A DNA stretch of 64,000 nucleotides from Alphaproteobacteria bacterium (GTDB taxonomy: Bacteria; Pseudomonadota; Alphaproteobacteria; UBA828): contig OZ243972.1 of the NCBI GenBank assembly GCA_965214705.1, positions 3,360,001-3,424,000 of the forward strand, in the 5' to 3' direction. The notes below the pieces were generated by a model. It was not told the DNA's origin and searched no databases. It saw only the letters and a list, made by a program, of their open reading frames with translations. Position numbers and translations under genes: made by a program. Below, in pieces: positions 1 through 64,000 of the stretch (the stretch's first letter is position 1; each line of letters begins with the position of its first letter).

Positions 1-1730
1 CCTACCGTTCGACGAAGCGGGTGCGCCGTCCCGAGGGCCAGGGGCTGAACGATCTCTACGTGCGCTTCTTCCGCATGGCGGAGCGGCGCATCGCCGAGAA
101 GACGGGCCGGGGCGTGGTCTGCTTCATCTCCAACTATTCCTGGCTCGACGGGCTGTCGTTCACGGGAATGCGCGAGCGTTACCTCGAAGCGTTCGACGCG
201 GTGCGGATCGACTGTCTGAACGGCGACAAGTACAAGACCGGCAAGGTCGCGCCGGACGGCTCGCCGGATCCCAGCATCTTCTCGACCGAGGGCGATCCGG
301 TGGGCATCCAGGTCGGCACCGCCATCGCAACCATGGTGCGCAAGGCCGATCACGCGCCAGGCCGGGCGGTCGGTTTCCGCCACCTGTGGGGACAGGCCAA
401 GCCTGCCGAACTGACAGCGACGGCGGAAACGGAGCCGAGCGTGCTCTACGACACGATCGAGCCGGTGCTGCCGCTCGGCTTGCCGTTCGCGCGGACGGCG
501 GTGAGCGAGAACTGGTTCGACTGGCCGGCCCTGCCCGATCTGTTTCCGGTGTCGTTTCCGGGGGTGAAGACCAGCCGCGACGGGTTTCTGGTCGATACCG
601 ACCTCGACCGGCTCAAGAAGCGTATCGGTGACTACTTCGATCCGGCCTTGAACCACGAGGAAATCGCGCAGCGCTATCCGGGCGTCATGAAGACCACGGC
701 ACGGTTCGATGCCCGTGCGGTGCGCGATGCGCTGCTCGCGCGTGGCGGGCCGGATGAGGCCGGGTTCTTCCGCTTCGCTTACCGGCCCTTCGACAACCGA
801 TGGCTCTACTGGGAGGCGGATGGCGGGCTGCTTGATCGTCCGCGCGCCGACTACCGGCCGCACGTGTTCGAGGGGAATCTGTGGCTTGAGGCACGGGAAC
901 GAGAAGCCAAGGAAGACTTTTCGCGTGGTACCGTGGTCCGGCATCTCGCTGATAACTTCGGTAACGGGCTGTCGAGTTTCTTTCCCACACGGCTCCGCGA
1001 CGACGGTCTTGGAAGCGATGGCGGCGGGGCGTACCGCGCCAATCTTTCGGGGTCGGCACGTCGCTACCTCGAACGCCTTGGACTCGGTGTCGAGGACCTG
1101 TTTCATCATGTCATTGCCGTCCTCCACGATACCGCTTATCGCGAGGACAATGCCGGGGCGCTGCGCATGGAGTGGCCGCGCATCCCGCTCCCAGCTTGGC
1201 CCGATGGTACCGACATTGGTGCGGTGGAAGCGCTCGCCGCGTCCGCCGCGCGCGGTCGCGAACTCGCGGCCCTGCTCGACTCCGAAACGCCGGTGCCGGG
1301 TCTCACCGAACCGCCCTTGCGTCCCGAGATCGCCGCCATCGCAGTCCCGGCCACCACCGACGGCCGCAACATGACCGGCGACGACTTCCTGGTGACGGCA
1401 GGTTGGGGCCACTTCGGGACAGGCGAGGCAGTGATGCCCGGCCAGGGCCGCGCCGTCGAACGCCCTTACACGCCGGATGAGCGCACCGCTCTGGGCGATG
1501 CCTTGACCGCGCTGGGCGGCGAAACCACCTTCGATGTGTACCTGAACGCCAACGCCTACTGGCGCAACGTCCCCGCCGCCGTCTGGACCTACAAGCTGGG
1601 CGGCTACCAAGTCCTCAAGAAATGGCTCTCTTACCGCGAACGCGCTATCCTCGGCCGCCCGCTGAAGCCCGAGGAAGTCCAGTACTTCGCCGAAACGGGG
1701 CGGCGTATCGCGTCGATCCTGCTGATGTAG
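1..1730 (+). CDS. Type ISP/IIL-like restriction-modification enzyme, C-terminal part (N6-adenine MTase end plus target-recognition domain); 5' end outside the window
   Basis: The frame is open to the window edge. Motifs NDLYVRFFR, GVVCFISNYSWLDG, YRPFDNRWLYW and VWTYKLGGYQVLKKWLSYR are typical of the LlaBIII-like C-terminal region. Confidence 0.8.
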   Translation, partial: YRSTKRVRRPEGQGLNDLYVRFFRMAERRIAEKTGRGVVCFISNYSWLDGLSFTGMRERYLEAFDAVRIDCLNGDKYKTGKVAPDGSPDPSIFSTEGDPVGIQVGTAIATMVRKADHAPGRAVGFRHLWGQAKPAELTATAETEPSVLYDTIEPVLPLGLPFARTAVSENWFDWPALPDLFPVSFPGVKTSRDGFLVDTDLDRLKKRIGDYFDPALNHEEIAQRYPGVMKTTARFDARAVRDALLARGGPDEAGFFRFAYRPFDNRWLYWEADGGLLDRPRADYRPHVFEGNLWLEAREREAKEDFSRGTVVRHLADNFGNGLSSFFPTRLRDDGLGSDGGGAYRANLSGSARRYLERLGLGVEDLFHHVIAVLHDTAYREDNAGALRMEWPRIPLPAWPDGTDIGAVEALAASAARGRELAALLDSETPVPGLTEPPLRPEIAAIAVPATTDGRNMTGDDFLVTAGWGHFGTGEAVMPGQGRAVERPYTPDERTALGDALTALGGETTFDVYLNANAYWRNVPAAVWTYKLGGYQVLKKWLSYRERAILGRPLKPEEVQYFAETGRRIASILLM

Positions 1731-1745
1731 TCTAGGAAATCATCC

Positions 1746-2603
1746 GTGACTTTGAATAGATCAAAACAACACCACTACATTCCTGTAATGCTGATCAAAA
1801 ACTTCTGTGAGAACGGTCAAGTATGGGTGTGTCACAAGAATGAGAAGCGTATTTTCAAAGTATCGCCAAACAATATATTCAAAGAGAATAATTCATACGC
1901 CAGCTATGACCTAGATAATTTTCAAGTTAAATCTGACAAACACGAAGTAACTCTTTCAGGAATTGAAAGTGACGCTGCACCAGTTGTCCGGAAAATCATA
2001 GCGCATTCACGATGCAATGAACATCCCAAGCTCTCCTTGTCAGAGAGGCGTGTTTGGAAGGCGTTCTACTGCGCTTCCTGCCGGAGGACACCGGAGTTCG
2101 CGCGGAAATTGTTGAATCTTGATGGATTTGACGATGTCTTTCACTTGGTATGTGAGCAGTTGCTCCATCAGACTGGAATAGATTGCCCGGACAAAGAGGT
2201 TCTTGCACGGGAGGTCGCGCTCAGACCCGCAAAGGATGTTGTGAAGCAAAACACCAAGGCCCGCTTCGCCTCTGGAGATCATCCCCGCCTTAAAGCGCAC
2301 GTTGAGCGTTTCTCCCGTGAAACCGGCTTGATGATTTCTGTCATTCGCCGGCCAAACAGAAGCTTCGTTATTGGCAGCCATGGCATCTCCATCGTTCCAC
2401 GAGGCAAGGCGATTGGCGGTTGGCTTCCCATTGCGCATGATGTCGCAGTGACACCTACCGCGTATGCTGATAGGGAGATTCTACTTGCGCTAGATAACGA
2501 CCACGATCAAATCATTAGAGCGGTCAATAGAGCCTCCTTTCAGAGCTCCCAATTCGTCGCCGCAATATCCGAATCCTTGATCAGGTCACTTATGAATCGG
2601 TAA
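1746..2603 (+). CDS. DUF4238 family protein
   Basis: N-terminal KQHHYIPVMLIKNF, then E..LSGIES.AAPVVRKI and a late WLPIAHD motif. Visibly lower GC than its flanks; 15 bp after the RM gene. Confidence 0.75.
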   Translation: MTLNRSKQHHYIPVMLIKNFCENGQVWVCHKNEKRIFKVSPNNIFKENNSYASYDLDNFQVKSDKHEVTLSGIESDAAPVVRKIIAHSRCNEHPKLSLSERRVWKAFYCASCRRTPEFARKLLNLDGFDDVFHLVCEQLLHQTGIDCPDKEVLAREVALRPAKDVVKQNTKARFASGDHPRLKAHVERFSRETGLMISVIRRPNRSFVIGSHGISIVPRGKAIGGWLPIAHDVAVTPTAYADREILLALDNDHDQIIRAVNRASFQSSQFVAAISESLIRSLMNR

Positions 2604-2657
2604 CTGCGACAAAGACTCATTGGAAACGTCCGTACCCCGGCTTTCATCCCCTCCGCG

Positions 2658-2945
2658 ATGATACATCCCACTCGCTCCGCCGCTTTCACGAGGTGGTCGT
2701 CGGCGAAATGGGCGTGGGCCGCCGTGGTCCGGTGCTGCCAATGCCCGTGCAGTTTACCGACCAAGGGGGAGATTTTCGCCGAACATCACGGCTTGGCTGG
2801 CCGCTGTGTGACGGTTGTCAGAGATGCCGGCCACGACATACTCACTCAAGGCGCACGCGTGACCTGCGAGGTGACGGAGGGACGGCGCGGTCGGTGGTGT
2901 GCGAAGATCTTGAAACCGGCTTGGTGTGCTGAACGATCTGACTAG
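2658..2945 (+). pseudogene. Degenerate cold-shock-domain-like ORF
   Basis: C-terminal GEIF.....VVRDAGHDILTQGARVTCEVTEGRRG resembles the second half of a CSD; the RNP1 motif is not recognisable. Confidence 0.35.
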
Positions 2946-3260
2946 GGTTGCTCATTCTCCTGCATAAGAGACTATTATAACGTCATTTTATGCCTGTGGC
3001 AAGGATAATCGAAAGAGGCTAGTTCAGTGCATTAGGGAGTGTTTGAATGGTATCTTTAGTTGCATTCAGGGAAGTAGGATGTATATCTGCTGAATGATGC
3101 ATGAGCGGTGGTAGTCGGGTCAAACGGAGATCATGAGCGATCGTGGATCAAGGATAGCGAGAGAAGTCATTCGGGATATTGTAGGATCATAAATCAGTCT
3201 AGCACAGGATTATGATACCTTGTGTATTCGGCTTCGAGCATCGTCCGGGGGAGGTCTGCG

Positions 3261-3375
3261 ATGAGCGGGAATGCGAGCGGGCACCGTCAGCGAGCGGTGA
3301 TGGCGTCGGATACGGAGTGGGAGATAATCGGCCGGGTGGCGAAACGGCGCAGCATGGACCGCTCGCGCTACCTGA
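3261..3375 (+). pseudogene. Truncated small ribbon-helix-helix/MobC-like ORF (paralog 1)
   Basis: GGAGG RBS, then MSGNASGHRQRAVMASDTEWEIIGRVAKRRSMDRSRYL, matching the ORFs at 17762 and 31215. Similarity stops where the TraA-like sequence begins. Confidence 0.55.
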
Positions 3376-5971
3376 CATGGCGGAATCCATGGCGTCAGAC
3401 ACCGGCCACGGGTTGCCGGAAGAGGCGGTGGCGTTGAAGGTCGAGACGCTGCTGGATCGGAACTATCCGCTGAGCCAGGAGCAGTCGCTGGCGATCAGGC
3501 ACGCCACCGCGAAGGGCGGACGCGTGGCGGTGATCGAAGGCGCTGCGGGCTCGGGCAAGACCACGACGCTCCGTCCCATCACCGACCTGCACAGGGAGCA
3601 CGGCTACGAGATCGTGCCGACGGCAGTCGCCTGGCGGACGGCGGTGGCGCTCGGCGACGACTGCGACGCCCGCCCCTACTGCGTGGACAAGCTGCTGAAG
3701 CTCGCCGCCAAGGGACAGCTGGAGATCGGCCGAAACACCTTGATCGTGGTGGACGAGGCGGGGATGCTGTCCACCCGGCAGGCGCACCACATCCTCCAGC
3801 TCTCCGAGCGCCACGGGGCGAAGGTGGTGTTCGCTGGCGACACCCGTCAGCAGCAGCCCGTGGAGGCTGGGCCGGGTCTGAGACTCATCCGCGACGTCGC
3901 CGGCAGCGTCCGCGTCGACCGCATCCGGCGCCAGAAGGCGGACCTCGAGGACGTGCTGGTTCAGGTGCGTGGGGAGACGCCGGAGCACGCCCGCTTCCGG
4001 GCCGGGCTGACCTCGCGGGAGGAGCGCGATGCCATCCTTGCCGACTACGAGGCGATGGAGAAGAAACCCCTGTTCACGCCCTGGCAGGTGGCGGCCTCGG
4101 AGGCGCTCAGGGACGGCGACGCGGAACAGGCGATCGAGGCATGGCACCTCCGGGGCCGGCTTCATCTCTGCTACGACGAGGAGAAGACGCTCAAGCGTCT
4201 CGTGGACGACTGGGCGCGGCACATGGGGGCCGAGCCCGAAAAATCCGCCGTGGTGCTCGCGCGCACGCGCGCCGAGGCCCGGGCGCTCTCGTGGCTGATG
4301 CGGGAGCGGGTGCTTGCCCGAACGCCGGAAGCGAAGCGCGCCGTCATCGAAGTGAGTCGGGACCTGGACGGGCGGGTAACGGAGCCGCTGGAGATCGCCG
4401 TCGGCGACCGCCTCCGCATCGGCGCCACGCAGTGGGAGAAGCAGCTCTTCAACGGCACCGTGGTCACGGTGGAGGATCTGGAGGTGCGCCACGGGGAGCA
4501 CGCGGCGGTCTCACGCAAGGTCCGGAACCGGCAGGCCGGCGGGCGTGAGAGTCGCGGCCCGGAGGCAGGTGAGAAACGGCTTGAAGCGGGCCGTGCAAGG
4601 GAAGGGTTCGAAAGGAATGCGGAAAACGTGCCATCGGTGTTCATCACGGCGTGTACCGACGATGGGCGCAGGGTCTCGTTCCGGCACGACGAGATCCGTG
4701 ACTTCCACGACAACATCCGCCTCGACTACGGCTATGCCATGACCATCGCGTCCGCCCAGGGGATCACGGTCGACCGGGCCTTCCTCCTGATCGACGAGCG
4801 GCCCTCCCGCGAGACCGTCTATCCCGCCGCGACCCGCCATCGCGAGGGGATCGACGTCTACGTAAACCGCGCGCCCATCGTCTTCGACATCGCAGAGCAC
4901 CGGCCCGAGGACGAGGCGGACATGCCCGTCACAGACAGCGATGTGCGGGCGTATCTGGCGGAGCGATGGTCGCGCTCCCAGCCCAAGGAAGCGGCGCTCG
5001 ATTACATCGCGGACGGCGCATGGCGGGACGCGAGAGAAAGTGCTCAGCTCGCGGCACGGCCTGGAACGCAGCCCGGAGCGCAGCTCGGGCGGGGCGGCAA
5101 CGGGAACGGGGAAAGCCGGTCGCGGAATGCGGCGCGCGGCGGTCCCGGCGAACGGCAGGGAGACGCGGCAACGGCGCAGCGGCGGCGAACGACAACGCCA
5201 TCGTGCGAATCGCCCGCGAAATCCGCCACGCGGTCAACGGCTGGCGTCACGGTGCGGCCGTCGACGCCTTCGCGGCGGAGAGCACCGAGGTCATGGCGGC
5301 ATGGGACGAGCTTCGCAAGCGCGCACGCGCCGAGGGCGAGGCGGTGGCGCTCAGCCCCGCCTTCCGCGAGACCCTCGACCGTCACCGCGCGCTGATGAAG
5401 CAGGCCGCGTCCTTCCGCTCCCGGCCGCAGGTGTTCGAACGCCTGCTCGCCGACCGCGCCGGCATCGGCGAAGCCGAAATCGCGGAGCTTCGCGATCTGC
5501 ACTCGCGCGCCGGCAGGTATCGGCGCTCTGTCACGGCCAGGGCCGCTCACCGGGCGCGGCAGGACGCGCAGCGCCAAGACGCGCAGCGCCAGGACGCACC
5601 GCGCGAAGAAGCGGGGGTCGTCGCAGCCGAGGCTGTCGCAGCCGGGATCGCCGCCCCTGCCGCCGGGCCCGCTCCCGAAGAGTCCCTGCCGCCGAAGACC
5701 TCGGAAGCCCTCGCGCCCGTCCTGGAGCGCGATGCCCCGCCCGATTGGCGCGCGCTCTACAGGGAGCTGCAACACGACTGGAACGATCTTGTCCAGCGCG
5801 CCGAAGAACCCGATTTTCCGCTACCCCTGATAGACGGGTACGACGCGCTGATCCGCCGCGTCCGCGCGCTCGCCGATAATCCGGGCCTCTCGCAGCGCGC
5901 TCGCAGCGTGATCGACGGGCTCCTCGATTACCATGACGACGAGACCGTCGCCCGCGAGATCGCCGAGGGTT
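3376..5971 (+). pseudogene. traA: TraA-like conjugative relaxase, RecD-type helicase part; N-terminal relaxase domain missing, frameshift near 5050-5170, interrupted by ISAs1
   Basis: Walker A GAAGSGKTT, IVVDEAGM, GDTRQQQPVEAG, IRRQ, YGYAMTIASAQGITVD and ATRHRE. The coding frame shifts into ORF 4966..6093. Confidence 0.8.
5560..5604 (+). repeat. 15-bp tandem repeat x3 encoding QDAQR/QDAPR in the TraA linker
   Basis: caggacgcgcagcgc caagacgcgcagcgc caggacgcaccgcgc. Confidence 0.75.
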
Positions 5972-7107
5972 CAGGGCGAATTTATTGTCCGCCGGTCGAG
6001 CCGGTTGAGCTGAAGTCGGAGCTGACCATTCTGTTCTCGATGTGGCAGTGTGCCGCTCATGGCGACGCTGCCGGTTCCGGATTCGTCCATTGATCTGCGC
6101 GCGGTCACGGTGCGCCCGACCTGGGGCGCGCGGGAGCACCGGCGCTGGGACCGGCTGGTTGAGGAGCACCACTATCTGGCGTTCCACGGCGTCATCGGCA
6201 AGGGCCTGCGCCATGTCGCGGTGCACGGCGAGACTTGGCTCGCACTGATCGGCTGGCAGCCTGGCGCGTTCAAGCTGGGCGCGCGGGATCGCTGGATCGG
6301 GTGGTCGGCGGAGCAGCAGTTCCGGCGCCTGCATCTGATCGCCAACAACTCGCGTTTTGTCATTCTGACGCCTGAGCGGGTGCCGAACCTGGCCTCCCGT
6401 GTGCTGGGGCTGAGCCTGCGGCGGCTGTCGCAGGACATGCAGGCGGCGCACGGATATCCGGCTCTTCTGGCGGAGACGTTTGTGGACGTCTCGCGCTTCG
6501 CCGGCACCTGCTACCGCGCGTCGAATTGGCGCTCGCTGGGGCTGACGCGCGGCTTTGCCCGTGAGCCCGGAGGGGCGGCGCGCTGGCGTCACCACGGCCA
6601 GCCCAAGGAGGTCTTCGTGTTCGAACTGACAGACGGCGCGCCTGAGGCGCTGAGCCGGGTCGAGATGCCGGCAAACTGGAGCGCTGAGCAGCACACCGAG
6701 CCGATGGCCGCGCCCCGGCTGCGCAGCCTGTTCGAGTGTCTGGGCGAGGTGCCGGAGTACCGCCATGCCCGGGGCAAGCGCTATGAGCTCAATACCATTC
6801 TGACGCTTGCCACAGCCGCGCGGCTTGCCGGCTACCGGGGGGTGAACGCATTCGCCCAGTTCGCCGCCCTGCTCTCCCAGGAGCAGCTCAAGGCGGTGGG
6901 CGCCTTCTGGAGCCCGTCCAGGCAGCGCTACACCGCGCCCGCGATCACCACCTTCCACAACGTCCTTGCCGCGCTGCCGCCGGAGACCCTGGACAACGCC
7001 ATCGGCCAGTGGACCGGTCAGCACAACGTAAGCGGTACGCAGACCCCATACCGGAATCTGGCTTGACTACGACGGGGATTTCTTGAGGAGCGCCGTGAGC
7101 GCGCGAG

Positions 7108-8850
7108 TCATTTTGCCTCGGGCTGGAAGTTCCACGGCAGAAGCTCCTGGATGCCCGACTGCGGGTGGCCCTTGGCGATCTTCTCGAGCGTGCTCCGCAT
7201 CCAGGCGTAGGGCTCGACGCCGTTCATCTTGCAGGTCTCGATCAGCGAGGCGATGCGGGCCCAGGCTTGCGCACCCTCGTCGTTGCCGGCGAAGAGCGCG
7301 TTCTTGGCGGTGAGCTTCAGCGGCCGGATTCGGTTTTCCACCAGGTTCGAGTCGATCTCGACACGACCGTCGTGCAGGAACTCCAGCAGCCCGTCCCACT
7401 GGTTGGCGATATAGGTCAGCTTCTCGCCGAGACGCGAGCGCGGTGAGACGCGCGAGCGCTGCTCGTCGAGCCAGACACCGAAGGTGTTCACGATCGGCGC
7501 CGACTCCTCCCAACGGATCGCGCGGCGCTCCGCCGGCGGCTTGCCCCGGATCTTCTTCTCGATCGCATAGAGCTTCGCGATCCGATTCAGACCGGCCAGC
7601 GCGATCGGCGATGCGCTCGAGTCGTATACCTCTTTCAGCTTCCGTCTTACATGCGCCCAACAGAGGGCCCGCGTCACAGGGCCTTCCGCCCGGTCCGGCC
7701 GCGCCAGGATGTTGTGGCCCGAGTAGCCGTCGAGCTGCACCGTCCCCGAAAAGCCCTCCATAAGCTCGGCGCCATACTTGCCGCCGCGGCCGGGCGCATA
7801 GCGATAGACGACGCCCGGCGGGTCCGTGCCGCTCCAGTGGCGCTCGTCACGCACAAGGGTCCACATGTAGCCCGTCTTCGTCTTGCCCCGGCCCGGGTCG
7901 AGAACGCGGATCGTGGTCTCGTCCAGACCCAGGTGATCCGACTTCTTCAGCTCATCCTCCAGGCAAGCGACCACGGGGCGCAGGTGAAACGACGCCTGGC
8001 CCACCCACGTCGCCAGCGTCGCACGGTGAACCTCGATCCCCGAGCGCTCGTAGATCTGCGACTGGCGATAGAGCGGGCAATGATCGCCGTACTTCGCGAT
8101 CAGCACCTGCGCCAGAAGAGCCTCGGTGGGAAGGCCGCCCTCGACCAGAGCGGCCGGCGCCGGCGACTGCACCACCCCGCCCCCCTTGCACTTGTTGCAG
8201 GCGTAGCGGGGGCGCACGGTCTCGATGACGGTGAACTTCGCCGGCTCATAGTCCAGCCGCTCGCTGCGGTCCTCGCCGATCTTCGTCATCTCGCCGCAGC
8301 CGCAGGGGCACATGATCGTGTCCGGCTCGATCACCTCCTCGCGCCGGTCGACCTGGGGCCCGAAGCGCACCCCGCTGCGCGACCCCCGGGAAGAGCGCCG
8401 CCGGCGCTTGCCGCCAGCCCCCTCGTCCTGCTCCTGGTCATCTGCCTCGGGCCGACCGCCGGCTTCAGCGATCGCCGCCCAAAACTCCTCGAACGTAAGC
8501 TGGCGCTCGTCCTCGCCGAGCTTCTCGGAGCGCGGACCGAACAGCGCCTTCCTGAGCTCCTTGTTGAGATGCTCAAGCCGGCTGATCTGCTCCGCGCTCT
8601 GCGCGTTCTCGGCCTCCAGCCGTGCCGCCCGCGCTTCCGCCGTCTGCCTCGCCGCCTCCGCCGCGCCGCGTGCCTGCTCCGCTTCGCATAGGGCTGCTTC
8701 CGTCGCCCGGCGCGCCGCGCGCTCGTCGTCAAGCTCCGCATGCAGGGCCGCCAGCGCCGCCGAAACCACCGCAGGCGACGGCGAACCGGCGCTGCTGAGG
8801 GGTGAGGGCGTGACCTTCGGCATGGGCCACCCCTTAATCCGATTCGCCAA
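7108..8850 (-). CDS. tnpC: IS66 transposase TnpC
   Basis: Coiled coil + LFGPRSEK, Zn finger CPCGC...CNKC, LDETT, LDGY, CWAHVRRK, IDSNLVENRIRP. Confidence 0.95.
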   Translation of the reverse strand: MANRIKGWPMPKVTPSPLSSAGSPSPAVVSAALAALHAELDDERAARRATEAALCEAEQARGAAEAARQTAEARAARLEAENAQSAEQISRLEHLNKELRKALFGPRSEKLGEDERQLTFEEFWAAIAEAGGRPEADDQEQDEGAGGKRRRRSSRGSRSGVRFGPQVDRREEVIEPDTIMCPCGCGEMTKIGEDRSERLDYEPAKFTVIETVRPRYACNKCKGGGVVQSPAPAALVEGGLPTEALLAQVLIAKYGDHCPLYRQSQIYERSGIEVHRATLATWVGQASFHLRPVVACLEDELKKSDHLGLDETTIRVLDPGRGKTKTGYMWTLVRDERHWSGTDPPGVVYRYAPGRGGKYGAELMEGFSGTVQLDGYSGHNILARPDRAEGPVTRALCWAHVRRKLKEVYDSSASPIALAGLNRIAKLYAIEKKIRGKPPAERRAIRWEESAPIVNTFGVWLDEQRSRVSPRSRLGEKLTYIANQWDGLLEFLHDGRVEIDSNLVENRIRPLKLTAKNALFAGNDEGAQAWARIASLIETCKMNGVEPYAWMRSTLEKIAKGHPQSGIQELLPWNFQPEAK

Positions 8851-8916
8851 TGCATGACCAGGGAAAAGTGCAGGCGGGACCGCGACCGAAATCTGCGGCC
8901 CCGCCTGCGTGCCGCC

Positions 8917-9267
8917 TCACTCCGCCGCCAGCGGGCGGCGAACCGGGCGGGCCTTCACCCGGCGCCAGTCCAGACCCTCGAAGAGGGCCTCGAACTGGCC
9001 CTTCGTAAGGCGCATCACACCATCCTCGATCCGAGGCCAGGCGAAGCGGCCCTGCTCCAGACGCTTGTAGGTCATCACCAGACCGCTGCCGTCCCACGCA
9101 AGGAGCTTGAGCCTGTCGCCGCGGCGCGAGCGGAAGATCACGATCACCCCGGAATAGATATCGAGGTCCAGCTCCCCCGCCGCCGTCGCCGCAAGCGCGT
9201 CGTGGCCGCGACGAAAATCAACCGGCCGCGTCGCCAACACGATGCGAAGCGAGGGGGCCGCGATCAT
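8917..9267 (-). CDS. tnpB: IS66 accessory protein TnpB
   Basis: PVDFRRG.D.L, FRSRRGDRLKLLAWDGSG, KRLEQGRFAWP. Confidence 0.95.
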   Translation of the reverse strand: MIAAPSLRIVLATRPVDFRRGHDALAATAAGELDLDIYSGVIVIFRSRRGDRLKLLAWDGSGLVMTYKRLEQGRFAWPRIEDGVMRLTKGQFEALFEGLDWRRVKARPVRRPLAAE

Positions 9268-9719
9268 GACGACGCCCGGCCCAGGCCCGAGGCCACCGCA
9301 ACAATCCGATCGACCGCGCTCTCCACCGGAAGGCGAACGACCACGCCTAGCGCCTCGATCGCCACCGTCCGCTCGGACGTCACGCTATCAACCACCACGG
9401 GAACAAATGGCGGTGCAGAGCCACCAATCCGAGCGCCCGGAAGAGTTCCCTCCCGCGCGCGCCGCCGCCACTTGGTCAGGGTCGTATCGCTGACGCCATG
9501 GCGGCGCGCGACCGCCGCAACCGAAGAGCCCGGCTCAAAGCTCTCCGAGACAATCCGCGCCTTCTCATCGTCCGGCCAGCGTCGCATGGGGGCCGGCTCA
9601 GACGGAGCCGGGGCGGCTCCCTCAGAAGCTGGGATCTCAACCGAAGCAACAGCGACACCGTCGCCAGATGCCAAAATCGAATCTGTCATCGCGATCTCTC
9701 CTGTGTGGCTCGTGGTCAA
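9264..9719 (-). CDS. tnpA: IS66 accessory HTH protein TnpA
   Basis: RRWPDDEKARIVSES..PGSSVAAVARRHGV...L.KWRR. Confidence 0.9.
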   Translation of the reverse strand: MTTSHTGEIAMTDSILASGDGVAVASVEIPASEGAAPAPSEPAPMRRWPDDEKARIVSESFEPGSSVAAVARRHGVSDTTLTKWRRRAREGTLPGARIGGSAPPFVPVVVDSVTSERTVAIEALGVVVRLPVESAVDRIVAVASGLGRASS

Positions 9720-9934
9720 GGCGGAGAGTCAGCCCCGAAATCAGATCCGCTGGAAGTATGGGGGCCCGATACCGCTTACAGCACAACAGCGCGCACGTGC
9801 CCGTCGCCATGGACGGGAAGGACCTGCGCGGCGCGTCCGCGCAGACCGAAGACGGGCGGCGGATGATGGTCGCAGCGGTGGAGCATGACACCGGCGTCGT
9901 CCTCGGGCAGGTCGAGGTCGACGCCAAGAGCAAC

Positions 9935-11600
9935 GTAACTGCCCAGGTCGCTTACTGAGGTGATTCCGGTGTTGGGGAGTTCTTGCCCGGTAGGCTCACG
10001 CGCACTTGACGGTGGCGATGAGCCGATCCGATGGGCTCATCAGGGCTTCGATGATGTTCCAGCCCTGCTTTCTGGCGGTGGTGATCACGCTGCGCAGGAT
10101 GGCGAAGTTCTCGGCCCCCTTTGCGGATCGGAAGCCGCCGGAGATCTTCTGGCGCAGCTTCATCATCCGCAGGTCGCGCTCGGCCTCGTTGTTGGTGAAC
10201 GCCACTTCGGGGTCGGTCAGGAAGCGGAGAACCGCGCATTTTCGATCGCGCAGGCGCAGGGCGAGGTTGTGGCCGATCCGCCGCTTCCTGCGTCCTCGCT
10301 TTCCGGGCTTGGGAGGCGAGAGCGGCGGCTGGCTCTCGTGGAAGGCCAGCGCCTCGGCAATGATCTCGTCGTAGCGGCGCTCGATCAGCGCCACAAGCCT
10401 CGCCGGAACGGCGATATCCTTGTCCTGCGCGATCCGGGCGGCGCGATTGGCCCGGCGCAGGAGCTGCTGCATGCGTCCGGCCCAGCCTTCCCCTTCGATG
10501 TCCACCAGCGCCTGCAACTCCCGCAGGTGGTGGGCGTTGCACAAGCCGTGCTCCACCCCCTCCAACGTGAAGTACGGCTTCCAGTGATCGTGAACGACGA
10601 TGCCGGAAACACCCGAGAGCAGGTCGCCGCGCCTGGCGCTGACCCGGAATGCCGCCAGATGCGGCGTGCAGATCACATGGAGCCACTGCGTCTGCCCGCC
10701 AATCCGGAACCCGGTCTCGTCGAGGTGCTTCACCCGCGCCGTGCCCGCCGCAAGCTCCTGTATGTGGGTGGCAACTCCCCGCAGCCGATCGGCCGCCCTG
10801 TCGCTCATCGCCGCCAGTGTCGCAGCCGTCACCGGCGCGCCGAACAGCTCGGCCATCACCTGCGACAGCCGGTCCTCCGGCAGGAAGTGGGCGTGCTGAA
10901 GGTAGACCGCCACGCCGGCAATGCGCGACCCGTACTGCACCGGCGCCGACACCCCCTCGGGGAACGCTGCACGGGTCAGCGTGCCGCAATGCCCGCAGCA
11001 CTTGGCATGCGCCCGGTGCTCGGTCACCTCCAGCGCATGCGCCTCGGGCAGGTCGAAGACCTGGCGGGCGTGCGACACCCCTGCCGTGGCCGCCGCCGAC
11101 AGGGACGAACCGCATCCCTCGCAGGCAGCCGGAACGTGGTTCTCCACCCGGTCCGGGTGATCCGTGCGGCGCAACGTCTCGCCCTTGTGGCCGGGCTGAC
11201 CGCCCGGCTTGCGCCCCGATTTGCCCCGCTGGCTTTGGGTTCGCCGCTTGGCCCTCGGCTTCTTCAACCCATCGCTCGACGGCGGCCTGGCGCTGTTGCG
11301 ACTGCTCAGTCCGAGACGGCGTTCCAACTCCTCGATACGCTCGACAAGACGCGTGTCTTGTTCCTCCAGCCGCGCAATCTGCTGCCGAAGCCAGGCGTTC
11401 TCCTCCTCCAGGCGAGCGATCTTCTGCTCGGAACTTTCGGGCTGTGCCCCCGTCGAAGGGCCGCGCGGCGACTCGGGATTGGTCATGTCGTTGTTGATTC
11501 ATTTTCCGAAACTCCCGTCAAGCCCTTCGCGTCAATTCCGAGCGAACCGCACCTCAACTCACTGGTCCAAAATGACAAATCAGACAACCTGGGCAGTTAC
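9935..11600 (-). mobile_element. IS66-family single-ORF element (ISBst12-like group), 1666 bp
   Basis: Terminal IR GTAACTGCCCAGGT; 8-bp TSD agagcaac at 9927-9934 and 11601-11608. Confidence 0.93.
9996..11486 (-). CDS. IS66-family transposase (ISBst12-like)
   Basis: SRNSARPPSSD, RKPGGQPGHKG, CxxC pairs, LDETG, VHDHW, CNAHHLREL, FTNNEAERDLRMMKLRQKISGGFRS. Confidence 0.95.
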   Translation of the reverse strand: MTNPESPRGPSTGAQPESSEQKIARLEEENAWLRQQIARLEEQDTRLVERIEELERRLGLSSRNSARPPSSDGLKKPRAKRRTQSQRGKSGRKPGGQPGHKGETLRRTDHPDRVENHVPAACEGCGSSLSAAATAGVSHARQVFDLPEAHALEVTEHRAHAKCCGHCGTLTRAAFPEGVSAPVQYGSRIAGVAVYLQHAHFLPEDRLSQVMAELFGAPVTAATLAAMSDRAADRLRGVATHIQELAAGTARVKHLDETGFRIGGQTQWLHVICTPHLAAFRVSARRGDLLSGVSGIVVHDHWKPYFTLEGVEHGLCNAHHLRELQALVDIEGEGWAGRMQQLLRRANRAARIAQDKDIAVPARLVALIERRYDEIIAEALAFHESQPPLSPPKPGKRGRRKRRIGHNLALRLRDRKCAVLRFLTDPEVAFTNNEAERDLRMMKLRQKISGGFRSAKGAENFAILRSVITTARKQGWNIIEALMSPSDRLIATVKCA

Positions 11601-12107
11601 AGAGCAACGAAATCCCGGCCGTGCGCGAACTCTCCGGCGGTCTCGACCTCACGGGCCGGATCGTCACCATGGATGCCATGCACGCCCTGCACGAGACCGC
11701 GCGCTGCCTCCTTGGGCGCCGTGCCGACTACGTGGTCAGCGCCGTCAAGGACAACCAGGAGACCATCCTCGAAGACCTCAAGGCGATCGACTTCAGCGAT
11801 GCGGCCTGGCACGAAACCGTCGACAAGGGCCATGGCCGCATCGAGCGCCGGCGCTGCGCCGTCGTCGACCTCTCCGCTGCCGAGTGGGACGGCTACGCCA
11901 ACCTTCACGGGCGGCGCCAGGCGATGTGCATCGAACGTGAGCGCGAGATACTCAAAACCGGCAAGCGCAGCATCGAGGTGACCTGGAGCCTGACCTCGCT
12001 TGGCGCAGAGCGGGCCGGACCCGAGGAGCTGCTCGATCTGGTGCGCAGTAAGCGGTATCGGGCCCCCATACTTCCAGCGGATCTGATTTCGGGGCTGACT
12101 CTCCGCC

Positions 12108-12563
12108 TTGACCACGAGCCACACAGGAGAGATCGCGATGACAGATTCGATTTTGGCATCTGGCGACGGTGTCGCTGTTGCTTCGGTTGAGATCCCAGCT
12201 TCTGAGGGAGCCGCCCCGGCTCCGTCTGAGCCGGCCCCCATGCGACGCTGGCCGGACGATGAGAAGGCGCGGATTGTCTCGGAGAGCTTTGAGCCGGGCT
12301 CTTCGGTTGCGGCGGTCGCGCGCCGCCATGGCGTCAGCGATACGACCCTGACCAAGTGGCGGCGGCGCGCGCGGGAGGGAACTCTTCCGGGCGCTCGGAT
12401 TGGTGGCTCTGCACCGCCATTTGTTCCCGTGGTGGTTGATAGCGTGACGTCCGAGCGGACGGTGGCGATCGAGGCGCTAGGCGTGGTCGTTCGCCTTCCG
12501 GTGGAGAGCGCGGTCGATCGGATTGTTGCGGTGGCCTCGGGCCTGGGCCGGGCGTCGTCATGA
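12108..12563 (+). CDS. tnpA: IS66 TnpA
   Basis: Same translation as 9264..9719. Confidence 0.9.
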   Translation: MTTSHTGEIAMTDSILASGDGVAVASVEIPASEGAAPAPSEPAPMRRWPDDEKARIVSESFEPGSSVAAVARRHGVSDTTLTKWRRRAREGTLPGARIGGSAPPFVPVVVDSVTSERTVAIEALGVVVRLPVESAVDRIVAVASGLGRASS

Positions 12564-12910
12564 TCGCGGCCCCCTCGCTTCGCATCGTGTTGGCGACGCG
12601 GCCGGTTGATTTTCGTCGCGGCCACGACGCGCTTGCGGCGACGGCGGCGGGGGAGCTGGACCTCGATATCTATTCCGGGGTGATCGTGATCTTCCGCTCG
12701 CGCCGCGGCGACAGGCTCAAGCTCCTTGCGTGGGACGGCAGCGGTCTGGTGATGACCTACAAGCGTCTGGAGCAGGGCCGCTTCGCCTGGCCTCGGATCG
12801 AGGATGGTGTGATGCGCCTTACGAAGGGCCAGTTCGAGGCCCTCTTCGAGGGTCTGGACTGGCGCCGGGTGAAGGCCCGCCCGGTTCGCCGCCCGCTGGC
12901 GGCGGAGTGA
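12560..12910 (+). CDS. tnpB: IS66 TnpB
   Basis: Same translation as 8917..9267. Confidence 0.95.
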   Translation: MIAAPSLRIVLATRPVDFRRGHDALAATAAGELDLDIYSGVIVIFRSRRGDRLKLLAWDGSGLVMTYKRLEQGRFAWPRIEDGVMRLTKGQFEALFEGLDWRRVKARPVRRPLAAE

Positions 12911-12976
12911 GGCGGCACGCAGGCGGGGCCGCAGATTTCGGTCGCGGTCCCGCCTGCACTTTTCCCTGGTCATGCA

Positions 12977-14719
12977 TTGGCGAATCGGATTAAGGGGTGG
13001 CCCATGCCGAAGGTCACGCCCTCACCCCTCAGCAGCGCCGGTTCGCCGTCGCCTGCGGTGGTTTCGGCGGCGCTGGCGGCCCTGCATGCGGAGCTTGACG
13101 ACGAGCGCGCGGCGCGCCGGGCGACGGAAGCAGCCCTATGCGAAGCGGAGCAGGCACGCGGCGCGGCGGAGGCGGCGAGGCAGACGGCGGAAGCGCGGGC
13201 GGCACGGCTGGAGGCCGAGAACGCGCAGAGCGCGGAGCAGATCAGCCGGCTTGAGCATCTCAACAAGGAGCTCAGGAAGGCGCTGTTCGGTCCGCGCTCC
13301 GAGAAGCTCGGCGAGGACGAGCGCCAGCTTACGTTCGAGGAGTTTTGGGCGGCGATCGCTGAAGCCGGCGGTCGGCCCGAGGCAGATGACCAGGAGCAGG
13401 ACGAGGGGGCTGGCGGCAAGCGCCGGCGGCGCTCTTCCCGGGGGTCGCGCAGCGGGGTGCGCTTCGGGCCCCAGGTCGACCGGCGCGAGGAGGTGATCGA
13501 GCCGGACACGATCATGTGCCCCTGCGGCTGCGGCGAGATGACGAAGATCGGCGAGGACCGCAGCGAGCGGCTGGACTATGAGCCGGCGAAGTTCACCGTC
13601 ATCGAGACCGTGCGCCCCCGCTACGCCTGCAACAAGTGCAAGGGGGGCGGGGTGGTGCAGTCGCCGGCGCCGGCCGCTCTGGTCGAGGGCGGCCTTCCCA
13701 CCGAGGCTCTTCTGGCGCAGGTGCTGATCGCGAAGTACGGCGATCATTGCCCGCTCTATCGCCAGTCGCAGATCTACGAGCGCTCGGGGATCGAGGTTCA
13801 CCGTGCGACGCTGGCGACGTGGGTGGGCCAGGCGTCGTTTCACCTGCGCCCCGTGGTCGCTTGCCTGGAGGATGAGCTGAAGAAGTCGGATCACCTGGGT
13901 CTGGACGAGACCACGATCCGCGTTCTCGACCCGGGCCGGGGCAAGACGAAGACGGGCTACATGTGGACCCTTGTGCGTGACGAGCGCCACTGGAGCGGCA
14001 CGGACCCGCCGGGCGTCGTCTATCGCTATGCGCCCGGCCGCGGCGGCAAGTATGGCGCCGAGCTTATGGAGGGCTTTTCGGGGACGGTGCAGCTCGACGG
14101 CTACTCGGGCCACAACATCCTGGCGCGGCCGGACCGGGCGGAAGGCCCTGTGACGCGGGCCCTCTGTTGGGCGCATGTAAGACGGAAGCTGAAAGAGGTA
14201 TACGACTCGAGCGCATCGCCGATCGCGCTGGCCGGTCTGAATCGGATCGCGAAGCTCTATGCGATCGAGAAGAAGATCCGGGGCAAGCCGCCGGCGGAGC
14301 GCCGCGCGATCCGTTGGGAGGAGTCGGCGCCGATCGTGAACACCTTCGGTGTCTGGCTCGACGAGCAGCGCTCGCGCGTCTCACCGCGCTCGCGTCTCGG
14401 CGAGAAGCTGACCTATATCGCCAACCAGTGGGACGGGCTGCTGGAGTTCCTGCACGACGGTCGTGTCGAGATCGACTCGAACCTGGTGGAAAACCGAATC
14501 CGGCCGCTGAAGCTCACCGCCAAGAACGCGCTCTTCGCCGGCAACGACGAGGGTGCGCAAGCCTGGGCCCGCATCGCCTCGCTGATCGAGACCTGCAAGA
14601 TGAACGGCGTCGAGCCCTACGCCTGGATGCGGAGCACGCTCGAGAAGATCGCCAAGGGCCACCCGCAGTCGGGCATCCAGGAGCTTCTGCCGTGGAACTT
14701 CCAGCCCGAGGCAAAATGA
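12977..14719 (+). CDS. tnpC: IS66 transposase TnpC
   Basis: Same translation as 7108..8850. Confidence 0.95.
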   Translation: MANRIKGWPMPKVTPSPLSSAGSPSPAVVSAALAALHAELDDERAARRATEAALCEAEQARGAAEAARQTAEARAARLEAENAQSAEQISRLEHLNKELRKALFGPRSEKLGEDERQLTFEEFWAAIAEAGGRPEADDQEQDEGAGGKRRRRSSRGSRSGVRFGPQVDRREEVIEPDTIMCPCGCGEMTKIGEDRSERLDYEPAKFTVIETVRPRYACNKCKGGGVVQSPAPAALVEGGLPTEALLAQVLIAKYGDHCPLYRQSQIYERSGIEVHRATLATWVGQASFHLRPVVACLEDELKKSDHLGLDETTIRVLDPGRGKTKTGYMWTLVRDERHWSGTDPPGVVYRYAPGRGGKYGAELMEGFSGTVQLDGYSGHNILARPDRAEGPVTRALCWAHVRRKLKEVYDSSASPIALAGLNRIAKLYAIEKKIRGKPPAERRAIRWEESAPIVNTFGVWLDEQRSRVSPRSRLGEKLTYIANQWDGLLEFLHDGRVEIDSNLVENRIRPLKLTAKNALFAGNDEGAQAWARIASLIETCKMNGVEPYAWMRSTLEKIAKGHPQSGIQELLPWNFQPEAK

Positions 14720-15243
14720 CTCGCGCGCTCACGGCGCTCCTCAAGAAATCCCCGTCGTAGTCAAGCCAGATTCCGGTATGGGGTCTGCGTACCGCTTACG
14801 GTGCGCAACCACTGGCACATCGAGAACCGGCTCCACTATGTGCGTGACTTCACCTACGACGAAGACCGTTGCCGGGCATACGTGCGACACCTGCCCAGAA
14901 ATCTGGCCTGCTTGAGCAATGCGGCCATCGCCATCGTGCGCTACGACGGCCGCTTCCGCTACATACCCGAGGCCAACCGGCACTACGCCGCCCGCGCCCA
15001 GGAGGCCCTCGACGCGATCATGATCGCGCCCATCGGCTGATACCGCCCCCCACCGACACGCATGCACGTGCCGCAGGGCGGCGCGGCGAAACCGCTCCGC
15101 CCGTCCAGGCCGAAAACGCCGCCCGACCGCTTCGAGCAACCACCGTGACGTCGGTCAGGCAGGCTCGGGGCTCCCCCAAACCACCAGCAGCGCGCGCGAT
15201 CTCACTCATCCCGAGCCCGCAGCGCGACTAAAAATTGTTCCTG

Positions 15244-15580
15244 GCCGAGGGTTATCTGGCGGCGGCGGAACAGCACGTAGAGGCGTACAGGGTGCTCGAA
15301 CGTCATGCCGGCGAGCGCGGCGTTCCCGTTGCCCGTCCCGACGCCTGGCCCCGGTGGCGCGAAACGGCCGAGCTGTTGGCGGACACCGGCAATGCCGTCC
15401 TCGCCAACGACGAGAGGTACGGCGCATATCTCGACGCGATCGCCGCCGGAAAGCCGCGCGCTCGCTTGACGGTCGAGCAGCTGCGCAACCGGCTCGACGA
15501 GAATCGCACGCGTGCGGCGAAGCCAGAGGCGCCGGTGACCCGGCGCGAGCCAAAGCCGGGGGAGCACGTGGGATTCGCGC
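15244..15580 (+). pseudogene. Continuation of the TraA-like gene after ISAs1
   Basis: Reads ...AREIAEG|YLAAAEQHVEAY... across the TSD, in the frame of ORF 4966..6093. Confidence 0.75.
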
Positions 15581-15594
15581 ACCTCAGGAGATCG

Positions 15595-15933
15595 ATGATG
15601 ATCGAGAAAGCGGCCAGTGCGGCGAAGGGTAGCGCGCTTCGCCAGCGGATGATGGATCAGATGCGCATTGCCAATCTGGCCGAGAGCACGCAGAGCGCCT
15701 ACATCTTCGAGATCGACCGGCTGGCCAGGCACTACGGCGCTTCGCCGGCCGGTCTGGACGGCGAGCAGCTGCGCGGCTTTATCCTGACGCTGATCGACCG
15801 GGGTCTCAGCCCGTCTTCGACCAACTCCACGCTCGCGGCCTTCAGGTTTCTCTATGTCGAGACGCTGGGCTGCCCCGAACGCGTGGCCGGGCTACGCAAT
15901 CGCAAGAAGCCGCAGGCGCTGCCGCGCCACATA
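15595..15933 (+). pseudogene. Tyrosine recombinase N-terminal SAM-like fragment (type often paired with IS91-like transposases)
   Basis: AGGAG RBS, LRQRMMDQMRIANLAESTQSAY, LSPSSTNSTLAAFRFLY, KKPQALP; truncated before the catalytic domain. Confidence 0.8.
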
Positions 15934-15975
15934 TGTGGGGTGCCGGATCGCTGGACACTTTACGGGCAATCCATT

Positions 15976-16012
15976 GTAAGCGGTACCCAGATCGCCTACT
16001 GGAATCTGGATT
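15976..16012. mobile_element. Isolated terminal relic of a related IS66
   Basis: gtaagcggtacccagatcgcctactggaatctggattg aligns with the copy A end gtaagcggtacgcagaccccataccggaatctggcttg. Confidence 0.7.
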
Positions 16013-16090
16013 GGCCGACTTCGACTTCGCTGGCTCGCCGGTCAACCAGCCCCTGATTCCGGAACTCGCTACGGGCGGCTTCCTCGAACC
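16011..16090 (+). pseudogene. IS21 IstB fragment
   Basis: LADFDFAGSPVNQPLIPELATGGFLE resembles the IstB segment preceding Walker A. Confidence 0.55.
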
Positions 16091-16262
16091 TCTGCGCGAG
16101 GCAGCCCCGTCGCTCGCGCCCGGGACGACCCCCACGATCGCTTATGGGTCGGCAAGGAAAACAATATTGGAATCTCCCATCCCCACAGACGAAATCGAGG
16201 AGAACCGCCCTCGCAGTGAACGTCGCTGTTCCTGCGAAAACATGGAAGCAGGGGATGAGACC

Positions 16263-16448
16263 ATGAGGATTGCATCCGTTCTTCGGAGGCTCCGAAAGTG
16301 GCATGAAGACAGCCTTACAAGGAAAACGCTCTCTCGCTTGAGCGATCGCGACCTCGCCGACATCGGCCTCTTGCGGAGCGACGTCGATCCGGGATTGATC
16401 GGCGATGCCGAGCGCGCAAGACGGAACCGCTGGTACGGCGAATGGTAA
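16263..16448 (+). CDS. DUF1127 (YjiS-like) small protein
   Basis: W....TRKTLSRLSDRDLADIGLLRSDV signature; 61 aa from ATG 16263. Confidence 0.8.
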   Translation: MRIASVLRRLRKWHEDSLTRKTLSRLSDRDLADIGLLRSDVDPGLIGDAERARRNRWYGEW

Positions 16449-16461
16449 CTTGAGGGCGACA

Positions 16462-16815
16462 GAGCCACTTGCAGAATTCCGCATTTGAGCGGGATTTTGC
16501 CGCCGTGGCGGTCAGATTGTCCTGGAAATCGGGACCGCTCTCTGTTCCTGTCGGGTTTCGGACAACGTCGACGGAGAGGGCGGCCCCATGTCGCTGGGAC
16601 AGACACTATCCGGATTCTGGCATCACATTCAAGCGGGTCTTTTCCCGTGGCTTGAGGAGGAGCTCGGGCCGCTCGGCGAGAGGTACCGGCGCTTCGTCAC
16701 CGTGCTTGAGCTTGCGCGGGTCGAGAGCTTCCTTCCCCATTTCCATGGCCTGCCCGGTCGGCCGGTCGAGGATCGGGCGGCCTTGGCCCGCGCCTTCATC
16801 GCCAAGGCGGCGTGG
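16462..16815 (+). pseudogene. IS1182/IS5-like transposase 5' remnant with probable left end
   Basis: IQAGLFPWLEEELGPL...FVTVLELARVE...GRPVEDRAALARAFIAKA from 16588, truncated; end-like gagccacttgcagaattcc. Confidence 0.6.
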
Positions 16816-16877
16816 TCCTTAGTTCGATATTACTGGAGTGCGTCAGGTAGTGGAGTGGATCGTTTTCTCTCCTGCAT

Positions 16878-17368
16878 CACTAGTGTCCCAACGTTTTCGA
16901 AGCTGGTGCGGTTAACAGATTGATATTCGTTCGAGAAATCCTGTTCAAGGGAGTCACCGACTTGAGATCGTAGCGCCGGGGGTGTAATTCTCGTATGGCG
17001 ATGATTGACTCTGCTTGATCCATGAGTTCCTGCGGTGCGGAGCATCCTCACCTCCCGGTCACGCCCACTGTCGTGACAAAATCCTGCCCTGGAACGGGCG
17101 ATTGTCACGAAACTACGATTTCGCCTGTTTGCCTCGACCCATGAACCGCGTTGTATCAATGGCTTACGATTGCCATACGAGAACTACACCCAGCGCCGGT
17201 CCGGCACGCTTTTCCTGTCCAACATGTATCAGGAGAGGATGGCCGATGTATTCCGGCAAGCTGGTCTTCGCGCAAATCATGGAACACCTACCCTGGCACA
17301 GTTTCCGTCGCTGCGTGGCCCGTTACAACGGAAACCGCAAGATCAAGTCGTTCACCTGCGCGGATCAG
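16878..17368 (+). pseudogene. IS4-family (DUF4372-type) 5' remnant
   Basis: End CACTAGTGTCCC at 16878; ORF from 17246 MYSGKLVFAQIMEHLPWHSFRRCVARYNGNRKIKSFTCADQ, cut by an IS3-like end at 17369. Confidence 0.75.
16980..17191 (-). mobile_element. 212-bp MITE related to the ISKra4/ISLre2-like element at 38589
   Basis: IRs gggtgtaattctcgtatggcgat / attgccatacgagaactacaccc; 8-bp TSD agcgccgg at 16972-16979 and 17192-17199; interior matches about 38660-38710 in reverse complement. Confidence 0.85.
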
Positions 17369-17761
17369 TGAGGTGGCCCCGGAAAATCGGACAGCGATGG
17401 TGTGCACTTACATTAGCGAATATCTGGCGAGCGCACCGTGACGTAGGGTTGCAGTTTCCTCCTGTATGTTGGTTATCATACAGTGGGTTATGGTTGACGT
17501 CAAGAACGGTTGGGCCGAGCCTGGAGAACACATTGGCTGATCTTGTGTCACTGGGTCGTTGCATTCGGGGAAACAGGTTGTGGAGTTTTCCGTGGAGCGC
17601 TGGTATGGTCTTGGCATCCAATGTGGCTCGCTATGTAAGGACATAATAGAGACATAGGATCGTGGCTATGATGAATTCCATAGGAATATCATGACACAGT
17701 CTACGTCGTCATGCAGCTGCGTGTCGCAGTCTCCACAGGCCTTGCCGGACGGATGGCCGCG

Positions 17762-17938
17762 ATGAGGGAGGACGCCGGCGGACGCCGCCAGCGCGCGGTG
17801 ATGGCGACCGATGCGGAGTGGGAGCGAGTCGGCCGGGCGGCGGCGGCGAGCGGCATGGACCTGTCGCGCTTCGTGATCCATCGCGCCCTGGACCGGGACC
17901 CTCTGCCGCCGGAGGCGCCTTCGACGTGCTCTTTGTAG
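17762..17938 (+). pseudogene. Truncated RHH/MobC-like ORF (paralog 2)
   Basis: RRQRAVMATDAEWERVGRAAAASGMDLSRFVIHRAL..DPLP aligns with the ORF at 31215(-), which runs on further. Confidence 0.6.
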
Positions 17939-17974
17939 CCTCCAGCCCGCGGTGCCCCGGCTTGCCGCATTGCC

Positions 17975-18847
17975 TCACTCCGTTTCAACCTCGATCAGCA
18001 GCCGACAGTGGTCGCTTGGTCCCCATTCGTGGGGCCTGTTGAGCGCGCACACCGTTACCCTCTCATGGAACCCGCGCGAGGCGATGGCATAGTCGAACTG
18101 GCGGTTGGCCTCTTCCGGAGGGCGCCCGTTCCGTACCCACGTCGGCACGTTCTTCGTATCCGCCGGCACATCGGGTTGAGGCCCGGGAGGCTGCCATCCG
18201 TCCGGCGCCTGCGGGCCCAGGAACTCAAGGCCCAGCGTCGCCACCCGGTCCCAGAACGCCTTCTCGCGCTCGGGCAGCGCCAGGGTATTGCCCGTCGCGC
18301 CATAGATCATGTTCAGATCGCCCGCCGCGAGAATGCGGTGTCGGGACGGATCCTCGTGGCCGATGAAGGCCGAGATGTCGGAGAGGATGCGATGCGCGGA
18401 CACGTCGGGCGCGCCGACCCGCCACGGCGTGCCTGTCGACGGGTGAGGCTTCATGTACCGCGCATACATGGAGACCGCGATGAACGCGTCCTCCTTCGGC
18501 CGGCCGCGCGGCGTCACGCTGGCGGCTGCGACGGTTCCGATGCCGCTCACGGCAATGTCATGCTCGCCCAACTCGCTGATCGGCGGGACCGCCCTGAACC
18601 ATTCGACCTCCACCCGGTCGGACAGCTGCACGACGAGCGGCCAGCGGTCATAGAGCGGGCGGCCTTCGTATTGCTCGTGCCTCCAGAACTCGTCGCTCCC
18701 GCATGGAACGGGATGGGCCAGATCGGGGGGCGGATTCCCTGCCTCCTGCAACAGCGCGACATCGGCTTCGCCCCGGCGCGCCATCTCGACCAGCACGTGC
18801 CACGGCGGCCATTTCTTGAAGATATTCCAACTCACGACCCTGATCAT
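17975..18847 (-). CDS. Endonuclease/exonuclease/phosphatase (EEP) family protein
   Basis: RVVSWNI, DVALLQEA, ILAAGDLN, FDYAIAS, GPSDHC. Confidence 0.88.
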   Translation of the reverse strand: MIRVVSWNIFKKWPPWHVLVEMARRGEADVALLQEAGNPPPDLAHPVPCGSDEFWRHEQYEGRPLYDRWPLVVQLSDRVEVEWFRAVPPISELGEHDIAVSGIGTVAAASVTPRGRPKEDAFIAVSMYARYMKPHPSTGTPWRVGAPDVSAHRILSDISAFIGHEDPSRHRILAAGDLNMIYGATGNTLALPEREKAFWDRVATLGLEFLGPQAPDGWQPPGPQPDVPADTKNVPTWVRNGRPPEEANRQFDYAIASRGFHERVTVCALNRPHEWGPSDHCRLLIEVETE

Positions 18848-19139
18848 TCGGCCAAGCCCCTTCGTGCGAATGGAGGCGCTCCATGTTCAGCCACGCGCGC
18901 GGAGCGCACTATGCGGCGCTCGCTCGGTCGTTACACTGCGTTTCACGGTCGCGCTGGTGTGGCCTTTGCCTCTCCAGGACGCAGCACCTCGATCAGCACC
19001 GACGCCAGTTCGGTACGCTTTACGCCGAACCGAAATCCTGAGTCAGGCATTTTCCGCCATGAATTGTTTGCCTCTCTTCGTGCCTTGGTTCACTTCCGTC
19101 AGCCATCTATAGTGCATCCATCCGGTTATTGGCGCGCGG

Positions 19140-20300
19140 TCAGCTGGTGGTGGAGTTGGCCGTACCGGCCAACGCCCGCGCGATGGCCGTGCCGATGCGT
19201 TCAGCCGCCGCTTCAGTCTCCTTGTCGCTCACATGAGCGTAGCGCATGGTCATGCTCGGCCGCCTGTGACCCAGCAGGCGGGAGACGACGGGCAACGGGA
19301 TGCCTTGAAGGACGGCGTGGCTTGCGAACGTGTGACGGAGGTCATGAAGGCGTACATCCTCGATCCTGGCTTCTCTACGCACCAAGTACCAGAGCGGCAG
19401 GTGATGCGAAAGCGGCCGCCTGGAATCCGTCGGCGAGGGGAAGACATATACGCACCCGGTTCGCGTCTGCCGCTCCAGGATGGCGCGCGCCGGCGCACTC
19501 AGAAAGACCCGTCTCGGTCCGGTCTTGGCGTCGGCGAGATTGAGCGTGTCTGCGTCCACGTCCTGCCAGCGCAGCGTCAGGATTTCGCTCTTCCGGCAGC
19601 CGGTCAGCAGCAGAAGGCGGATGACATCCGCTTGCCGCGCCCACGAAGGCCGTGCGCCGGCATAGCAGTCCAGCGCACGGTGGAGACGGCGCACTTCATC
19701 GCGGGACAAGAAGCGAGTGAGCTTCGGGCGGGGGTTCCGCTTGATGCCACGTGCAGGGTTTGTCTGGAGATGGTCGCAAACGATCGCATGGTTCAGGATC
19801 CGGCGGAGAAGGCTCAACGCCTTGTTGGCCGCGCCCGGCGCGGTCCGGCTGTATTCGTCGAACCAGCGGCTCACGCCGGCACGGGTGATCCGATCCAGAG
19901 GCAGCGATCCGAAGACCGGGAGCAAGCGCGCGTCGACGATCCGGCTCGCTTTCTTCCGTGTGGACGGTTTGCCTCTGTCGAAACACGCCCGTCCCGGACC
20001 CGCAGCGAAGTCGCCGAAGGTCGGCACCGCTCCGCGTTCCGGACTGCCGGACCGCGCTCCGGTCTCGATGGCGAGGCACTTGGCGCGCGCCTCCTCGACG
20101 CCCGTCAGCGCCGCAGGTCCCAGCGTGATCCTGCGCGCGCCGTCCTCGCCCCTCCGGCAATAGACGAAGCTGCGGTGCCCCGACGGCCGCACCCGCACGC
20201 CGAGACCCGTCTGGCGCGTGTCCCAGACGGTGTATTCGCGGGCCGCCGGCGTCAGCCGGGCCACGTTGGCGTCGGTCAGACGCCGCCTCTTCGCGGCCAT
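19140..20300 (-). CDS. Tyrosine integrase with N-terminal arm-binding (DUF4102-like) domain
   Basis: VWDTRQTGLGVRVRPSG; TGCRKSE, DAKTG, HDLRH, LLGH, MRYAH. Confidence 0.92.
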   Translation of the reverse strand: MAAKRRRLTDANVARLTPAAREYTVWDTRQTGLGVRVRPSGHRSFVYCRRGEDGARRITLGPAALTGVEEARAKCLAIETGARSGSPERGAVPTFGDFAAGPGRACFDRGKPSTRKKASRIVDARLLPVFGSLPLDRITRAGVSRWFDEYSRTAPGAANKALSLLRRILNHAIVCDHLQTNPARGIKRNPRPKLTRFLSRDEVRRLHRALDCYAGARPSWARQADVIRLLLLTGCRKSEILTLRWQDVDADTLNLADAKTGPRRVFLSAPARAILERQTRTGCVYVFPSPTDSRRPLSHHLPLWYLVRREARIEDVRLHDLRHTFASHAVLQGIPLPVVSRLLGHRRPSMTMRYAHVSDKETEAAAERIGTAIARALAGTANSTTS

Positions 20301-20303
20301 GCG

Positions 20304-21428
20304 TCAGCCCTCAAGGACGGCGCCGACGGTATCGGCCGCCTCGCGCACCATGGCGTCGGCGAGGTGGGTGTACTTTAGGGTCGTTGCCGGATCGCGGTGT
20401 CCGAGCAGGCGGCCGATGATCAGCACCGTCTCGCCCTGCGCCAGCGCCATGCTGGCGTAGGTATGGCGCAAATCGTGAAGTCGGACGTCGCACAAGTCTG
20501 CCTCGGCTCTGATGCGTTGCCAGGCCTGGTCGAGTGCCTTCGTGGTCAGGCAACTGTCGGTTTGCGGCGAGGGAAAGACCCAGACCGCGCTGCGGGGCAG
20601 GCTGTCGAGAACCTCGCGCGCGGCGGACGAGAGCCAGACCGTGCGCGGCCCGGACTTGCTGTCGCGCAGGAACAGCTTGCCCTCTCGGTAGTCGCGCCAT
20701 TCGAGGGTGACGATCTCGCCCTTGCGGCATCCGGTGAGCAGCAGCAGCCGTATGATCGCCGCGGCCTGCGGCCGGCCGGCCTTATGGCGTGCCAGAACCT
20801 TGCCCAGCCGGCGCATCTCCGCCGCCGACAGGAAGCGCTCCCGCCCCTGGCGCCGGTATCGTCTGATGCCCGCGCACGGATTGGTGCCCTCTGGCCGGTA
20901 GCCGTAGACCTCGGCCTGGCGCATGATGACCGACAGGACGGGAGCCGAGCGGTCGGCAGTCACCGGGGTCTCGTGAAGGGATGCGAACCACTGCCGGACG
21001 TCGCTCACGGCGATACCGGCGATCGGTCGGCCTTCGAACCAGGGCAGGATCTGGTTGCGGTAATAGCGCCGGTTGACGTTGAGCGTAGACGGCTTCCAGT
21101 TTCGTGCGTAGCGCCGGAACACTTCGTCGGCGACCGTCTCGAACAGTGTGTCCTGCGGCGCGGCGGCTTGGTCGTCGTCTCCCCTGCGGATCGCGGCCAA
21201 GAGGGCCCTGGCCCGGTCGCGGGCCTCGTCCGTGCCGATGGCACCGGCCTGGCCCACGATCTTCCAGACCCGTCGGCCCTGGTGTTGGCTGTGAATGAAG
21301 TACCGCTTGGCGCCCGAGGGCAGGACCCTGACGCCGAATCCCTTGAGTTCTCGGTCGCGAACGTCGTAGGCGGCCTTTCGGGGCTTGAGCGTGTTGACAC
21401 GGCGTTCGTTGAGGCGAAGCGTAGCCAT
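20304..21428 (-). CDS. Tyrosine integrase with arm-binding domain (upstream member of tandem pair 1)
   Basis: GGAGG RBS before ATG 21428; RDRELKGFGVRVLPSG; TGCRKGE, DSKSG, HDLRH, LLGH, LKYTH. Confidence 0.92.
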   Translation of the reverse strand: MATLRLNERRVNTLKPRKAAYDVRDRELKGFGVRVLPSGAKRYFIHSQHQGRRVWKIVGQAGAIGTDEARDRARALLAAIRRGDDDQAAAPQDTLFETVADEVFRRYARNWKPSTLNVNRRYYRNQILPWFEGRPIAGIAVSDVRQWFASLHETPVTADRSAPVLSVIMRQAEVYGYRPEGTNPCAGIRRYRRQGRERFLSAAEMRRLGKVLARHKAGRPQAAAIIRLLLLTGCRKGEIVTLEWRDYREGKLFLRDSKSGPRTVWLSSAAREVLDSLPRSAVWVFPSPQTDSCLTTKALDQAWQRIRAEADLCDVRLHDLRHTYASMALAQGETVLIIGRLLGHRDPATTLKYTHLADAMVREAADTVGAVLEG

Positions 21429-21588
21429 CGATTTTCCTCCTTCGCTCCGTTGCAGCCGGGGCAAAACGCAGGGCGATTCCGCGCTTTCCGGCCAATGCAG
21501 GAGGAAATAAGCAACGCTATGTCAGTATGTTAGCACCGCAGGTGCGCCCGGTGGTGTCTTCCATCTTGCCGTCGATGTCACGACCGCC

Positions 21589-21820
21589 ATGGCCGATCCT
21601 GGGGGTGGCGCCGGGCCGGGGTATGAGCGGCGGGAGCGCGGCCGGAGCCGCGACGGGGCGGGCGGCGCGCTCGAAGAGTGTCGCGGCGTCGTGAAGTTCT
21701 ACAACGCGGCCAAGGGCTACGGCTTCGTGGTTCCCGACGGCGGCCGGGACGTGCTCGTGCACGAGAGCGTGCTGAACCGGGCGGGCCTGGAGCCGGGGCA
21801 GCGCGTGAGCGTCATGCCCG
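21589..21820 (+). pseudogene. Cold-shock domain protein, 3' end disrupted
   Basis: GVVKFYNAAKGYGFVVPDGGRDVLVHESVL carries RNP1/RNP2; the similarity ends just before the IS1380 end. Confidence 0.75.
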
Positions 21821-21837
21821 AGTTTGACAGCATCTGG

Positions 21838-22625
21838 CCCGGATTTCTCACGAGAGGGCTGCGATGGGTGTTTGGTTTGCTTCGGGTGGTTTCTGGTTGG
21901 CCTGGCTGCGCCTTCCGGGCGAAGGCGCAGCGGTAGCGGTGGCGCCGGGGGCGCGGTTGAAGTCGGAGCGGGTTCTTCGTTGTTGGCGGGAGGGTGGCGG
22001 GGTTCTGGGTGTCAGGTCAGGTGAATAATCGGGCGTGGGCGCGCGTGAACGCGGGCGCGTGGGGTGCGCCTGTTGCCATGGCAATGCGGATGCACCGGGT
22101 GCTGATGCGGACCTGGGCGCCGATCTTCAGCAGCTTGAGGCGGATCGAGCCGCAGGTGGCGCGGGCGAGGCGGGTGCCGGCGAGCGCGATGCGTCTCAGC
22201 GCGGCCAGCAGCACGTAAGCCATGGCGGCGAACCAGAGGCGGAGTTGGTTGGCGCGCATGGTCTGAGCCGAGGTGCGGTCTGCGAAGAGGTCGAGCTGGC
22301 ACTCCTTGATGCGGTTCTCCATGTCGGCGCGTGCGCAGTAGAGTTGCTCGTAGAGCTCCCGCCGCCCGATGGCGGCCGCGCTCAGCGAGGTGACGACGAA
22401 GCGGGGGTTGGCGCCGGCCGGGAGCCACTCCGCCTTGCCGACGACGCGGCGCCGCACGCGACTAGGTCTTGCGCGTGCGGTAGCGGAACTCGGTGAACAG
22501 GCGCGCCGTCTGGCCGCTCTCCCGCGCGCGCCTCGGCCAGGTCCATGGCCGGTTGCAGGCGGTCCGTGAGGCGCGGGTTGCGCCCGAGCCCGAAGACGTA
22601 GTCCACGCCGTTCGCCTCGCACTAG
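21838..22625 (-). pseudogene. IS1380-family 3' remnant (frameshifts/stop; 5' part lost at IS1634)
   Basis: RRVVGKAEW, NPRFVVTSL, YCARADMENRIKECQLDLFADRTS, ANQLRLWF; terminal ...GTGAGAAATCCGGG on the minus strand at 21838. Confidence 0.85.
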
Positions 22626-24656
22626 CCCGACTTCCGCAACTCGGGGGTTATGAGGGTGCTAACCCATTGATTCTCCGTGATCGGACCCCCAAAGGTCGGC
22701 ACTACAGAGCGCCGAACGGAGGGGCGGTCCGTGCGCAGTCAGGCGGAGAACCGCGGCCCGGGCTGTTGCGGCAGGGTCATGCCGATACCCGGAACAAGTC
22801 CGGGCAGGTGCAGTAGAAGCTCGTGCTCCTTGTTCGGCCGGGTGTGGCGCGGCAGGATCAAGTGCCGGCCGTCGGTGGTCGGCAGGTGGACGTCCACCAT
22901 CTGGATGGTGGCGAACGCCTCGATGATGGCGCGGGGCGTCAGCCCGTTGGCGCGCGGGCGGGCGAGGTTCTTCAGCGTGACCAGCAGGCAGTAGGCAATG
23001 AAGGAGACGAAGATGTGCGCCTCGATCCGCTTCTCGCGCTGATGGAAGATGGGACGGATGGCGAGGTCGTGCTTGAGCTCCTTGAACGCCTGCTCGATCT
23101 CGATCAACTGCATGTACAGGTGCCAGAGCGTGGCGGGGTCTTCGGCGGTCATGTTGGATCGCAAGAGGTAGCGGCCCTCTCGGCGGCGCACGCGGCGTAG
23201 CCGGTCGCGCCGCAGGCGGAATGAGAAGCCGTCGGCGGCGAGTTCCTTGTCGGTCTCGGGCACGCGGATGCCGACCAGGTTCCAGGCCCGGCCCACCTCC
23301 TTCCTGGCGGCGCCGAGCTTGAGCATCAGTTGATCTCGGCTGTTGGACTGCCCTTGCAGCTCGCGCAACCGGTGCCACAGCTTCTTGAGCCGCCGCCGAC
23401 GCATGCCGCGTTCCTTCAGCTGCCGCCCCTCGCTGCGCACCAGGACGTAGAGTTCGCCGTCTTCGACCAGCAGCTTGACGTTCACGGACTGGCGCACCTC
23501 CTGCCAGGGCAGATCCAGGAATGCCTTCTCCAGCCGCGTCAGCCGCCCCTTCGGCGTGCCCACCAGATAGCGCACCGGCGCCTCACCCGCGCGCATTGCC
23601 GCCAGCGTCTCCTCGGTAGGGATGCCACGGTCCATGATCCAGATCCGGTCGGAGCGGCCGTATTGCCGTTCGATCTTCTCGAGGAACCCCGCCAGCGTGG
23701 TCTGGTCGGCGGTATTCCCCGGCATCACCTCGTAGGCCAGCGGGAAGCCCTCGGGCGTCACGATCAGCGCGATCACCACCTGCACGCAGTCAGGCCGCTT
23801 GTCCCGGCTGTAGCCGAAGCGGCGCTTGTCCTCGAACGGCGGGTCGCTCTCGAAGTACGTGCTGGTCAGATCATACAGCAGGACATCGAAGCGCGCGTCG
23901 AACAGCGCCGCCCAGCGGCCGCGCAGGAACGAGAAGAAGTCCTGCTTGTGCTCCAGCAGCTTGTCGAGGCAGCGATACAGTGTGTCGTCGGCGACCGCCC
24001 GGTCGCTGCCCAGCAGATCGCGCAACGCGCTGTGCTCGTACCAGTGACGGTGAAGACGCCACTCGCTGCCCGGATCGATCAGCCGGTAGCAGGCCTGGAT
24101 CTTCAGGATGTCCAGCCACCTCGTGCCTTGCCGGCTCGGCGGCAGGCGCGGACCCCAGAAGCGGTCCAGATCAAGACGGTCCCACAACGCCAAGGCCAGC
24201 CAGCACGCCCCCCACTGGCGCGGGTCGTGAAGCGCCACCTCCGAGACGTTGATCTTGACCACTTCGCAGTTCAGCGCCGGCGCCTCCCGATCCTCGGGAA
24301 AGAGCGCCATCTGACGCGACCCCGACTTGCCCTCCACCACCTCGATCGAGCGGCACCACGCCGCGCGCTGATTGTCGTTGATCTCGCCGAGATAGAGAAC
24401 GTGGCGCTGAACGACCCGGCCGCCGCGGACCCGGACGTTCTCCACCACGCTCCAGTAGCGGTGCTCCTTGCCGTCTTTGAAGCGTCTCTTGCAGCGCACG
24501 AACATGGTCGAATCGTCCGCCGCCGCGGCACCCCGATCAAGGGGGTAGGTCGGCACTACACGCGGTTCTGGAAGGGCAAAGCCCGGAAATCCGCCACTTT
24601 CCGGGCCGAAAAACCGTCAAATTGGCCGAATCGCGTGCCGAGTTGCGGAAGTCGGG
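22626..24656 (-). mobile_element. IS1634-family element
   Basis: Perfect 19-bp IR cccgacttccgcaactcgg at both ends; no clear TSD. Confidence 0.9.
22739..24505 (-). CDS. IS1634-family transposase
   Basis: MFVRCKRRFKDGKEHRYWSVVEN, LLYDLTSTYFE, GYSRDKRPD, MDRGI, IEQAFKELK..LAIRPIFH, RIEAH. Confidence 0.93.
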   Translation of the reverse strand: MFVRCKRRFKDGKEHRYWSVVENVRVRGGRVVQRHVLYLGEINDNQRAAWCRSIEVVEGKSGSRQMALFPEDREAPALNCEVVKINVSEVALHDPRQWGACWLALALWDRLDLDRFWGPRLPPSRQGTRWLDILKIQACYRLIDPGSEWRLHRHWYEHSALRDLLGSDRAVADDTLYRCLDKLLEHKQDFFSFLRGRWAALFDARFDVLLYDLTSTYFESDPPFEDKRRFGYSRDKRPDCVQVVIALIVTPEGFPLAYEVMPGNTADQTTLAGFLEKIERQYGRSDRIWIMDRGIPTEETLAAMRAGEAPVRYLVGTPKGRLTRLEKAFLDLPWQEVRQSVNVKLLVEDGELYVLVRSEGRQLKERGMRRRRLKKLWHRLRELQGQSNSRDQLMLKLGAARKEVGRAWNLVGIRVPETDKELAADGFSFRLRRDRLRRVRRREGRYLLRSNMTAEDPATLWHLYMQLIEIEQAFKELKHDLAIRPIFHQREKRIEAHIFVSFIAYCLLVTLKNLARPRANGLTPRAIIEAFATIQMVDVHLPTTDGRHLILPRHTRPNKEHELLLHLPGLVPGIGMTLPQQPGPRFSA

Positions 24657-24912
24657 ATAGGGCGGTTTTCGGCCGACAATCCCACGATCACGCGGCAGCG
24701 GAGGGGCCCCCCGACTGCCGGCCGGGCACCGCCTCCGCCGGATAGACCGCCCCCACCCCGGTACGGGTCGACCGGAAGCGCGAGCCCGGCGCTCGCCGCC
24801 CTCACGGACGCACGGGCGACGGCACGGGCTACCGCCAAGCCGATGTCGCGGATATGATCGCCTGCCGGTGCCGCCCAGCGCTCCGGCTACCCTGACCATC
24901 GAGCAAGCGGGC

Positions 24913-27648
24913 ATGGCGTCGAGGAAGCACAGCCGCAAGGGGCGCAGGCGCAAGCGGCCTGGCAAGGTCACCGCCGTCCAGCAGCTGAATCAGGCCCGTC
25001 GGCGGCTGGCCAGCGGGGACGCCCGCGGCGCCCTCGATCTCCTGAAGCGGGTGCCGGACGGGGAGCACGACCCGGCAGGCAAGGCGTGCCTGCATTTCTG
25101 CGCTCTGACGCAGCGGGCCCGTCAACTGGCACGGCGGGGCCAGAAGAAGGAGGCGGCCGCCATGCGCGCGCGGGCCGCCGAGCAGCGGTCATCCATCCCT
25201 GCCGGGGCGCTGGGGGAGGAGGACCTGATGAGCTACCTCCGCCATCTTGATCCTGGCGAGGCGGTCGCAACCTACGCGGGATACATGAAGGAGAGATCGC
25301 CGATCGCCGGGGCTGAGCGCCTGCTCGCCGACAGGCTAGTGACCCGGCGGTGCTGGGCGAGTCTGGACGCGCTCGACGCGAGCCATGCGCTTCGCCGCGA
25401 CGCGGACCACGTCATGCGCGGCCTCGACGCGATGGACGCGGGAGAGTGGGAGCGTGCGGCGGATCTGCTGCGCGGGCTGCACCGGCGCTCGCCGTTCGCG
25501 GCCTGGCGCGTGTTCTGCAAGGCGATGGCGTGTTTCGGTGCCGGCGACGACGAGGGCCTGCGCCGTGCGGCGGACCTTCTGCCCGGGGAGTTCGCGCTTG
25601 CCGGCATCGTCGCCGAGTTGCGGCGGGCTGGCGGGGGCGGGGGCAAGGGCGGCTCTTCCAGGGTTCAGCGGGCCCTGGGAACGGACGGCGCGACGGTCTC
25701 GGAGCTGGGCGAGGAGTTGCGCCAGGCTCTTCGCAGGAACGAGCGCGAGCGGGTCATCGAGCGACTGATGAGCCGCCTGGCCGATGCACTCAGCCCCGAC
25801 GATCCCCTGCCGGCGCTTGTCGATCTGGTGCAGATTGCGGGCTTGGCCACCGCGCGCAGCCACCTCTCCATGGGCGCAGTGGAGCGGCTGGCACAGCACC
25901 TTCTGCCGGCCAGGCGGGTTCCGGGCCTGATCTCCAGGATCGGGTTGGTTCTTCAGCAGGCCTCCCTGGGCGCATGGAACCCCGGTGCGGCGGGATCCCT
26001 GCTGGGCCGCCTTCGCGAGGAGTTCCCCCGGTCCGGGGATCATGGTCTGGTTCGGGGCCGCGTATACGAGGCGCTGGCGAGGATCGGACATCGGAGCGTG
26101 CAGCCGGAGCTGCTGCCGGCCCCGAAGGTGCGGGAGCTGATCCTGCTTCTCGATGGGCGGTCCTTCGAGGCCGGGACGGTGTTTGCCGATCTGATGCAGG
26201 AGAGCCTGCTGGCCGATCCCGGCAACCGCGACGGCTATCGCTTCCTGGCGGAGCTGTTGCGGGGCCGCAGGCAGGACAGGAACCGTCTGCGGCGGGTGCT
26301 GGAGGACACGGCGTCCCGATTTCCCGAGGATGCTGAGCCCTGGCTTGAGTTGACCGAGCTTCACTACGCCGGCAATGCGTACCGGCGGGCGGAGGAGGCT
26401 CTTGCCGAGGCCCGGCGGCGCGCTCCGCATGACGAGCGCATCGTCGGCCTGCAGGCGGTGGGCTTCCTCAAGTCATCGGACCAGAGCCGCAAGAGCGGAC
26501 GGTTCGAGCTGGCGGCCCGGGATTTGCAGCGGGCCGAGGCGCTGGGGGGCTCCCGGCTGACAGACATCGTGCCGGTGAAGAGGCTTCTGCTGGACCTGGT
26601 GTCGTCGGGCGGGGATGCCGCCGCGGTCGTGGTTCCCCGTCTTTCCGCCCTGCCTCCTGCCGGGCAGATCAGGACCCTGGCGCTGCTGCTTCACGAGCTG
26701 GAAGCGAACAGCACCGTCAGGAACGTCACGCCCGAGATGACGCATGCCGTGCGAGGCCTTCTGGCTCTCAGGGCGCCCATGATCGATGACATCGATGGGG
26801 AGGAGGCGGCCGGTCTTCTGGCTCCCCTCCCAGGGGATTTTCGGATCCTCTATGGCCGCCTTCATGTCGCGCCGGTCCTGGCCGACTTCTGGGGCGCGAT
26901 CATGCGCGGGCAGCGGGACGACGGTCTGCTGGATGTCTTCGACATTCTGCTGGACTGCGGCGGCCGGGCTGCCGTGCGGGCCGAGATCGGGCTTCGCCTA
27001 GCCGGAACGAGCAAGGCGGAGCGGGATCCGTTGCTGCTCCTGTACCTTGCGGCGATCCGCTACCAGGAAGGCGACGACGACGATTCCCGGCGCTTCTTTG
27101 AGGCGCTGGAATCGGCAGCCCCGTCCGAGCGCGAGCGCCTGCGGGTGGGAGCCGGGCGGCTTGCCCGGGTCAGCGCGGGCATCCTGCGCGAAGCGCTTCA
27201 CACGTTCGACTTCGGGCTTCTGGACCCGCCCGAGCCGCTGTTCGGGGGCGACGCTCCGGGACCGCTCTCGAGCCTTCTGGACGAGATCCTGGGACCCGAG
27301 GAAGAGCCGTCCGGAGAAGAACCGTCTCTCGACGCGTTCCTGGATGCTCTGAGGGTCGGCCTGCAGGCGGGATTGCCGGGCCAGCCCTGCCAGACCTCGT
27401 TGTTCGACGACGACGAGGCGGCACGTGAGCTGGAGACGCTGGAAGGCTTGATCGACCGGCACTGGCTTCGCGGGGTTCCCTCTCCGCTGCTGAGGGAGGT
27501 GGCGGAGGTGGCGAGAGCGGAGCCTGGGATTCGGCACAACCTGGACCGCAGCGCCCGCACGTGCGAGGAGTCGGGGCTTCGCGACGGGCTGAGCCGGGAG
27601 GCGCGTATCTTCCTCTTTCCCCGCAAGCAGGGTCGCCGGAGGGCGTAG
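24913..27648 (+). CDS. Large all-helical, TPR-containing protein of unknown function (first gene of the Hsp70 operon)
   Basis: About 910 aa. TPR-like segments such as FPEDAEPWLELTELHYAGNAYRRAEEALAEARRRAPHD, basic N-terminus, acidic linker near the C-terminus. An alternative GTG start lies at 24868. Confidence 0.75.
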   Translation: MASRKHSRKGRRRKRPGKVTAVQQLNQARRRLASGDARGALDLLKRVPDGEHDPAGKACLHFCALTQRARQLARRGQKKEAAAMRARAAEQRSSIPAGALGEEDLMSYLRHLDPGEAVATYAGYMKERSPIAGAERLLADRLVTRRCWASLDALDASHALRRDADHVMRGLDAMDAGEWERAADLLRGLHRRSPFAAWRVFCKAMACFGAGDDEGLRRAADLLPGEFALAGIVAELRRAGGGGGKGGSSRVQRALGTDGATVSELGEELRQALRRNERERVIERLMSRLADALSPDDPLPALVDLVQIAGLATARSHLSMGAVERLAQHLLPARRVPGLISRIGLVLQQASLGAWNPGAAGSLLGRLREEFPRSGDHGLVRGRVYEALARIGHRSVQPELLPAPKVRELILLLDGRSFEAGTVFADLMQESLLADPGNRDGYRFLAELLRGRRQDRNRLRRVLEDTASRFPEDAEPWLELTELHYAGNAYRRAEEALAEARRRAPHDERIVGLQAVGFLKSSDQSRKSGRFELAARDLQRAEALGGSRLTDIVPVKRLLLDLVSSGGDAAAVVVPRLSALPPAGQIRTLALLLHELEANSTVRNVTPEMTHAVRGLLALRAPMIDDIDGEEAAGLLAPLPGDFRILYGRLHVAPVLADFWGAIMRGQRDDGLLDVFDILLDCGGRAAVRAEIGLRLAGTSKAERDPLLLLYLAAIRYQEGDDDDSRRFFEALESAAPSERERLRVGAGRLARVSAGILREALHTFDFGLLDPPEPLFGGDAPGPLSSLLDEILGPEEEPSGEEPSLDAFLDALRVGLQAGLPGQPCQTSLFDDDEAARELETLEGLIDRHWLRGVPSPLLREVAEVARAEPGIRHNLDRSARTCEESGLRDGLSREARIFLFPRKQGRRRA

Positions 27649-27651
27649 GCG

Positions 27652-27957
27652 ATGCTGGCTCACTATCTTGCTCTGGGGCTTTCCCCCTCCGCCTCGCGGG
27701 AGGAGGTTCGCCGGCGCTACCTCGAGCTGATCCGGGCGCATCCGCCGAGCCGGGAGCCGGCGTACAGCGAGCGGATCGTGGCCGCCTACGAAGCCCTGAA
27801 GGACGATCGCTCGCGCGTGGAGACGGCGATGTTCGGGATGTCCCGGCATGGCGATTTCGAGCTGGCTCTGGACGCGCTGGTGCAGGCGCGGCCGCGCGGG
27901 CGTGCCACCCCGGGCCTGCAGGCGCTGATTGCGGCGGAAGGCGCAGAGGATGAGTGA
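27652..27957 (+). CDS. J-domain-like protein with HPP in place of HPD
   Basis: HYLALGLSPSASREEVRRRYLELIRAHPPSREP...IVAAYEALKD follows J helices I-III. Confidence 0.85.
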   Translation: MLAHYLALGLSPSASREEVRRRYLELIRAHPPSREPAYSERIVAAYEALKDDRSRVETAMFGMSRHGDFELALDALVQARPRGRATPGLQALIAAEGAEDE

Positions 27958-28617
27958 GCCTGACGGCGACTGGAAGCGCCGCGCCCTTGAGGATTTCGGG
28001 CACTGGCTCGACGAACTGGAGGAGGAGGACAGCGGCGACGGCGGGACCGGTATAGCGCCGGAGCCAGATTTGCGCGACTTGTTCGCCGAGCTTGCGGCGC
28101 TGCGCCAGGAGGTCCGGCTGCAAAACCGCGAGCAGTCGAAGGCGGGCCGGGAGCTTGCCCAGGCGGCGGCACGCTACGACGGCGCTGCGGCGTTGATGAA
28201 GCGCCGCGAGGACGATCTTGCGGCATTCGAGACGCGGGTCTCGCGCGAGGCCGAGAACCGCTGCCTGCGCTCTGTTCTCGAGGTGCGCGATGCCCTGGTC
28301 CGGGGCTTGGAGGCAGGGACGGCGCTGCGCGAACGCCCCGGCTTGTTCCGCCGCCCGCCGCGGGGTATGCGCGGCGTCGCCGAGGGCTACGAGATCGCAC
28401 TCAGGCGTTTCGACCGGATGCTGTCCGGGTTCGGGGTCGAGCGCCTGCGGACCGCAGGCCAGCCGTTCGATGCGCGCACCATGCACGCGGCGGAGGTCCG
28501 CCGGGTCGCGGGGGTCGGGAGCGGCATGGTGGTCGAGGAGCTGCTCAGCGGCTACACCCGGGGCGGCGACATTCTGCGCCTCGCCGAGGTGGCCGTGAAC
28601 CGCAACGAGAGGCAGGA

Positions 28618-28621
<4 letters not shown>
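27950..28621 (+). CDS. GrpE-like nucleotide exchange factor with N-terminal extension
   Basis: Long coiled coil, then GVERL..AGQPFDARTMHAAEV...GMVVEELLSGY...GDILRLAEVAV; overlaps the J-gene stop. Confidence 0.88.
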
Positions 28622-30396
<1,775 letters not shown>

Positions 30397-30400
30397 GCCG

Positions 30401-30760
30401 GTGCTCCGCTGCCCGACCTGCGGCGCCGGGGGGATCGAGGGCCCGACATGCCACCGCTGCCGGACCGACCTGCGCCAGGTGCTGGCCGTCGAGCGGGCCG
30501 CTGCGCAGTGCCGGCGGCGGGCGGCGGCCGCGCTGGCAAGCGGCTGCGGCGACCGGGCGCGCGCCCTTGCGGACAGGGCCTGCGCACTCCACCGCTGCCA
30601 TGCGTCCGTTTCCCTGCGCGCCGCGGCCGCGCTCGTCGATGGCGAGTTCGGCTTGGCCCTCCGTCTGTGGCGGGAGGTCCGAAGCGGGCCGCCGGACAAC
30701 CCCGCTCCGGCGAACGCACGCGCTTCTATCGCTCCCTCGCCCGCCGTTCCACGAAACTGA
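30401..30760 (+). CDS. Small Zn-ribbon + TPR-like protein
   Basis: GTG start 4 bp after the Hsp70 stop; RCPTC...CHRCRTDL followed by Ala-rich helical pairs. Confidence 0.7.
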   Translation: MLRCPTCGAGGIEGPTCHRCRTDLRQVLAVERAAAQCRRRAAAALASGCGDRARALADRACALHRCHASVSLRAAAALVDGEFGLALRLWREVRSGPPDNPAPANARASIAPSPAVPRN

Positions 30761-30816
30761 GTGCCGCGCAGGCGATGAGTCCGGAGCGGGATACCCCCTC
30801 CCGCGATGCGGCTTCG

Positions 30817-31215
30817 TCAATGATCGCAAGCAGGCGCGATGGCACCGAGAGCTGCCCAGCGCGTGGGACGGCTCACCGATCCCTTGCTCCGAAGGGCGTA
30901 TACGAGAGGCGATCGTGCGCTCGGCCGCGAGAGGGCATCCTCCCAGGCATCGACGGCATCGCCAAGCGCGTTCCAGCGCTCCTCCAGCCCCATGTCGGCC
31001 ATGCGCTGTTGCTCGATCCTGGCGAGCAGCAGAAGCTCGCGCACCGTGCGGCGCAGAACGCTATCCGGCAGCGGGTCCGGCGCGCTCGCCCTGTGCACGA
31101 TGTAGCGCGAGAGATCCATGCCCGCGTCGGCAGCGAGTTCGCGAATGCGCGCCCATTCGCTTGCTGTCGTCATCACCGCGTGCTGTGTGCGGCGCTCCGT
31201 CGGCCGGCGGCTCAT
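30817..31215 (-). CDS. RHH/MobC-like small DNA-binding protein (paralog 3, longest)
   Basis: RRTQHAVMTTASEWARIRELAADAGMDLSRYIVHRA..PDPLP shows a strand-helix-helix pattern; the true C-terminus is uncertain. Confidence 0.6.
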   Translation of the reverse strand: MSRRPTERRTQHAVMTTASEWARIRELAADAGMDLSRYIVHRASAPDPLPDSVLRRTVRELLLLARIEQQRMADMGLEERWNALGDAVDAWEDALSRPSARSPLVYALRSKGSVSRPTRWAALGAIAPACDH

Positions 31216-31594
31216 GAGGGCACCCCGGGGACGGTGCAATACTGCGTGACCAACCTCGAAGGACCCGCGTGCGTGCCGCAACTACCTACATAACACCATA
31301 TAATACAGTTACGACTTGCCCATCCGCATACGTCATGAGAACCCACCGCCTTACGCCCTCTAGGAACGCGAATATCCATCGTGTGTTTCTCCGCACAGAC
31401 AGACTCGCAACCACTGACATATGCCTTCACTTCCCAGATTGCAACTGATCGGTTCGCGGCGCAAAATTTTATATCAGATAAAAGCCGCCACAATCCTCTT
31501 GTGAAACGACCCAATCACCTGTAATATACTACATATGCAGGAGAGAAAGCGACCCACTCCACTACCTGACATACCCCAACAATATCAAGTTTAG

Positions 31595-33510
31595 GACCAC
31601 ACCGACAAGGCCGGCCAGCCGGTCCGAAGCCATCGCCTCGTGCTCGCCCAGCGCGTCGGCGACAAGGTGCGCCACAGGACGCTGCTCAATCTCGGCACCG
31701 ACTATCCGGTGCCGCGCGAGAAGTGGAAGGCCGTCACCGAACTCGCCGAGGCGCTGCTTCACGGCAAGCCGCCGCTGTTCGAGGGCGAGGCGGATGTGCG
31801 GGCCGCAGCCGAGGACATCGTCGCCAAGCTCAGGGCCAGGGGGTTCCGCGTCGAGGCGATGCAGGAAGAGGCGCGCAAGCCCGACATCGCCACCGTCGAC
31901 CTCGATACCCTGGAGCACGAGAACCCGCGCACGGTCGGCTGCGAGCGCCTGTGCCTCAAGGCCCTCGACGCCCTCGGCTTCGCCGAAATCCTCCACGGCC
32001 TCGACATCAAGGGCCGCGACGGGCGCATCGCCAGCGCGCTGATCGTCGCCAGGATGGTCCATCCCGCCAGCGAGCGTGATACCAGCCGCTGGCTCCGCCA
32101 CGACAGCGCGGCCGCCGAGCTCCTGGGCCTGGAGGGCGACCGCAAGGCGCTGCGGCGCAAGACGCTCTACCGCATCGGCGACCTGCTCTGGCGCCACCGC
32201 GCCGCCATCCAGCGGGAGCTGTTCAACCGTGAGCGCGCACTGCTCGACCTGCCCGAGACGATCGCCTTCTACGATCTCACCAACGTCCACTACCACGGCC
32301 ACACGGGCGGCGAGCTTCCCAGGTTCGGGCGCTCCAAGCAGAAGCGCGACGACTGTCCCCTCATCACGCTGGCGCTGGCGCTCGACGGCGCGGGCTTCCC
32401 GCGCAGTTGCGAGATCCTGCCGGGCAACGTGAGCGAGCCGGGCACGCTGCACGAGGCGCTGGCGCGGCTCGAGGCGGTGTGCGGCGGCACGGCGCCGAAG
32501 CCCACGGTGGTCATGGACGCGGGCATCGCCACCGAGAAAAACATCGCGTGGCTGGGCGAGCAGGGCTACGACTGGATCGCGGTCAGCCGCGGTGCCAGGC
32601 CTGCGCCGCCCGAGGGCGGACCCGAGGCCCTGCTGATCACCAGCGCGCGCCACGAGGTGCGGGCCTGGCGGCTTGCCAGCGAGGACGGCGAGGCGCGGCT
32701 CTACGTCGTCAGCGAGGGCAAGAAGAAGGCCGAGAACGCGATCATCGGCCTGAGGCGGAACCGCTTCGAGGCGGCGCTGGAAAGGCTCCACGGCGGCCTC
32801 CCGGTCAAGGGCCGCCTCAAGCGCTACGACAAGGTGCTGGAGAGCATAGGCCGCCTCAAGCAGCGCTTCTCCGCCGTCGCCAGGCACTACGAGATCACGG
32901 TCGAGAGGGCGAAAACCGGCCCCAATGCCACCGCCGTGCGCTTCAAGCGCAGGCCGCGATACGACGAGGCCGATGAGGGCGCCGGTGCCTATGTGCTGCG
33001 CACCAGCCACGTCGACTGGGACATCGAGACGGTCCTGCGGACGTACTGGCGGATCACGGATATCGAGGCGACATTCCGGAGCCTGAAATCCGAGCTCGGC
33101 CTTCGCCCGATCTGGCACCAGCTCGACCGGCGCATCGCGGCCCACCTGCTGATCGCCGTGCTGGCCTACCACGCCGTGCATCTGATCCGTACCCGGCTGG
33201 CCGCGCGCGGCATCCACAAGTGCTGGGCGTCGATCCGCGAGAGCATGCGGACCTGGGTGCGGATCACCACGCGCCTGCGCCAGACCGACGGCACCTTGAT
33301 CGTCAACCGCCAGGACACGCGCCCGGCCGCCGAGGTTGCCGCAATCTCCTCGGCGGCGGGCGTGGACCCCGCCATCCACCGCACGAGGACCCGTCTGATG
33401 AGCTGACAGAATCTCACAAAATGTGGGGCCATGTTGGAATCGACCGAGAAAAATATCGCGTTGAATCAAACCAATAGGGAACACAGGCAGCGGAAAAGTG
33501 CCAACTTGGG
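31595..33510 (+). mobile_element. Second IS1634-family element, 5'-truncated (transposase ORF 31640..33406)
   Basis: RTLLNLG, FYDLTNVHY, FGRSKQKRDD, MDAGI, IEATFRSLKSELGLRPIWH, RIAAH. In-frame stop at 31592-31594 and no left IR; right end ...gtgccaacttggg. Confidence 0.85.
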
Positions 33511-33603
33511 TTTGGCGAATCTGACGTCCGCCGCATGATGCAGGAGAATGTCATCGCAAGCCCGCCGACCCAGCGACGGACCTCAGCGGACTCTGACTGA
33601 CGC

Positions 33604-34665
33604 CTAAAATATTGATGGCGGTTTGGTCGGGCGCGGAGCGTCCGATGCGCGGAACGGCCAGGTAAACTCACGCCCACCCAGCAGGCCGGCAGGGCGGAAC
33701 ACCAGCACGGCCACCATTGCCAGCGCCAGCACGATCTCCTGCAGCCCGCTCGGCGCGCTGATCGTGACCGAGCCGACCTCGAAGCCCTGCTCGATACGGC
33801 GCAGGAGCTCGATCAGGATGGTCACCGAGACCACGCCCAGCACGGCGCCGGCGAGGCTGCCCATGCCGCCCAGAATCAGCATCGCGAGCGAGATGAAGGT
33901 CATGTCGAGCCAGAAGACATCGACCGATATCGTGCCCAGGTAATGACCGTAGAGGACACCGCCGATGCCGACGAAGAAGGCGCTGAGAGCGAGCGCACCG
34001 ATCCGCAACAGGTAGACGTTGATGCCGGCCGCGCGCGCCGCCACTTCGTCTTCCCGCGATGCGCGCAGGATCAGTCCGAACCGCGTCCCTTGGTAGAGGT
34101 AGGCGACTGCTATCGCCACGGCCGCCCAGGCTAACCCCACGAACTTATCGACGTAGATGGGCAGTCCGATGATCGAGGTCGCGCCGCCGGTCCACGGGTC
34201 CCAATTCTCATAGATCGACTTCATCACCACGAGAACGGCAAAGAGCGCGATGCTCGCCGCTATGCCGGAGAGGCGCATGAGAGGAATACCGATCACCACG
34301 GCGAAGGCGCTCGCGAGGAGACCGGAGATCAACGCCGCCGGCAGCAACGGAACACTGGTTTCCATGAGGAACGGCGGCAGGCCGGTCATGAAGAGCGGTT
34401 TGAGCCCCGGACAGCAGGTCTGCCAGGCCGTTGCATAGGCGCCGATGAGCATGAAGCTGATGTGACCGAACGATACGATCCCGGAGTTGCCGACGAATAT
34501 GTAGAGGCCGACGACGACCACGACATAGATCAGGGCTTCGGTGACGACTCGCTCCAGGACAGGATCGCCGATCCCCCAGGCGATCACGACGAACATGACG
34601 AGGACCAGACTGAGGCCCACCGGCGGCCAGGCGCGCCGGGCAGCGAGCTTGGGGAACGCCACCAC
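33604..34665 (-). CDS. Liv-type ABC transporter permease (LivM-like)
   Basis: GIVSFGHISFMLIGAY, REDEVAARAAGIN, ILGGMGSLAGAVLG. Confidence 0.9.
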   Translation of the reverse strand: MVAFPKLAARRAWPPVGLSLVLVMFVVIAWGIGDPVLERVVTEALIYVVVVVGLYIFVGNSGIVSFGHISFMLIGAYATAWQTCCPGLKPLFMTGLPPFLMETSVPLLPAALISGLLASAFAVVIGIPLMRLSGIAASIALFAVLVVMKSIYENWDPWTGGATSIIGLPIYVDKFVGLAWAAVAIAVAYLYQGTRFGLILRASREDEVAARAAGINVYLLRIGALALSAFFVGIGGVLYGHYLGTISVDVFWLDMTFISLAMLILGGMGSLAGAVLGVVSVTILIELLRRIEQGFEVGSVTISAPSGLQEIVLALAMVAVLVFRPAGLLGGREFTWPFRASDAPRPTKPPSIF

Positions 34666-34669
34666 TTGA

Positions 34670-35578
34670 CTAGACCCGCTGCTTCATCGCGCGCACTTGC
34701 ATGAGGCCCTGCGGCCGCAGCACGAGAATGAAGATCACGAGGCCGAAGACGAAGGCATCGCGCGCCGAACGAAGACCTTCGGGCAGAATGGCCTGCAGGA
34801 TCACCGTGAAGAAGCCGATGACGAAGCCGCCGAGTACGGCGCCGACGATGCTCCCCATGCCGCCCACCACCGTCGCCACGAAGGCTACCAGAACCAGGGG
34901 AATTCCCATGCGGTAGTCGAGCACGCCGGTCTTGGTGACGAGAAGCAGTGCCACAACCGCGGCGAGCAGGCCACTGATTGCGAAGGCGAGTGCGATGACC
35001 GTGTTCGCGCGCACCCCCAGGAAGCGCGCCATACGGAAGTCCTCGGCGGCGGCGCGCATCTGGATGCCGTAGGAGGACTTCCGCAAGAACACTGCCAGTC
35101 CTCCAAGCAGACAGAGGCAAACGAGGATCGTCACGAGGTCGAGGAGTGGCACGCGAAGGCCGGCCCAGGTCAGATGCTCTGCCATTCCCGGCCAAATGTT
35201 GACCGCTTTGGGGCGGCCGCTGTGCACCAGCAGCAGCACGTTCTGCAGCAGATAGCTGACCGCAAACGAGGAAATAAGAAGGGTGGCAGGGGCCGCGTTC
35301 CTCATCGGGCGGAACGCTACCCTCTCTGTCGTCAGCGCGAGCAACATGATGATCGCCACAATCGCGGCGATCAGAAGCGGGGCCGGCCAGTTGCCGATGA
35401 ACTTCGTCGCGACTTGCGCGCTCGAGGGTACCACCAGGGCGTACGCGCCCCATGTAATGTAGTCGCCATACGCAAAATTGATCAGCCGCATGATGCCGAA
35501 GATCAGCCCGATCCCCAGCGCCGCGAGGGCGTAGAGGCCTCCCAGGCTGACCCCGTCGATCACGTACTGGAGGACCAT
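34670..35578 (-). CDS. Liv-type ABC transporter permease (LivH-like)
   Basis: GGLYALAALGIGLIFGIMRLINFAYG, VVGGMGSIVGAVLGG, RPQGL. Confidence 0.92.
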   Translation of the reverse strand: MVLQYVIDGVSLGGLYALAALGIGLIFGIMRLINFAYGDYITWGAYALVVPSSAQVATKFIGNWPAPLLIAAIVAIIMLLALTTERVAFRPMRNAAPATLLISSFAVSYLLQNVLLLVHSGRPKAVNIWPGMAEHLTWAGLRVPLLDLVTILVCLCLLGGLAVFLRKSSYGIQMRAAAEDFRMARFLGVRANTVIALAFAISGLLAAVVALLLVTKTGVLDYRMGIPLVLVAFVATVVGGMGSIVGAVLGGFVIGFFTVILQAILPEGLRSARDAFVFGLVIFILVLRPQGLMQVRAMKQRV

Positions 35579-35590
35579 GGCTGCGAGCCC

Positions 35591-36307
35591 TCAGTCCGCC
35601 AGGAAACCGAAATAGGCTTGATGTAGGTCCTCGTGGTCCTCGAGCTCCTCGCTTGTCCCCGAAAGCTCGATCTGCCCCGTGCGCATAACGTAAATCCGGT
35701 CCGCAACGTCGAAGGCACGTTCCACGCTCTGCTCCACGACGAGCATGGTCACGCCCTGCTCGCGCAGCTCCCAGAGAATGTCGTAGACGGTATCGACCAT
35801 CTGCGGTGCGAGCCCCAAGGAGGGTTCGTCCAGCAACACGATCTGGGGCCCGGTCATGAGCGCGCGCGCGATGACCAGCTGCTGCTGCTCACCGCCAGAG
35901 AGCTTGCCCGCCGGTGCCCTGCGACGCTCCTTGAGGATGGGAAACTGGCCGTATATGCGCTCGACATCCCGCTCGATCGCGCCGCGATCCCTGCGCATCT
36001 TTGTGCCGAGCCGCAGGTTCTCTTCGACCGTGAGGGTGCCGAAGACATGCCGCCCTTCCGGTACGAGCGAGAGCCCGAGGCGGGCGAGAGTCTCGGGCGG
36101 CCTGCCCAGAAGGGGGCTGCCGTTCAGCTCGACCACGCCCTCGGCCTGCTGCAATCCACCGGCGATCGCGAGCAGGGTGGAGGACTTGCCGGCGCCATTG
36201 GGGCCGACGATGCAGACGATTTCGCGCTCTTCCACGTCGAGCGAGACCCCACGGACTGCGGTAATCTCGCCGTAACGAACGTGGAGGTCACTGACGCGCA
36301 GGAGCAC
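35591..36307 (-). CDS. ABC ATP-binding protein (LivF-like)
   Basis: GPNGAGKSS, LSGGEQQQL, LLDEPSLGLAP. Confidence 0.93.
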   Translation of the reverse strand: MLLRVSDLHVRYGEITAVRGVSLDVEEREIVCIVGPNGAGKSSTLLAIAGGLQQAEGVVELNGSPLLGRPPETLARLGLSLVPEGRHVFGTLTVEENLRLGTKMRRDRGAIERDVERIYGQFPILKERRRAPAGKLSGGEQQQLVIARALMTGPQIVLLDEPSLGLAPQMVDTVYDILWELREQGVTMLVVEQSVERAFDVADRIYVMRTGQIELSGTSEELEDHEDLHQAYFGFLAD

Positions 36308-37121
36308 GGCGACGGCGCCTCCTCTTCGAACCGAGATAGGCCTCGATCACGCGCGCGTCGCTGCGGACTTCCTCTGTCGGCCCTTCCGCAATCGTCCGTC
36401 CACCGTCGAGAACGTGCAAGGTTTCGCACACCCCCATGATCACGCGCATGTTGTGCTCGATCAGCAGGACCCCGCATTGAAAGTCTTCGGGAATGCGAGC
36501 GACTGTCGCCATCAGCTGATCGCATTCAGCTTCGTTGAGCCCTGCAGCGGGTTCGTCAAGCAGCAGGAATTTGGGGCGCGGAGCCAGAGCCCGAGCCAGG
36601 CCGATCTGCCGCTCCCCACCATAGGGAAGCGCGCCGGCCTTCAGGTTTGCAAGGTCGGCGATGCCCATCCACTCGAGCACTTCCATTGCGCGGGCCCTAG
36701 CCGCGTTGCGCCTAAGCCCCATGCCGGCCGCGCTCGCTTCGACGTTCTCTCCAACTGTCAGACCTGGGAAGAGACGCACGCCCTGAAAGGTTCGAACCAC
36801 GCCGGCGCGCGCGATGCTATCGGGGCGCCAGCGCGTGATGTCGGTCTTGTCGATCGTAATCAGCCCGATGTCCGGCTTCTGAAAACCGGTCAACACATTG
36901 ATGAGCGTTGTCTTGCCCGCACCGTTCGGCCCGATGAGACCGAGGCAAACGCCAGGTCGGATCGAGAGACTGACATCCTCCAGCGCCGTGACGCCCTCGA
37001 AGTGGACCGAGACGTCACGGCATTCGAGTAGCTGGTGTCCGTCAGCCTGCTCCGAAGCTGCGGCGGTCGGGCCCGCCGCAGCCTGAGCGGGCCCGGACTC
37101 CTCGGCTAGTTGGTCCACCAC
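36288..37121 (-). CDS. ABC ATP-binding protein (LivG-like)
   Basis: GPNGAGKTT, LPYG, LLDEPAAGLN, IEHNM, EAYLG. Confidence 0.93.
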   Translation of the reverse strand: MVDQLAEESGPAQAAAGPTAAASEQADGHQLLECRDVSVHFEGVTALEDVSLSIRPGVCLGLIGPNGAGKTTLINVLTGFQKPDIGLITIDKTDITRWRPDSIARAGVVRTFQGVRLFPGLTVGENVEASAAGMGLRRNAARARAMEVLEWMGIADLANLKAGALPYGGERQIGLARALAPRPKFLLLDEPAAGLNEAECDQLMATVARIPEDFQCGVLLIEHNMRVIMGVCETLHVLDGGRTIAEGPTEEVRSDARVIEAYLGSKRRRRRRAPARQ

Positions 37122-38314
37122 TCTACGTATTCACCGATCCTGGGATCGTAGTAGCCTTGAGGAATAGGCTTCCCGTTTGTGAATTCGAAGACGAGCATTG
37201 GACGCAGGAAGTTCGTGTGAAAATCAGACGTGAATGTTGTCAGCCCCGCCAGCAGGGGTTCATCAGTGAACTTCTCGAGCTCGGCCAGCACCGCATCGGA
37301 GTCGAATGTGCCTGCGCGCTCGACCGCCCGAGACCAAGCGTGCACCACGCTGTGCCCCAGCACGCCTTGCCCGGTCGGTGGCCGCTCACCGTTGCGGCTA
37401 ATGAAATCGTCGACGAACTTGTGAATCTCCGGCCTGGGGTCGTCGCCACGCATTGACGCATAGGAAGCGTAATAGACCTCGTTGAGGTGTTCCGCCGGCA
37501 CCGAATCGTGCCATGCGTCGCCATCCATCGAGACGCCGCCGATCATCGGCGTATCGATCCCGGCCGCGCGGAACTGGCGAATGGCCGCTGGGAAGCCCGG
37601 CGTGACGCCACATATCGCGATGACGTCCGGCGGGGTTTCCAGCGACTTGAACCGGGTAATCTGTGCGGACACCGAGGGGTCGTCGTTCTTATAAGAATCG
37701 CGGCCCAATACGTTCTCTTCGCCGGCAATCTTCACCCATTCTTTGTCGAAGCCGCGACAGACCGATTTGTTGTACTCGATGATTGTGTCGACAAAGACAT
37801 AGGCGGTACGCCATCCCTTGATGTGGTAACCCCAGTGCGCCACCAATGAACCGCTTGCTTCTGCGTCGGTCGCCATGGTGAATACGTAGGGGCCAATCGC
37901 TTTGTTGCCGAGCTTGATGTCGGCGCCACAGGACGAGAAAGCGATAATCTTGTTCTGATTGGCCACCAGAGCCGGCGGCCCACCCATGTCGAAGTCGCAG
38001 GAGACGATCATCATCTGTGCACCACGCGCCACGAGTTCAGCGCCGGCCTTGGCGCCCTGCGCCCGGTCGGTCTTCGTATCCACATGTTGCATTTCGAGTT
38101 TCTTGCCAAGCAACCCACCCGCTTCATTGACTTCGTCAATTGCCATCCGGGCGGCCGCGGTCGGACCTTCGTCGTAGGGCGCCATCCAGCCGCTGGTCGC
38201 AGTGGCTGCGCCAATCAGAATCGTGTCGTCCTCAGCCGAAGCACTTGGAACCAGGGTCGCACTCAACGCGAGCGCGCCTGCCGCAGTGAGTCCTACTAAC
38301 AAGCGATTTGTCAT
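37106..38314 (-). CDS. ABC substrate-binding protein (LivJ/K-like), Sec signal peptide
   Basis: GGAGG RBS, MTNRLLVGLTAAGALAL...ASA-ED, AIDEVNEAGGLLGKKLE. Confidence 0.9.
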   Translation of the reverse strand: MTNRLLVGLTAAGALALSATLVPSASAEDDTILIGAATATSGWMAPYDEGPTAAARMAIDEVNEAGGLLGKKLEMQHVDTKTDRAQGAKAGAELVARGAQMMIVSCDFDMGGPPALVANQNKIIAFSSCGADIKLGNKAIGPYVFTMATDAEASGSLVAHWGYHIKGWRTAYVFVDTIIEYNKSVCRGFDKEWVKIAGEENVLGRDSYKNDDPSVSAQITRFKSLETPPDVIAICGVTPGFPAAIRQFRAAGIDTPMIGGVSMDGDAWHDSVPAEHLNEVYYASYASMRGDDPRPEIHKFVDDFISRNGERPPTGQGVLGHSVVHAWSRAVERAGTFDSDAVLAELEKFTDEPLLAGLTTFTSDFHTNFLRPMLVFEFTNGKPIPQGYYDPRIGEYVEWWTN

Positions 38315-38588
38315 TGTCGCCTCCCCATCCGGGTCGTGCTCGACCCTCGTGTCGTTGTTGTGCTTTCGCGTTCGACCGGGAGGCTGCAATGCCAACCCGT
38401 TCGCCTTCTCCAACGTCGCCACCAATTGTGGCGTTGGCACAACTTGGGCTCGGAATTCTTGTCGTGCGCGTCGAGCCCGCCGGGACTTATCCTGACATGC
38501 GGATACCGAGCCCATATATTGGAACGTAACACGCATCAACTTCGTGGAACAACACGTATGGCGGCCGGCACCGCTCCGGCATGCCCGG

Positions 38589-40267
38589 GGGTGTAGGTCT
38601 GGCATGGCGATCGTAAGTCATTGATTTAGCGCGATTGGCGGGTGGCCGTAGGCAGCCAGAATCGGGTTTTCGTGACAATCGGCCGGTGCAGGGCCGGATT
38701 TTGTCACAACGGCGGCATCCAGCAGTGGTGGGTGGGAACGCTCCGCACCGCGAGATGCGGTAGGATGCCGCGCCGACAACCCAACATCAGACCCAACATC
38801 AGGAGCGTTCCCATGCCAGTGTCGCAGTCTCTCATCGCCTCGTCCATCGACCTTTTGGGCCTGCCTGCCGAAGTCGCCGAAGCGGTCGCCCAGGTGGTGG
38901 AGTTCTGTCGCGAACAGGCTGGGTCTGACCCGTCTGCCGAGACGTTCGAAACGGTTGAGACGGGGCTGCGGGACGCCATGAACGGCTTGGGTTGCAAGCT
39001 CCTTGGGGCCTTCGCCGAGAGCCGCGACGACGGTGCGAGCCGGATCGAGCGCGACGGACAGAGCTGGGTCCGGGTGGCGGCGACGCCGAAGACGATCATG
39101 ACGACGCTCGGTCCCGTGACCTATCGGCGTGCGCGCTATCGCAGCGGCGCGAGCAGCACGTCGCTGGTGCCGGTGGACGAGAGCCTGGGCCTCATCGACG
39201 ACTACCTGACGCGGCCGGCGGCGCAGCTCGGGCTGATGATGATGGGCCACTGTACGCCGCGTGAAGCGGAGGAGTTCTTCGCGAAAATGGGCGGAATGAC
39301 GCCGTCGGTGAGCACGCTGCAGCGCCTGGCCCTGAGCATGCATGAGCACTGGGAGAGCGTCGCCCCGGAGACGCTGGCCAGCATCCGTGAAACCCAGGGC
39401 ATACCGCCCGATGCGGTCACCGCGTCCGTCTCCCTTGACGGCGTCATGGTGGCGCTGCGGGCCGGCGAGGACGGCCGTGCCGAGGCGTGCTGGCGCGAGG
39501 CCTCTTGCGGCACGGTCTCCTTCCACGACGCCGAGGGCCAACGGCTGAAGACCCTCTATCTCGGCCGTATGCCCGAGAGCGGCAAGGCCGCGCTGAAAGC
39601 GCAACTTGCAAGCGAGGTCGCCCATATCCGCCGTGTGAGCCCGAAGATCAGGATCGGCGCCGTCGCCGACGGGGCCGCCGACAACTGGACCTTCCTCGAA
39701 AGCCTCTCGCCCGAGACCGAGGTCATCGACTTCTGGCACGCTTGCGAGCATCTCCGCGTGGCCTCTGACCATGCGGTGGCGCGCCACTGGTTCGAGAAGC
39801 ACCGCGAAATCCTGCGCCACGACCCCCGCGGCGTCGACAAGGTGATCCGGGCACTGCGCTACCTCCTGGACAGGGCAAAGGGGGACCCGGCCGAGATCGA
39901 GCGCGAGCTGGCCTTCTTCCGAAAGCACCGCCATCGGATGCGCTACCACGCCCTGAAGGAAGAGGGCATCGCCATCGGCTCGGGTGTGGTCGAGGCGGCC
40001 TGCAAGACCCTCGTCGCGCAGCGCTTGAAACGCTCGGGCATGCGCTGGCGGATCGACGGCGGGCAGGCGGTTCTGACCTTCCGCGCCCTGATCAAATCCG
40101 GCCTCTTCGACCGGGCATGGGATGCGCTCATGGACGCCCGATCCGGACCAGCTAACGACAACATCAGCCCAACCGAAGTCCTGGCACTCGCTGCTTGACC
40201 AAAATGAACCAGCCCATATCCTTTAGCGCCATCACGACTGGCATATCGCCATACGAGAATCACACCC
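38589..40267 (+). mobile_element. ISKra4/ISLre2-like IS (1679 bp)
   Basis: Ends gggtgtaggtctggcatggcgat / atcgccatacgagaatcacaccc; 8-bp TSD atgcccgg at 38581-38588 and 40268-40275. Confidence 0.9.
38813..40198 (+). CDS. ISKra4/ISLre2-like (Mutator-type DDE) transposase
   Basis: SLDGVM, ADGAADNW, DFWHACEHL, IGSGVVEAACK..V.QRLKRSGMRW. ATG 38813 follows an AGGAG RBS. Confidence 0.88.
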   Translation: MPVSQSLIASSIDLLGLPAEVAEAVAQVVEFCREQAGSDPSAETFETVETGLRDAMNGLGCKLLGAFAESRDDGASRIERDGQSWVRVAATPKTIMTTLGPVTYRRARYRSGASSTSLVPVDESLGLIDDYLTRPAAQLGLMMMGHCTPREAEEFFAKMGGMTPSVSTLQRLALSMHEHWESVAPETLASIRETQGIPPDAVTASVSLDGVMVALRAGEDGRAEACWREASCGTVSFHDAEGQRLKTLYLGRMPESGKAALKAQLASEVAHIRRVSPKIRIGAVADGAADNWTFLESLSPETEVIDFWHACEHLRVASDHAVARHWFEKHREILRHDPRGVDKVIRALRYLLDRAKGDPAEIERELAFFRKHRHRMRYHALKEEGIAIGSGVVEAACKTLVAQRLKRSGMRWRIDGGQAVLTFRALIKSGLFDRAWDALMDARSGPANDNISPTEVLALAA

Positions 40268-40278
40268 ATGCCCGGTTG

Positions 40279-41706
40279 CTAACGCGACTCGATCATACGG
40301 CGGAGCGCGCGTCGGTCCGCCTTGCCGGTTGGCCCGAGTGGAAGTTCCGAGCGCAGGTGCAGGTAATCCGGCAGCTTGTAGTGATCGAGCCGCTCACGCG
40401 CCCAAACGCGTAAGGATGCCAGGTCAGGCTCAATGCCAGAGCGGGGTACCACGCACAGGTGGATGGCCTCGCCGCGCTCTTCGTCCCGCGCGCCAGCTGC
40501 CAACGCTGCGTCGACATCAGGATGGTCCAGAAAAACCGCCTCGACCTCGAGCGGGGACACCTTGTTACCCGCCCGATTGATGATTTCCTTCGCCCGGCCC
40601 TTGAGCGCGACGCGACCATCGGCCCTCGCCTCAGCCAGATCACCGGTGCAGAACCAGCCGTCATCGAACGCCGCCGCGGTCTGATCGGGATCGTCCAGAT
40701 AGCCGCGCATGATGGTGGGCGTCCTGATTTGCAGCTCGCCGTCAGGCTCGGCGATACGATAGGCGATGCCGGGCGCCGGTCTGCCAATCGTTCCCGCGCC
40801 CTCGTCGTACTCGTCAGCGGGCAGGAAGAAGTCGCAGGTGTTGGTCTCGGTCAAACCATAGCCGTCCCAGAGAGCAGCGTCCGGCCACAACCTGCGCAAC
40901 GCGCGACCGAGCGGAGCCGGCAATGTTTCGCCGCCACAATGCACCATGCCGGAGAAGGCCGGAACCTCGGCCTCGGGATCGCGCTGCAGCAGCGCACGGG
41001 CCATCGTCGGCACGATCGCGGTCCGCGTGAGTCCGTGCTGTATGAGGGCGGAGCGCGCCGCATCGGCCCGAAAGCGCTCGTGCACGTACACCGTTCCGCC
41101 GCGCAACAAGGTGAGCAGCGCAACCCACTGTCCGTAGCTGAAGGTGAGCTGCAACACCAATAGAACCCGCTCCTGCTCTCCAAACCGCGCCACCTGATCG
41201 ATCATCTCGAGCTTTGCGGTGTAAGGCTCGTGAGCCAGAACGACGCCTTTGGGAATACCTGTCGAGCCGGAGGTGAAAACGACAAGCGCAGCACCTTCGA
41301 GTAACGCCCGGCGCGCCGGGGCGGGACAGTCGAGCCGAGCGACCGGCGACGCGCCGCGCAGCGCCGCCGGCGCGGGCAAGTCCGCACGCGCGTTGACCAC
41401 AAAACGTGCGGCCGTGCGTTCCAACAAAGCGGACACGGATGCATCCACCGAGGCGCGGTGAACTGGAATTGCAACCGCGCCGGCCCGCCACACGCCGAGC
41501 AGCCCCGCAACATCGCGCGCGCGATTGGAGATGGCGACGAGAACCGGCTCGTCATTGGAAACGCCCTGCGCCCGGAGTTCGCGAGCAATGTCGTCCGCGC
41601 TGGTCAGGAGGGCGTCGTAGCCTAGACTCTCCTCGGCATCCACGAGCGCCGTGCGGTTGCGATGGCGCGCGCAAGCCTCGTTGACGAGATCGCCAAGGTT
41701 AGACAT
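40279..41706 (-). CDS. Class I adenylate-forming enzyme (acyl-CoA synthetase/AMP ligase)
   Basis: FTSGSTGIPKG, GYGLTET, GWFCTGDL, GRAKEIINRAGNKVSPLEVE, LPLGPTGK. Confidence 0.92.
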   Translation of the reverse strand: MSNLGDLVNEACARHRNRTALVDAEESLGYDALLTSADDIARELRAQGVSNDEPVLVAISNRARDVAGLLGVWRAGAVAIPVHRASVDASVSALLERTAARFVVNARADLPAPAALRGASPVARLDCPAPARRALLEGAALVVFTSGSTGIPKGVVLAHEPYTAKLEMIDQVARFGEQERVLLVLQLTFSYGQWVALLTLLRGGTVYVHERFRADAARSALIQHGLTRTAIVPTMARALLQRDPEAEVPAFSGMVHCGGETLPAPLGRALRRLWPDAALWDGYGLTETNTCDFFLPADEYDEGAGTIGRPAPGIAYRIAEPDGELQIRTPTIMRGYLDDPDQTAAAFDDGWFCTGDLAEARADGRVALKGRAKEIINRAGNKVSPLEVEAVFLDHPDVDAALAAGARDEERGEAIHLCVVPRSGIEPDLASLRVWARERLDHYKLPDYLHLRSELPLGPTGKADRRALRRMIESR

Positions 41707-42157
41707 CGGGCCGCCCCCTGGCTAACGGCGTCGCCTTGGTCATCTTGCGCAACCCTGTACGCACCGCTCATCCGTGGCGTGCGCTCCCCTCTGCCAAAGA
41801 TGCGCCAAACCCGATACGCGCACAACACTCCACTCGTTGGAGCGGCGGCAACAGTGTGGAAAATCGGCGCTGGGTTGGGCGGGTCCCGTGGAAACCAAAT
41901 TCGCGCAAACCAAGTTGCCCTCCTCCGCTCGGTTCCACCGGCCGGCGAGCGCGACCGACATGATGCCGATGCGCTCGAATTCCATCAGGACGACCCTGCG
42001 GGAACTGGTCGCAGGGAACACCTGCGGTGCCAAACGGCCGCCCAACATTCGTGCCGACAGCGGATCGATCGGTGATCAGATGCCTCTTGACCCCACCCCA
42101 GCAATCGGCAAGGCTGCGTGCCCGAATATTTTGGGAGTTCAAACGGGGAGGGCAACA

Positions 42158-42787
42158 ATGGAGAACCTTTATGACGTCGGCGGTTACGGCTACAAGAAGA
42201 TTGGCTTCGGCGAAAAAATAGCTATTCTCACCGTTGATCTGCAAAACGGTGTGACCAATCCGAAGGCGCTCATGGGGCGCAGTCCAAGTGCTCAGAATGC
42301 CGTCGAGAAAGTGGCACTCATTTGTGAGGCGGCACGGCAGAGGGGTCTGCCCATCATTCACTGTAATACGGCGTTTCAGCCAGACCTCAATGACATGCCT
42401 CCGTGGAAGATCAAGTGCATGCAGGACTGGATTATTGGCTCATGGGAAGTTCAAATCGATGACCGCCTGTGGCGTCCCGGCGACGTCCTCGTGTGCAAGA
42501 AGGTGCCATCAATCTTCTTCGGAACACATTGCTCGACAGTGTTATCAAAATACCATGTCGATACCGTTATTTTGACCGGCGCCAATACGGGCGGCTGCAT
42601 TCGTGCCTCCGCGATTGACAGCTTCTCACACGGCTTCCGCACCATTGTGCCTCGCGAATGCGTATTCGATCAAGGCATCGAATCGCATAACCAAAACCTC
42701 ATCGATATCGAACTCCGCTATGTGGACGTTGAGCCCTATGAAGTTGTGTTGGACAAATTGGAGACGATAGAGAAGCTGGCTGCTTGA
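42158..42787 (+). CDS. Isochorismatase-family cysteine hydrolase (N-carbamoylsarcosine amidase/maleamate amidase-like)
   Basis: GGGGAGG RBS; Asp-Lys-Cys triad motifs TVDLQ, KKVPSIFFGT, GANTGGCIRASAID. Confidence 0.9.
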   Translation: MENLYDVGGYGYKKIGFGEKIAILTVDLQNGVTNPKALMGRSPSAQNAVEKVALICEAARQRGLPIIHCNTAFQPDLNDMPPWKIKCMQDWIIGSWEVQIDDRLWRPGDVLVCKKVPSIFFGTHCSTVLSKYHVDTVILTGANTGGCIRASAIDSFSHGFRTIVPRECVFDQGIESHNQNLIDIELRYVDVEPYEVVLDKLETIEKLAA

Positions 42788-42863
42788 TCTGTCTCCGTTG
42801 TAACGACGCAACCGGGATAAATTGAGGCGCAACGCTAACCCGCGCGGACAAGAGGTGCCACAC

Positions 42864-44927
42864 ATGACCACTCGTTTGGCTGCGGATATCGGCGGTACCT
42901 TTACCGATTTGGTATTCATGGACGAGAAGGGAAGCCTCTCCGTCGAAAAAACCCCTTCTACGCCGGACGAGTTCAGGCGCGGTGTGATGACCGGCGTCGA
43001 AAAGATCTTGGCGACGGTCAATGATGGGGACGGGGACGCGATCGACCTGAAGGACGTCGAATACTTCGTCCACGGCGCGACGGTCGTTTTGAACGCTGTT
43101 ATTCAACGCAAATTGCCAGTGACGGCGCTCGTTACGACGAGCGGTTTTCGCGATGTTCTCGAGATCATGCGGACCAACAATCCGCAGATGTACGATATGC
43201 ATTACGTGAAGCCGAAACCTCTGATCCCGCGCAGGCTGCGGTTCGAGGTGGCGGAGCGCGTGCGGCATACGGGAGAGGTACTTGCGCCGCTGAACGAGGA
43301 TGACGTACGCAGCGTCGCGAAAGATCTTCGCGAGGCCGGCGTCGTTTCGGCGGCGATTTGCTTTCTGCATTCCTACGCGAATCCGGAGCACGAGCGCAGA
43401 GCACGGGAGATCCTCGCCGAGGAGTGTCCCGAGATCGTGGTGTGCCTGTCGTCGGAGGTGGCGGGAGAGGTACGCGAGTTCGAGCGCGGCTCTACGACGA
43501 GCATGAACGCCGCAACCATGCCGATCATTCGCTCGTATCTCGATCGCCTGAACGCCGATCTGCGCGACCTGGGATTACCGCGAGAGCTCTATGTCATGCA
43601 ATCGAATGGCGGCGTCATCAGGGCGAGTAGCGCCCAGACGTTGCCCGTAAGAACGATGTTGTCGGGACCCAGCGGCGGTGTCGTCGGCGGGGCGTACCTG
43701 GCGAATCAGATCGGCCTGCAAAACGTCGTTACCCTGGACATGGGGGGAACCAGCACGGACATCGGCGTGATTGCGGATGGCCGCGCCATGACCGTGGACG
43801 AAAGCAAGATCGATGAGTGGCCGGTCCTCGCACCGATGATCGAAATACTCGCGATCGGCGCGGGTGGGGGCAGCATCGCCTGGCTCGATTCGGGTGGCGC
43901 GCTTCGCGTCGGGCCGCAAAGCGCAGGCGCCATGCCTGGGCCGGTCTGCTATGGACAAGGCGGTGATGAGGCGACCGTTTCGGACGCCTGTCTCGTGCTC
44001 GGGCGGCTGGACCCGGATTACTTTCTCGGTGGCGAGATGTCGCTCGACGTGGACGGAGCCTACCGGGTCATCGAGCAGAAGCTGGCGAAACCCATGGGCA
44101 TGAGCATCCATGAGGCGGCGCTTGGCGTCGTGACGGTGGTCACCACAAATATGGCCAGGGCCATGCGTTCGACCCTGATCGCTCGCGGCCTTGATCCACG
44201 GGACTTCTGCCTCATGGCGTTCGGTGGGGCCGGCGGCATGGTCGTAGGCGATCTTCTGAAGGCGGGCGACATCAACCGTGCGGTTGTGCCCAACGATCCG
44301 GGTGCGCTTTGTGCATTTGGCATGTTGGTGACCGACTTCCGGCACGACTTGGGCGCCACAATGGTCCGGCCTCTTTCCGATGTGGATGGAGAGGAAGTCG
44401 CCCGTCTGTTCGCCAAACTCGAGATGGATGCGGTGGGGCGTCTGGAGAATGACGGTGTGGAGAGTGAGCGCATAACGCCAGAACGCTTCATCGATGTCCG
44501 CTATATCGGCCAGGAGTACTATCTCAAGATTCCCGTCGAGAACGACTCGGTCGACTTCGGGAAGCTACAGAGCGATTTCAATGCGGCGCACGAGCGCATC
44601 TACGGATACGCGACGCCGCAATTCCCTTGCGAGCTCGTCAACCTGCGTGTCACGGCGCTTGGCAAGGTCGAGCGACCGACAATTCCGCGATACTCTCTCC
44701 GCAGCACTGACGATGGCCCACTCGCTCCGATCGGCAATCGGAAAGTTCACTACCAGACGGGTGTCTTGGATACCGACATCTACAAGATCGAATCCATCCG
44801 CGCTGGCGACCGCTTCGATCGGCCGGCAGTGATCGAGGACCCACGCTCCACGTTCGTCGTGTTGCCAGGGCAAGTCGCCCGTGTCGATGAACACCGCAAT
44901 GTACATGTCGAGGAGGTGGCCGCCTGA
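42864..44927 (+). CDS. Hydantoinase A/oxoprolinase ATP-binding subunit (pair 1)
   Basis: DIGGTFTD, HGATV..NA, MQSNGG, SGPSGG, DMGGTSTD, GAGGGSIA, VGPQSAGA.PGP.CYG. Confidence 0.95.
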   Translation: MTTRLAADIGGTFTDLVFMDEKGSLSVEKTPSTPDEFRRGVMTGVEKILATVNDGDGDAIDLKDVEYFVHGATVVLNAVIQRKLPVTALVTTSGFRDVLEIMRTNNPQMYDMHYVKPKPLIPRRLRFEVAERVRHTGEVLAPLNEDDVRSVAKDLREAGVVSAAICFLHSYANPEHERRAREILAEECPEIVVCLSSEVAGEVREFERGSTTSMNAATMPIIRSYLDRLNADLRDLGLPRELYVMQSNGGVIRASSAQTLPVRTMLSGPSGGVVGGAYLANQIGLQNVVTLDMGGTSTDIGVIADGRAMTVDESKIDEWPVLAPMIEILAIGAGGGSIAWLDSGGALRVGPQSAGAMPGPVCYGQGGDEATVSDACLVLGRLDPDYFLGGEMSLDVDGAYRVIEQKLAKPMGMSIHEAALGVVTVVTTNMARAMRSTLIARGLDPRDFCLMAFGGAGGMVVGDLLKAGDINRAVVPNDPGALCAFGMLVTDFRHDLGATMVRPLSDVDGEEVARLFAKLEMDAVGRLENDGVESERITPERFIDVRYIGQEYYLKIPVENDSVDFGKLQSDFNAAHERIYGYATPQFPCELVNLRVTALGKVERPTIPRYSLRSTDDGPLAPIGNRKVHYQTGVLDTDIYKIESIRAGDRFDRPAVIEDPRSTFVVLPGQVARVDEHRNVHVEEVAA

Positions 44928-44934
44928 ATCGTGA

Positions 44935-46761
44935 ATGGCGGGCGCGAATACTCAACGATTGAGGACTGACGTCATGGCAAAAGCGCTAACCGACGTTCCC
45001 GTCGAATCAGTCAACCAGACGAGCAAGATCGATCCGATCACCCTCGAAGTTGTACGCACGGGGCTCATCGCAATCGTGCATGAGATGACCATCACCCTTG
45101 CGCGAACCTCTTACTCGACGATCATTCGAGAGGTGCACGACTACAGCTGCGTTTTGTTCGACGCAAAAGGGCGGCTGATCGCGCAGGCTGAGGGTATTCC
45201 CATATTCAATGGAAGTATGAATTTCGTCATCGATGAAGTGCTGAAGAAATATCCGGTCGAGGACATCGAAGAGGGAGATATCTTTATATCGAACGACCCT
45301 TATACCGGGGGCGGAACGCACAAGAATGACATCAACATCGTCATGCCCATTTTTTGGGATGGCAAGCTGGAGATGTTGAGTGCGAGCAAGGCACATCACT
45401 TGGACATAGGCGGTAAAGACCCTGGAAGCTGGTCCGCCGATGCGCAAAACACGTTTCAAGAGGGATTAAGCTTGCCGATCATAAGATTGGCGAGAAACGG
45501 CGAGATCAATGAGGCCGTCACAGATATTTTATTTGCCAATATGCGGGTGCCTCAGCTCTCGCGCGGAGACTTTTCCGCGCAAATTGCTGCGGGAAAAACG
45601 GCCGAGATGCGTGCTCATGCCTGGCTCCAGAAGAACGGAGTACAACTGTTCCGGGATGCTGCCGAGGAACTGATTGACCATGGTGAGCGTCTTACTCGCG
45701 CAGCGATCGAAGCCATACCGGATGGTGTTTATATCGCTGAGGGTTACGCCGATATCGAAGCCAACTCAAACGAGCCGATTCCGGTAAAGGCGACCGTAAC
45801 CGTTCAAGGTAGTGATATCGAGATCGATTTCTCGGGAAGCGCGAGGCAACGCAATGCCGCGTCGAGCAACTGCCATTGGGTCAATACGGTGTCCATGACC
45901 CGAGAGTTCATGATGTTCTTGACCGACACCTCGCTCGGAGCAAACGAGGGCTCGTATCGGCCGATAAAGATCAAGGCAGAGGCTGGTTCAGTGTTCAAGC
46001 CCGAATACCCAGCGCCAGTAACCACCGGCATGGGAGATATGGGTACGCGACTGGTCGAGCTGCTGTTCCAAGCACTGTCCGGCGTCCTGCCGAATGAAGT
46101 GATTGCCGGCACCTTCGGTAACTTCAGCTGTATGACGATTGCCGGTTTCGACCCGGATACTGGCGCGGAATTCGTCCATTTCTCGCCCTACGCCGGTGGC
46201 TGGGGAGGCCGAGCCTTTGCGGATGGCAACACGGCTGTGGTCTCCCTTGGTAGTGGAGACAACTTCAATATCCCATGCGAAGTCATGGAAACGAAGATGA
46301 CTGGTCTCTTGGCGGAAAGCTTTCGCTTGCAACCGAAATCAGCAGGGCACGGCAAGCATCGAGGCGGATTCGGCGTTGCCTACGATTACCGACTGCTTTG
46401 GCCGGGAGAGTTCACGATTGCGCTGGATCGCGATCAGTATCCACCCTATGGCCTTTTTGGGGGAGGCGAGGGCTCGGGGAGCGGACTCCACGTCAACCCA
46501 GACAACGGCAGTGAAGAGATTTGGCATCGGAAAAGCGGCGTGCGTGTGCCAGCGGGTACCATTCTCAGCCACAGAACGGCGGGTGGAGGCGGATATGGCA
46601 ACCCAACCGAACGTGAGCCGGAGTTGGTGCTCGAAGATGTCCAAAATGAGCTCGTGAGCTGCCGGGACGCAAGGAACATTTACCGTGTCGTCATCAACGA
46701 GAATGATATGAGCCTCGATGAGGACGGCACTGCGAGGCTCAGGGCCCAGGCCGCGCGTTAG
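44935..46761 (+). CDS. Hydantoinase B/oxoprolinase subunit (pair 1)
   Basis: DPITLEV, NDPYTGGGTHKND, AHHLDIGG..PGS, GKHRGG, GGGGYGNP.ER. The start may be 44974. Confidence 0.95.
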   Translation: MAGANTQRLRTDVMAKALTDVPVESVNQTSKIDPITLEVVRTGLIAIVHEMTITLARTSYSTIIREVHDYSCVLFDAKGRLIAQAEGIPIFNGSMNFVIDEVLKKYPVEDIEEGDIFISNDPYTGGGTHKNDINIVMPIFWDGKLEMLSASKAHHLDIGGKDPGSWSADAQNTFQEGLSLPIIRLARNGEINEAVTDILFANMRVPQLSRGDFSAQIAAGKTAEMRAHAWLQKNGVQLFRDAAEELIDHGERLTRAAIEAIPDGVYIAEGYADIEANSNEPIPVKATVTVQGSDIEIDFSGSARQRNAASSNCHWVNTVSMTREFMMFLTDTSLGANEGSYRPIKIKAEAGSVFKPEYPAPVTTGMGDMGTRLVELLFQALSGVLPNEVIAGTFGNFSCMTIAGFDPDTGAEFVHFSPYAGGWGGRAFADGNTAVVSLGSGDNFNIPCEVMETKMTGLLAESFRLQPKSAGHGKHRGGFGVAYDYRLLWPGEFTIALDRDQYPPYGLFGGGEGSGSGLHVNPDNGSEEIWHRKSGVRVPAGTILSHRTAGGGGYGNPTEREPELVLEDVQNELVSCRDARNIYRVVINENDMSLDEDGTARLRAQAAR

Positions 46762-46891
46762 GGTGACGAAGAGCGACCGGAAATAGCGGGGGAGGCAACA
46801 CGTACCTCAAGAGCATTCGCAACCAGCAAGAGACGAGCATTGCCAATGCTAGGGCGGTGCTCGTGCGAACGGGGAGACAGAGGAGGAGACG

Positions 46892-48250
46892 ATGGGAAAG
46901 CGAAACAGCAAGGCCAAGGCAACCGATAAGGGAACGACCGGCACCAGCCGGCGAGACTTTCTGAAAACCTCGGCACTCGCCGCTGGCGGTGCGGCAGTCG
47001 GCGGGGGACTCTTGATCAAGACAGGTCGCCCTGCCAAGGCGAATGGAGAGCCTATTCCCATTGGCTGCATGACGGCGTTGACCGGCCCCGCCGCGGCGTC
47101 AGGGCAGGAGACGAAGCGTGGCTTCGAACTGGCCGTGGAAGAGATCAACGCCATGGGCGGCATCGTCGGTCGTCCAATCGAGGGGCACGTCATTGACACC
47201 AAGAACCGGAGTGCCGAGGAGGTCGTGGGTGCGGCGAACCTGCTCATCGATCGGCATGGCGTGCACGCCATCGTCAACGGGCACAACATCGGTTCCCAAA
47301 ATGCGGAATACGAAACTGTTGCCGATGCCGGGATTATCTACATCCACACCAATACATTGCTGTCCCATCGTGAAGTTGTGACCAGCGATCCCGAGCGGTA
47401 TTTCAGCATCTTCATGGGCGATCCGGCGGAGTACTGGTACGGGCCCGGATGGCTCCGTTATGCCGCCCATCTTCGCGATTCGGGGAAATGGACCCCAGCA
47501 AACAACAAGCTCGCGCTCGTGAGCGGCAGTTCGCCTTACAGCATCACCATCATTAATGCAGCGCAGCAGACGGCAGCCGACTTCGGCTGGGATCTGGTGT
47601 TCGGGCCTGAAATCATCCAAACGCCGACGACTCAGTGGGGTCCGGTTTTGGCCCAGCTGCGCGATATCAACCCGGCTCTGCTACTTCACTCACATCTCTA
47701 CGCCGGTGACATCGCGAACTTCATGATCCAGTTCCGGCATAACCCAACCCAGACGTTGATCTACTTCCCTTGGGGTCCCTTGCTTGCGCCGTTCCGTGAA
47801 ATCGGCGGTACCAGCGCCGAAGGGGTCATCAGTTCCACGGTTATGGGACTTCCCCAGGATCGCATCGGGGAGGAGTTCAACGCCAAGTACACCGCGCGTT
47901 ACGGCGCGGATTCATCCGCGATCGCGGGTTGCGTACCCTACGGGCTCCTGCACCACTTCGCGCTGTGTGCGGCGGCAGCCGGGGGGACGGGCGAGCCCGG
48001 CGATTACGAGCAGAACCGGAAGATCGCGGAGCAACTCAAGCGTATCAAGTATCGGGCTGTCTTCGGCACCATCAACTATCATCCCGAGTGGCAATCGGCG
48101 GTACCGTACCCTGACTATGAGGAGAAGGATCCATCCCTTGGGATGCCGCACCTGTTCTACCAGATTCACGATCATACGGATTACCCCAAGCTGATCGCGC
48201 CCTATCCGTATGACGCAAACGAGTTCAGGTTGCCTGCTTGGCTGGCATAG
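46892..48250 (+). CDS. ABC substrate-binding protein (LivJ/K-like), Tat signal
   Basis: SRRDFLK twin-arginine motif; LAVEEINAMGGIVGRPIE. Confidence 0.9.
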   Translation: MGKRNSKAKATDKGTTGTSRRDFLKTSALAAGGAAVGGGLLIKTGRPAKANGEPIPIGCMTALTGPAAASGQETKRGFELAVEEINAMGGIVGRPIEGHVIDTKNRSAEEVVGAANLLIDRHGVHAIVNGHNIGSQNAEYETVADAGIIYIHTNTLLSHREVVTSDPERYFSIFMGDPAEYWYGPGWLRYAAHLRDSGKWTPANNKLALVSGSSPYSITIINAAQQTAADFGWDLVFGPEIIQTPTTQWGPVLAQLRDINPALLLHSHLYAGDIANFMIQFRHNPTQTLIYFPWGPLLAPFREIGGTSAEGVISSTVMGLPQDRIGEEFNAKYTARYGADSSAIAGCVPYGLLHHFALCAAAAGGTGEPGDYEQNRKIAEQLKRIKYRAVFGTINYHPEWQSAVPYPDYEEKDPSLGMPHLFYQIHDHTDYPKLIAPYPYDANEFRLPAWLA

Positions 48251-49093
48251 GTGGCCGTCGCGTTGGATTCTGGTAACGGGACGCATGACGCGTCCCGACC
48301 GCTGCTGTCGTGCCGAGGTATCTCCAAGTATTTCGGCGCGATGGCGGCGATCAAGGATCTCCATTTTGACGTTCTGCCGGGAGAGGTGCTGGGCATCGGG
48401 GGACCGAACGGCGCGGGAAAAACGACGCTGTTCGATGTGATTTCGGGCGTTACGCCTGCAGATGGCGGATCGCTCGAGTTCGACGGCGTACAGCTTCTAG
48501 GGAAGAGCGCTCACGAAATCTGCCACCGGGGTATCGTCAGGACATTTCAGCTCGATGCCGTTTTCGACACGCTCACCGTGCGGGAAAACATTCTGTGCGC
48601 GTCATATTTCGGCTCTCGAAACGTATTCTTTCCGAAAGTTAAGTACGATTCAGAATCCGTCTCGCAAGCGGACGCCGCAATCGAGCTGACGCGGCTCGGC
48701 GATTTTGCCGACTTGCCGGCAAACCAGTTGCCGGTATTGCAGCGCAAGCTCTTGATGATCGCGAGTGCGATTTCGATGAGGCCTAAGTTGCTGCTTTTAG
48801 ACGAACCGGTCGGGGGACTGACACCGCCGGAAATTGACCAGGTGCTTGAACTGGTTAATGAGCTACGGCGTGTCAGCGAGCTGCCCATTGTGGTTATCGA
48901 GCACGTTATGAGATTTCTTGTGGCCTTGTCCGATCGCATCATGATCATGCATCACGGGGAGAAGATCTACGAGGGGTCGGCGCGAGGTTTGGCGCAAAAT
49001 CCCACTGTTGTCGAGGTATATCTCGGTAAGGGTGCGACGGCCCGGCTGCAACATATGGTCGACGCGGAGGAGGGTGCGCGGGCCGGTGTCTGA
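48251..49093 (+). CDS. ABC ATP-binding protein (LivG-like)
   Basis: GPNGAGKTT, LLDEPVGGL, IEHVM, EVYLG. Confidence 0.92.
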   Translation: MAVALDSGNGTHDASRPLLSCRGISKYFGAMAAIKDLHFDVLPGEVLGIGGPNGAGKTTLFDVISGVTPADGGSLEFDGVQLLGKSAHEICHRGIVRTFQLDAVFDTLTVRENILCASYFGSRNVFFPKVKYDSESVSQADAAIELTRLGDFADLPANQLPVLQRKLLMIASAISMRPKLLLLDEPVGGLTPPEIDQVLELVNELRRVSELPIVVIEHVMRFLVALSDRIMIMHHGEKIYEGSARGLAQNPTVVEVYLGKGATARLQHMVDAEEGARAGV

Positions 49094-49802
49094 ACCTCTC
49101 CTGCGGGTAAGCAATATTTCGGCTGGCTATGGCGGAAAGATTGTCATTCGGGACGTGTCTCTGGAAGTGCCTGAAGGTGGAGCGGTCGGTATTGTAGGGC
49201 CGAACGGCCACGGCAAAACGACGCTTCTCAACTGTGTATCGGCGTTCGTGCCGCTATTGGGCGGCGAAATCCGTCTCAGCGGTCAGCGGCTGGACGGGAA
49301 ACCGCCTCACCGAATTGTGGAATATGGCGTCGTGCATATTCCGCAGGACAATAGAATATTTCCCGAGATGACAGTCCACGACAATTTGATGATGGGCGCT
49401 TATCTTCGGAAATCCCAAAAGGACGCGCCGGAACGCCTTAGATACGTCTTTACCCTGTTTCCACGTTTGGAAGAGCGACAAAAGCAGGTCGCCAGCACGT
49501 TGTCGGGCGGCGAGCGGCGAATGCTCAGTATTGGTCGAGGGTTGATGACTGGGGGGAGGCTGCTCATGATCGATGAGCCGACCCTCGGTCTCTCTCCTCT
49601 TATGGCGGAAACCATTTATGGCACCCTGAGTCGCTTGCGGGAAGAGGGCTACAGTATCCTTCTGGTGGACGAAAATCCCACGCGTATCACCGAGATTGCG
49701 GAACGGGTCTACTTGCTTGACGACGGCTCATTCGTCTGGAGCGGAAATTCGTCTGAACTGGAGCACAGCAGCGAATTGCTCGAGACGTACCTGGGTGGGT
49801 GA
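49086..49802 (+). CDS. ABC ATP-binding protein (LivF-like)
   Basis: GPNGHGKTT, LSGGERRML, IDEPTLGLSP; GTG start at 49086. Confidence 0.92.
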   Translation: MSEPLLRVSNISAGYGGKIVIRDVSLEVPEGGAVGIVGPNGHGKTTLLNCVSAFVPLLGGEIRLSGQRLDGKPPHRIVEYGVVHIPQDNRIFPEMTVHDNLMMGAYLRKSQKDAPERLRYVFTLFPRLEERQKQVASTLSGGERRMLSIGRGLMTGGRLLMIDEPTLGLSPLMAETIYGTLSRLREEGYSILLVDENPTRITEIAERVYLLDDGSFVWSGNSSELEHSSELLETYLGG

Positions 49803-50689
49803 GGGAAACCTTGGACGCTTTCGTTCAAGTGATCGTGAGCGGGCTCACCCTGGGTGGTATGTACGCCGTGAGCGTGATCGGCCTCGCCCTCGTCTGGGGC
49901 GTTGTCGGCATGCTCAACATGGCGCATGGCGCAATGCTGGCGATCGGCGGCTACGCCTCATTGGTCGCCGTGCAGTATCTGGGCCTTCCATGGATGTTCG
50001 GTCTACCGGCTGCCGTAGTCATCGGCGTCATCGCCGGTGCGCTTGTCTATTACGGAATCGTCCATTGGATGGTGAGTTCTCCCTTATTTGAGACGAATAT
50101 TATCATTGCGACGGTGGGTCTTGCGATTGTGATCACGAGCGTGATGACGACAGTCTTTAGCGGTTATCCCAAGAAGCAGCCATTTTTTGTTGAAGGCGGC
50201 GTACGGGTTAGTGAAATCCTGGTTCCCTATCAGACGATCATTATCATCATCGTTGCATTGGCGATGATGTTTCTCATTTATCTCTTGCTCAGCCGCACGA
50301 GAATGGGCCGTGCCATTCGCGCGACAGCTCAAGATCAACGGGGCGCTCAAATCGTCGGGGTGCCGGTCAAGCGCGTATTTCTCCAGGTCATGATGATCGC
50401 AGGTGCCGTGGCCGGTCTATCAGGCGTCATGCTGTCTTCGGTTTCTACCCTTTCACCCCAGGTGGGAACCGACCCGATGCTCAAGGCCTTCATCATCTGC
50501 GTGATAGCGGGGCTGGGCAATGTACCCGGTGCGATGTTGTTCGCTTTCGTCCTTGGTCTATTTGAGGTCGGTGTTCAGTTCATCATTGGGTCCAAATGGG
50601 GCTTCCCGGCGATGCTAGTTGTCGCCATTATCATCTTGATTTGGCGCCCCTACGGTGTCTTCGGTCAGAGGACGGTGCGTCGAGTGTAG
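49799..50689 (+). CDS. ABC permease (LivH-like)
   Basis: GLALVWGVVGMLNMAHG, GRAIRATAQD, RPYGVFG. Confidence 0.92.
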   Translation: MRETLDAFVQVIVSGLTLGGMYAVSVIGLALVWGVVGMLNMAHGAMLAIGGYASLVAVQYLGLPWMFGLPAAVVIGVIAGALVYYGIVHWMVSSPLFETNIIIATVGLAIVITSVMTTVFSGYPKKQPFFVEGGVRVSEILVPYQTIIIIIVALAMMFLIYLLLSRTRMGRAIRATAQDQRGAQIVGVPVKRVFLQVMMIAGAVAGLSGVMLSSVSTLSPQVGTDPMLKAFIICVIAGLGNVPGAMLFAFVLGLFEVGVQFIIGSKWGFPAMLVVAIIILIWRPYGVFGQRTVRRV

Positions 50690-50691
50690 CC

Positions 50692-51741
50692 ATGCTCTTC
50701 GTCACTCGAATGCGGCCGGAGCCTGTCATTGCCGTCCTGCTTGTGGCGTTCGCCATTGCCATTCCCTGGATGGGACCATCGAAGTACATTCTCAATCAAC
50801 TCGTCCTCTTTTTTATCTGGGCAGGAATCGTCACCCAGTGGAATCTCGTCTTCGGGGTCGCGGGAATCTTCTCGTTGGCGCAAATGCTCGTGTTCGCCAC
50901 CGGCGGATACAGCGCGGCGATGATTTCCCTCTACCTCGGCTGGTCTCTGTGGATCACGGCACCGATCGGTGCTGTAATTGCGGTCGTGGCCAGCACCATA
51001 GTCGGCGCCGCCACGCTACGCTTGCGTGGCGTCTATGTGGCATTGCTGACGCTCGCGTTCGCCGTCATCATGCGAACGATGATTGTCACCGATACGGATT
51101 GTTTCTTCTATAAGGGAGTGACGTGCTACAATTTTACGGGCGGCCCCAGAGGTTTGTCGCGATTCGGCGATTTTCACTTTCGTGACTGGCTCGGCTTCAG
51201 GCACGCCATATGGGGCAACTACTATTTGGGCTTGTTCCTATTGTCCGTCGGGACGGTGTTTGCATTTACCGTGATTCGAAGCCCACTCGGCCATGTCTTT
51301 CGCGCGTTACGTGATAATGAGATCGTAGCGTCAACGCGCGGAATCAACCGCGTCAAGTATCAGTTGATCGTGTTCGCCCTTTCCGCATTTTTCACCGGAT
51401 TGATGGGCGGCTTCTACGCCGGGCACTTCAAAGCAATGGGCCCAACCATCCTCGACTTGTCGACAATGCTGTTTCTGCTGTCGATGATGGTGGTGGGTGG
51501 CTTGGGCAAGCCGTGGGGACCGCTGCTGGGTTGTGCCCTAATGATGTTTGTGGATGACGCCCTCAAGGACTTTGCGGAGTGGCGCATGGTTGGGTTCGGA
51601 CTGATAACGATTCTGTTCATTCTGTTTATGGGGAAGGGCGTCGCCGGTCTGATAGAGGATGTGTGGTCGTGGCTTCTCAGAGGTGCGCCGTTGCGGGTGG
51701 GCGCACTCAAAGTCAGTCTTATGAGGAAGCGACAGAGCTAA
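50692..51741 (+). CDS. ABC permease (LivM-like)
   Basis: WNLVFGVAGIFSLAQ, LRLRGVYVALLT, RALRDNE, VVGGLG. Confidence 0.9.
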   Translation: MLFVTRMRPEPVIAVLLVAFAIAIPWMGPSKYILNQLVLFFIWAGIVTQWNLVFGVAGIFSLAQMLVFATGGYSAAMISLYLGWSLWITAPIGAVIAVVASTIVGAATLRLRGVYVALLTLAFAVIMRTMIVTDTDCFFYKGVTCYNFTGGPRGLSRFGDFHFRDWLGFRHAIWGNYYLGLFLLSVGTVFAFTVIRSPLGHVFRALRDNEIVASTRGINRVKYQLIVFALSAFFTGLMGGFYAGHFKAMGPTILDLSTMLFLLSMMVVGGLGKPWGPLLGCALMMFVDDALKDFAEWRMVGFGLITILFILFMGKGVAGLIEDVWSWLLRGAPLRVGALKVSLMRKRQS

Positions 51742-51805
51742 GGGGGCAGGCTCGCAGGCTGGAGCCCGAAATGCGCGCTGCTCGGACGTCAAGGTGTGTG
51801 TCGGT

Positions 51806-53542
51806 CTACCTTTGCGACGCGTCGTAGCCGTACACCTCCCGCGCGCGGCCTTCGGTCAGGTAGCCGTTCCTGATGTCGTCGGCGATGGCGTGCCGCGGCC
51901 GCTCCTTCGGGTCGCCATAGCCGCCGCCGTTGCCGGTGACGATGCGCACCACGTCCCCCTGACCCAGCCCAAAGTTCGTTACTTCCGCATGGCGCTCGAC
52001 GGTTCCGTCGGTGCGACGGATCTCGACGTAGTTGGGCGAGCCGTCGCGCCCGCCGGCAAGCCCCCAGGGTGGGAAGCGCGAGCGGGTGTAGAAGCAGGTG
52101 AGGAAGCCGTCTTGCGCGCGCACGCGGTAGTCGGCGCGAATTCCTTTTCCGCCCCGCTCGCGGCCTTCGCCGCCGGGGTCCGGGTTGAGCTCCAGCCGAT
52201 CCACGAACAGGCCGTTGCGCGCCTCGTTGATCTCGGCCGGGCAGTTGAACGTGAGGCCGTGAAAGCCCGAGAACACGGCGCTCGATCCGTCGCCCGCCGG
52301 ATGCCCGCCCCAGCCGCCGAGCTGGGGCTCCACGATCGTATATGGCCGGCCGGTGTCCGGGTGAATGCCGCCGAGCACGGTGGCGCACATGGAGGCGTGG
52401 TGGCCGGCCGGCAGCATCTCCGGCAGGTGGCTCGCGAGGCAGCGCCACAGCAGGTCGTAGAGCCTGAGCACGGTCTCGTAGTAGACGCCGTGAGCCGCCG
52501 GCTCCTCGGGGTCGAAGACCGTGCCCTTCTTCGTGAAGAACTGCAGCGGCCGGAAGTTGCCGCCGTTGCAGATCGGCCGCGGGTCCGACACCGCCTTCAG
52601 CAGAAGCTGGGCGGCGAGCAGCGAGGCGTCCCGGCTGATGTTGTAGGGGCCGGGCTCCGGCGGGTTGTCGCGCACGTCCACGATAAACGTGTCGTCGCGG
52701 ATCTCGATCGTGCAGCCGTAGACCAGCCCGGAATCCTGCTCCTCCTTGTACGTGAAGCGCCCCTTCGGCAGCTCCTTCAGCGCCTCGCGGGTCATGCGCT
52801 CGCCATAGTCGAGATAGCGCTCGATCGCTTCGCGGAAGATCGGCGCGCCGTACTTGCGCACGACCCCCTCCAGCCTGCGCGCGCCCACGCGCACCGCCGC
52901 GATGCCCGCCCACAGGTCGCCCTCGAGGAAGTCCGGCATGCGCGAGTTGATCTTCATCACTTCGATGAGGGGCTCGTTGGGCTCGCTCTTGGCGACGATC
53001 TTGACGCCGGGCAGGCGCAGGCCCTCCTGGAAGATCTCGGTTGCGGTCGGCGCCATGGAGCCGGGAACCATGCCGCCCACATCGTTCCAGTGCGCGATGT
53101 CGGCCGTCCACGCCACGATCTCGCCGTCGACGAAGACGGGCATGAGGAAGGCCACGTCGTTGAGGTGCGTGACGCCGCCATTATAGGGGTCGTTGGTGAC
53201 GAAGACGTCGCCAGGCTCGATCTCGATCCCTTCGGCCTCGCACTTGCGGATCATGAACAGAACCGCTTTGTCCAGGCCGGCCACGAAGAGCGGAATGCCC
53301 GCGCCTGCGCTCGCGAGATTGCCCTTCGGGTCCACGATTGCGGTTCCCATGTCGAGAACCTCGTAGATGATCGCGCTCATCGCGGTCTTGCGCATGGCGA
53401 CGAACATCTCGTCGCAGATCGCCTGCAGCGCGTTCTGGATGATCTCGATCGTGAAGGGATCGTGTTGCTCGGTGACGCCGAGACTCGTGTCGTGCGACGG
53501 CTGAGTGGCCATGCGACCGTCTCCGTTATCCCTGGCGGACAT
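51806..53542 (-). CDS. Hydantoinase B/oxoprolinase subunit (pair 2)
   Basis: DPFTIEII, NDPYNGGVTHLND, AHWNDVGG.VPGS, IFQEGLRLP, GNGGGYGDP.ER. The start may be 53512. Confidence 0.95.
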   Translation of the reverse strand: MSARDNGDGRMATQPSHDTSLGVTEQHDPFTIEIIQNALQAICDEMFVAMRKTAMSAIIYEVLDMGTAIVDPKGNLASAGAGIPLFVAGLDKAVLFMIRKCEAEGIEIEPGDVFVTNDPYNGGVTHLNDVAFLMPVFVDGEIVAWTADIAHWNDVGGMVPGSMAPTATEIFQEGLRLPGVKIVAKSEPNEPLIEVMKINSRMPDFLEGDLWAGIAAVRVGARRLEGVVRKYGAPIFREAIERYLDYGERMTREALKELPKGRFTYKEEQDSGLVYGCTIEIRDDTFIVDVRDNPPEPGPYNISRDASLLAAQLLLKAVSDPRPICNGGNFRPLQFFTKKGTVFDPEEPAAHGVYYETVLRLYDLLWRCLASHLPEMLPAGHHASMCATVLGGIHPDTGRPYTIVEPQLGGWGGHPAGDGSSAVFSGFHGLTFNCPAEINEARNGLFVDRLELNPDPGGEGRERGGKGIRADYRVRAQDGFLTCFYTRSRFPPWGLAGGRDGSPNYVEIRRTDGTVERHAEVTNFGLGQGDVVRIVTGNGGGYGDPKERPRHAIADDIRNGYLTEGRAREVYGYDASQR

Positions 53543-55607
53543 GTAGAATTACGTTCCCGAATCTGTCGATGGCCGCGTCATCGCCAGGGCGGACGACGAT
53601 GGTTGCGCCGGCTTCCTCGATGATGGCGGGCCCGTCGAACCTCATGCCGGGCTCCAGCATAGCGCCGTCGTAGAGGGTGGCCTCGTGCCGGCCCTCGAGG
53701 TCGAAGTCGACCATGCGGCGGCCCTTCTCGGCATCGGCGAGGTCTCGGCCTTGCACGGGCTTCTCGACCAGCGCGAGCTTGCCGACCTCCGCCTGTCCGA
53801 CGAGATGGAGGCCGACCACCTCCACCGCTGTATCGAGGCGGTAGGTGTACTCGCGTTCGTAATTGGTCTCGAAGCGTTCTCTGACAGCGGTGAGGTTCCC
53901 GCCGGTGACGCCTTCATCCGGCAGCAGCACTTCCGCAGAGTGCTCCTGGTTGCGGTAGCGGAAGCGGGCGAGGCGAACGAAGGTGACGCCGCCGGTATCG
54001 AACCCCTCCGCATCGAACTGGGCCAGCGCCTGGCGCTCCATGAGGTCGAAGGCGTCGCCCAGCGCTGCCGGCGCGTCCTCGTCAAGATCGCAAAGGAAGG
54101 TCCTGAAGTAGTCGCGCCGCAGGTCCGACATGACCATGCCCCAGGCCGCGAAGACCGCGGATTCCGCTGGAATGATCACCTTCTCGATCTGCAGCTCGGC
54201 GGCGAGCGCGCTCGCGTGCATGCCGCCGCCGCCGCCGAAGGCGAGCAGCGTGAAGTCGCGCGGATCATGGCCGCGGTTGAGCGAGACCAGCTTCAGCGCG
54301 TTGATCATATTGTGATTGGCGATGCGGACGATCCCGCGCGCCGCCTCCTCGCGCGAGACCCCGAGCACGCCCGCGAGGGTGTCGAGCGCGCTGTTCACGG
54401 CCGCCATGTCGGCTGTGATCGCGCCGCCGCAGAAGTAGTCGGCGTTGATTCTGCCGAGCGCCAGGTTCGCATCTGTGGTGGTGGGCTCGCTGCCGCCCTT
54501 GGCGTACGCGACGGGGCCGGGGTCGGCGCCGGCGCTGCGCGGCCCGACGTGGAGCCGGCCGAGATGATCGACCCAGGCGATGGACCCGCCGCCATTGCCG
54601 ATCTCCACCAGGTCCACCACCGGCACCAGGATCGGGTAGCCAGCGCTCTCCCGGTCGCGCTCGATCCAGTAGTCGGAGATGATCGTCACGTGCCCGCCTT
54701 CGACGAGCGAGCACTTGGCGGTGGTGCCGCCGATGTCGAGCGCCAGCACGTTGGGCTCGCCCAACAGGCGGCCGAGTTCCGCCGCTCCCCACACGCCGCT
54801 CGCCGGCCCCGATTCCACCATCTTGATCGGCGTCTCGCGGGTCGCGTCCACGGTGTCGACGCCGCAGTTCGACTGCATGATGTAGAGCTGGCCGCCGAAC
54901 TCGCTGGCCTCCAGGGTCTGGTTGAGCTTGGACAGGTAGCGATCGGCGGCAGGCTTAACGTAGGCCGAGAGGACAGCCGTGTTGGTCCGCTCGTACTCCC
55001 GCCACTGGCGCGTGATCTGGTGGGACGCCACGGCGGAAAGTTCAGGCGCCAGGCGTTGCACCGCCGCCAGCGTCTCGGCCTCGTGGGCGTCGTTCGCATA
55101 AGAATGCAGCAGGCAGATGGCAACGGCCTCGACCTCCGCCGCCCGCAGGGCGTCCACGATCTCCGGTAGGCCAGAGAGGTCGAGCAGCTGCAGCTCGTCG
55201 CCCGCGTAGCTGATGCGGCCGGGGACTTCGAAGCGCAGATAGCGCGGCACGAAGGGCGGCGGCTTGCGGTAAGTCAGGTCGAAATAGTTGGGGCGGTCGC
55301 CGCGTGCGATCTCGAGCACGTCGCGAAAGCCCTCGGTCGTGATGAGCGCCGTCCGCGCGCCCTTGCGCTCGGTCACGGCGTTGATGACCACCGTGGTCCC
55401 GTGCGCGAGAAAGGCGATGTCGGCAAACGCGACGTCCGACTTCTTCAGGACCTCGAAGACGCCCCGCTCGTAGTCGGGCGGGGTTGTGTCGACCTTGGCG
55501 GTCCGCACGGTTTGATGGCCGGTTTTCGGATCGGCCTCGAAGCACACGAGGTCGGTGAAGGTTCCGCCCACGTCGGTTGCGACTCTCACATTTCCTCGTG
55601 CCGTCAC
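53526..55607 (-). CDS. Hydantoinase A/oxoprolinase subunit (pair 2)
   Basis: DVGGTFTD, HGTTVVINA, ESGPASG, DIGGTTAK, GNGGGSIA, VGPRSAGADPGP. Start codon approximate. Confidence 0.93.
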   Translation of the reverse strand: MTARGNVRVATDVGGTFTDLVCFEADPKTGHQTVRTAKVDTTPPDYERGVFEVLKKSDVAFADIAFLAHGTTVVINAVTERKGARTALITTEGFRDVLEIARGDRPNYFDLTYRKPPPFVPRYLRFEVPGRISYAGDELQLLDLSGLPEIVDALRAAEVEAVAICLLHSYANDAHEAETLAAVQRLAPELSAVASHQITRQWREYERTNTAVLSAYVKPAADRYLSKLNQTLEASEFGGQLYIMQSNCGVDTVDATRETPIKMVESGPASGVWGAAELGRLLGEPNVLALDIGGTTAKCSLVEGGHVTIISDYWIERDRESAGYPILVPVVDLVEIGNGGGSIAWVDHLGRLHVGPRSAGADPGPVAYAKGGSEPTTTDANLALGRINADYFCGGAITADMAAVNSALDTLAGVLGVSREEAARGIVRIANHNMINALKLVSLNRGHDPRDFTLLAFGGGGGMHASALAAELQIEKVIIPAESAVFAAWGMVMSDLRRDYFRTFLCDLDEDAPAALGDAFDLMERQALAQFDAEGFDTGGVTFVRLARFRYRNQEHSAEVLLPDEGVTGGNLTAVRERFETNYEREYTYRLDTAVEVVGLHLVGQAEVGKLALVEKPVQGRDLADAEKGRRMVDFDLEGRHEATLYDGAMLEPGMRFDGPAIIEEAGATIVVRPGDDAAIDRFGNVILHVRQG

Positions 55608-55852
55608 TGCTGCAGCGCCTGCCTTGTCGCGGTGTATTCCGCCATTCTCGACCCGTCGGGATGGGCTCGTCCATGTTGTCAAAATTCTCGGCGGTTTCAA
55701 ATGTTCGGGTGCGGGCACACACAGGACGGCATGCGATAATGTTGTGGACAGGGTGGAATGCCGCGCAACCCAATTGGGTCGCGGCCTTGCTGTCTGCGCA
55801 GTCGCGCTCACGTCAACAGGAGGGGCGGCGGCCGTGAGGTCGCCGCGAAGGC

Positions 55853-56827
55853 ATGGCGAACATTGGCTGGGATGCCCATAGCTGCGTTCCGCTGAAGGCG
55901 GACTACGACATCGTTTCGCTGAAACGGCATCGGAACGCCGGCTTCGATTTCGTCTCGATCAATGTGGGTATGGACATGACGCCGATTGCCGACGTCGTGT
56001 CCTTGATCGCGTCATTTCGCGCGCAGATCGCGCGCGAACCCGAATTCGTTGCCGCCTGTTCCATCGAGGATGTCCGCACGGCGGCGCAGCAGAACAAGCT
56101 CGCGGTCGGCTTCGATCTGGAGGGCTCGAAGCCGCTCTTGGCCAACCCCTCGATGGTTGCCCTCTACGCCGAGCTTGGCGTTCGGCAAATGCTCCTCGCC
56201 TACAACCGCGCCAACGAGGCCGCTGGTGGGTGCTACGAGGTCGACGCTTCCCTGACGGCACTCGGGGTAGAGTTCGTGCACGCCTGCGAGGAGGCGGGCA
56301 TCGTCGTCGACTGCTCCCACATGAACGAGCGGACTGCGATGCGGATTATGGAAATCGCAGAAAAGCCGACTGTCTTCAGCCACTCCAACGCGCGCATGCT
56401 GAACGGCAATCTGCGCAACATTACCGACGACATGATCGATGCGTGCGCCGCGCGCGGCGGCGTCATCGGCGTCAACGGCGTGAGCGCCTTCCTGCCCGGC
56501 GGCGAGGCCGAGGCCGACGCGATGATCCGGGTCATCGACTATCTGTCCGAGCGCGTGGGCACCCGGCACATTGGCGTCGGGTTAGACTACGTCTACGACT
56601 TGGAGTTGGAAGAGCTGCCGGAAGGGACGGATCCCGCCTACTGGTTCCCGCCGGAGTTCGGCTACGACGAAGGCTTCTACAAGAGCCTCGATTTCGTCTC
56701 ACCGGAAGCGGCCGGTGGTCTCAGTGTGCGGTTGGCGGCGCGCGGTTACGAAGCCGACGAAGTCGCGGCCATTATGGGAGGAAACTTCCTCCGCGTGGCT
56801 GAGCAATGTTGGAGCCAGCAACAATGA
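55853..56827 (+). CDS. Membrane (renal-type, M19) dipeptidase family metallohydrolase
   Basis: WDAHSC, DLEG, VDCSH, FSHSN, RNITD, GGVIGV, HIGVGLD, IMGGNFLRV. Confidence 0.9.
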   Translation: MANIGWDAHSCVPLKADYDIVSLKRHRNAGFDFVSINVGMDMTPIADVVSLIASFRAQIAREPEFVAACSIEDVRTAAQQNKLAVGFDLEGSKPLLANPSMVALYAELGVRQMLLAYNRANEAAGGCYEVDASLTALGVEFVHACEEAGIVVDCSHMNERTAMRIMEIAEKPTVFSHSNARMLNGNLRNITDDMIDACAARGGVIGVNGVSAFLPGGEAEADAMIRVIDYLSERVGTRHIGVGLDYVYDLELEELPEGTDPAYWFPPEFGYDEGFYKSLDFVSPEAAGGLSVRLAARGYEADEVAAIMGGNFLRVAEQCWSQQQ

Positions 56828-57027
56828 ACGGGAGCGGACTATTGATCGGTGGGTGCCCCCTGCCGACGGCATCGCGATCTGCCACGGTGCTGGCGCATCG
56901 GACTACCTGAAGGAGGAGTCATCCGTCAAACGAACCAGCAATTTCGGGATCGATCTCGATAAGCGCCGCCTTCAGCCGCATGGGGTTCGGGCAAACGGAT
57001 CGGTTGTGTTCCACAAGATGGTGCTAA

Positions 57028-58229
57028 GGAAGGTCTGATCAAGTCGGGTGTGCCATGATTTTCGTAGGAGTCGCAGATTGGATGATCGGGTCATGGCACA
57101 GGCGAGCTTTTCGGAACTGGAGCACGACTTGAAGAAGCGCCGGACGCGGCGCGAGCTGTTCCTGGAGAAGATGGACAAGCTGGTTCCCTGGGAGCGGCTG
57201 GAACGGCGGATCGAGCCGTTCTATCCGAAGGCGGGGCGCGGTCGGCGCCCGTACCCGCTTGCGGTGATGCTGCGCGTTCACTGCGTGCAGCTGTTCTACA
57301 ACCTGAGCGATCCGGGGATGGAGGACCTGCTCTACGAGGTGGAGTCGGTGCGGCGTTTCGTGGGGCTGCGGCTGGCGGAGGCGTTGCCTGACGAGACCAC
57401 CATCCTGAACTTCCGGCATCTTCTGGAGAAGCACGGCCTGGGCGAGGGTCTGTTCGAGGAGATCAATGCGCACCTGGCGTCGCGCGGCCATTGGCTGCGC
57501 ACGGGGACGATCGTTGACGCGAGCATCATCGAGGCGCCGTCGTCGACGAAGAACCGGCGCCGCGCACGGGACCCTGAGATGCGTCAGACGAGGAAGGGCA
57601 AGCAGTGGTATTTCGGGATGAAGGCGCACATCGGGGTGGACGCCGGGTCGGGTCTGGCACACAGCGTGGTGACGACGGCGGCCAACGCAAGCGACGTGAC
57701 GCAGGCGGGAGCGCTGCTGCATGGCGCTGAGACGACGGCGTGGGGCGACGCGGGCTACCAGGGGGTGGAGAAGCGGCCTGAGCACCGGGATGGCGGTGTC
57801 GAGTGGCGTGTGGCGATGAAGCCGGGGCGGCGCCGGCTGCTGGCCGGGGGTGGCGCCGAAGCGGCGGCCGAGACGCGCAAGGCGTCGGTGCGGGCGAAGG
57901 TGGAGCATCCGTTCCTGTACGTGAAGCGGCACTTCGGCTACGCCAAGGTGCGCTACCGGGGCGTGGCGAAGAACAGGCAGCGCATCGCGTTGCTGCTGGG
58001 GTTCTCGAACCTGCTGATCGCCGGCCGCTACGCGACGCAATGACAGGGGAGCAGTCCGCCCGCCGCCGGCGGGACGACGGGGAATGCGGCGGATCGACGC
58101 GGATATCGCCCGTTCGCTCCGTATCCCGCGACAAAAGCAGCCCCCGGCCTGCCGGCAATATCGTCGAGCTTCAAATCCAAGCCCCCTCTCCCCCTCGAAG
58201 CCGCCAAGATGGGGTTGTTCAGACTTTCC
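57028..58229 (+). mobile_element. IS5-family (IS5 subgroup) element, 1202 bp
   Basis: IR ggaaggtctgatcaa / ttgttcagactttcc; 4-bp TSD ctaa (YTAR) at 57024-57027 and 58230-58233. Confidence 0.93.
57093..58043 (+). CDS. IS5 transposase
   Basis: PDETTILNFRHLLE, IVDASII, WYFGMKAHIGVD, GDAGYQG, RAKVEHPF. Confidence 0.95.
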   Translation: MAQASFSELEHDLKKRRTRRELFLEKMDKLVPWERLERRIEPFYPKAGRGRRPYPLAVMLRVHCVQLFYNLSDPGMEDLLYEVESVRRFVGLRLAEALPDETTILNFRHLLEKHGLGEGLFEEINAHLASRGHWLRTGTIVDASIIEAPSSTKNRRRARDPEMRQTRKGKQWYFGMKAHIGVDAGSGLAHSVVTTAANASDVTQAGALLHGAETTAWGDAGYQGVEKRPEHRDGGVEWRVAMKPGRRRLLAGGGAEAAAETRKASVRAKVEHPFLYVKRHFGYAKVRYRGVAKNRQRIALLLGFSNLLIAGRYATQ

Positions 58230-58626
58230 CTAAGAGTCGAACTCTGACCCCGCAGGATCCAGCCTGCAACAAAAGTGGGTTACGGTACCGATCGGCGGCA
58301 CTCCGATCTGCACTTACCCTCACTGATCCTCCCCCATCGAACTGGTCCACCTTTAGGTTTGGGAAAGAGTAGGACTGACCTGCTTCCTAGAATCCCGGCC
58401 ACGGGTAACCAGGGGATTCTCGGTTAGGTTTTCGATGGGTGTCGCGCCCGCTGAATGTCGCGCTCACCCTCGGCTGGAGCCTGACCGCTTCTCTGCGGCC
58501 CGACGTCGCCTTCGCGACGGCGGAGCCATTTTTGTTCACAATCCCCACGCACAGAAATTTTGGCCGGAGCCTCTTGACCCCGGCCTGATTGAAGTGCGTC
58601 GGAGGCGCGGATAGGAGCGCATCGAG

Positions 58627-58834
58627 TCAGTCGCTTGATTTGGCCCTACCACCATTCACCGCCAGCGCGATGGCCACACCGATGCGTTCAGCCCCGGCCT
58701 CGGTCTCGCGGTCGCCAACGTGTGCATAGCGCAGCGTCATGCTCGGCCGCTTGTGGCCGAGCAGGCGCGAGCCGACGGGCAACGGGATGCCCTGCAACAC
58801 GGCGTGGCTCGCGAATGAGTGGCAGAAGTCGTGT
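58627..58834 (-). pseudogene. C-terminal remnant of a tyrosine integrase closely related to 19140..20300
   Basis: HDFCHSFASHAVLQGIPLPVGSRLLGHKRPSMTLRYAHVGDRETEAGAERIG versus HDLRHTFASHAVLQGIPLPVVSRLLGHRRPSMTMRYAHVSDKETEAAAERIG. Confidence 0.85.
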
Positions 58835-59037
58835 ATAATTCTGCAAACTGCGGCTGCTGGCGCCTGAGATGCGCTGAGGTATGATTAACCACTATATAAC
58901 AGCAGCTTGTGACAAGTCGTTTGGCAGATTCGGGGCTTGAATTCGGCAGGCGGTGCGGCTAATACTGCCTCGTTCATCCGCCCGGTCGGTTCCTGCTTGC
59001 TACCGGATTTTCGACCGCCGAAAACCGCGAGTGCCGA

Positions 59038-60237
59038 ATGATGCCGAAACGGAATGCCATTCGGATTTCCAGGCGGTCGGTGGAACGCCTGACCGTCGAG
59101 CGCGGCGATGCGCTGTTCTGGGACCGCGACCTCACGGGCTTCGGCGTCAGGGTCTATGCGACCGGCCGCAAGGTCTACGTGGCCCAGACGCGGGGGCCGA
59201 CGGGCCGGTCCAGGCGCGTGCCCATCGGCGTGCACGGCGCCGTCGCGCCGGACGAGGCGCGCGGCGAGGCGGCGGCGGTCCTCGACCGCCTCGGGCGCGG
59301 CGAGGACCCGTTCCCGCCGGAGCCGGAGCCGGAACCGACGATGGCCGACCTGGCCGAGCGTTACGTCAAGGCCCACCTCGAAGTGAACTGCCGGCCGAAC
59401 ACGGTGAAGACGTGCCGGCGCGTGCTCGATCTCCACATCCTGCCGGCGCTGGGGCACCTGCCGGTGGCGTCGGTCGAGCGCTCCCATGTCGCGGAGCTCC
59501 ATTTCAGGATGCGGGACAAGCCCGCCCAGGCGAACCAGGCGGTGGAGGTTCTCTCCAAGATGTTCCGGCTCGCCGAGACCTGGCGCATGACGCCGCCGCG
59601 CCGCAGCCCGTGTCGGCGGATACGCGCCTACAAGAGGGTTCGCCGGGAGCGTTTCCTGACCCCGGAGGAGTATCGCCGCCTCGACCGCGTGCTGGACGAG
59701 GCGGAGGCGGCGGGCGGGTTCCTGCCGTCCGGCATCGCCGCGATCCGGCTGCTGCTGCTGACGGGCTGCCGCAAGAACGAGATCGTCACGCTCCGGTGGG
59801 ACGACATCGACCGCACCGCGGGCGAGATCCGGATTCGCGACGCCAAGACCGGCGCGCGGCGCGTCCCGCTGACGCGGGCGGTGGAGTTCGTGCTGGCCGG
59901 CATCCCGCGGATCGAGGGCAACCCGTGGGTCATCGTCGGGCAGAATCCGGGCGACCACCTGAAGAACCTCGACCAGATCTGGCTCAGGCTGCGCCCGCGC
60001 GCCGGGCTCGACGGCGTGCGCATTCACGATTGCCGACACAGTTACGCCTCCCGCGCGCTGGCGATCGGCGAGGGCCTGCCGATGATCGGCAAGCTGCTCG
60101 GGCACCGCAAGGTGACGACGACGGCGCGCTACGCGCATCTGGTGCGGGACACGGAGAGGGCCTCGGCGCACAAGGTCGGGCGCAGCATCGGCGGGGACAT
60201 TCTGGGCGGGAACGCGGACGACGCCCGCGCGGCCTGA
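59038..60237 (+). CDS. Tyrosine integrase with arm-binding domain (tandem pair 2, first)
   Basis: FWDRDLTGFGVRVYATG; TGCRKNE, DAKTG, HDCRH, LLGH, ARYAH. Confidence 0.92.
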   Translation: MMPKRNAIRISRRSVERLTVERGDALFWDRDLTGFGVRVYATGRKVYVAQTRGPTGRSRRVPIGVHGAVAPDEARGEAAAVLDRLGRGEDPFPPEPEPEPTMADLAERYVKAHLEVNCRPNTVKTCRRVLDLHILPALGHLPVASVERSHVAELHFRMRDKPAQANQAVEVLSKMFRLAETWRMTPPRRSPCRRIRAYKRVRRERFLTPEEYRRLDRVLDEAEAAGGFLPSGIAAIRLLLLTGCRKNEIVTLRWDDIDRTAGEIRIRDAKTGARRVPLTRAVEFVLAGIPRIEGNPWVIVGQNPGDHLKNLDQIWLRLRPRAGLDGVRIHDCRHSYASRALAIGEGLPMIGKLLGHRKVTTTARYAHLVRDTERASAHKVGRSIGGDILGGNADDARAA

Positions 60238-60269
60238 CGGGCGGCGCGCGGCGGAATCGGAGGACGGGC

Positions 60270-61460
60270 ATGGCCCGGTTCAGGACGAAGACGATATCGA
60301 AACGGACGGTCGACGCGCTGAAGGTGGACCGGGACACATTCTTCTGGGACAGCGAGCTCGCGGGCTTCGGGGTCCGGGTCCATCCCACGGGGCGGAAAGT
60401 CTACGTGGTGCAGACCCGGGCGGGCGGCGAGGCGGCGAAACGGGTGACGGTCGGCCGGCACGGCGTCATCACCGCCGAGGAGGCCCGGCGGCGCGCGGCG
60501 CAGATCATCTCGCGGATCAAGGCCGGCGAGGACCCGGTGCCGGAGCCGGCGGCGGTCAGGCTGGCCGCCAGCCCGACCGTGGGCGATCTGGCCCGGCGGT
60601 ATCTCGAGGAGCACGTCGCGGTGCGCTGCAAGCCGAAGACGGAGGCGACCTATCGGCTGGTGGTCGAGAAGCACATCCTGCCCCGGCTCGGCAAGCTCCC
60701 GGCGCTGGCCGTCGGGCACCGGGAGGTCACGGAGCTGCATCACGCGCTGCGCGCTACGCCGGTGATGGCGAACCACGTCGTCGATCTGCTGTCGCGCATC
60801 TACAACCTGGCGGAGGACCGGGGCGAGATCCCGGAGATGAGCAACCCCTGCCGCCTGGTCGCGAAGAACCGCGAGCGCAGCCGCGAGCGGTTCCTGACCG
60901 AGGAGGAGTTCCGGCGCCTCGGGCGGGTGCTGGACGAGGCGGAGACGAGCAAGGGGGTGTCGGCGCACGCCGTCGCGGCGATCCGGCTGCTGCTGCTGAC
61001 CGGCTGCCGCAAGGGCGAAATCCTGAACCTGCGGTGGGACCAGGTTGACCTGGAGGCCGGGGAACTGAACCTGCCCGACACCAAGACGGGGCCGCGCACG
61101 ATCGTGCTGTCGCCGGAGGCGGCGTCGGTGCTGCGGCGGATTCCCCGGCTGGCGGACAATCCGCATGTGATCCCGGGGAAGATCAGGGGCAGGCCGATGC
61201 GCAACCTGAACGACCCCTGGGAGATCGTCTGCGAGCGCGCCGGGCTCAAGGACATGCGGCTTCACGACTGCCGGCACTCTTACGCGTCCAGGGCGCTGGC
61301 GCTCGGCGAGAGCCTGCCGATGATCGGGCGCCTGCTCGGTCACACGCAGGTGGAAACCACGGCGCGGTATGCGCACCTGGCGCAGGATTCGGTGAAGGAG
61401 TCGGCGGACCGGGTGGCCGACAGCATTGCCGCCGATCTCCTTGCGAGGTACGCAGGCTGA
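60270..61460 (+). CDS. Tyrosine integrase with arm-binding domain (tandem pair 2, second)
   Basis: GGAGG RBS, ATG 60270; FWDSELAGFGVRVHPTG; TGCRKGE, DTKTG, HDCRH, LLGH, ARYAH. Confidence 0.92.
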   Translation: MARFRTKTISKRTVDALKVDRDTFFWDSELAGFGVRVHPTGRKVYVVQTRAGGEAAKRVTVGRHGVITAEEARRRAAQIISRIKAGEDPVPEPAAVRLAASPTVGDLARRYLEEHVAVRCKPKTEATYRLVVEKHILPRLGKLPALAVGHREVTELHHALRATPVMANHVVDLLSRIYNLAEDRGEIPEMSNPCRLVAKNRERSRERFLTEEEFRRLGRVLDEAETSKGVSAHAVAAIRLLLLTGCRKGEILNLRWDQVDLEAGELNLPDTKTGPRTIVLSPEAASVLRRIPRLADNPHVIPGKIRGRPMRNLNDPWEIVCERAGLKDMRLHDCRHSYASRALALGESLPMIGRLLGHTQVETTARYAHLAQDSVKESADRVADSIAADLLARYAG

Positions 61461-61622
61461 AGAGGCCCGTGGATCGGTGTTCCCGATTACCTATCGGAGA
61501 GCGGATCCGGATCAATTTGAAGGCGGCGCATGCGTCCGCTGGGGTGCCAGCCGGGCGATTTGCACGGGGAAGCGTTCCGCGGGCGGCGGGGTTTTCCGCC
61601 AAGGGTCGAGGATGGCGGCGGC

Positions 61623-62918
<1,296 letters not shown>

Positions 62919-63821
62919 GCCGGCACCGTCCCGCCGGTCTTCCGGGGCGCCGTCCGTGCCGTCTTCATCGTATTCTGGCCATTCACGTTCCGCGCCTCCC
63001 CATGCTCAATTCTGGCAAAGGCCCCCGGGCGGTGCCAAGCCTGCCTCCGCGGTCGCAGCGATCCGCTGGGCTGAATAAGGCCTCCGACGGCGGAATGGAA
63101 GGAGGAGCCGGACGGAGGCCGCGCCGGCGCCACCCTGGAGGACAGGCGCGCCCGGCGGAGCCGCGAGGGGGATGGCGGGCAGGGCCAGGGAGCGGCGGGC
63201 ATCGCGCCATGGGCGCCGTTCCCGGCGGGACCGCACGACACGGCCGCCGGGGACCGGGTCATGGGGTGGGCGGCGATGTCCGCGGGCGATGTCCCGGAGC
63301 GCTGCCCGGCCTGCTTCCCCGAAGCCCCTGTCGTTCGGCGTCGCCGCATGCCCCCTCGGACCGGAAGCGGGTGAACCGGCTACTGCTGCGACCGGCGACG
63401 GATCCGCGTACCGATCGACGAATCCGGCAGGGCGGAAGCCCAAACGCTGCGGCGAACGCCGACACGAAGGCCGCAGGGGCCGCGCGCTCCGCAAACCGGC
63501 CGGGTCGAACGGGGGAAACCGCGCCATGGAGGCGTGGTTCTCGCGGCGGCGATGCCGGACCGGGAGGCGGAATCCCGGTGTCGGGCGGAAATATTTTGAC
63601 CCCTGTTTTTCGCGATACCTTCAATTTTGAAGGATGGCAGGGGCGTGCGGGGTCCGCATAGAGTACGCCCGGCGGGCCCCGGGCCGGGCCTGTCCGGGCG
63701 GGCGGCCGCCGGCGGCGCCGGACGCCGTGGGGCGGTGGTCCGGGCCGGTCTCCGGCCGGTCTTCGGCGACCCGGTTCGCGGCCTGCAAGTTTCGGAGCAC
63801 TGAACGGGGGAGCGAGACGGC

Positions 63822-64000
63822 ATGAACCTGGACGATGCTTTCGAGCGCTGCCTCGAAGCGCTGTATGACGCCGCCCTCGACGACGCGCGCTGGCCCGCCG
63901 CGACAGCCCTGATCGAGGAGGCCGTCGGCGCCGGAGCGAACGCCCTGACCGTCGGTGAAGGGCATGATGACGGCGTGCGCATCCATTTCGCCCGCTTCCT
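63822..64000 (+). CDS. Probable LuxR-type HTH regulator, N-terminal sensory part (runs off the window)
   Basis: GGGGAG RBS; MNLDDAFERCLEALYDAALDDARWPAATALIEEAVGA resembles the N-terminus of GAF/PAS-LuxR regulators. The HTH itself is not visible. Confidence 0.6.
   Translation, partial: MNLDDAFERCLEALYDAALDDARWPAATALIEEAVGAGANALTVGEGHDDGVRIHFARF

What the first reader, a model, noticed from the sequence alone, without database searches (positions are those of the whole stretch)
24913..30760. Self-contained five-gene Hsp70 system (TPR protein, HPP J-like protein, GrpE, Hsp70, Zn-ribbon/TPR) inside a decayed mobile/defence island
Seen: five co-oriented genes separated by 3-4 bp gaps or overlaps (27648/27652, 27957/27950, 28621/28618, 30396/30401). 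All are intact although much of the surrounding island is broken by IS activity. Known: Hsp70 needs a J protein and a nucleotide exchange factor, and specialised bacterial Hsp70s (HscA/HscB, HscC/DjlBC) serve dedicated clients. Inference: this is a private chaperone cycle whose client or sensor is the ~910-aa helical protein, with the Zn-ribbon/TPR protein as adaptor. Its place in the same island as an RM gene, DUF4238 and an EEP nuclease suggests a chaperone-gated anti-phage or stress/conflict system. I know of no experimental description, but I could not search for one.
Basis: partly seen in the sequence, partly recalled or inferred. Interest (0 to 1): 0.8.

Follow-up and report, generated by a model that had tools for sequence, protein, structure and literature searches.

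The report
Portable five-gene specialised Hsp70 cassette
A compact operon encodes a second, non-housekeeping Hsp70 chaperone with its own exchange factor, an odd J-like helper, a small zinc-ribbon/TPR protein and a 911-residue TPR scaffold; it moves as one unit between distant bacterial phyla and its job is still unknown.

Summary
Window 24913-30760 (+) carries five tightly packed, intact genes: a 911-aa TPR solenoid, a 101-aa J-like protein, GrpE, a 589-aa Hsp70 and a 119-aa zinc-ribbon/TPR protein. All are under purifying selection. The same order recurs in 52 of 63 related loci, and 8 more are cut by a contig end. These loci come from Alpha- and Gammaproteobacteria, Binatia, Latescibacterota, Acidobacteriota, Spirochaetia and a Syntrophobacterales MAG.

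The cassette alone is the repeated unit (window 24822-30944). This genome has three copies, and one Vicinamibacterales MAG has at least five. The large protein was found in 0 of 400 other genomes sampled from the same class.

The Hsp70 is not DnaK: every host tested has a separate DnaK. It is also not HscA. It lies in a large, undescribed clade of about 580-aa Hsp70s with an LFYLE-type C-terminus, sister to the HscC clade. The J-like protein lacks HPD in 60 of 60 sequences.

I found no support for a defence role. PADLOC gave no system, and neighbours hit defence models no more often than random genes (13% against 11%). I read it as a private, mobile Hsp70 machine built around the TPR scaffold.

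I found no published description. This scan noted the same cassette earlier in another genome.

The parts
24822..24912 (+). 5' leader of the repeated unit (presumed promoter region)
   Evidence: Identity to the two other copies in this genome begins sharply at 24822. The scans found no sigma-70 consensus, CIRCE or HAIR element.
24913..27648 (+). TPR911: 911-aa all-alpha TPR solenoid. It has a basic N-terminal tail, an acidic disordered linker (774-803) and a small C-terminal helical domain (806-901).
   Evidence: Pfam TPR_19 only. AF2 model has pLDDT 84. Foldseek finds only generic long TPR scaffolds such as Ski3, Ctr9, Naa15 and IFT-A, with TM 0.13-0.21. There are 195 homologues; the 120 listed range from 729 to 1031 aa (mostly about 900) and the only name given is 'hypothetical protein'. 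The basic N-terminus is conserved in character.
27652..27957 (+). J101: 101-aa J-like protein. The J-domain fold has H-P-P-S in place of HPD, followed by a conserved extension of about 40 aa.
   Evidence: PF00226 scores 27.9 bits against a cut-off of 27.8. No HPD in 60 of 60 sequences; the loop reads H/Y-[P/R]-[P/V/T]-[S/G/A]. It resembles the N-terminal J-domains of E. coli DjlB and DjlC, which read HPE.
27950..28621 (+). GrpE-type nucleotide exchange factor (223 aa)
   Evidence: PF01025 scores 66.6 bits. It is below every NCBIfam GrpE equivalog cut-off. Found in 59 of 63 loci.
28627..30396 (+). Hsp70 (589 aa) of an LFYLE-tail clade sister to HscC
   Evidence: PF00012 scores 464 bits. The DnaK models score 490 and 484, below cut-offs of 648 and 822. 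It forms its own clade in the trees. For the 8-aa insertion in SBD-beta loop L1,2, the short lid and the retained loop that HscA and HscC lack. The tail [ILVM]-L-F-[YF]-[LV]-[EDG] is present in 51 of 53 sequences.
30401..30760 (+). Zn119: four-Cys zinc ribbon plus four helices (two TPR-like repeats)
   Evidence: C4, C7, C17 and C20 are invariant in 45 sequences. AF2 pLDDT is 87. TPR-fold matches are not specific: Foldseek best E 0.16; VIA Z 10-11.7. No Pfam hit. dN/dS is 0.38 against the second copy in this genome.
30761..30944 (+). 3' tail of the repeated unit
   Evidence: Identity to the other two copies ends sharply at 30944. The scan found no terminator.
22618..24664 (-). IS4-like insertion sequence next to the cassette (context, not part of it)
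   Evidence: 27-nt inverted repeats, 93% complementary. DDE_Tnp_1 transposase at 22739-24556.

Best explanation
The cassette encodes a private, horizontally mobile Hsp70 machine.

Shown:
- Five co-inherited genes form the unit.
- The Hsp70 is full-length, with conserved ATPase motifs, linker and substrate-binding domain.
- A cognate GrpE is present.
- A J-domain-fold protein has a non-HPD loop.
- A zinc-ribbon/TPR protein and a long TPR solenoid complete the set.

Inferred:
- GrpE recycles the Hsp70.
- J101 is the targeting factor. It is related in style to DjlB/DjlC of the HscC system, and its conserved C-terminal extension docks on a partner.
- Zn119 and/or TPR911 use TPR grooves to hold the conserved Hsp70 C-terminal LFYLE tail or J101.
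- TPR911 is therefore the platform or dedicated client on which the ATPase cycle acts.

The divergent J loop and the dedicated GrpE would keep the system apart from the host DnaK-DnaJ-GrpE system. That separation would explain why it works after transfer between phyla. The physiological output is not known. It is an accessory trait of a few, possibly host-associated, lineages.
For: - Gene order is kept in 52 of 63 loci, and 8 more are cut by a contig end.
- A distant AT-rich relative, L097, has the same five genes in the same order.
- All genes compared have dN/dS 0.15-0.54.
- Beyond the five genes, no flanking gene cluster occurs in more than 8 of the 64 stretches compared (63 loci plus the window).
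- The repeat unit equals the cassette in this genome and in a Vicinamibacterales MAG.
- A separate housekeeping DnaK is present in 6 of 6 genomes checked, scoring 882-932 bits against 381-454 bits for the best module-type Hsp70 of each genome.
- The module Hsp70s form one clade with support 100, on a long stem away from DnaK.
- The loop that HscA and HscC lack is retained, which fits use of GrpE (passages of PMC8215388).
- No HPD in 60 of 60 J101 sequences, yet the fold and extension are conserved.
- The Hsp70 tail is conserved in 51 of 53 sequences.
- Both partner proteins are TPR folds.
Against: - No physical interaction was tested, because the complex prediction never ran.
- TPR fold matches are generic: Z is below the level the tool gives for helical repeats, and TM is 0.13-0.21.
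- A loop with Pro, Ser or Gly where Asp should be may mean that J101 cannot stimulate the ATPase at all. In that case the role of targeting factor would be wrong.
- The LFYLE tail is shared by a much wider Hsp70 clade. I did not see the partners of that clade, so the tail may be a structural lid element rather than a docking motif.
- The only RNA evidence is contigs of a relative in one metatranscriptome.
Confidence: 0.6

Rival explanations
1. It is a chaperone-gated anti-phage or conflict system. TPR911 senses an invader protein, and the Hsp70 cycle sets a threshold or triggers a response.
For: - In this window and in the two other copies in this genome it lies among integrases, IS elements and restriction-modification fragments.
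- Some neighbours elsewhere are of defence or toxin-antitoxin type: Cas1-Cas2, an HEC-06 protein, AbiLi/PDC-M38A ATPases, HipA, Fic, NYN and SLFN-AlbA2.
- Predicted conflict systems with HSP70, GrpE and DnaJ- or TPR-fused proteins exist around GAP1-N2 GTPases (passages of PMC7159879).
- Distribution is patchy and the cassette is transferred horizontally.
Against: - None of the five proteins has a recognisable effector domain such as a nuclease, protease, pore-former or NADase.
- PADLOC gives no system.
- Neighbours hit PADLOC models in 20 of 150 cases, against 15 of 132 random ORFs from this genome.
- Within several lineages the cassette sits in conserved synteny with metabolic genes.
- Five or more near-identical copies in one genome is unusual for a defence system.
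Confidence: 0.12
2. It is an accessory stress-tolerance module that adds general protein-folding capacity (heat, oxidative or host-derived stress). In this reading Zn119 is a redox-sensitive holdase like Ruc.
For: - The Hsp70 and GrpE look catalytically complete.
- A four-Cys zinc ribbon next to an Hsp70 recalls Ruc. Ruc is a redox-activated chaperone that binds DnaK and is often encoded beside dnaK, dnaJ and grpE (passages of PMC7448276).
- Several copies per genome could be a dosage effect.
Against: - There is no canonical DnaJ with HPD and client-binding domains in the cassette.
- A 911-aa TPR protein is always co-inherited, which points to one dedicated partner.
- CIRCE and HAIR are found in 0 of 64 upstream regions, and loose sigma-32-like matches in 3 of 64.
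- Zn119 has a folded TPR domain (pLDDT about 98 over residues 31-90), not the disordered tail that defines Ruc.
Confidence: 0.12
3. It is cargo that serves a mobile element. The Hsp70 set would remodel a nucleoprotein complex (integration, replication or transfer) of the island that carries it, as host DnaK, DnaJ and GrpE do for lambda and P1 replication (recalled knowledge).
For: - A tyrosine integrase lies next to the cassette in the two other copies in this genome.
- Tandem integrases lie upstream here and directly upstream in L053.
- The unit has sharp ends and occurs in several copies.
- TPR911 has Arg/Lys-rich termini that could bind nucleic acid.
Against: - Most loci in other phyla have no integrase or transposase next to the cassette.
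- I noticed no terminal inverted repeats or target-site duplications when reading the unit ends.
- The cassette contains no recombinase, replication or transfer gene.
Confidence: 0.08

Closest known systems
E. coli HscC with DjlB/DjlC (locus ybeQ-ybeR-djlB-ybeT-ybeU-djlC-hscC)
   Same: - Both are specialised, non-essential Hsp70s encoded beside their own J proteins and TPR-like (Sel1) repeat proteins.
- The Hsp70 shares with HscC the lobe-I deletion, the PY after the linker, an insertion in loop L1,2 and a short lid (passages of PMC8215388).
- In the 119-row tree the module's clade is sister to the HscC clade.
- The J-domains are N-terminal, look alike and are not HPD: DjlB and DjlC read HPE.
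   Different: - The module Hsp70 lies outside the 19-row HscC clade and is 35.6% identical to E. coli HscC.
- It keeps the loop that HscC lacks and has its own GrpE, whereas HscC is thought not to use GrpE (PMC8215388 passages).
- J101 is 101 aa, against 475 and 483 aa for DjlB and DjlC, which the review describes as tail-anchored.
- The repeat partner is one 911-aa TPR solenoid plus a Zn-ribbon/TPR protein.
- Module HMMs for TPR911 and Zn119 hit none of YbeQ, YbeR, YbeT or YbeU.
Housekeeping DnaK-DnaJ-GrpE
   Same: A full Hsp70 with a GrpE partner. The ATPase motifs, linker and beta-sandwich are conserved. The best solved match is Geobacillus DnaK 2v7y, E 5.7e-111.
   Different: - 37-39% identity to DnaK.
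- Below the NCBIfam DnaK cut-offs.
- A separate clade.
- No canonical DnaJ.
- Each host keeps its own DnaK.
AtcJ-AtcC of Shewanella oneidensis (short J-domain protein with a C-terminal extension that binds an operon partner)
   Same: A very short J protein whose C-terminal extension is the likely docking element for a protein encoded in the same operon (abstracts of PMC6715715 and of preprint 10.64898/2026.09.07.749886, as listed).
   Different: AtcJ has a functional J-domain and recruits the housekeeping DnaK. Here the J loop is not HPD, and the operon brings its own Hsp70 and GrpE.
GAP1-N2 GTPase-centred predicted conflict systems with HSP70 and GrpE (Kaur et al. 2020)
   Same: HSP70 plus GrpE linked to proteins that carry DnaJ or TPR modules (passage of PMC7159879).
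   Different: Those systems are defined by a GAP1-N2 GTPase and an FNIII-repeat protein, and occur mainly in actinobacteria and firmicutes. None of the five proteins here has a GTPase or FNIII domain.
Ruc (M. tuberculosis Rv0991c) zinc-ribbon chaperone; eukaryotic TPR co-chaperones of the Hsp70 EEVD tail (Hop, CHIP, Sgt2)
   Same: - Zn119 has a four-Cys zinc ribbon next to an Hsp70 gene, as Ruc often does.
- Its helical half overlays small TPR domains that bind Hsp70/Hsp90 tails, for example Sgt2 with an Ssa1 peptide: Z 11.3, rmsd 1.8 over 75 residues.
- The Hsp70 has a conserved C-terminal motif.
   Different: - Ruc has a disordered C-terminus, not a TPR domain.
- The fold matches are generic for TPR.
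- The tail is hydrophobic/acidic (LFYLE), not EEVD.
- No binding was tested.

Membership tests
DnaK (housekeeping Hsp70) | Reaches NCBIfam DnaK equivalog cut-offs | tested here: not met
   NF001413 scores 490.4 against a cut-off of 648. TIGR02350 scores 483.9 against 822.55.
DnaK (housekeeping Hsp70) | Groups with the DnaKs of its hosts in a tree | tested here: not met
   51 module Hsp70s form one clade (SH-aLRT 100), separated from 6 host DnaKs by about 2.4 changes per site in total. The result is the same with E. coli DnaK added.
DnaK (housekeeping Hsp70) | Is the genome's only full Hsp70 of this kind | tested here: not met
   This genome has a DnaK at G000:C1:184725-186509 scoring 932 bits. 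The 5 other host genomes have DnaKs of 882-927 bits.
HscC-type Hsp70 | Deletion in NBD lobe I (DnaK 76-101) and a 4-8 aa insertion in loop L1,2 of SBD-beta (criteria from PMC8215388 passages) | tested here: met
   The alignment with E. coli DnaK, HscA and HscC shows the lobe-I gap and an 8-aa insertion.
HscC-type Hsp70 | GrpE-signature loop absent and no use of GrpE | tested here: not met
   The loop aligned to DnaK 283-296 is present here but deleted in E. coli HscA and HscC. A GrpE gene is part of the cassette.
HscC-type Hsp70 | Falls inside the HscC clade | tested here: not met
   FastTree of 119 rows places E. coli HscC in a 19-row clade (99). The module lies in the sister 68-row clade (97). 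Only one named HscC was in the tree, so the limits of 'HscC' are those of this sample.
HscA | Reaches the HscA model cut-off and lies in an isc operon with HscB | tested here: not met
   TIGR01991 scores 390.9 against a cut-off of 708.55. There are no isc genes beside the cassette.
J-domain proteins (PF00226) | J-domain profile match | tested here: met
   27.9 bits against a cut-off of 27.8, over residues 4-55. This is marginal.
J-domain proteins (PF00226) | His-Pro-Asp tripeptide between helices II and III | tested here: not met
   0 of 60 sequences have HPD. 57 start the loop with H and 3 with Y, and none has Asp at the third place. The distant relatives L097 and L096 read NPPD and FPPD.
GrpE (PF01025) | GrpE profile match | tested here: met
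   66.6 bits against a cut-off of 25.8. It is below all NCBIfam GrpE equivalog cut-offs.
Known or candidate anti-phage systems (PADLOC-DB 2.0) | Component proteins match a system's models | tested here: not met
   4 of 5 proteins have no hit. The Hsp70 hits PDC-M61B at E 6e-4, 16.6 bits.
GAP1-N2 GTPase-centred HSP70-GrpE systems (Kaur 2020) | A GAP1-N2 GTPase and an FNIII-repeat protein in the operon | tested here: not met
   Pfam finds neither a GTPase nor an FNIII domain in the five proteins. No flanking gene is conserved across loci.
Ruc family | N-terminal four-Cys zinc ribbon followed by a disordered hydrophilic tail | tested here: not met
   Four invariant Cys are present. The rest is a confident helical TPR domain with block pLDDT 92-98. 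Sequence relatedness to Ruc itself was not tested.
TPR co-chaperones that bind Hsp70 C-terminal tails | TPR groove binds the terminal peptide of the Hsp70 | not testable with these tools
   The fold match is generic. The complex prediction was never accepted by the queue.

The most novel reading that the evidence does not exclude
This may be a bacterial counterpart of the eukaryotic Hsp70 'tail code'. In this reading, a whole clade of about 580-aa bacterial Hsp70s ends in a conserved LFYLE-type C-terminus that is read by dedicated TPR partners, here Zn119 and/or the 911-aa solenoid. Together with a non-HPD J-like protein and a private GrpE, this would make an orthogonal chaperone machine, insulated from DnaK. 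It could then be moved between phyla as a 6-kb plug-in, and host-associated marine bacteria would have picked it up repeatedly.
Probability: 0.2. Interest if true: 0.8.

Novelty: new variant of a known kind. Interest (0 to 1): 0.68.

Why it matters
A review of bacterial Hsp70s recognises three types: DnaK, HscA and HscC (PMC8215388). A 2026 review calls the other DnaK derivatives largely unexplored 'dark matter' (PMC13580251).

This cassette is a clean, compact and well-conserved example, with all its presumed partners encoded side by side. That makes an unstudied Hsp70 branch directly testable. Open questions include:
- What does a J-like protein without HPD do?
- Does a bacterial TPR protein read an Hsp70 tail?
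- What is a 911-aa TPR solenoid for?

The cassette also shows that a complete chaperone cycle can spread horizontally as one unit.

Tried and rejected
Complex prediction:
- There is therefore no result on binding of any pair.

TPR911:
- Foldseek against PDB gave only generic long TPR scaffolds, TM 0.13-0.21.
- The protein Atlas gave only unnamed or TPR clusters.

Zn119:
- Foldseek best E was 0.16.
- VIA wide gave Z up to 11.7, below the level the tool quotes for helical repeats.
- The Atlas gave unnamed clusters of about 100 aa.

Metagenome scan with the sister-clade alignment:
- The 80 loci kept were almost all housekeeping grpE-dnaK-dnaJ operons.
- Only L096 and L097 were relevant, so I could not survey the partners of the wider LFYLE-tail clade.

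Regulatory and positional scans:
- Promoter and terminator scan: 0 sites.
- CIRCE and HAIR: 0 of 64 upstream regions.
- No tRNA gene in the window.

RNA:
- One metatranscriptome, labelled coral metagenome, holds contigs 93-98% identical to parts of four of the five genes.
- These are contigs of a relative. They do not show transcription of this locus, and the parts without cover say nothing.

Ideas rejected:
- The two flanking IS4-like transposases do not form a composite transposon. They are different elements, and the repeated unit ends inside them, at 24822 and 30944.
- A conserved proline-rich Hsp70-binding motif in the TPR911 linker. The linker is variable.
- A compensating change at the DnaK Arg that faces the J-domain Asp. 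The Arg before IINEPTAA is kept. Its role is recalled, not read here.

Full report
**Observation.**
Window 24913-30760 holds five co-oriented ORFs.
  - a 3-nt gap at 27648/27652;
  - an 8-nt overlap at 27950/27957;
  - a 4-nt overlap at 28618/28621, or a 5-nt gap if the Hsp70 starts at ATG 28627, as its homologues suggest;
  - a 4-nt gap at 30396/30401.
- Codon-position GC is gene-like for the first four genes, with GC3 0.82-0.90. It is acceptable for the fifth (0.84).
- Pfam finds TPR_19 in the 911-aa protein, a marginal DnaJ domain in the 101-aa protein (27.9 bits against a cut-off of 27.8), GrpE and HSP70, and nothing in the last protein.
- All genes that could be compared evolve under purifying selection, with dN/dS 0.15-0.54. 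The comparisons were with the second copy in this genome, a Rhodospirillales MAG and an alphaproteobacterial MAG.

**Conservation.**
- The 911-aa protein has 195 homologues at E <= 0.001. Of the 120 listed, most are about 900 aa (range 729-1031). The only name any source gives is 'hypothetical protein'.
- A scan of one genome per prokaryotic species returned 63 loci, all from MAGs. They are titled as Rhodospirillales and other Alphaproteobacteria, Gammaproteobacteria, Binatia, Latescibacterota, Vicinamibacterales/Acidobacteria, Spirochaetia and Syntrophobacterales.
- By tblastn, 52 of 63 loci have all five genes in the same order within 5.6-6.4 kb. Another 8 show the first one to four genes and then the contig ends. 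The remaining 3 are a lone TPR gene (L022) or fragments (L068, L071).
- Median identity to the window proteins is 49% (TPR911), 70% (J101), 62% (GrpE), 72% (Hsp70) and 63% (Zn119).
- An AT-rich metagenome contig, L097, has the same five genes in the same order with much lower similarity. Its TPR HMM score is only 35 bits.
- Outside the five genes, no flanking gene cluster is shared by more than 8 of the 64 stretches compared (63 loci plus the window).
- Flanks are conserved only within lineages and are mostly metabolic. Examples are PQQ dehydrogenase, an aminotransferase, a TPP enzyme, hydantoinase, xanthine dehydrogenase and PhyH.

**Mobility and copy number.**
- This genome (7.9 Mb, 3 contigs) has three copies. 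The window copy matches the other two at 97% identity exactly from 24822 to 30944, that is 91 nt before the first ATG to 184 nt after the last stop.
- The other two copies are 99.97% identical to each other. Each has a convergent tyrosine integrase downstream. One has its zinc-ribbon gene split by an IS66 copy 99.96% identical to those at window 7028-9779 and 12048-14799.
- One Vicinamibacterales MAG has five complete copies and a fragment, 94-99.8% identical to each other. Again only the cassette is shared between them. Besides its DnaK, that genome gives 10 further Hsp70 matches.
- I noticed no terminal inverted repeats or target duplications when reading the unit ends.
- The large protein was found in 0 of 400 other genomes sampled from the same class, including 3 of the same family.
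- In the Hsp70 tree, copies group by phylum. That fits a few transfers between phyla followed by inheritance and duplication within lineages.

**What kind of Hsp70.**
- The protein scores below the DnaK and HscA model cut-offs.
- It is 38.6% identical to this genome's DnaK, 36.9% to E. coli DnaK, 38.2% to HscA and 35.6% to HscC.
- All 6 genomes checked have a separate DnaK.
- The module Hsp70s form one clade (support 100) on a long stem.
- A search of 1.84 billion cluster representatives gave many full-length relatives of about 580 aa at 40-66% identity. Many end in a [DE]-[LI]-L-[FY]-[FY]-[LV]-E motif like the module's LDEILFYLE.
- In a 119-row tree, the module lies in a 68-row clade (support 97) that holds most of these tail-bearing proteins. 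That clade is sister to a 19-row clade containing E. coli HscC.
- The few named members are simply 'Hsp70 family protein', from Kiritimatiellia and Planctomycetota.
- An alignment with E. coli DnaK, HscA and HscC shows HscC-like traits: the lobe-I deletion, PY after the linker, an 8-aa insertion in loop L1,2 and a short lid.
- The same alignment shows that the module keeps the loop aligned to DnaK 283-296, which HscA and HscC lack. The review PMC8215388 ties that loop to GrpE use (passages read).

**The helpers.**
- *J101* has the J-domain helices, but its loop is H-P-P-S or H-R-P-G. None of 60 sequences has HPD, and the distant relatives read NPPD or FPPD.
- E. coli DjlB and DjlC, the J proteins of HscC, read HPE and resemble J101 over the whole J-domain. 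A deviant loop is therefore a family trait and not proof of inactivity. Even so, Pro, Ser or Gly for Asp is not conservative.
- That HPD is required for ATPase stimulation is established knowledge, recalled here.
- J101 also has a conserved extension of about 40 residues. A comparable case is AtcJ of Shewanella, whose C-terminal extension binds an operon partner (abstracts listed).
- *Zn119* has four invariant Cys and a confident model of a zinc ribbon plus four helices. The helical part overlays small TPR domains. Several of these bind Hsp70 or Hsp90 tails, but at scores that are generic for TPR.
- *TPR911* is a confident all-alpha solenoid (pLDDT 84). It has a basic N-terminal tail, an acidic disordered linker and a small C-terminal domain.
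- Its fold matches are only to long TPR scaffolds such as Ski3, Ctr9 and Naa15. No enzymatic domain was seen in any of the five proteins.

**Test of the defence reading.**
- PADLOC finds no system.
- I took up to three ORFs on each side of the cassette in 57 loci: 304 ORFs in 204 clusters. I scanned the first 150 clusters, and 20 had a PADLOC hit at E <= 1e-8.
- As a control I used 132 ORFs from 10 randomly drawn 16-kb regions of this genome, of which 15 had a hit.
- The control is crude. It uses one genome that is rich in restriction-modification genes, and four of the ten regions fell on the small contig. It still gives no sign of enrichment.
- Some neighbours are nevertheless real defence or toxin-antitoxin genes: Cas1-Cas2 in L030, an HEC-06 protein in L019, AbiLi-like ATPases, HipA, Fic and NYN.

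**Mechanism.**
- Shown: a co-inherited set made of a complete Hsp70, a GrpE, a J-fold protein, a Zn-ribbon/TPR protein and a TPR solenoid. The set is distinct from the host DnaK system and is mobile as a unit.
- Inferred:
  - GrpE recycles the Hsp70.
  - J101 targets the Hsp70.
  - One or both TPR proteins hold the Hsp70 tail or J101.
  - TPR911 is the platform or client.
  - The divergent J loop and private GrpE insulate the system from the host's.
- The output of the system is unknown.

**Literature.**
- Six full-text searches found no description of this gene set.
- I read passages, not whole papers, of the following:
  - PMC8215388, which describes three bacterial Hsp70 types;
  - PMC13580251, which calls the derivatives 'dark matter';
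  - PMC11019930, on DnaK paralogues, which does not mention TPR;
  - PMC11090510, on the CoCoNuT Hsp70-like CnuD, which has degenerate ATPase motifs and is not linked to GrpE or DnaJ in the text;
  - PMC7159879, on GTPase-centred systems with HSP70 and GrpE;
  - PMC7448276, on Ruc.
- I did not open supplements. Those of PMC7159879 and PMC13580251 may list related neighbourhoods.
My results agree with it. Its remark on sponge symbionts was not tested here. The only habitat label I saw is 'coral metagenome' on one RNA run that holds a relative.

**Caveats.**
- My ORF calling in the loci is heuristic.
- The trees are quick searches, with a single named HscA and a single named HscC.
- No interaction, expression or phenotype was tested.

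Noticed in passing
window 7028-9779 and 12048-14799: Two inverted IS66 copies, each with an identical 580-aa transposase. A third copy, 99.96% identical, splits the zinc-ribbon gene of the cassette copy on contig C3 (L092 11803-14554). The element is therefore recently active in this genome.
   Followed up: partly
window 19140-21464 (-): Two tandem tyrosine integrases, 386 aa each. A similar pair lies directly upstream of the cassette in L053, an alphaproteobacterial MAG. In the window an IS4-like element, a transposase fragment and a cold-shock-domain gene lie between the integrases and the cassette.
   Followed up: partly
window 21-7066: A type ISP restriction-modification C-terminal domain ORF (21-1730), an AAA_30/TraI-like helicase (3212-5395), and an ORF that joins a DruA-like domain to a DDE_Tnp_1-associated domain (6050-7066). 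A longer DruA-like/DDE_Tnp_1 ORF lies next to the C3 copy of the cassette (L092 3075-5087).
   Followed up: no
window 42822-46761 and 51806-55811: Two hydantoinase/oxoprolinase A-B gene pairs with ABC transporter genes. Hydantoinase A or B genes also flank the cassette in Binatia loci (L012, L059). This is probably a shared habitat trait rather than a functional link.
   Followed up: no
L093 (E. coli K-12 djlB, djlC): The J-domains of DjlB and DjlC read HPE, not HPD. This is relevant to how strictly the Asp is needed in HscC-type systems.
   Followed up: partly
proteins P0126-P0275: A large, mostly unnamed clade of about 580-aa bacterial Hsp70s ends in an LFYLE-like motif: 46 of 119 tree rows by a strict pattern in the last 16 residues. 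I could not survey their gene neighbourhoods.
   Followed up: partly
L030 14107-16438: In one Vicinamibacterales copy, a Cas4-Cas1 fusion and cas2 lie directly downstream of the cassette.
   Followed up: no
G000 (whole genome): The assembly is reported at 98.47% completeness and 8.72% contamination. Its random regions are rich in restriction-modification genes, TraI/RecD-like helicases and a group II intron-type reverse transcriptase.
   Followed up: no
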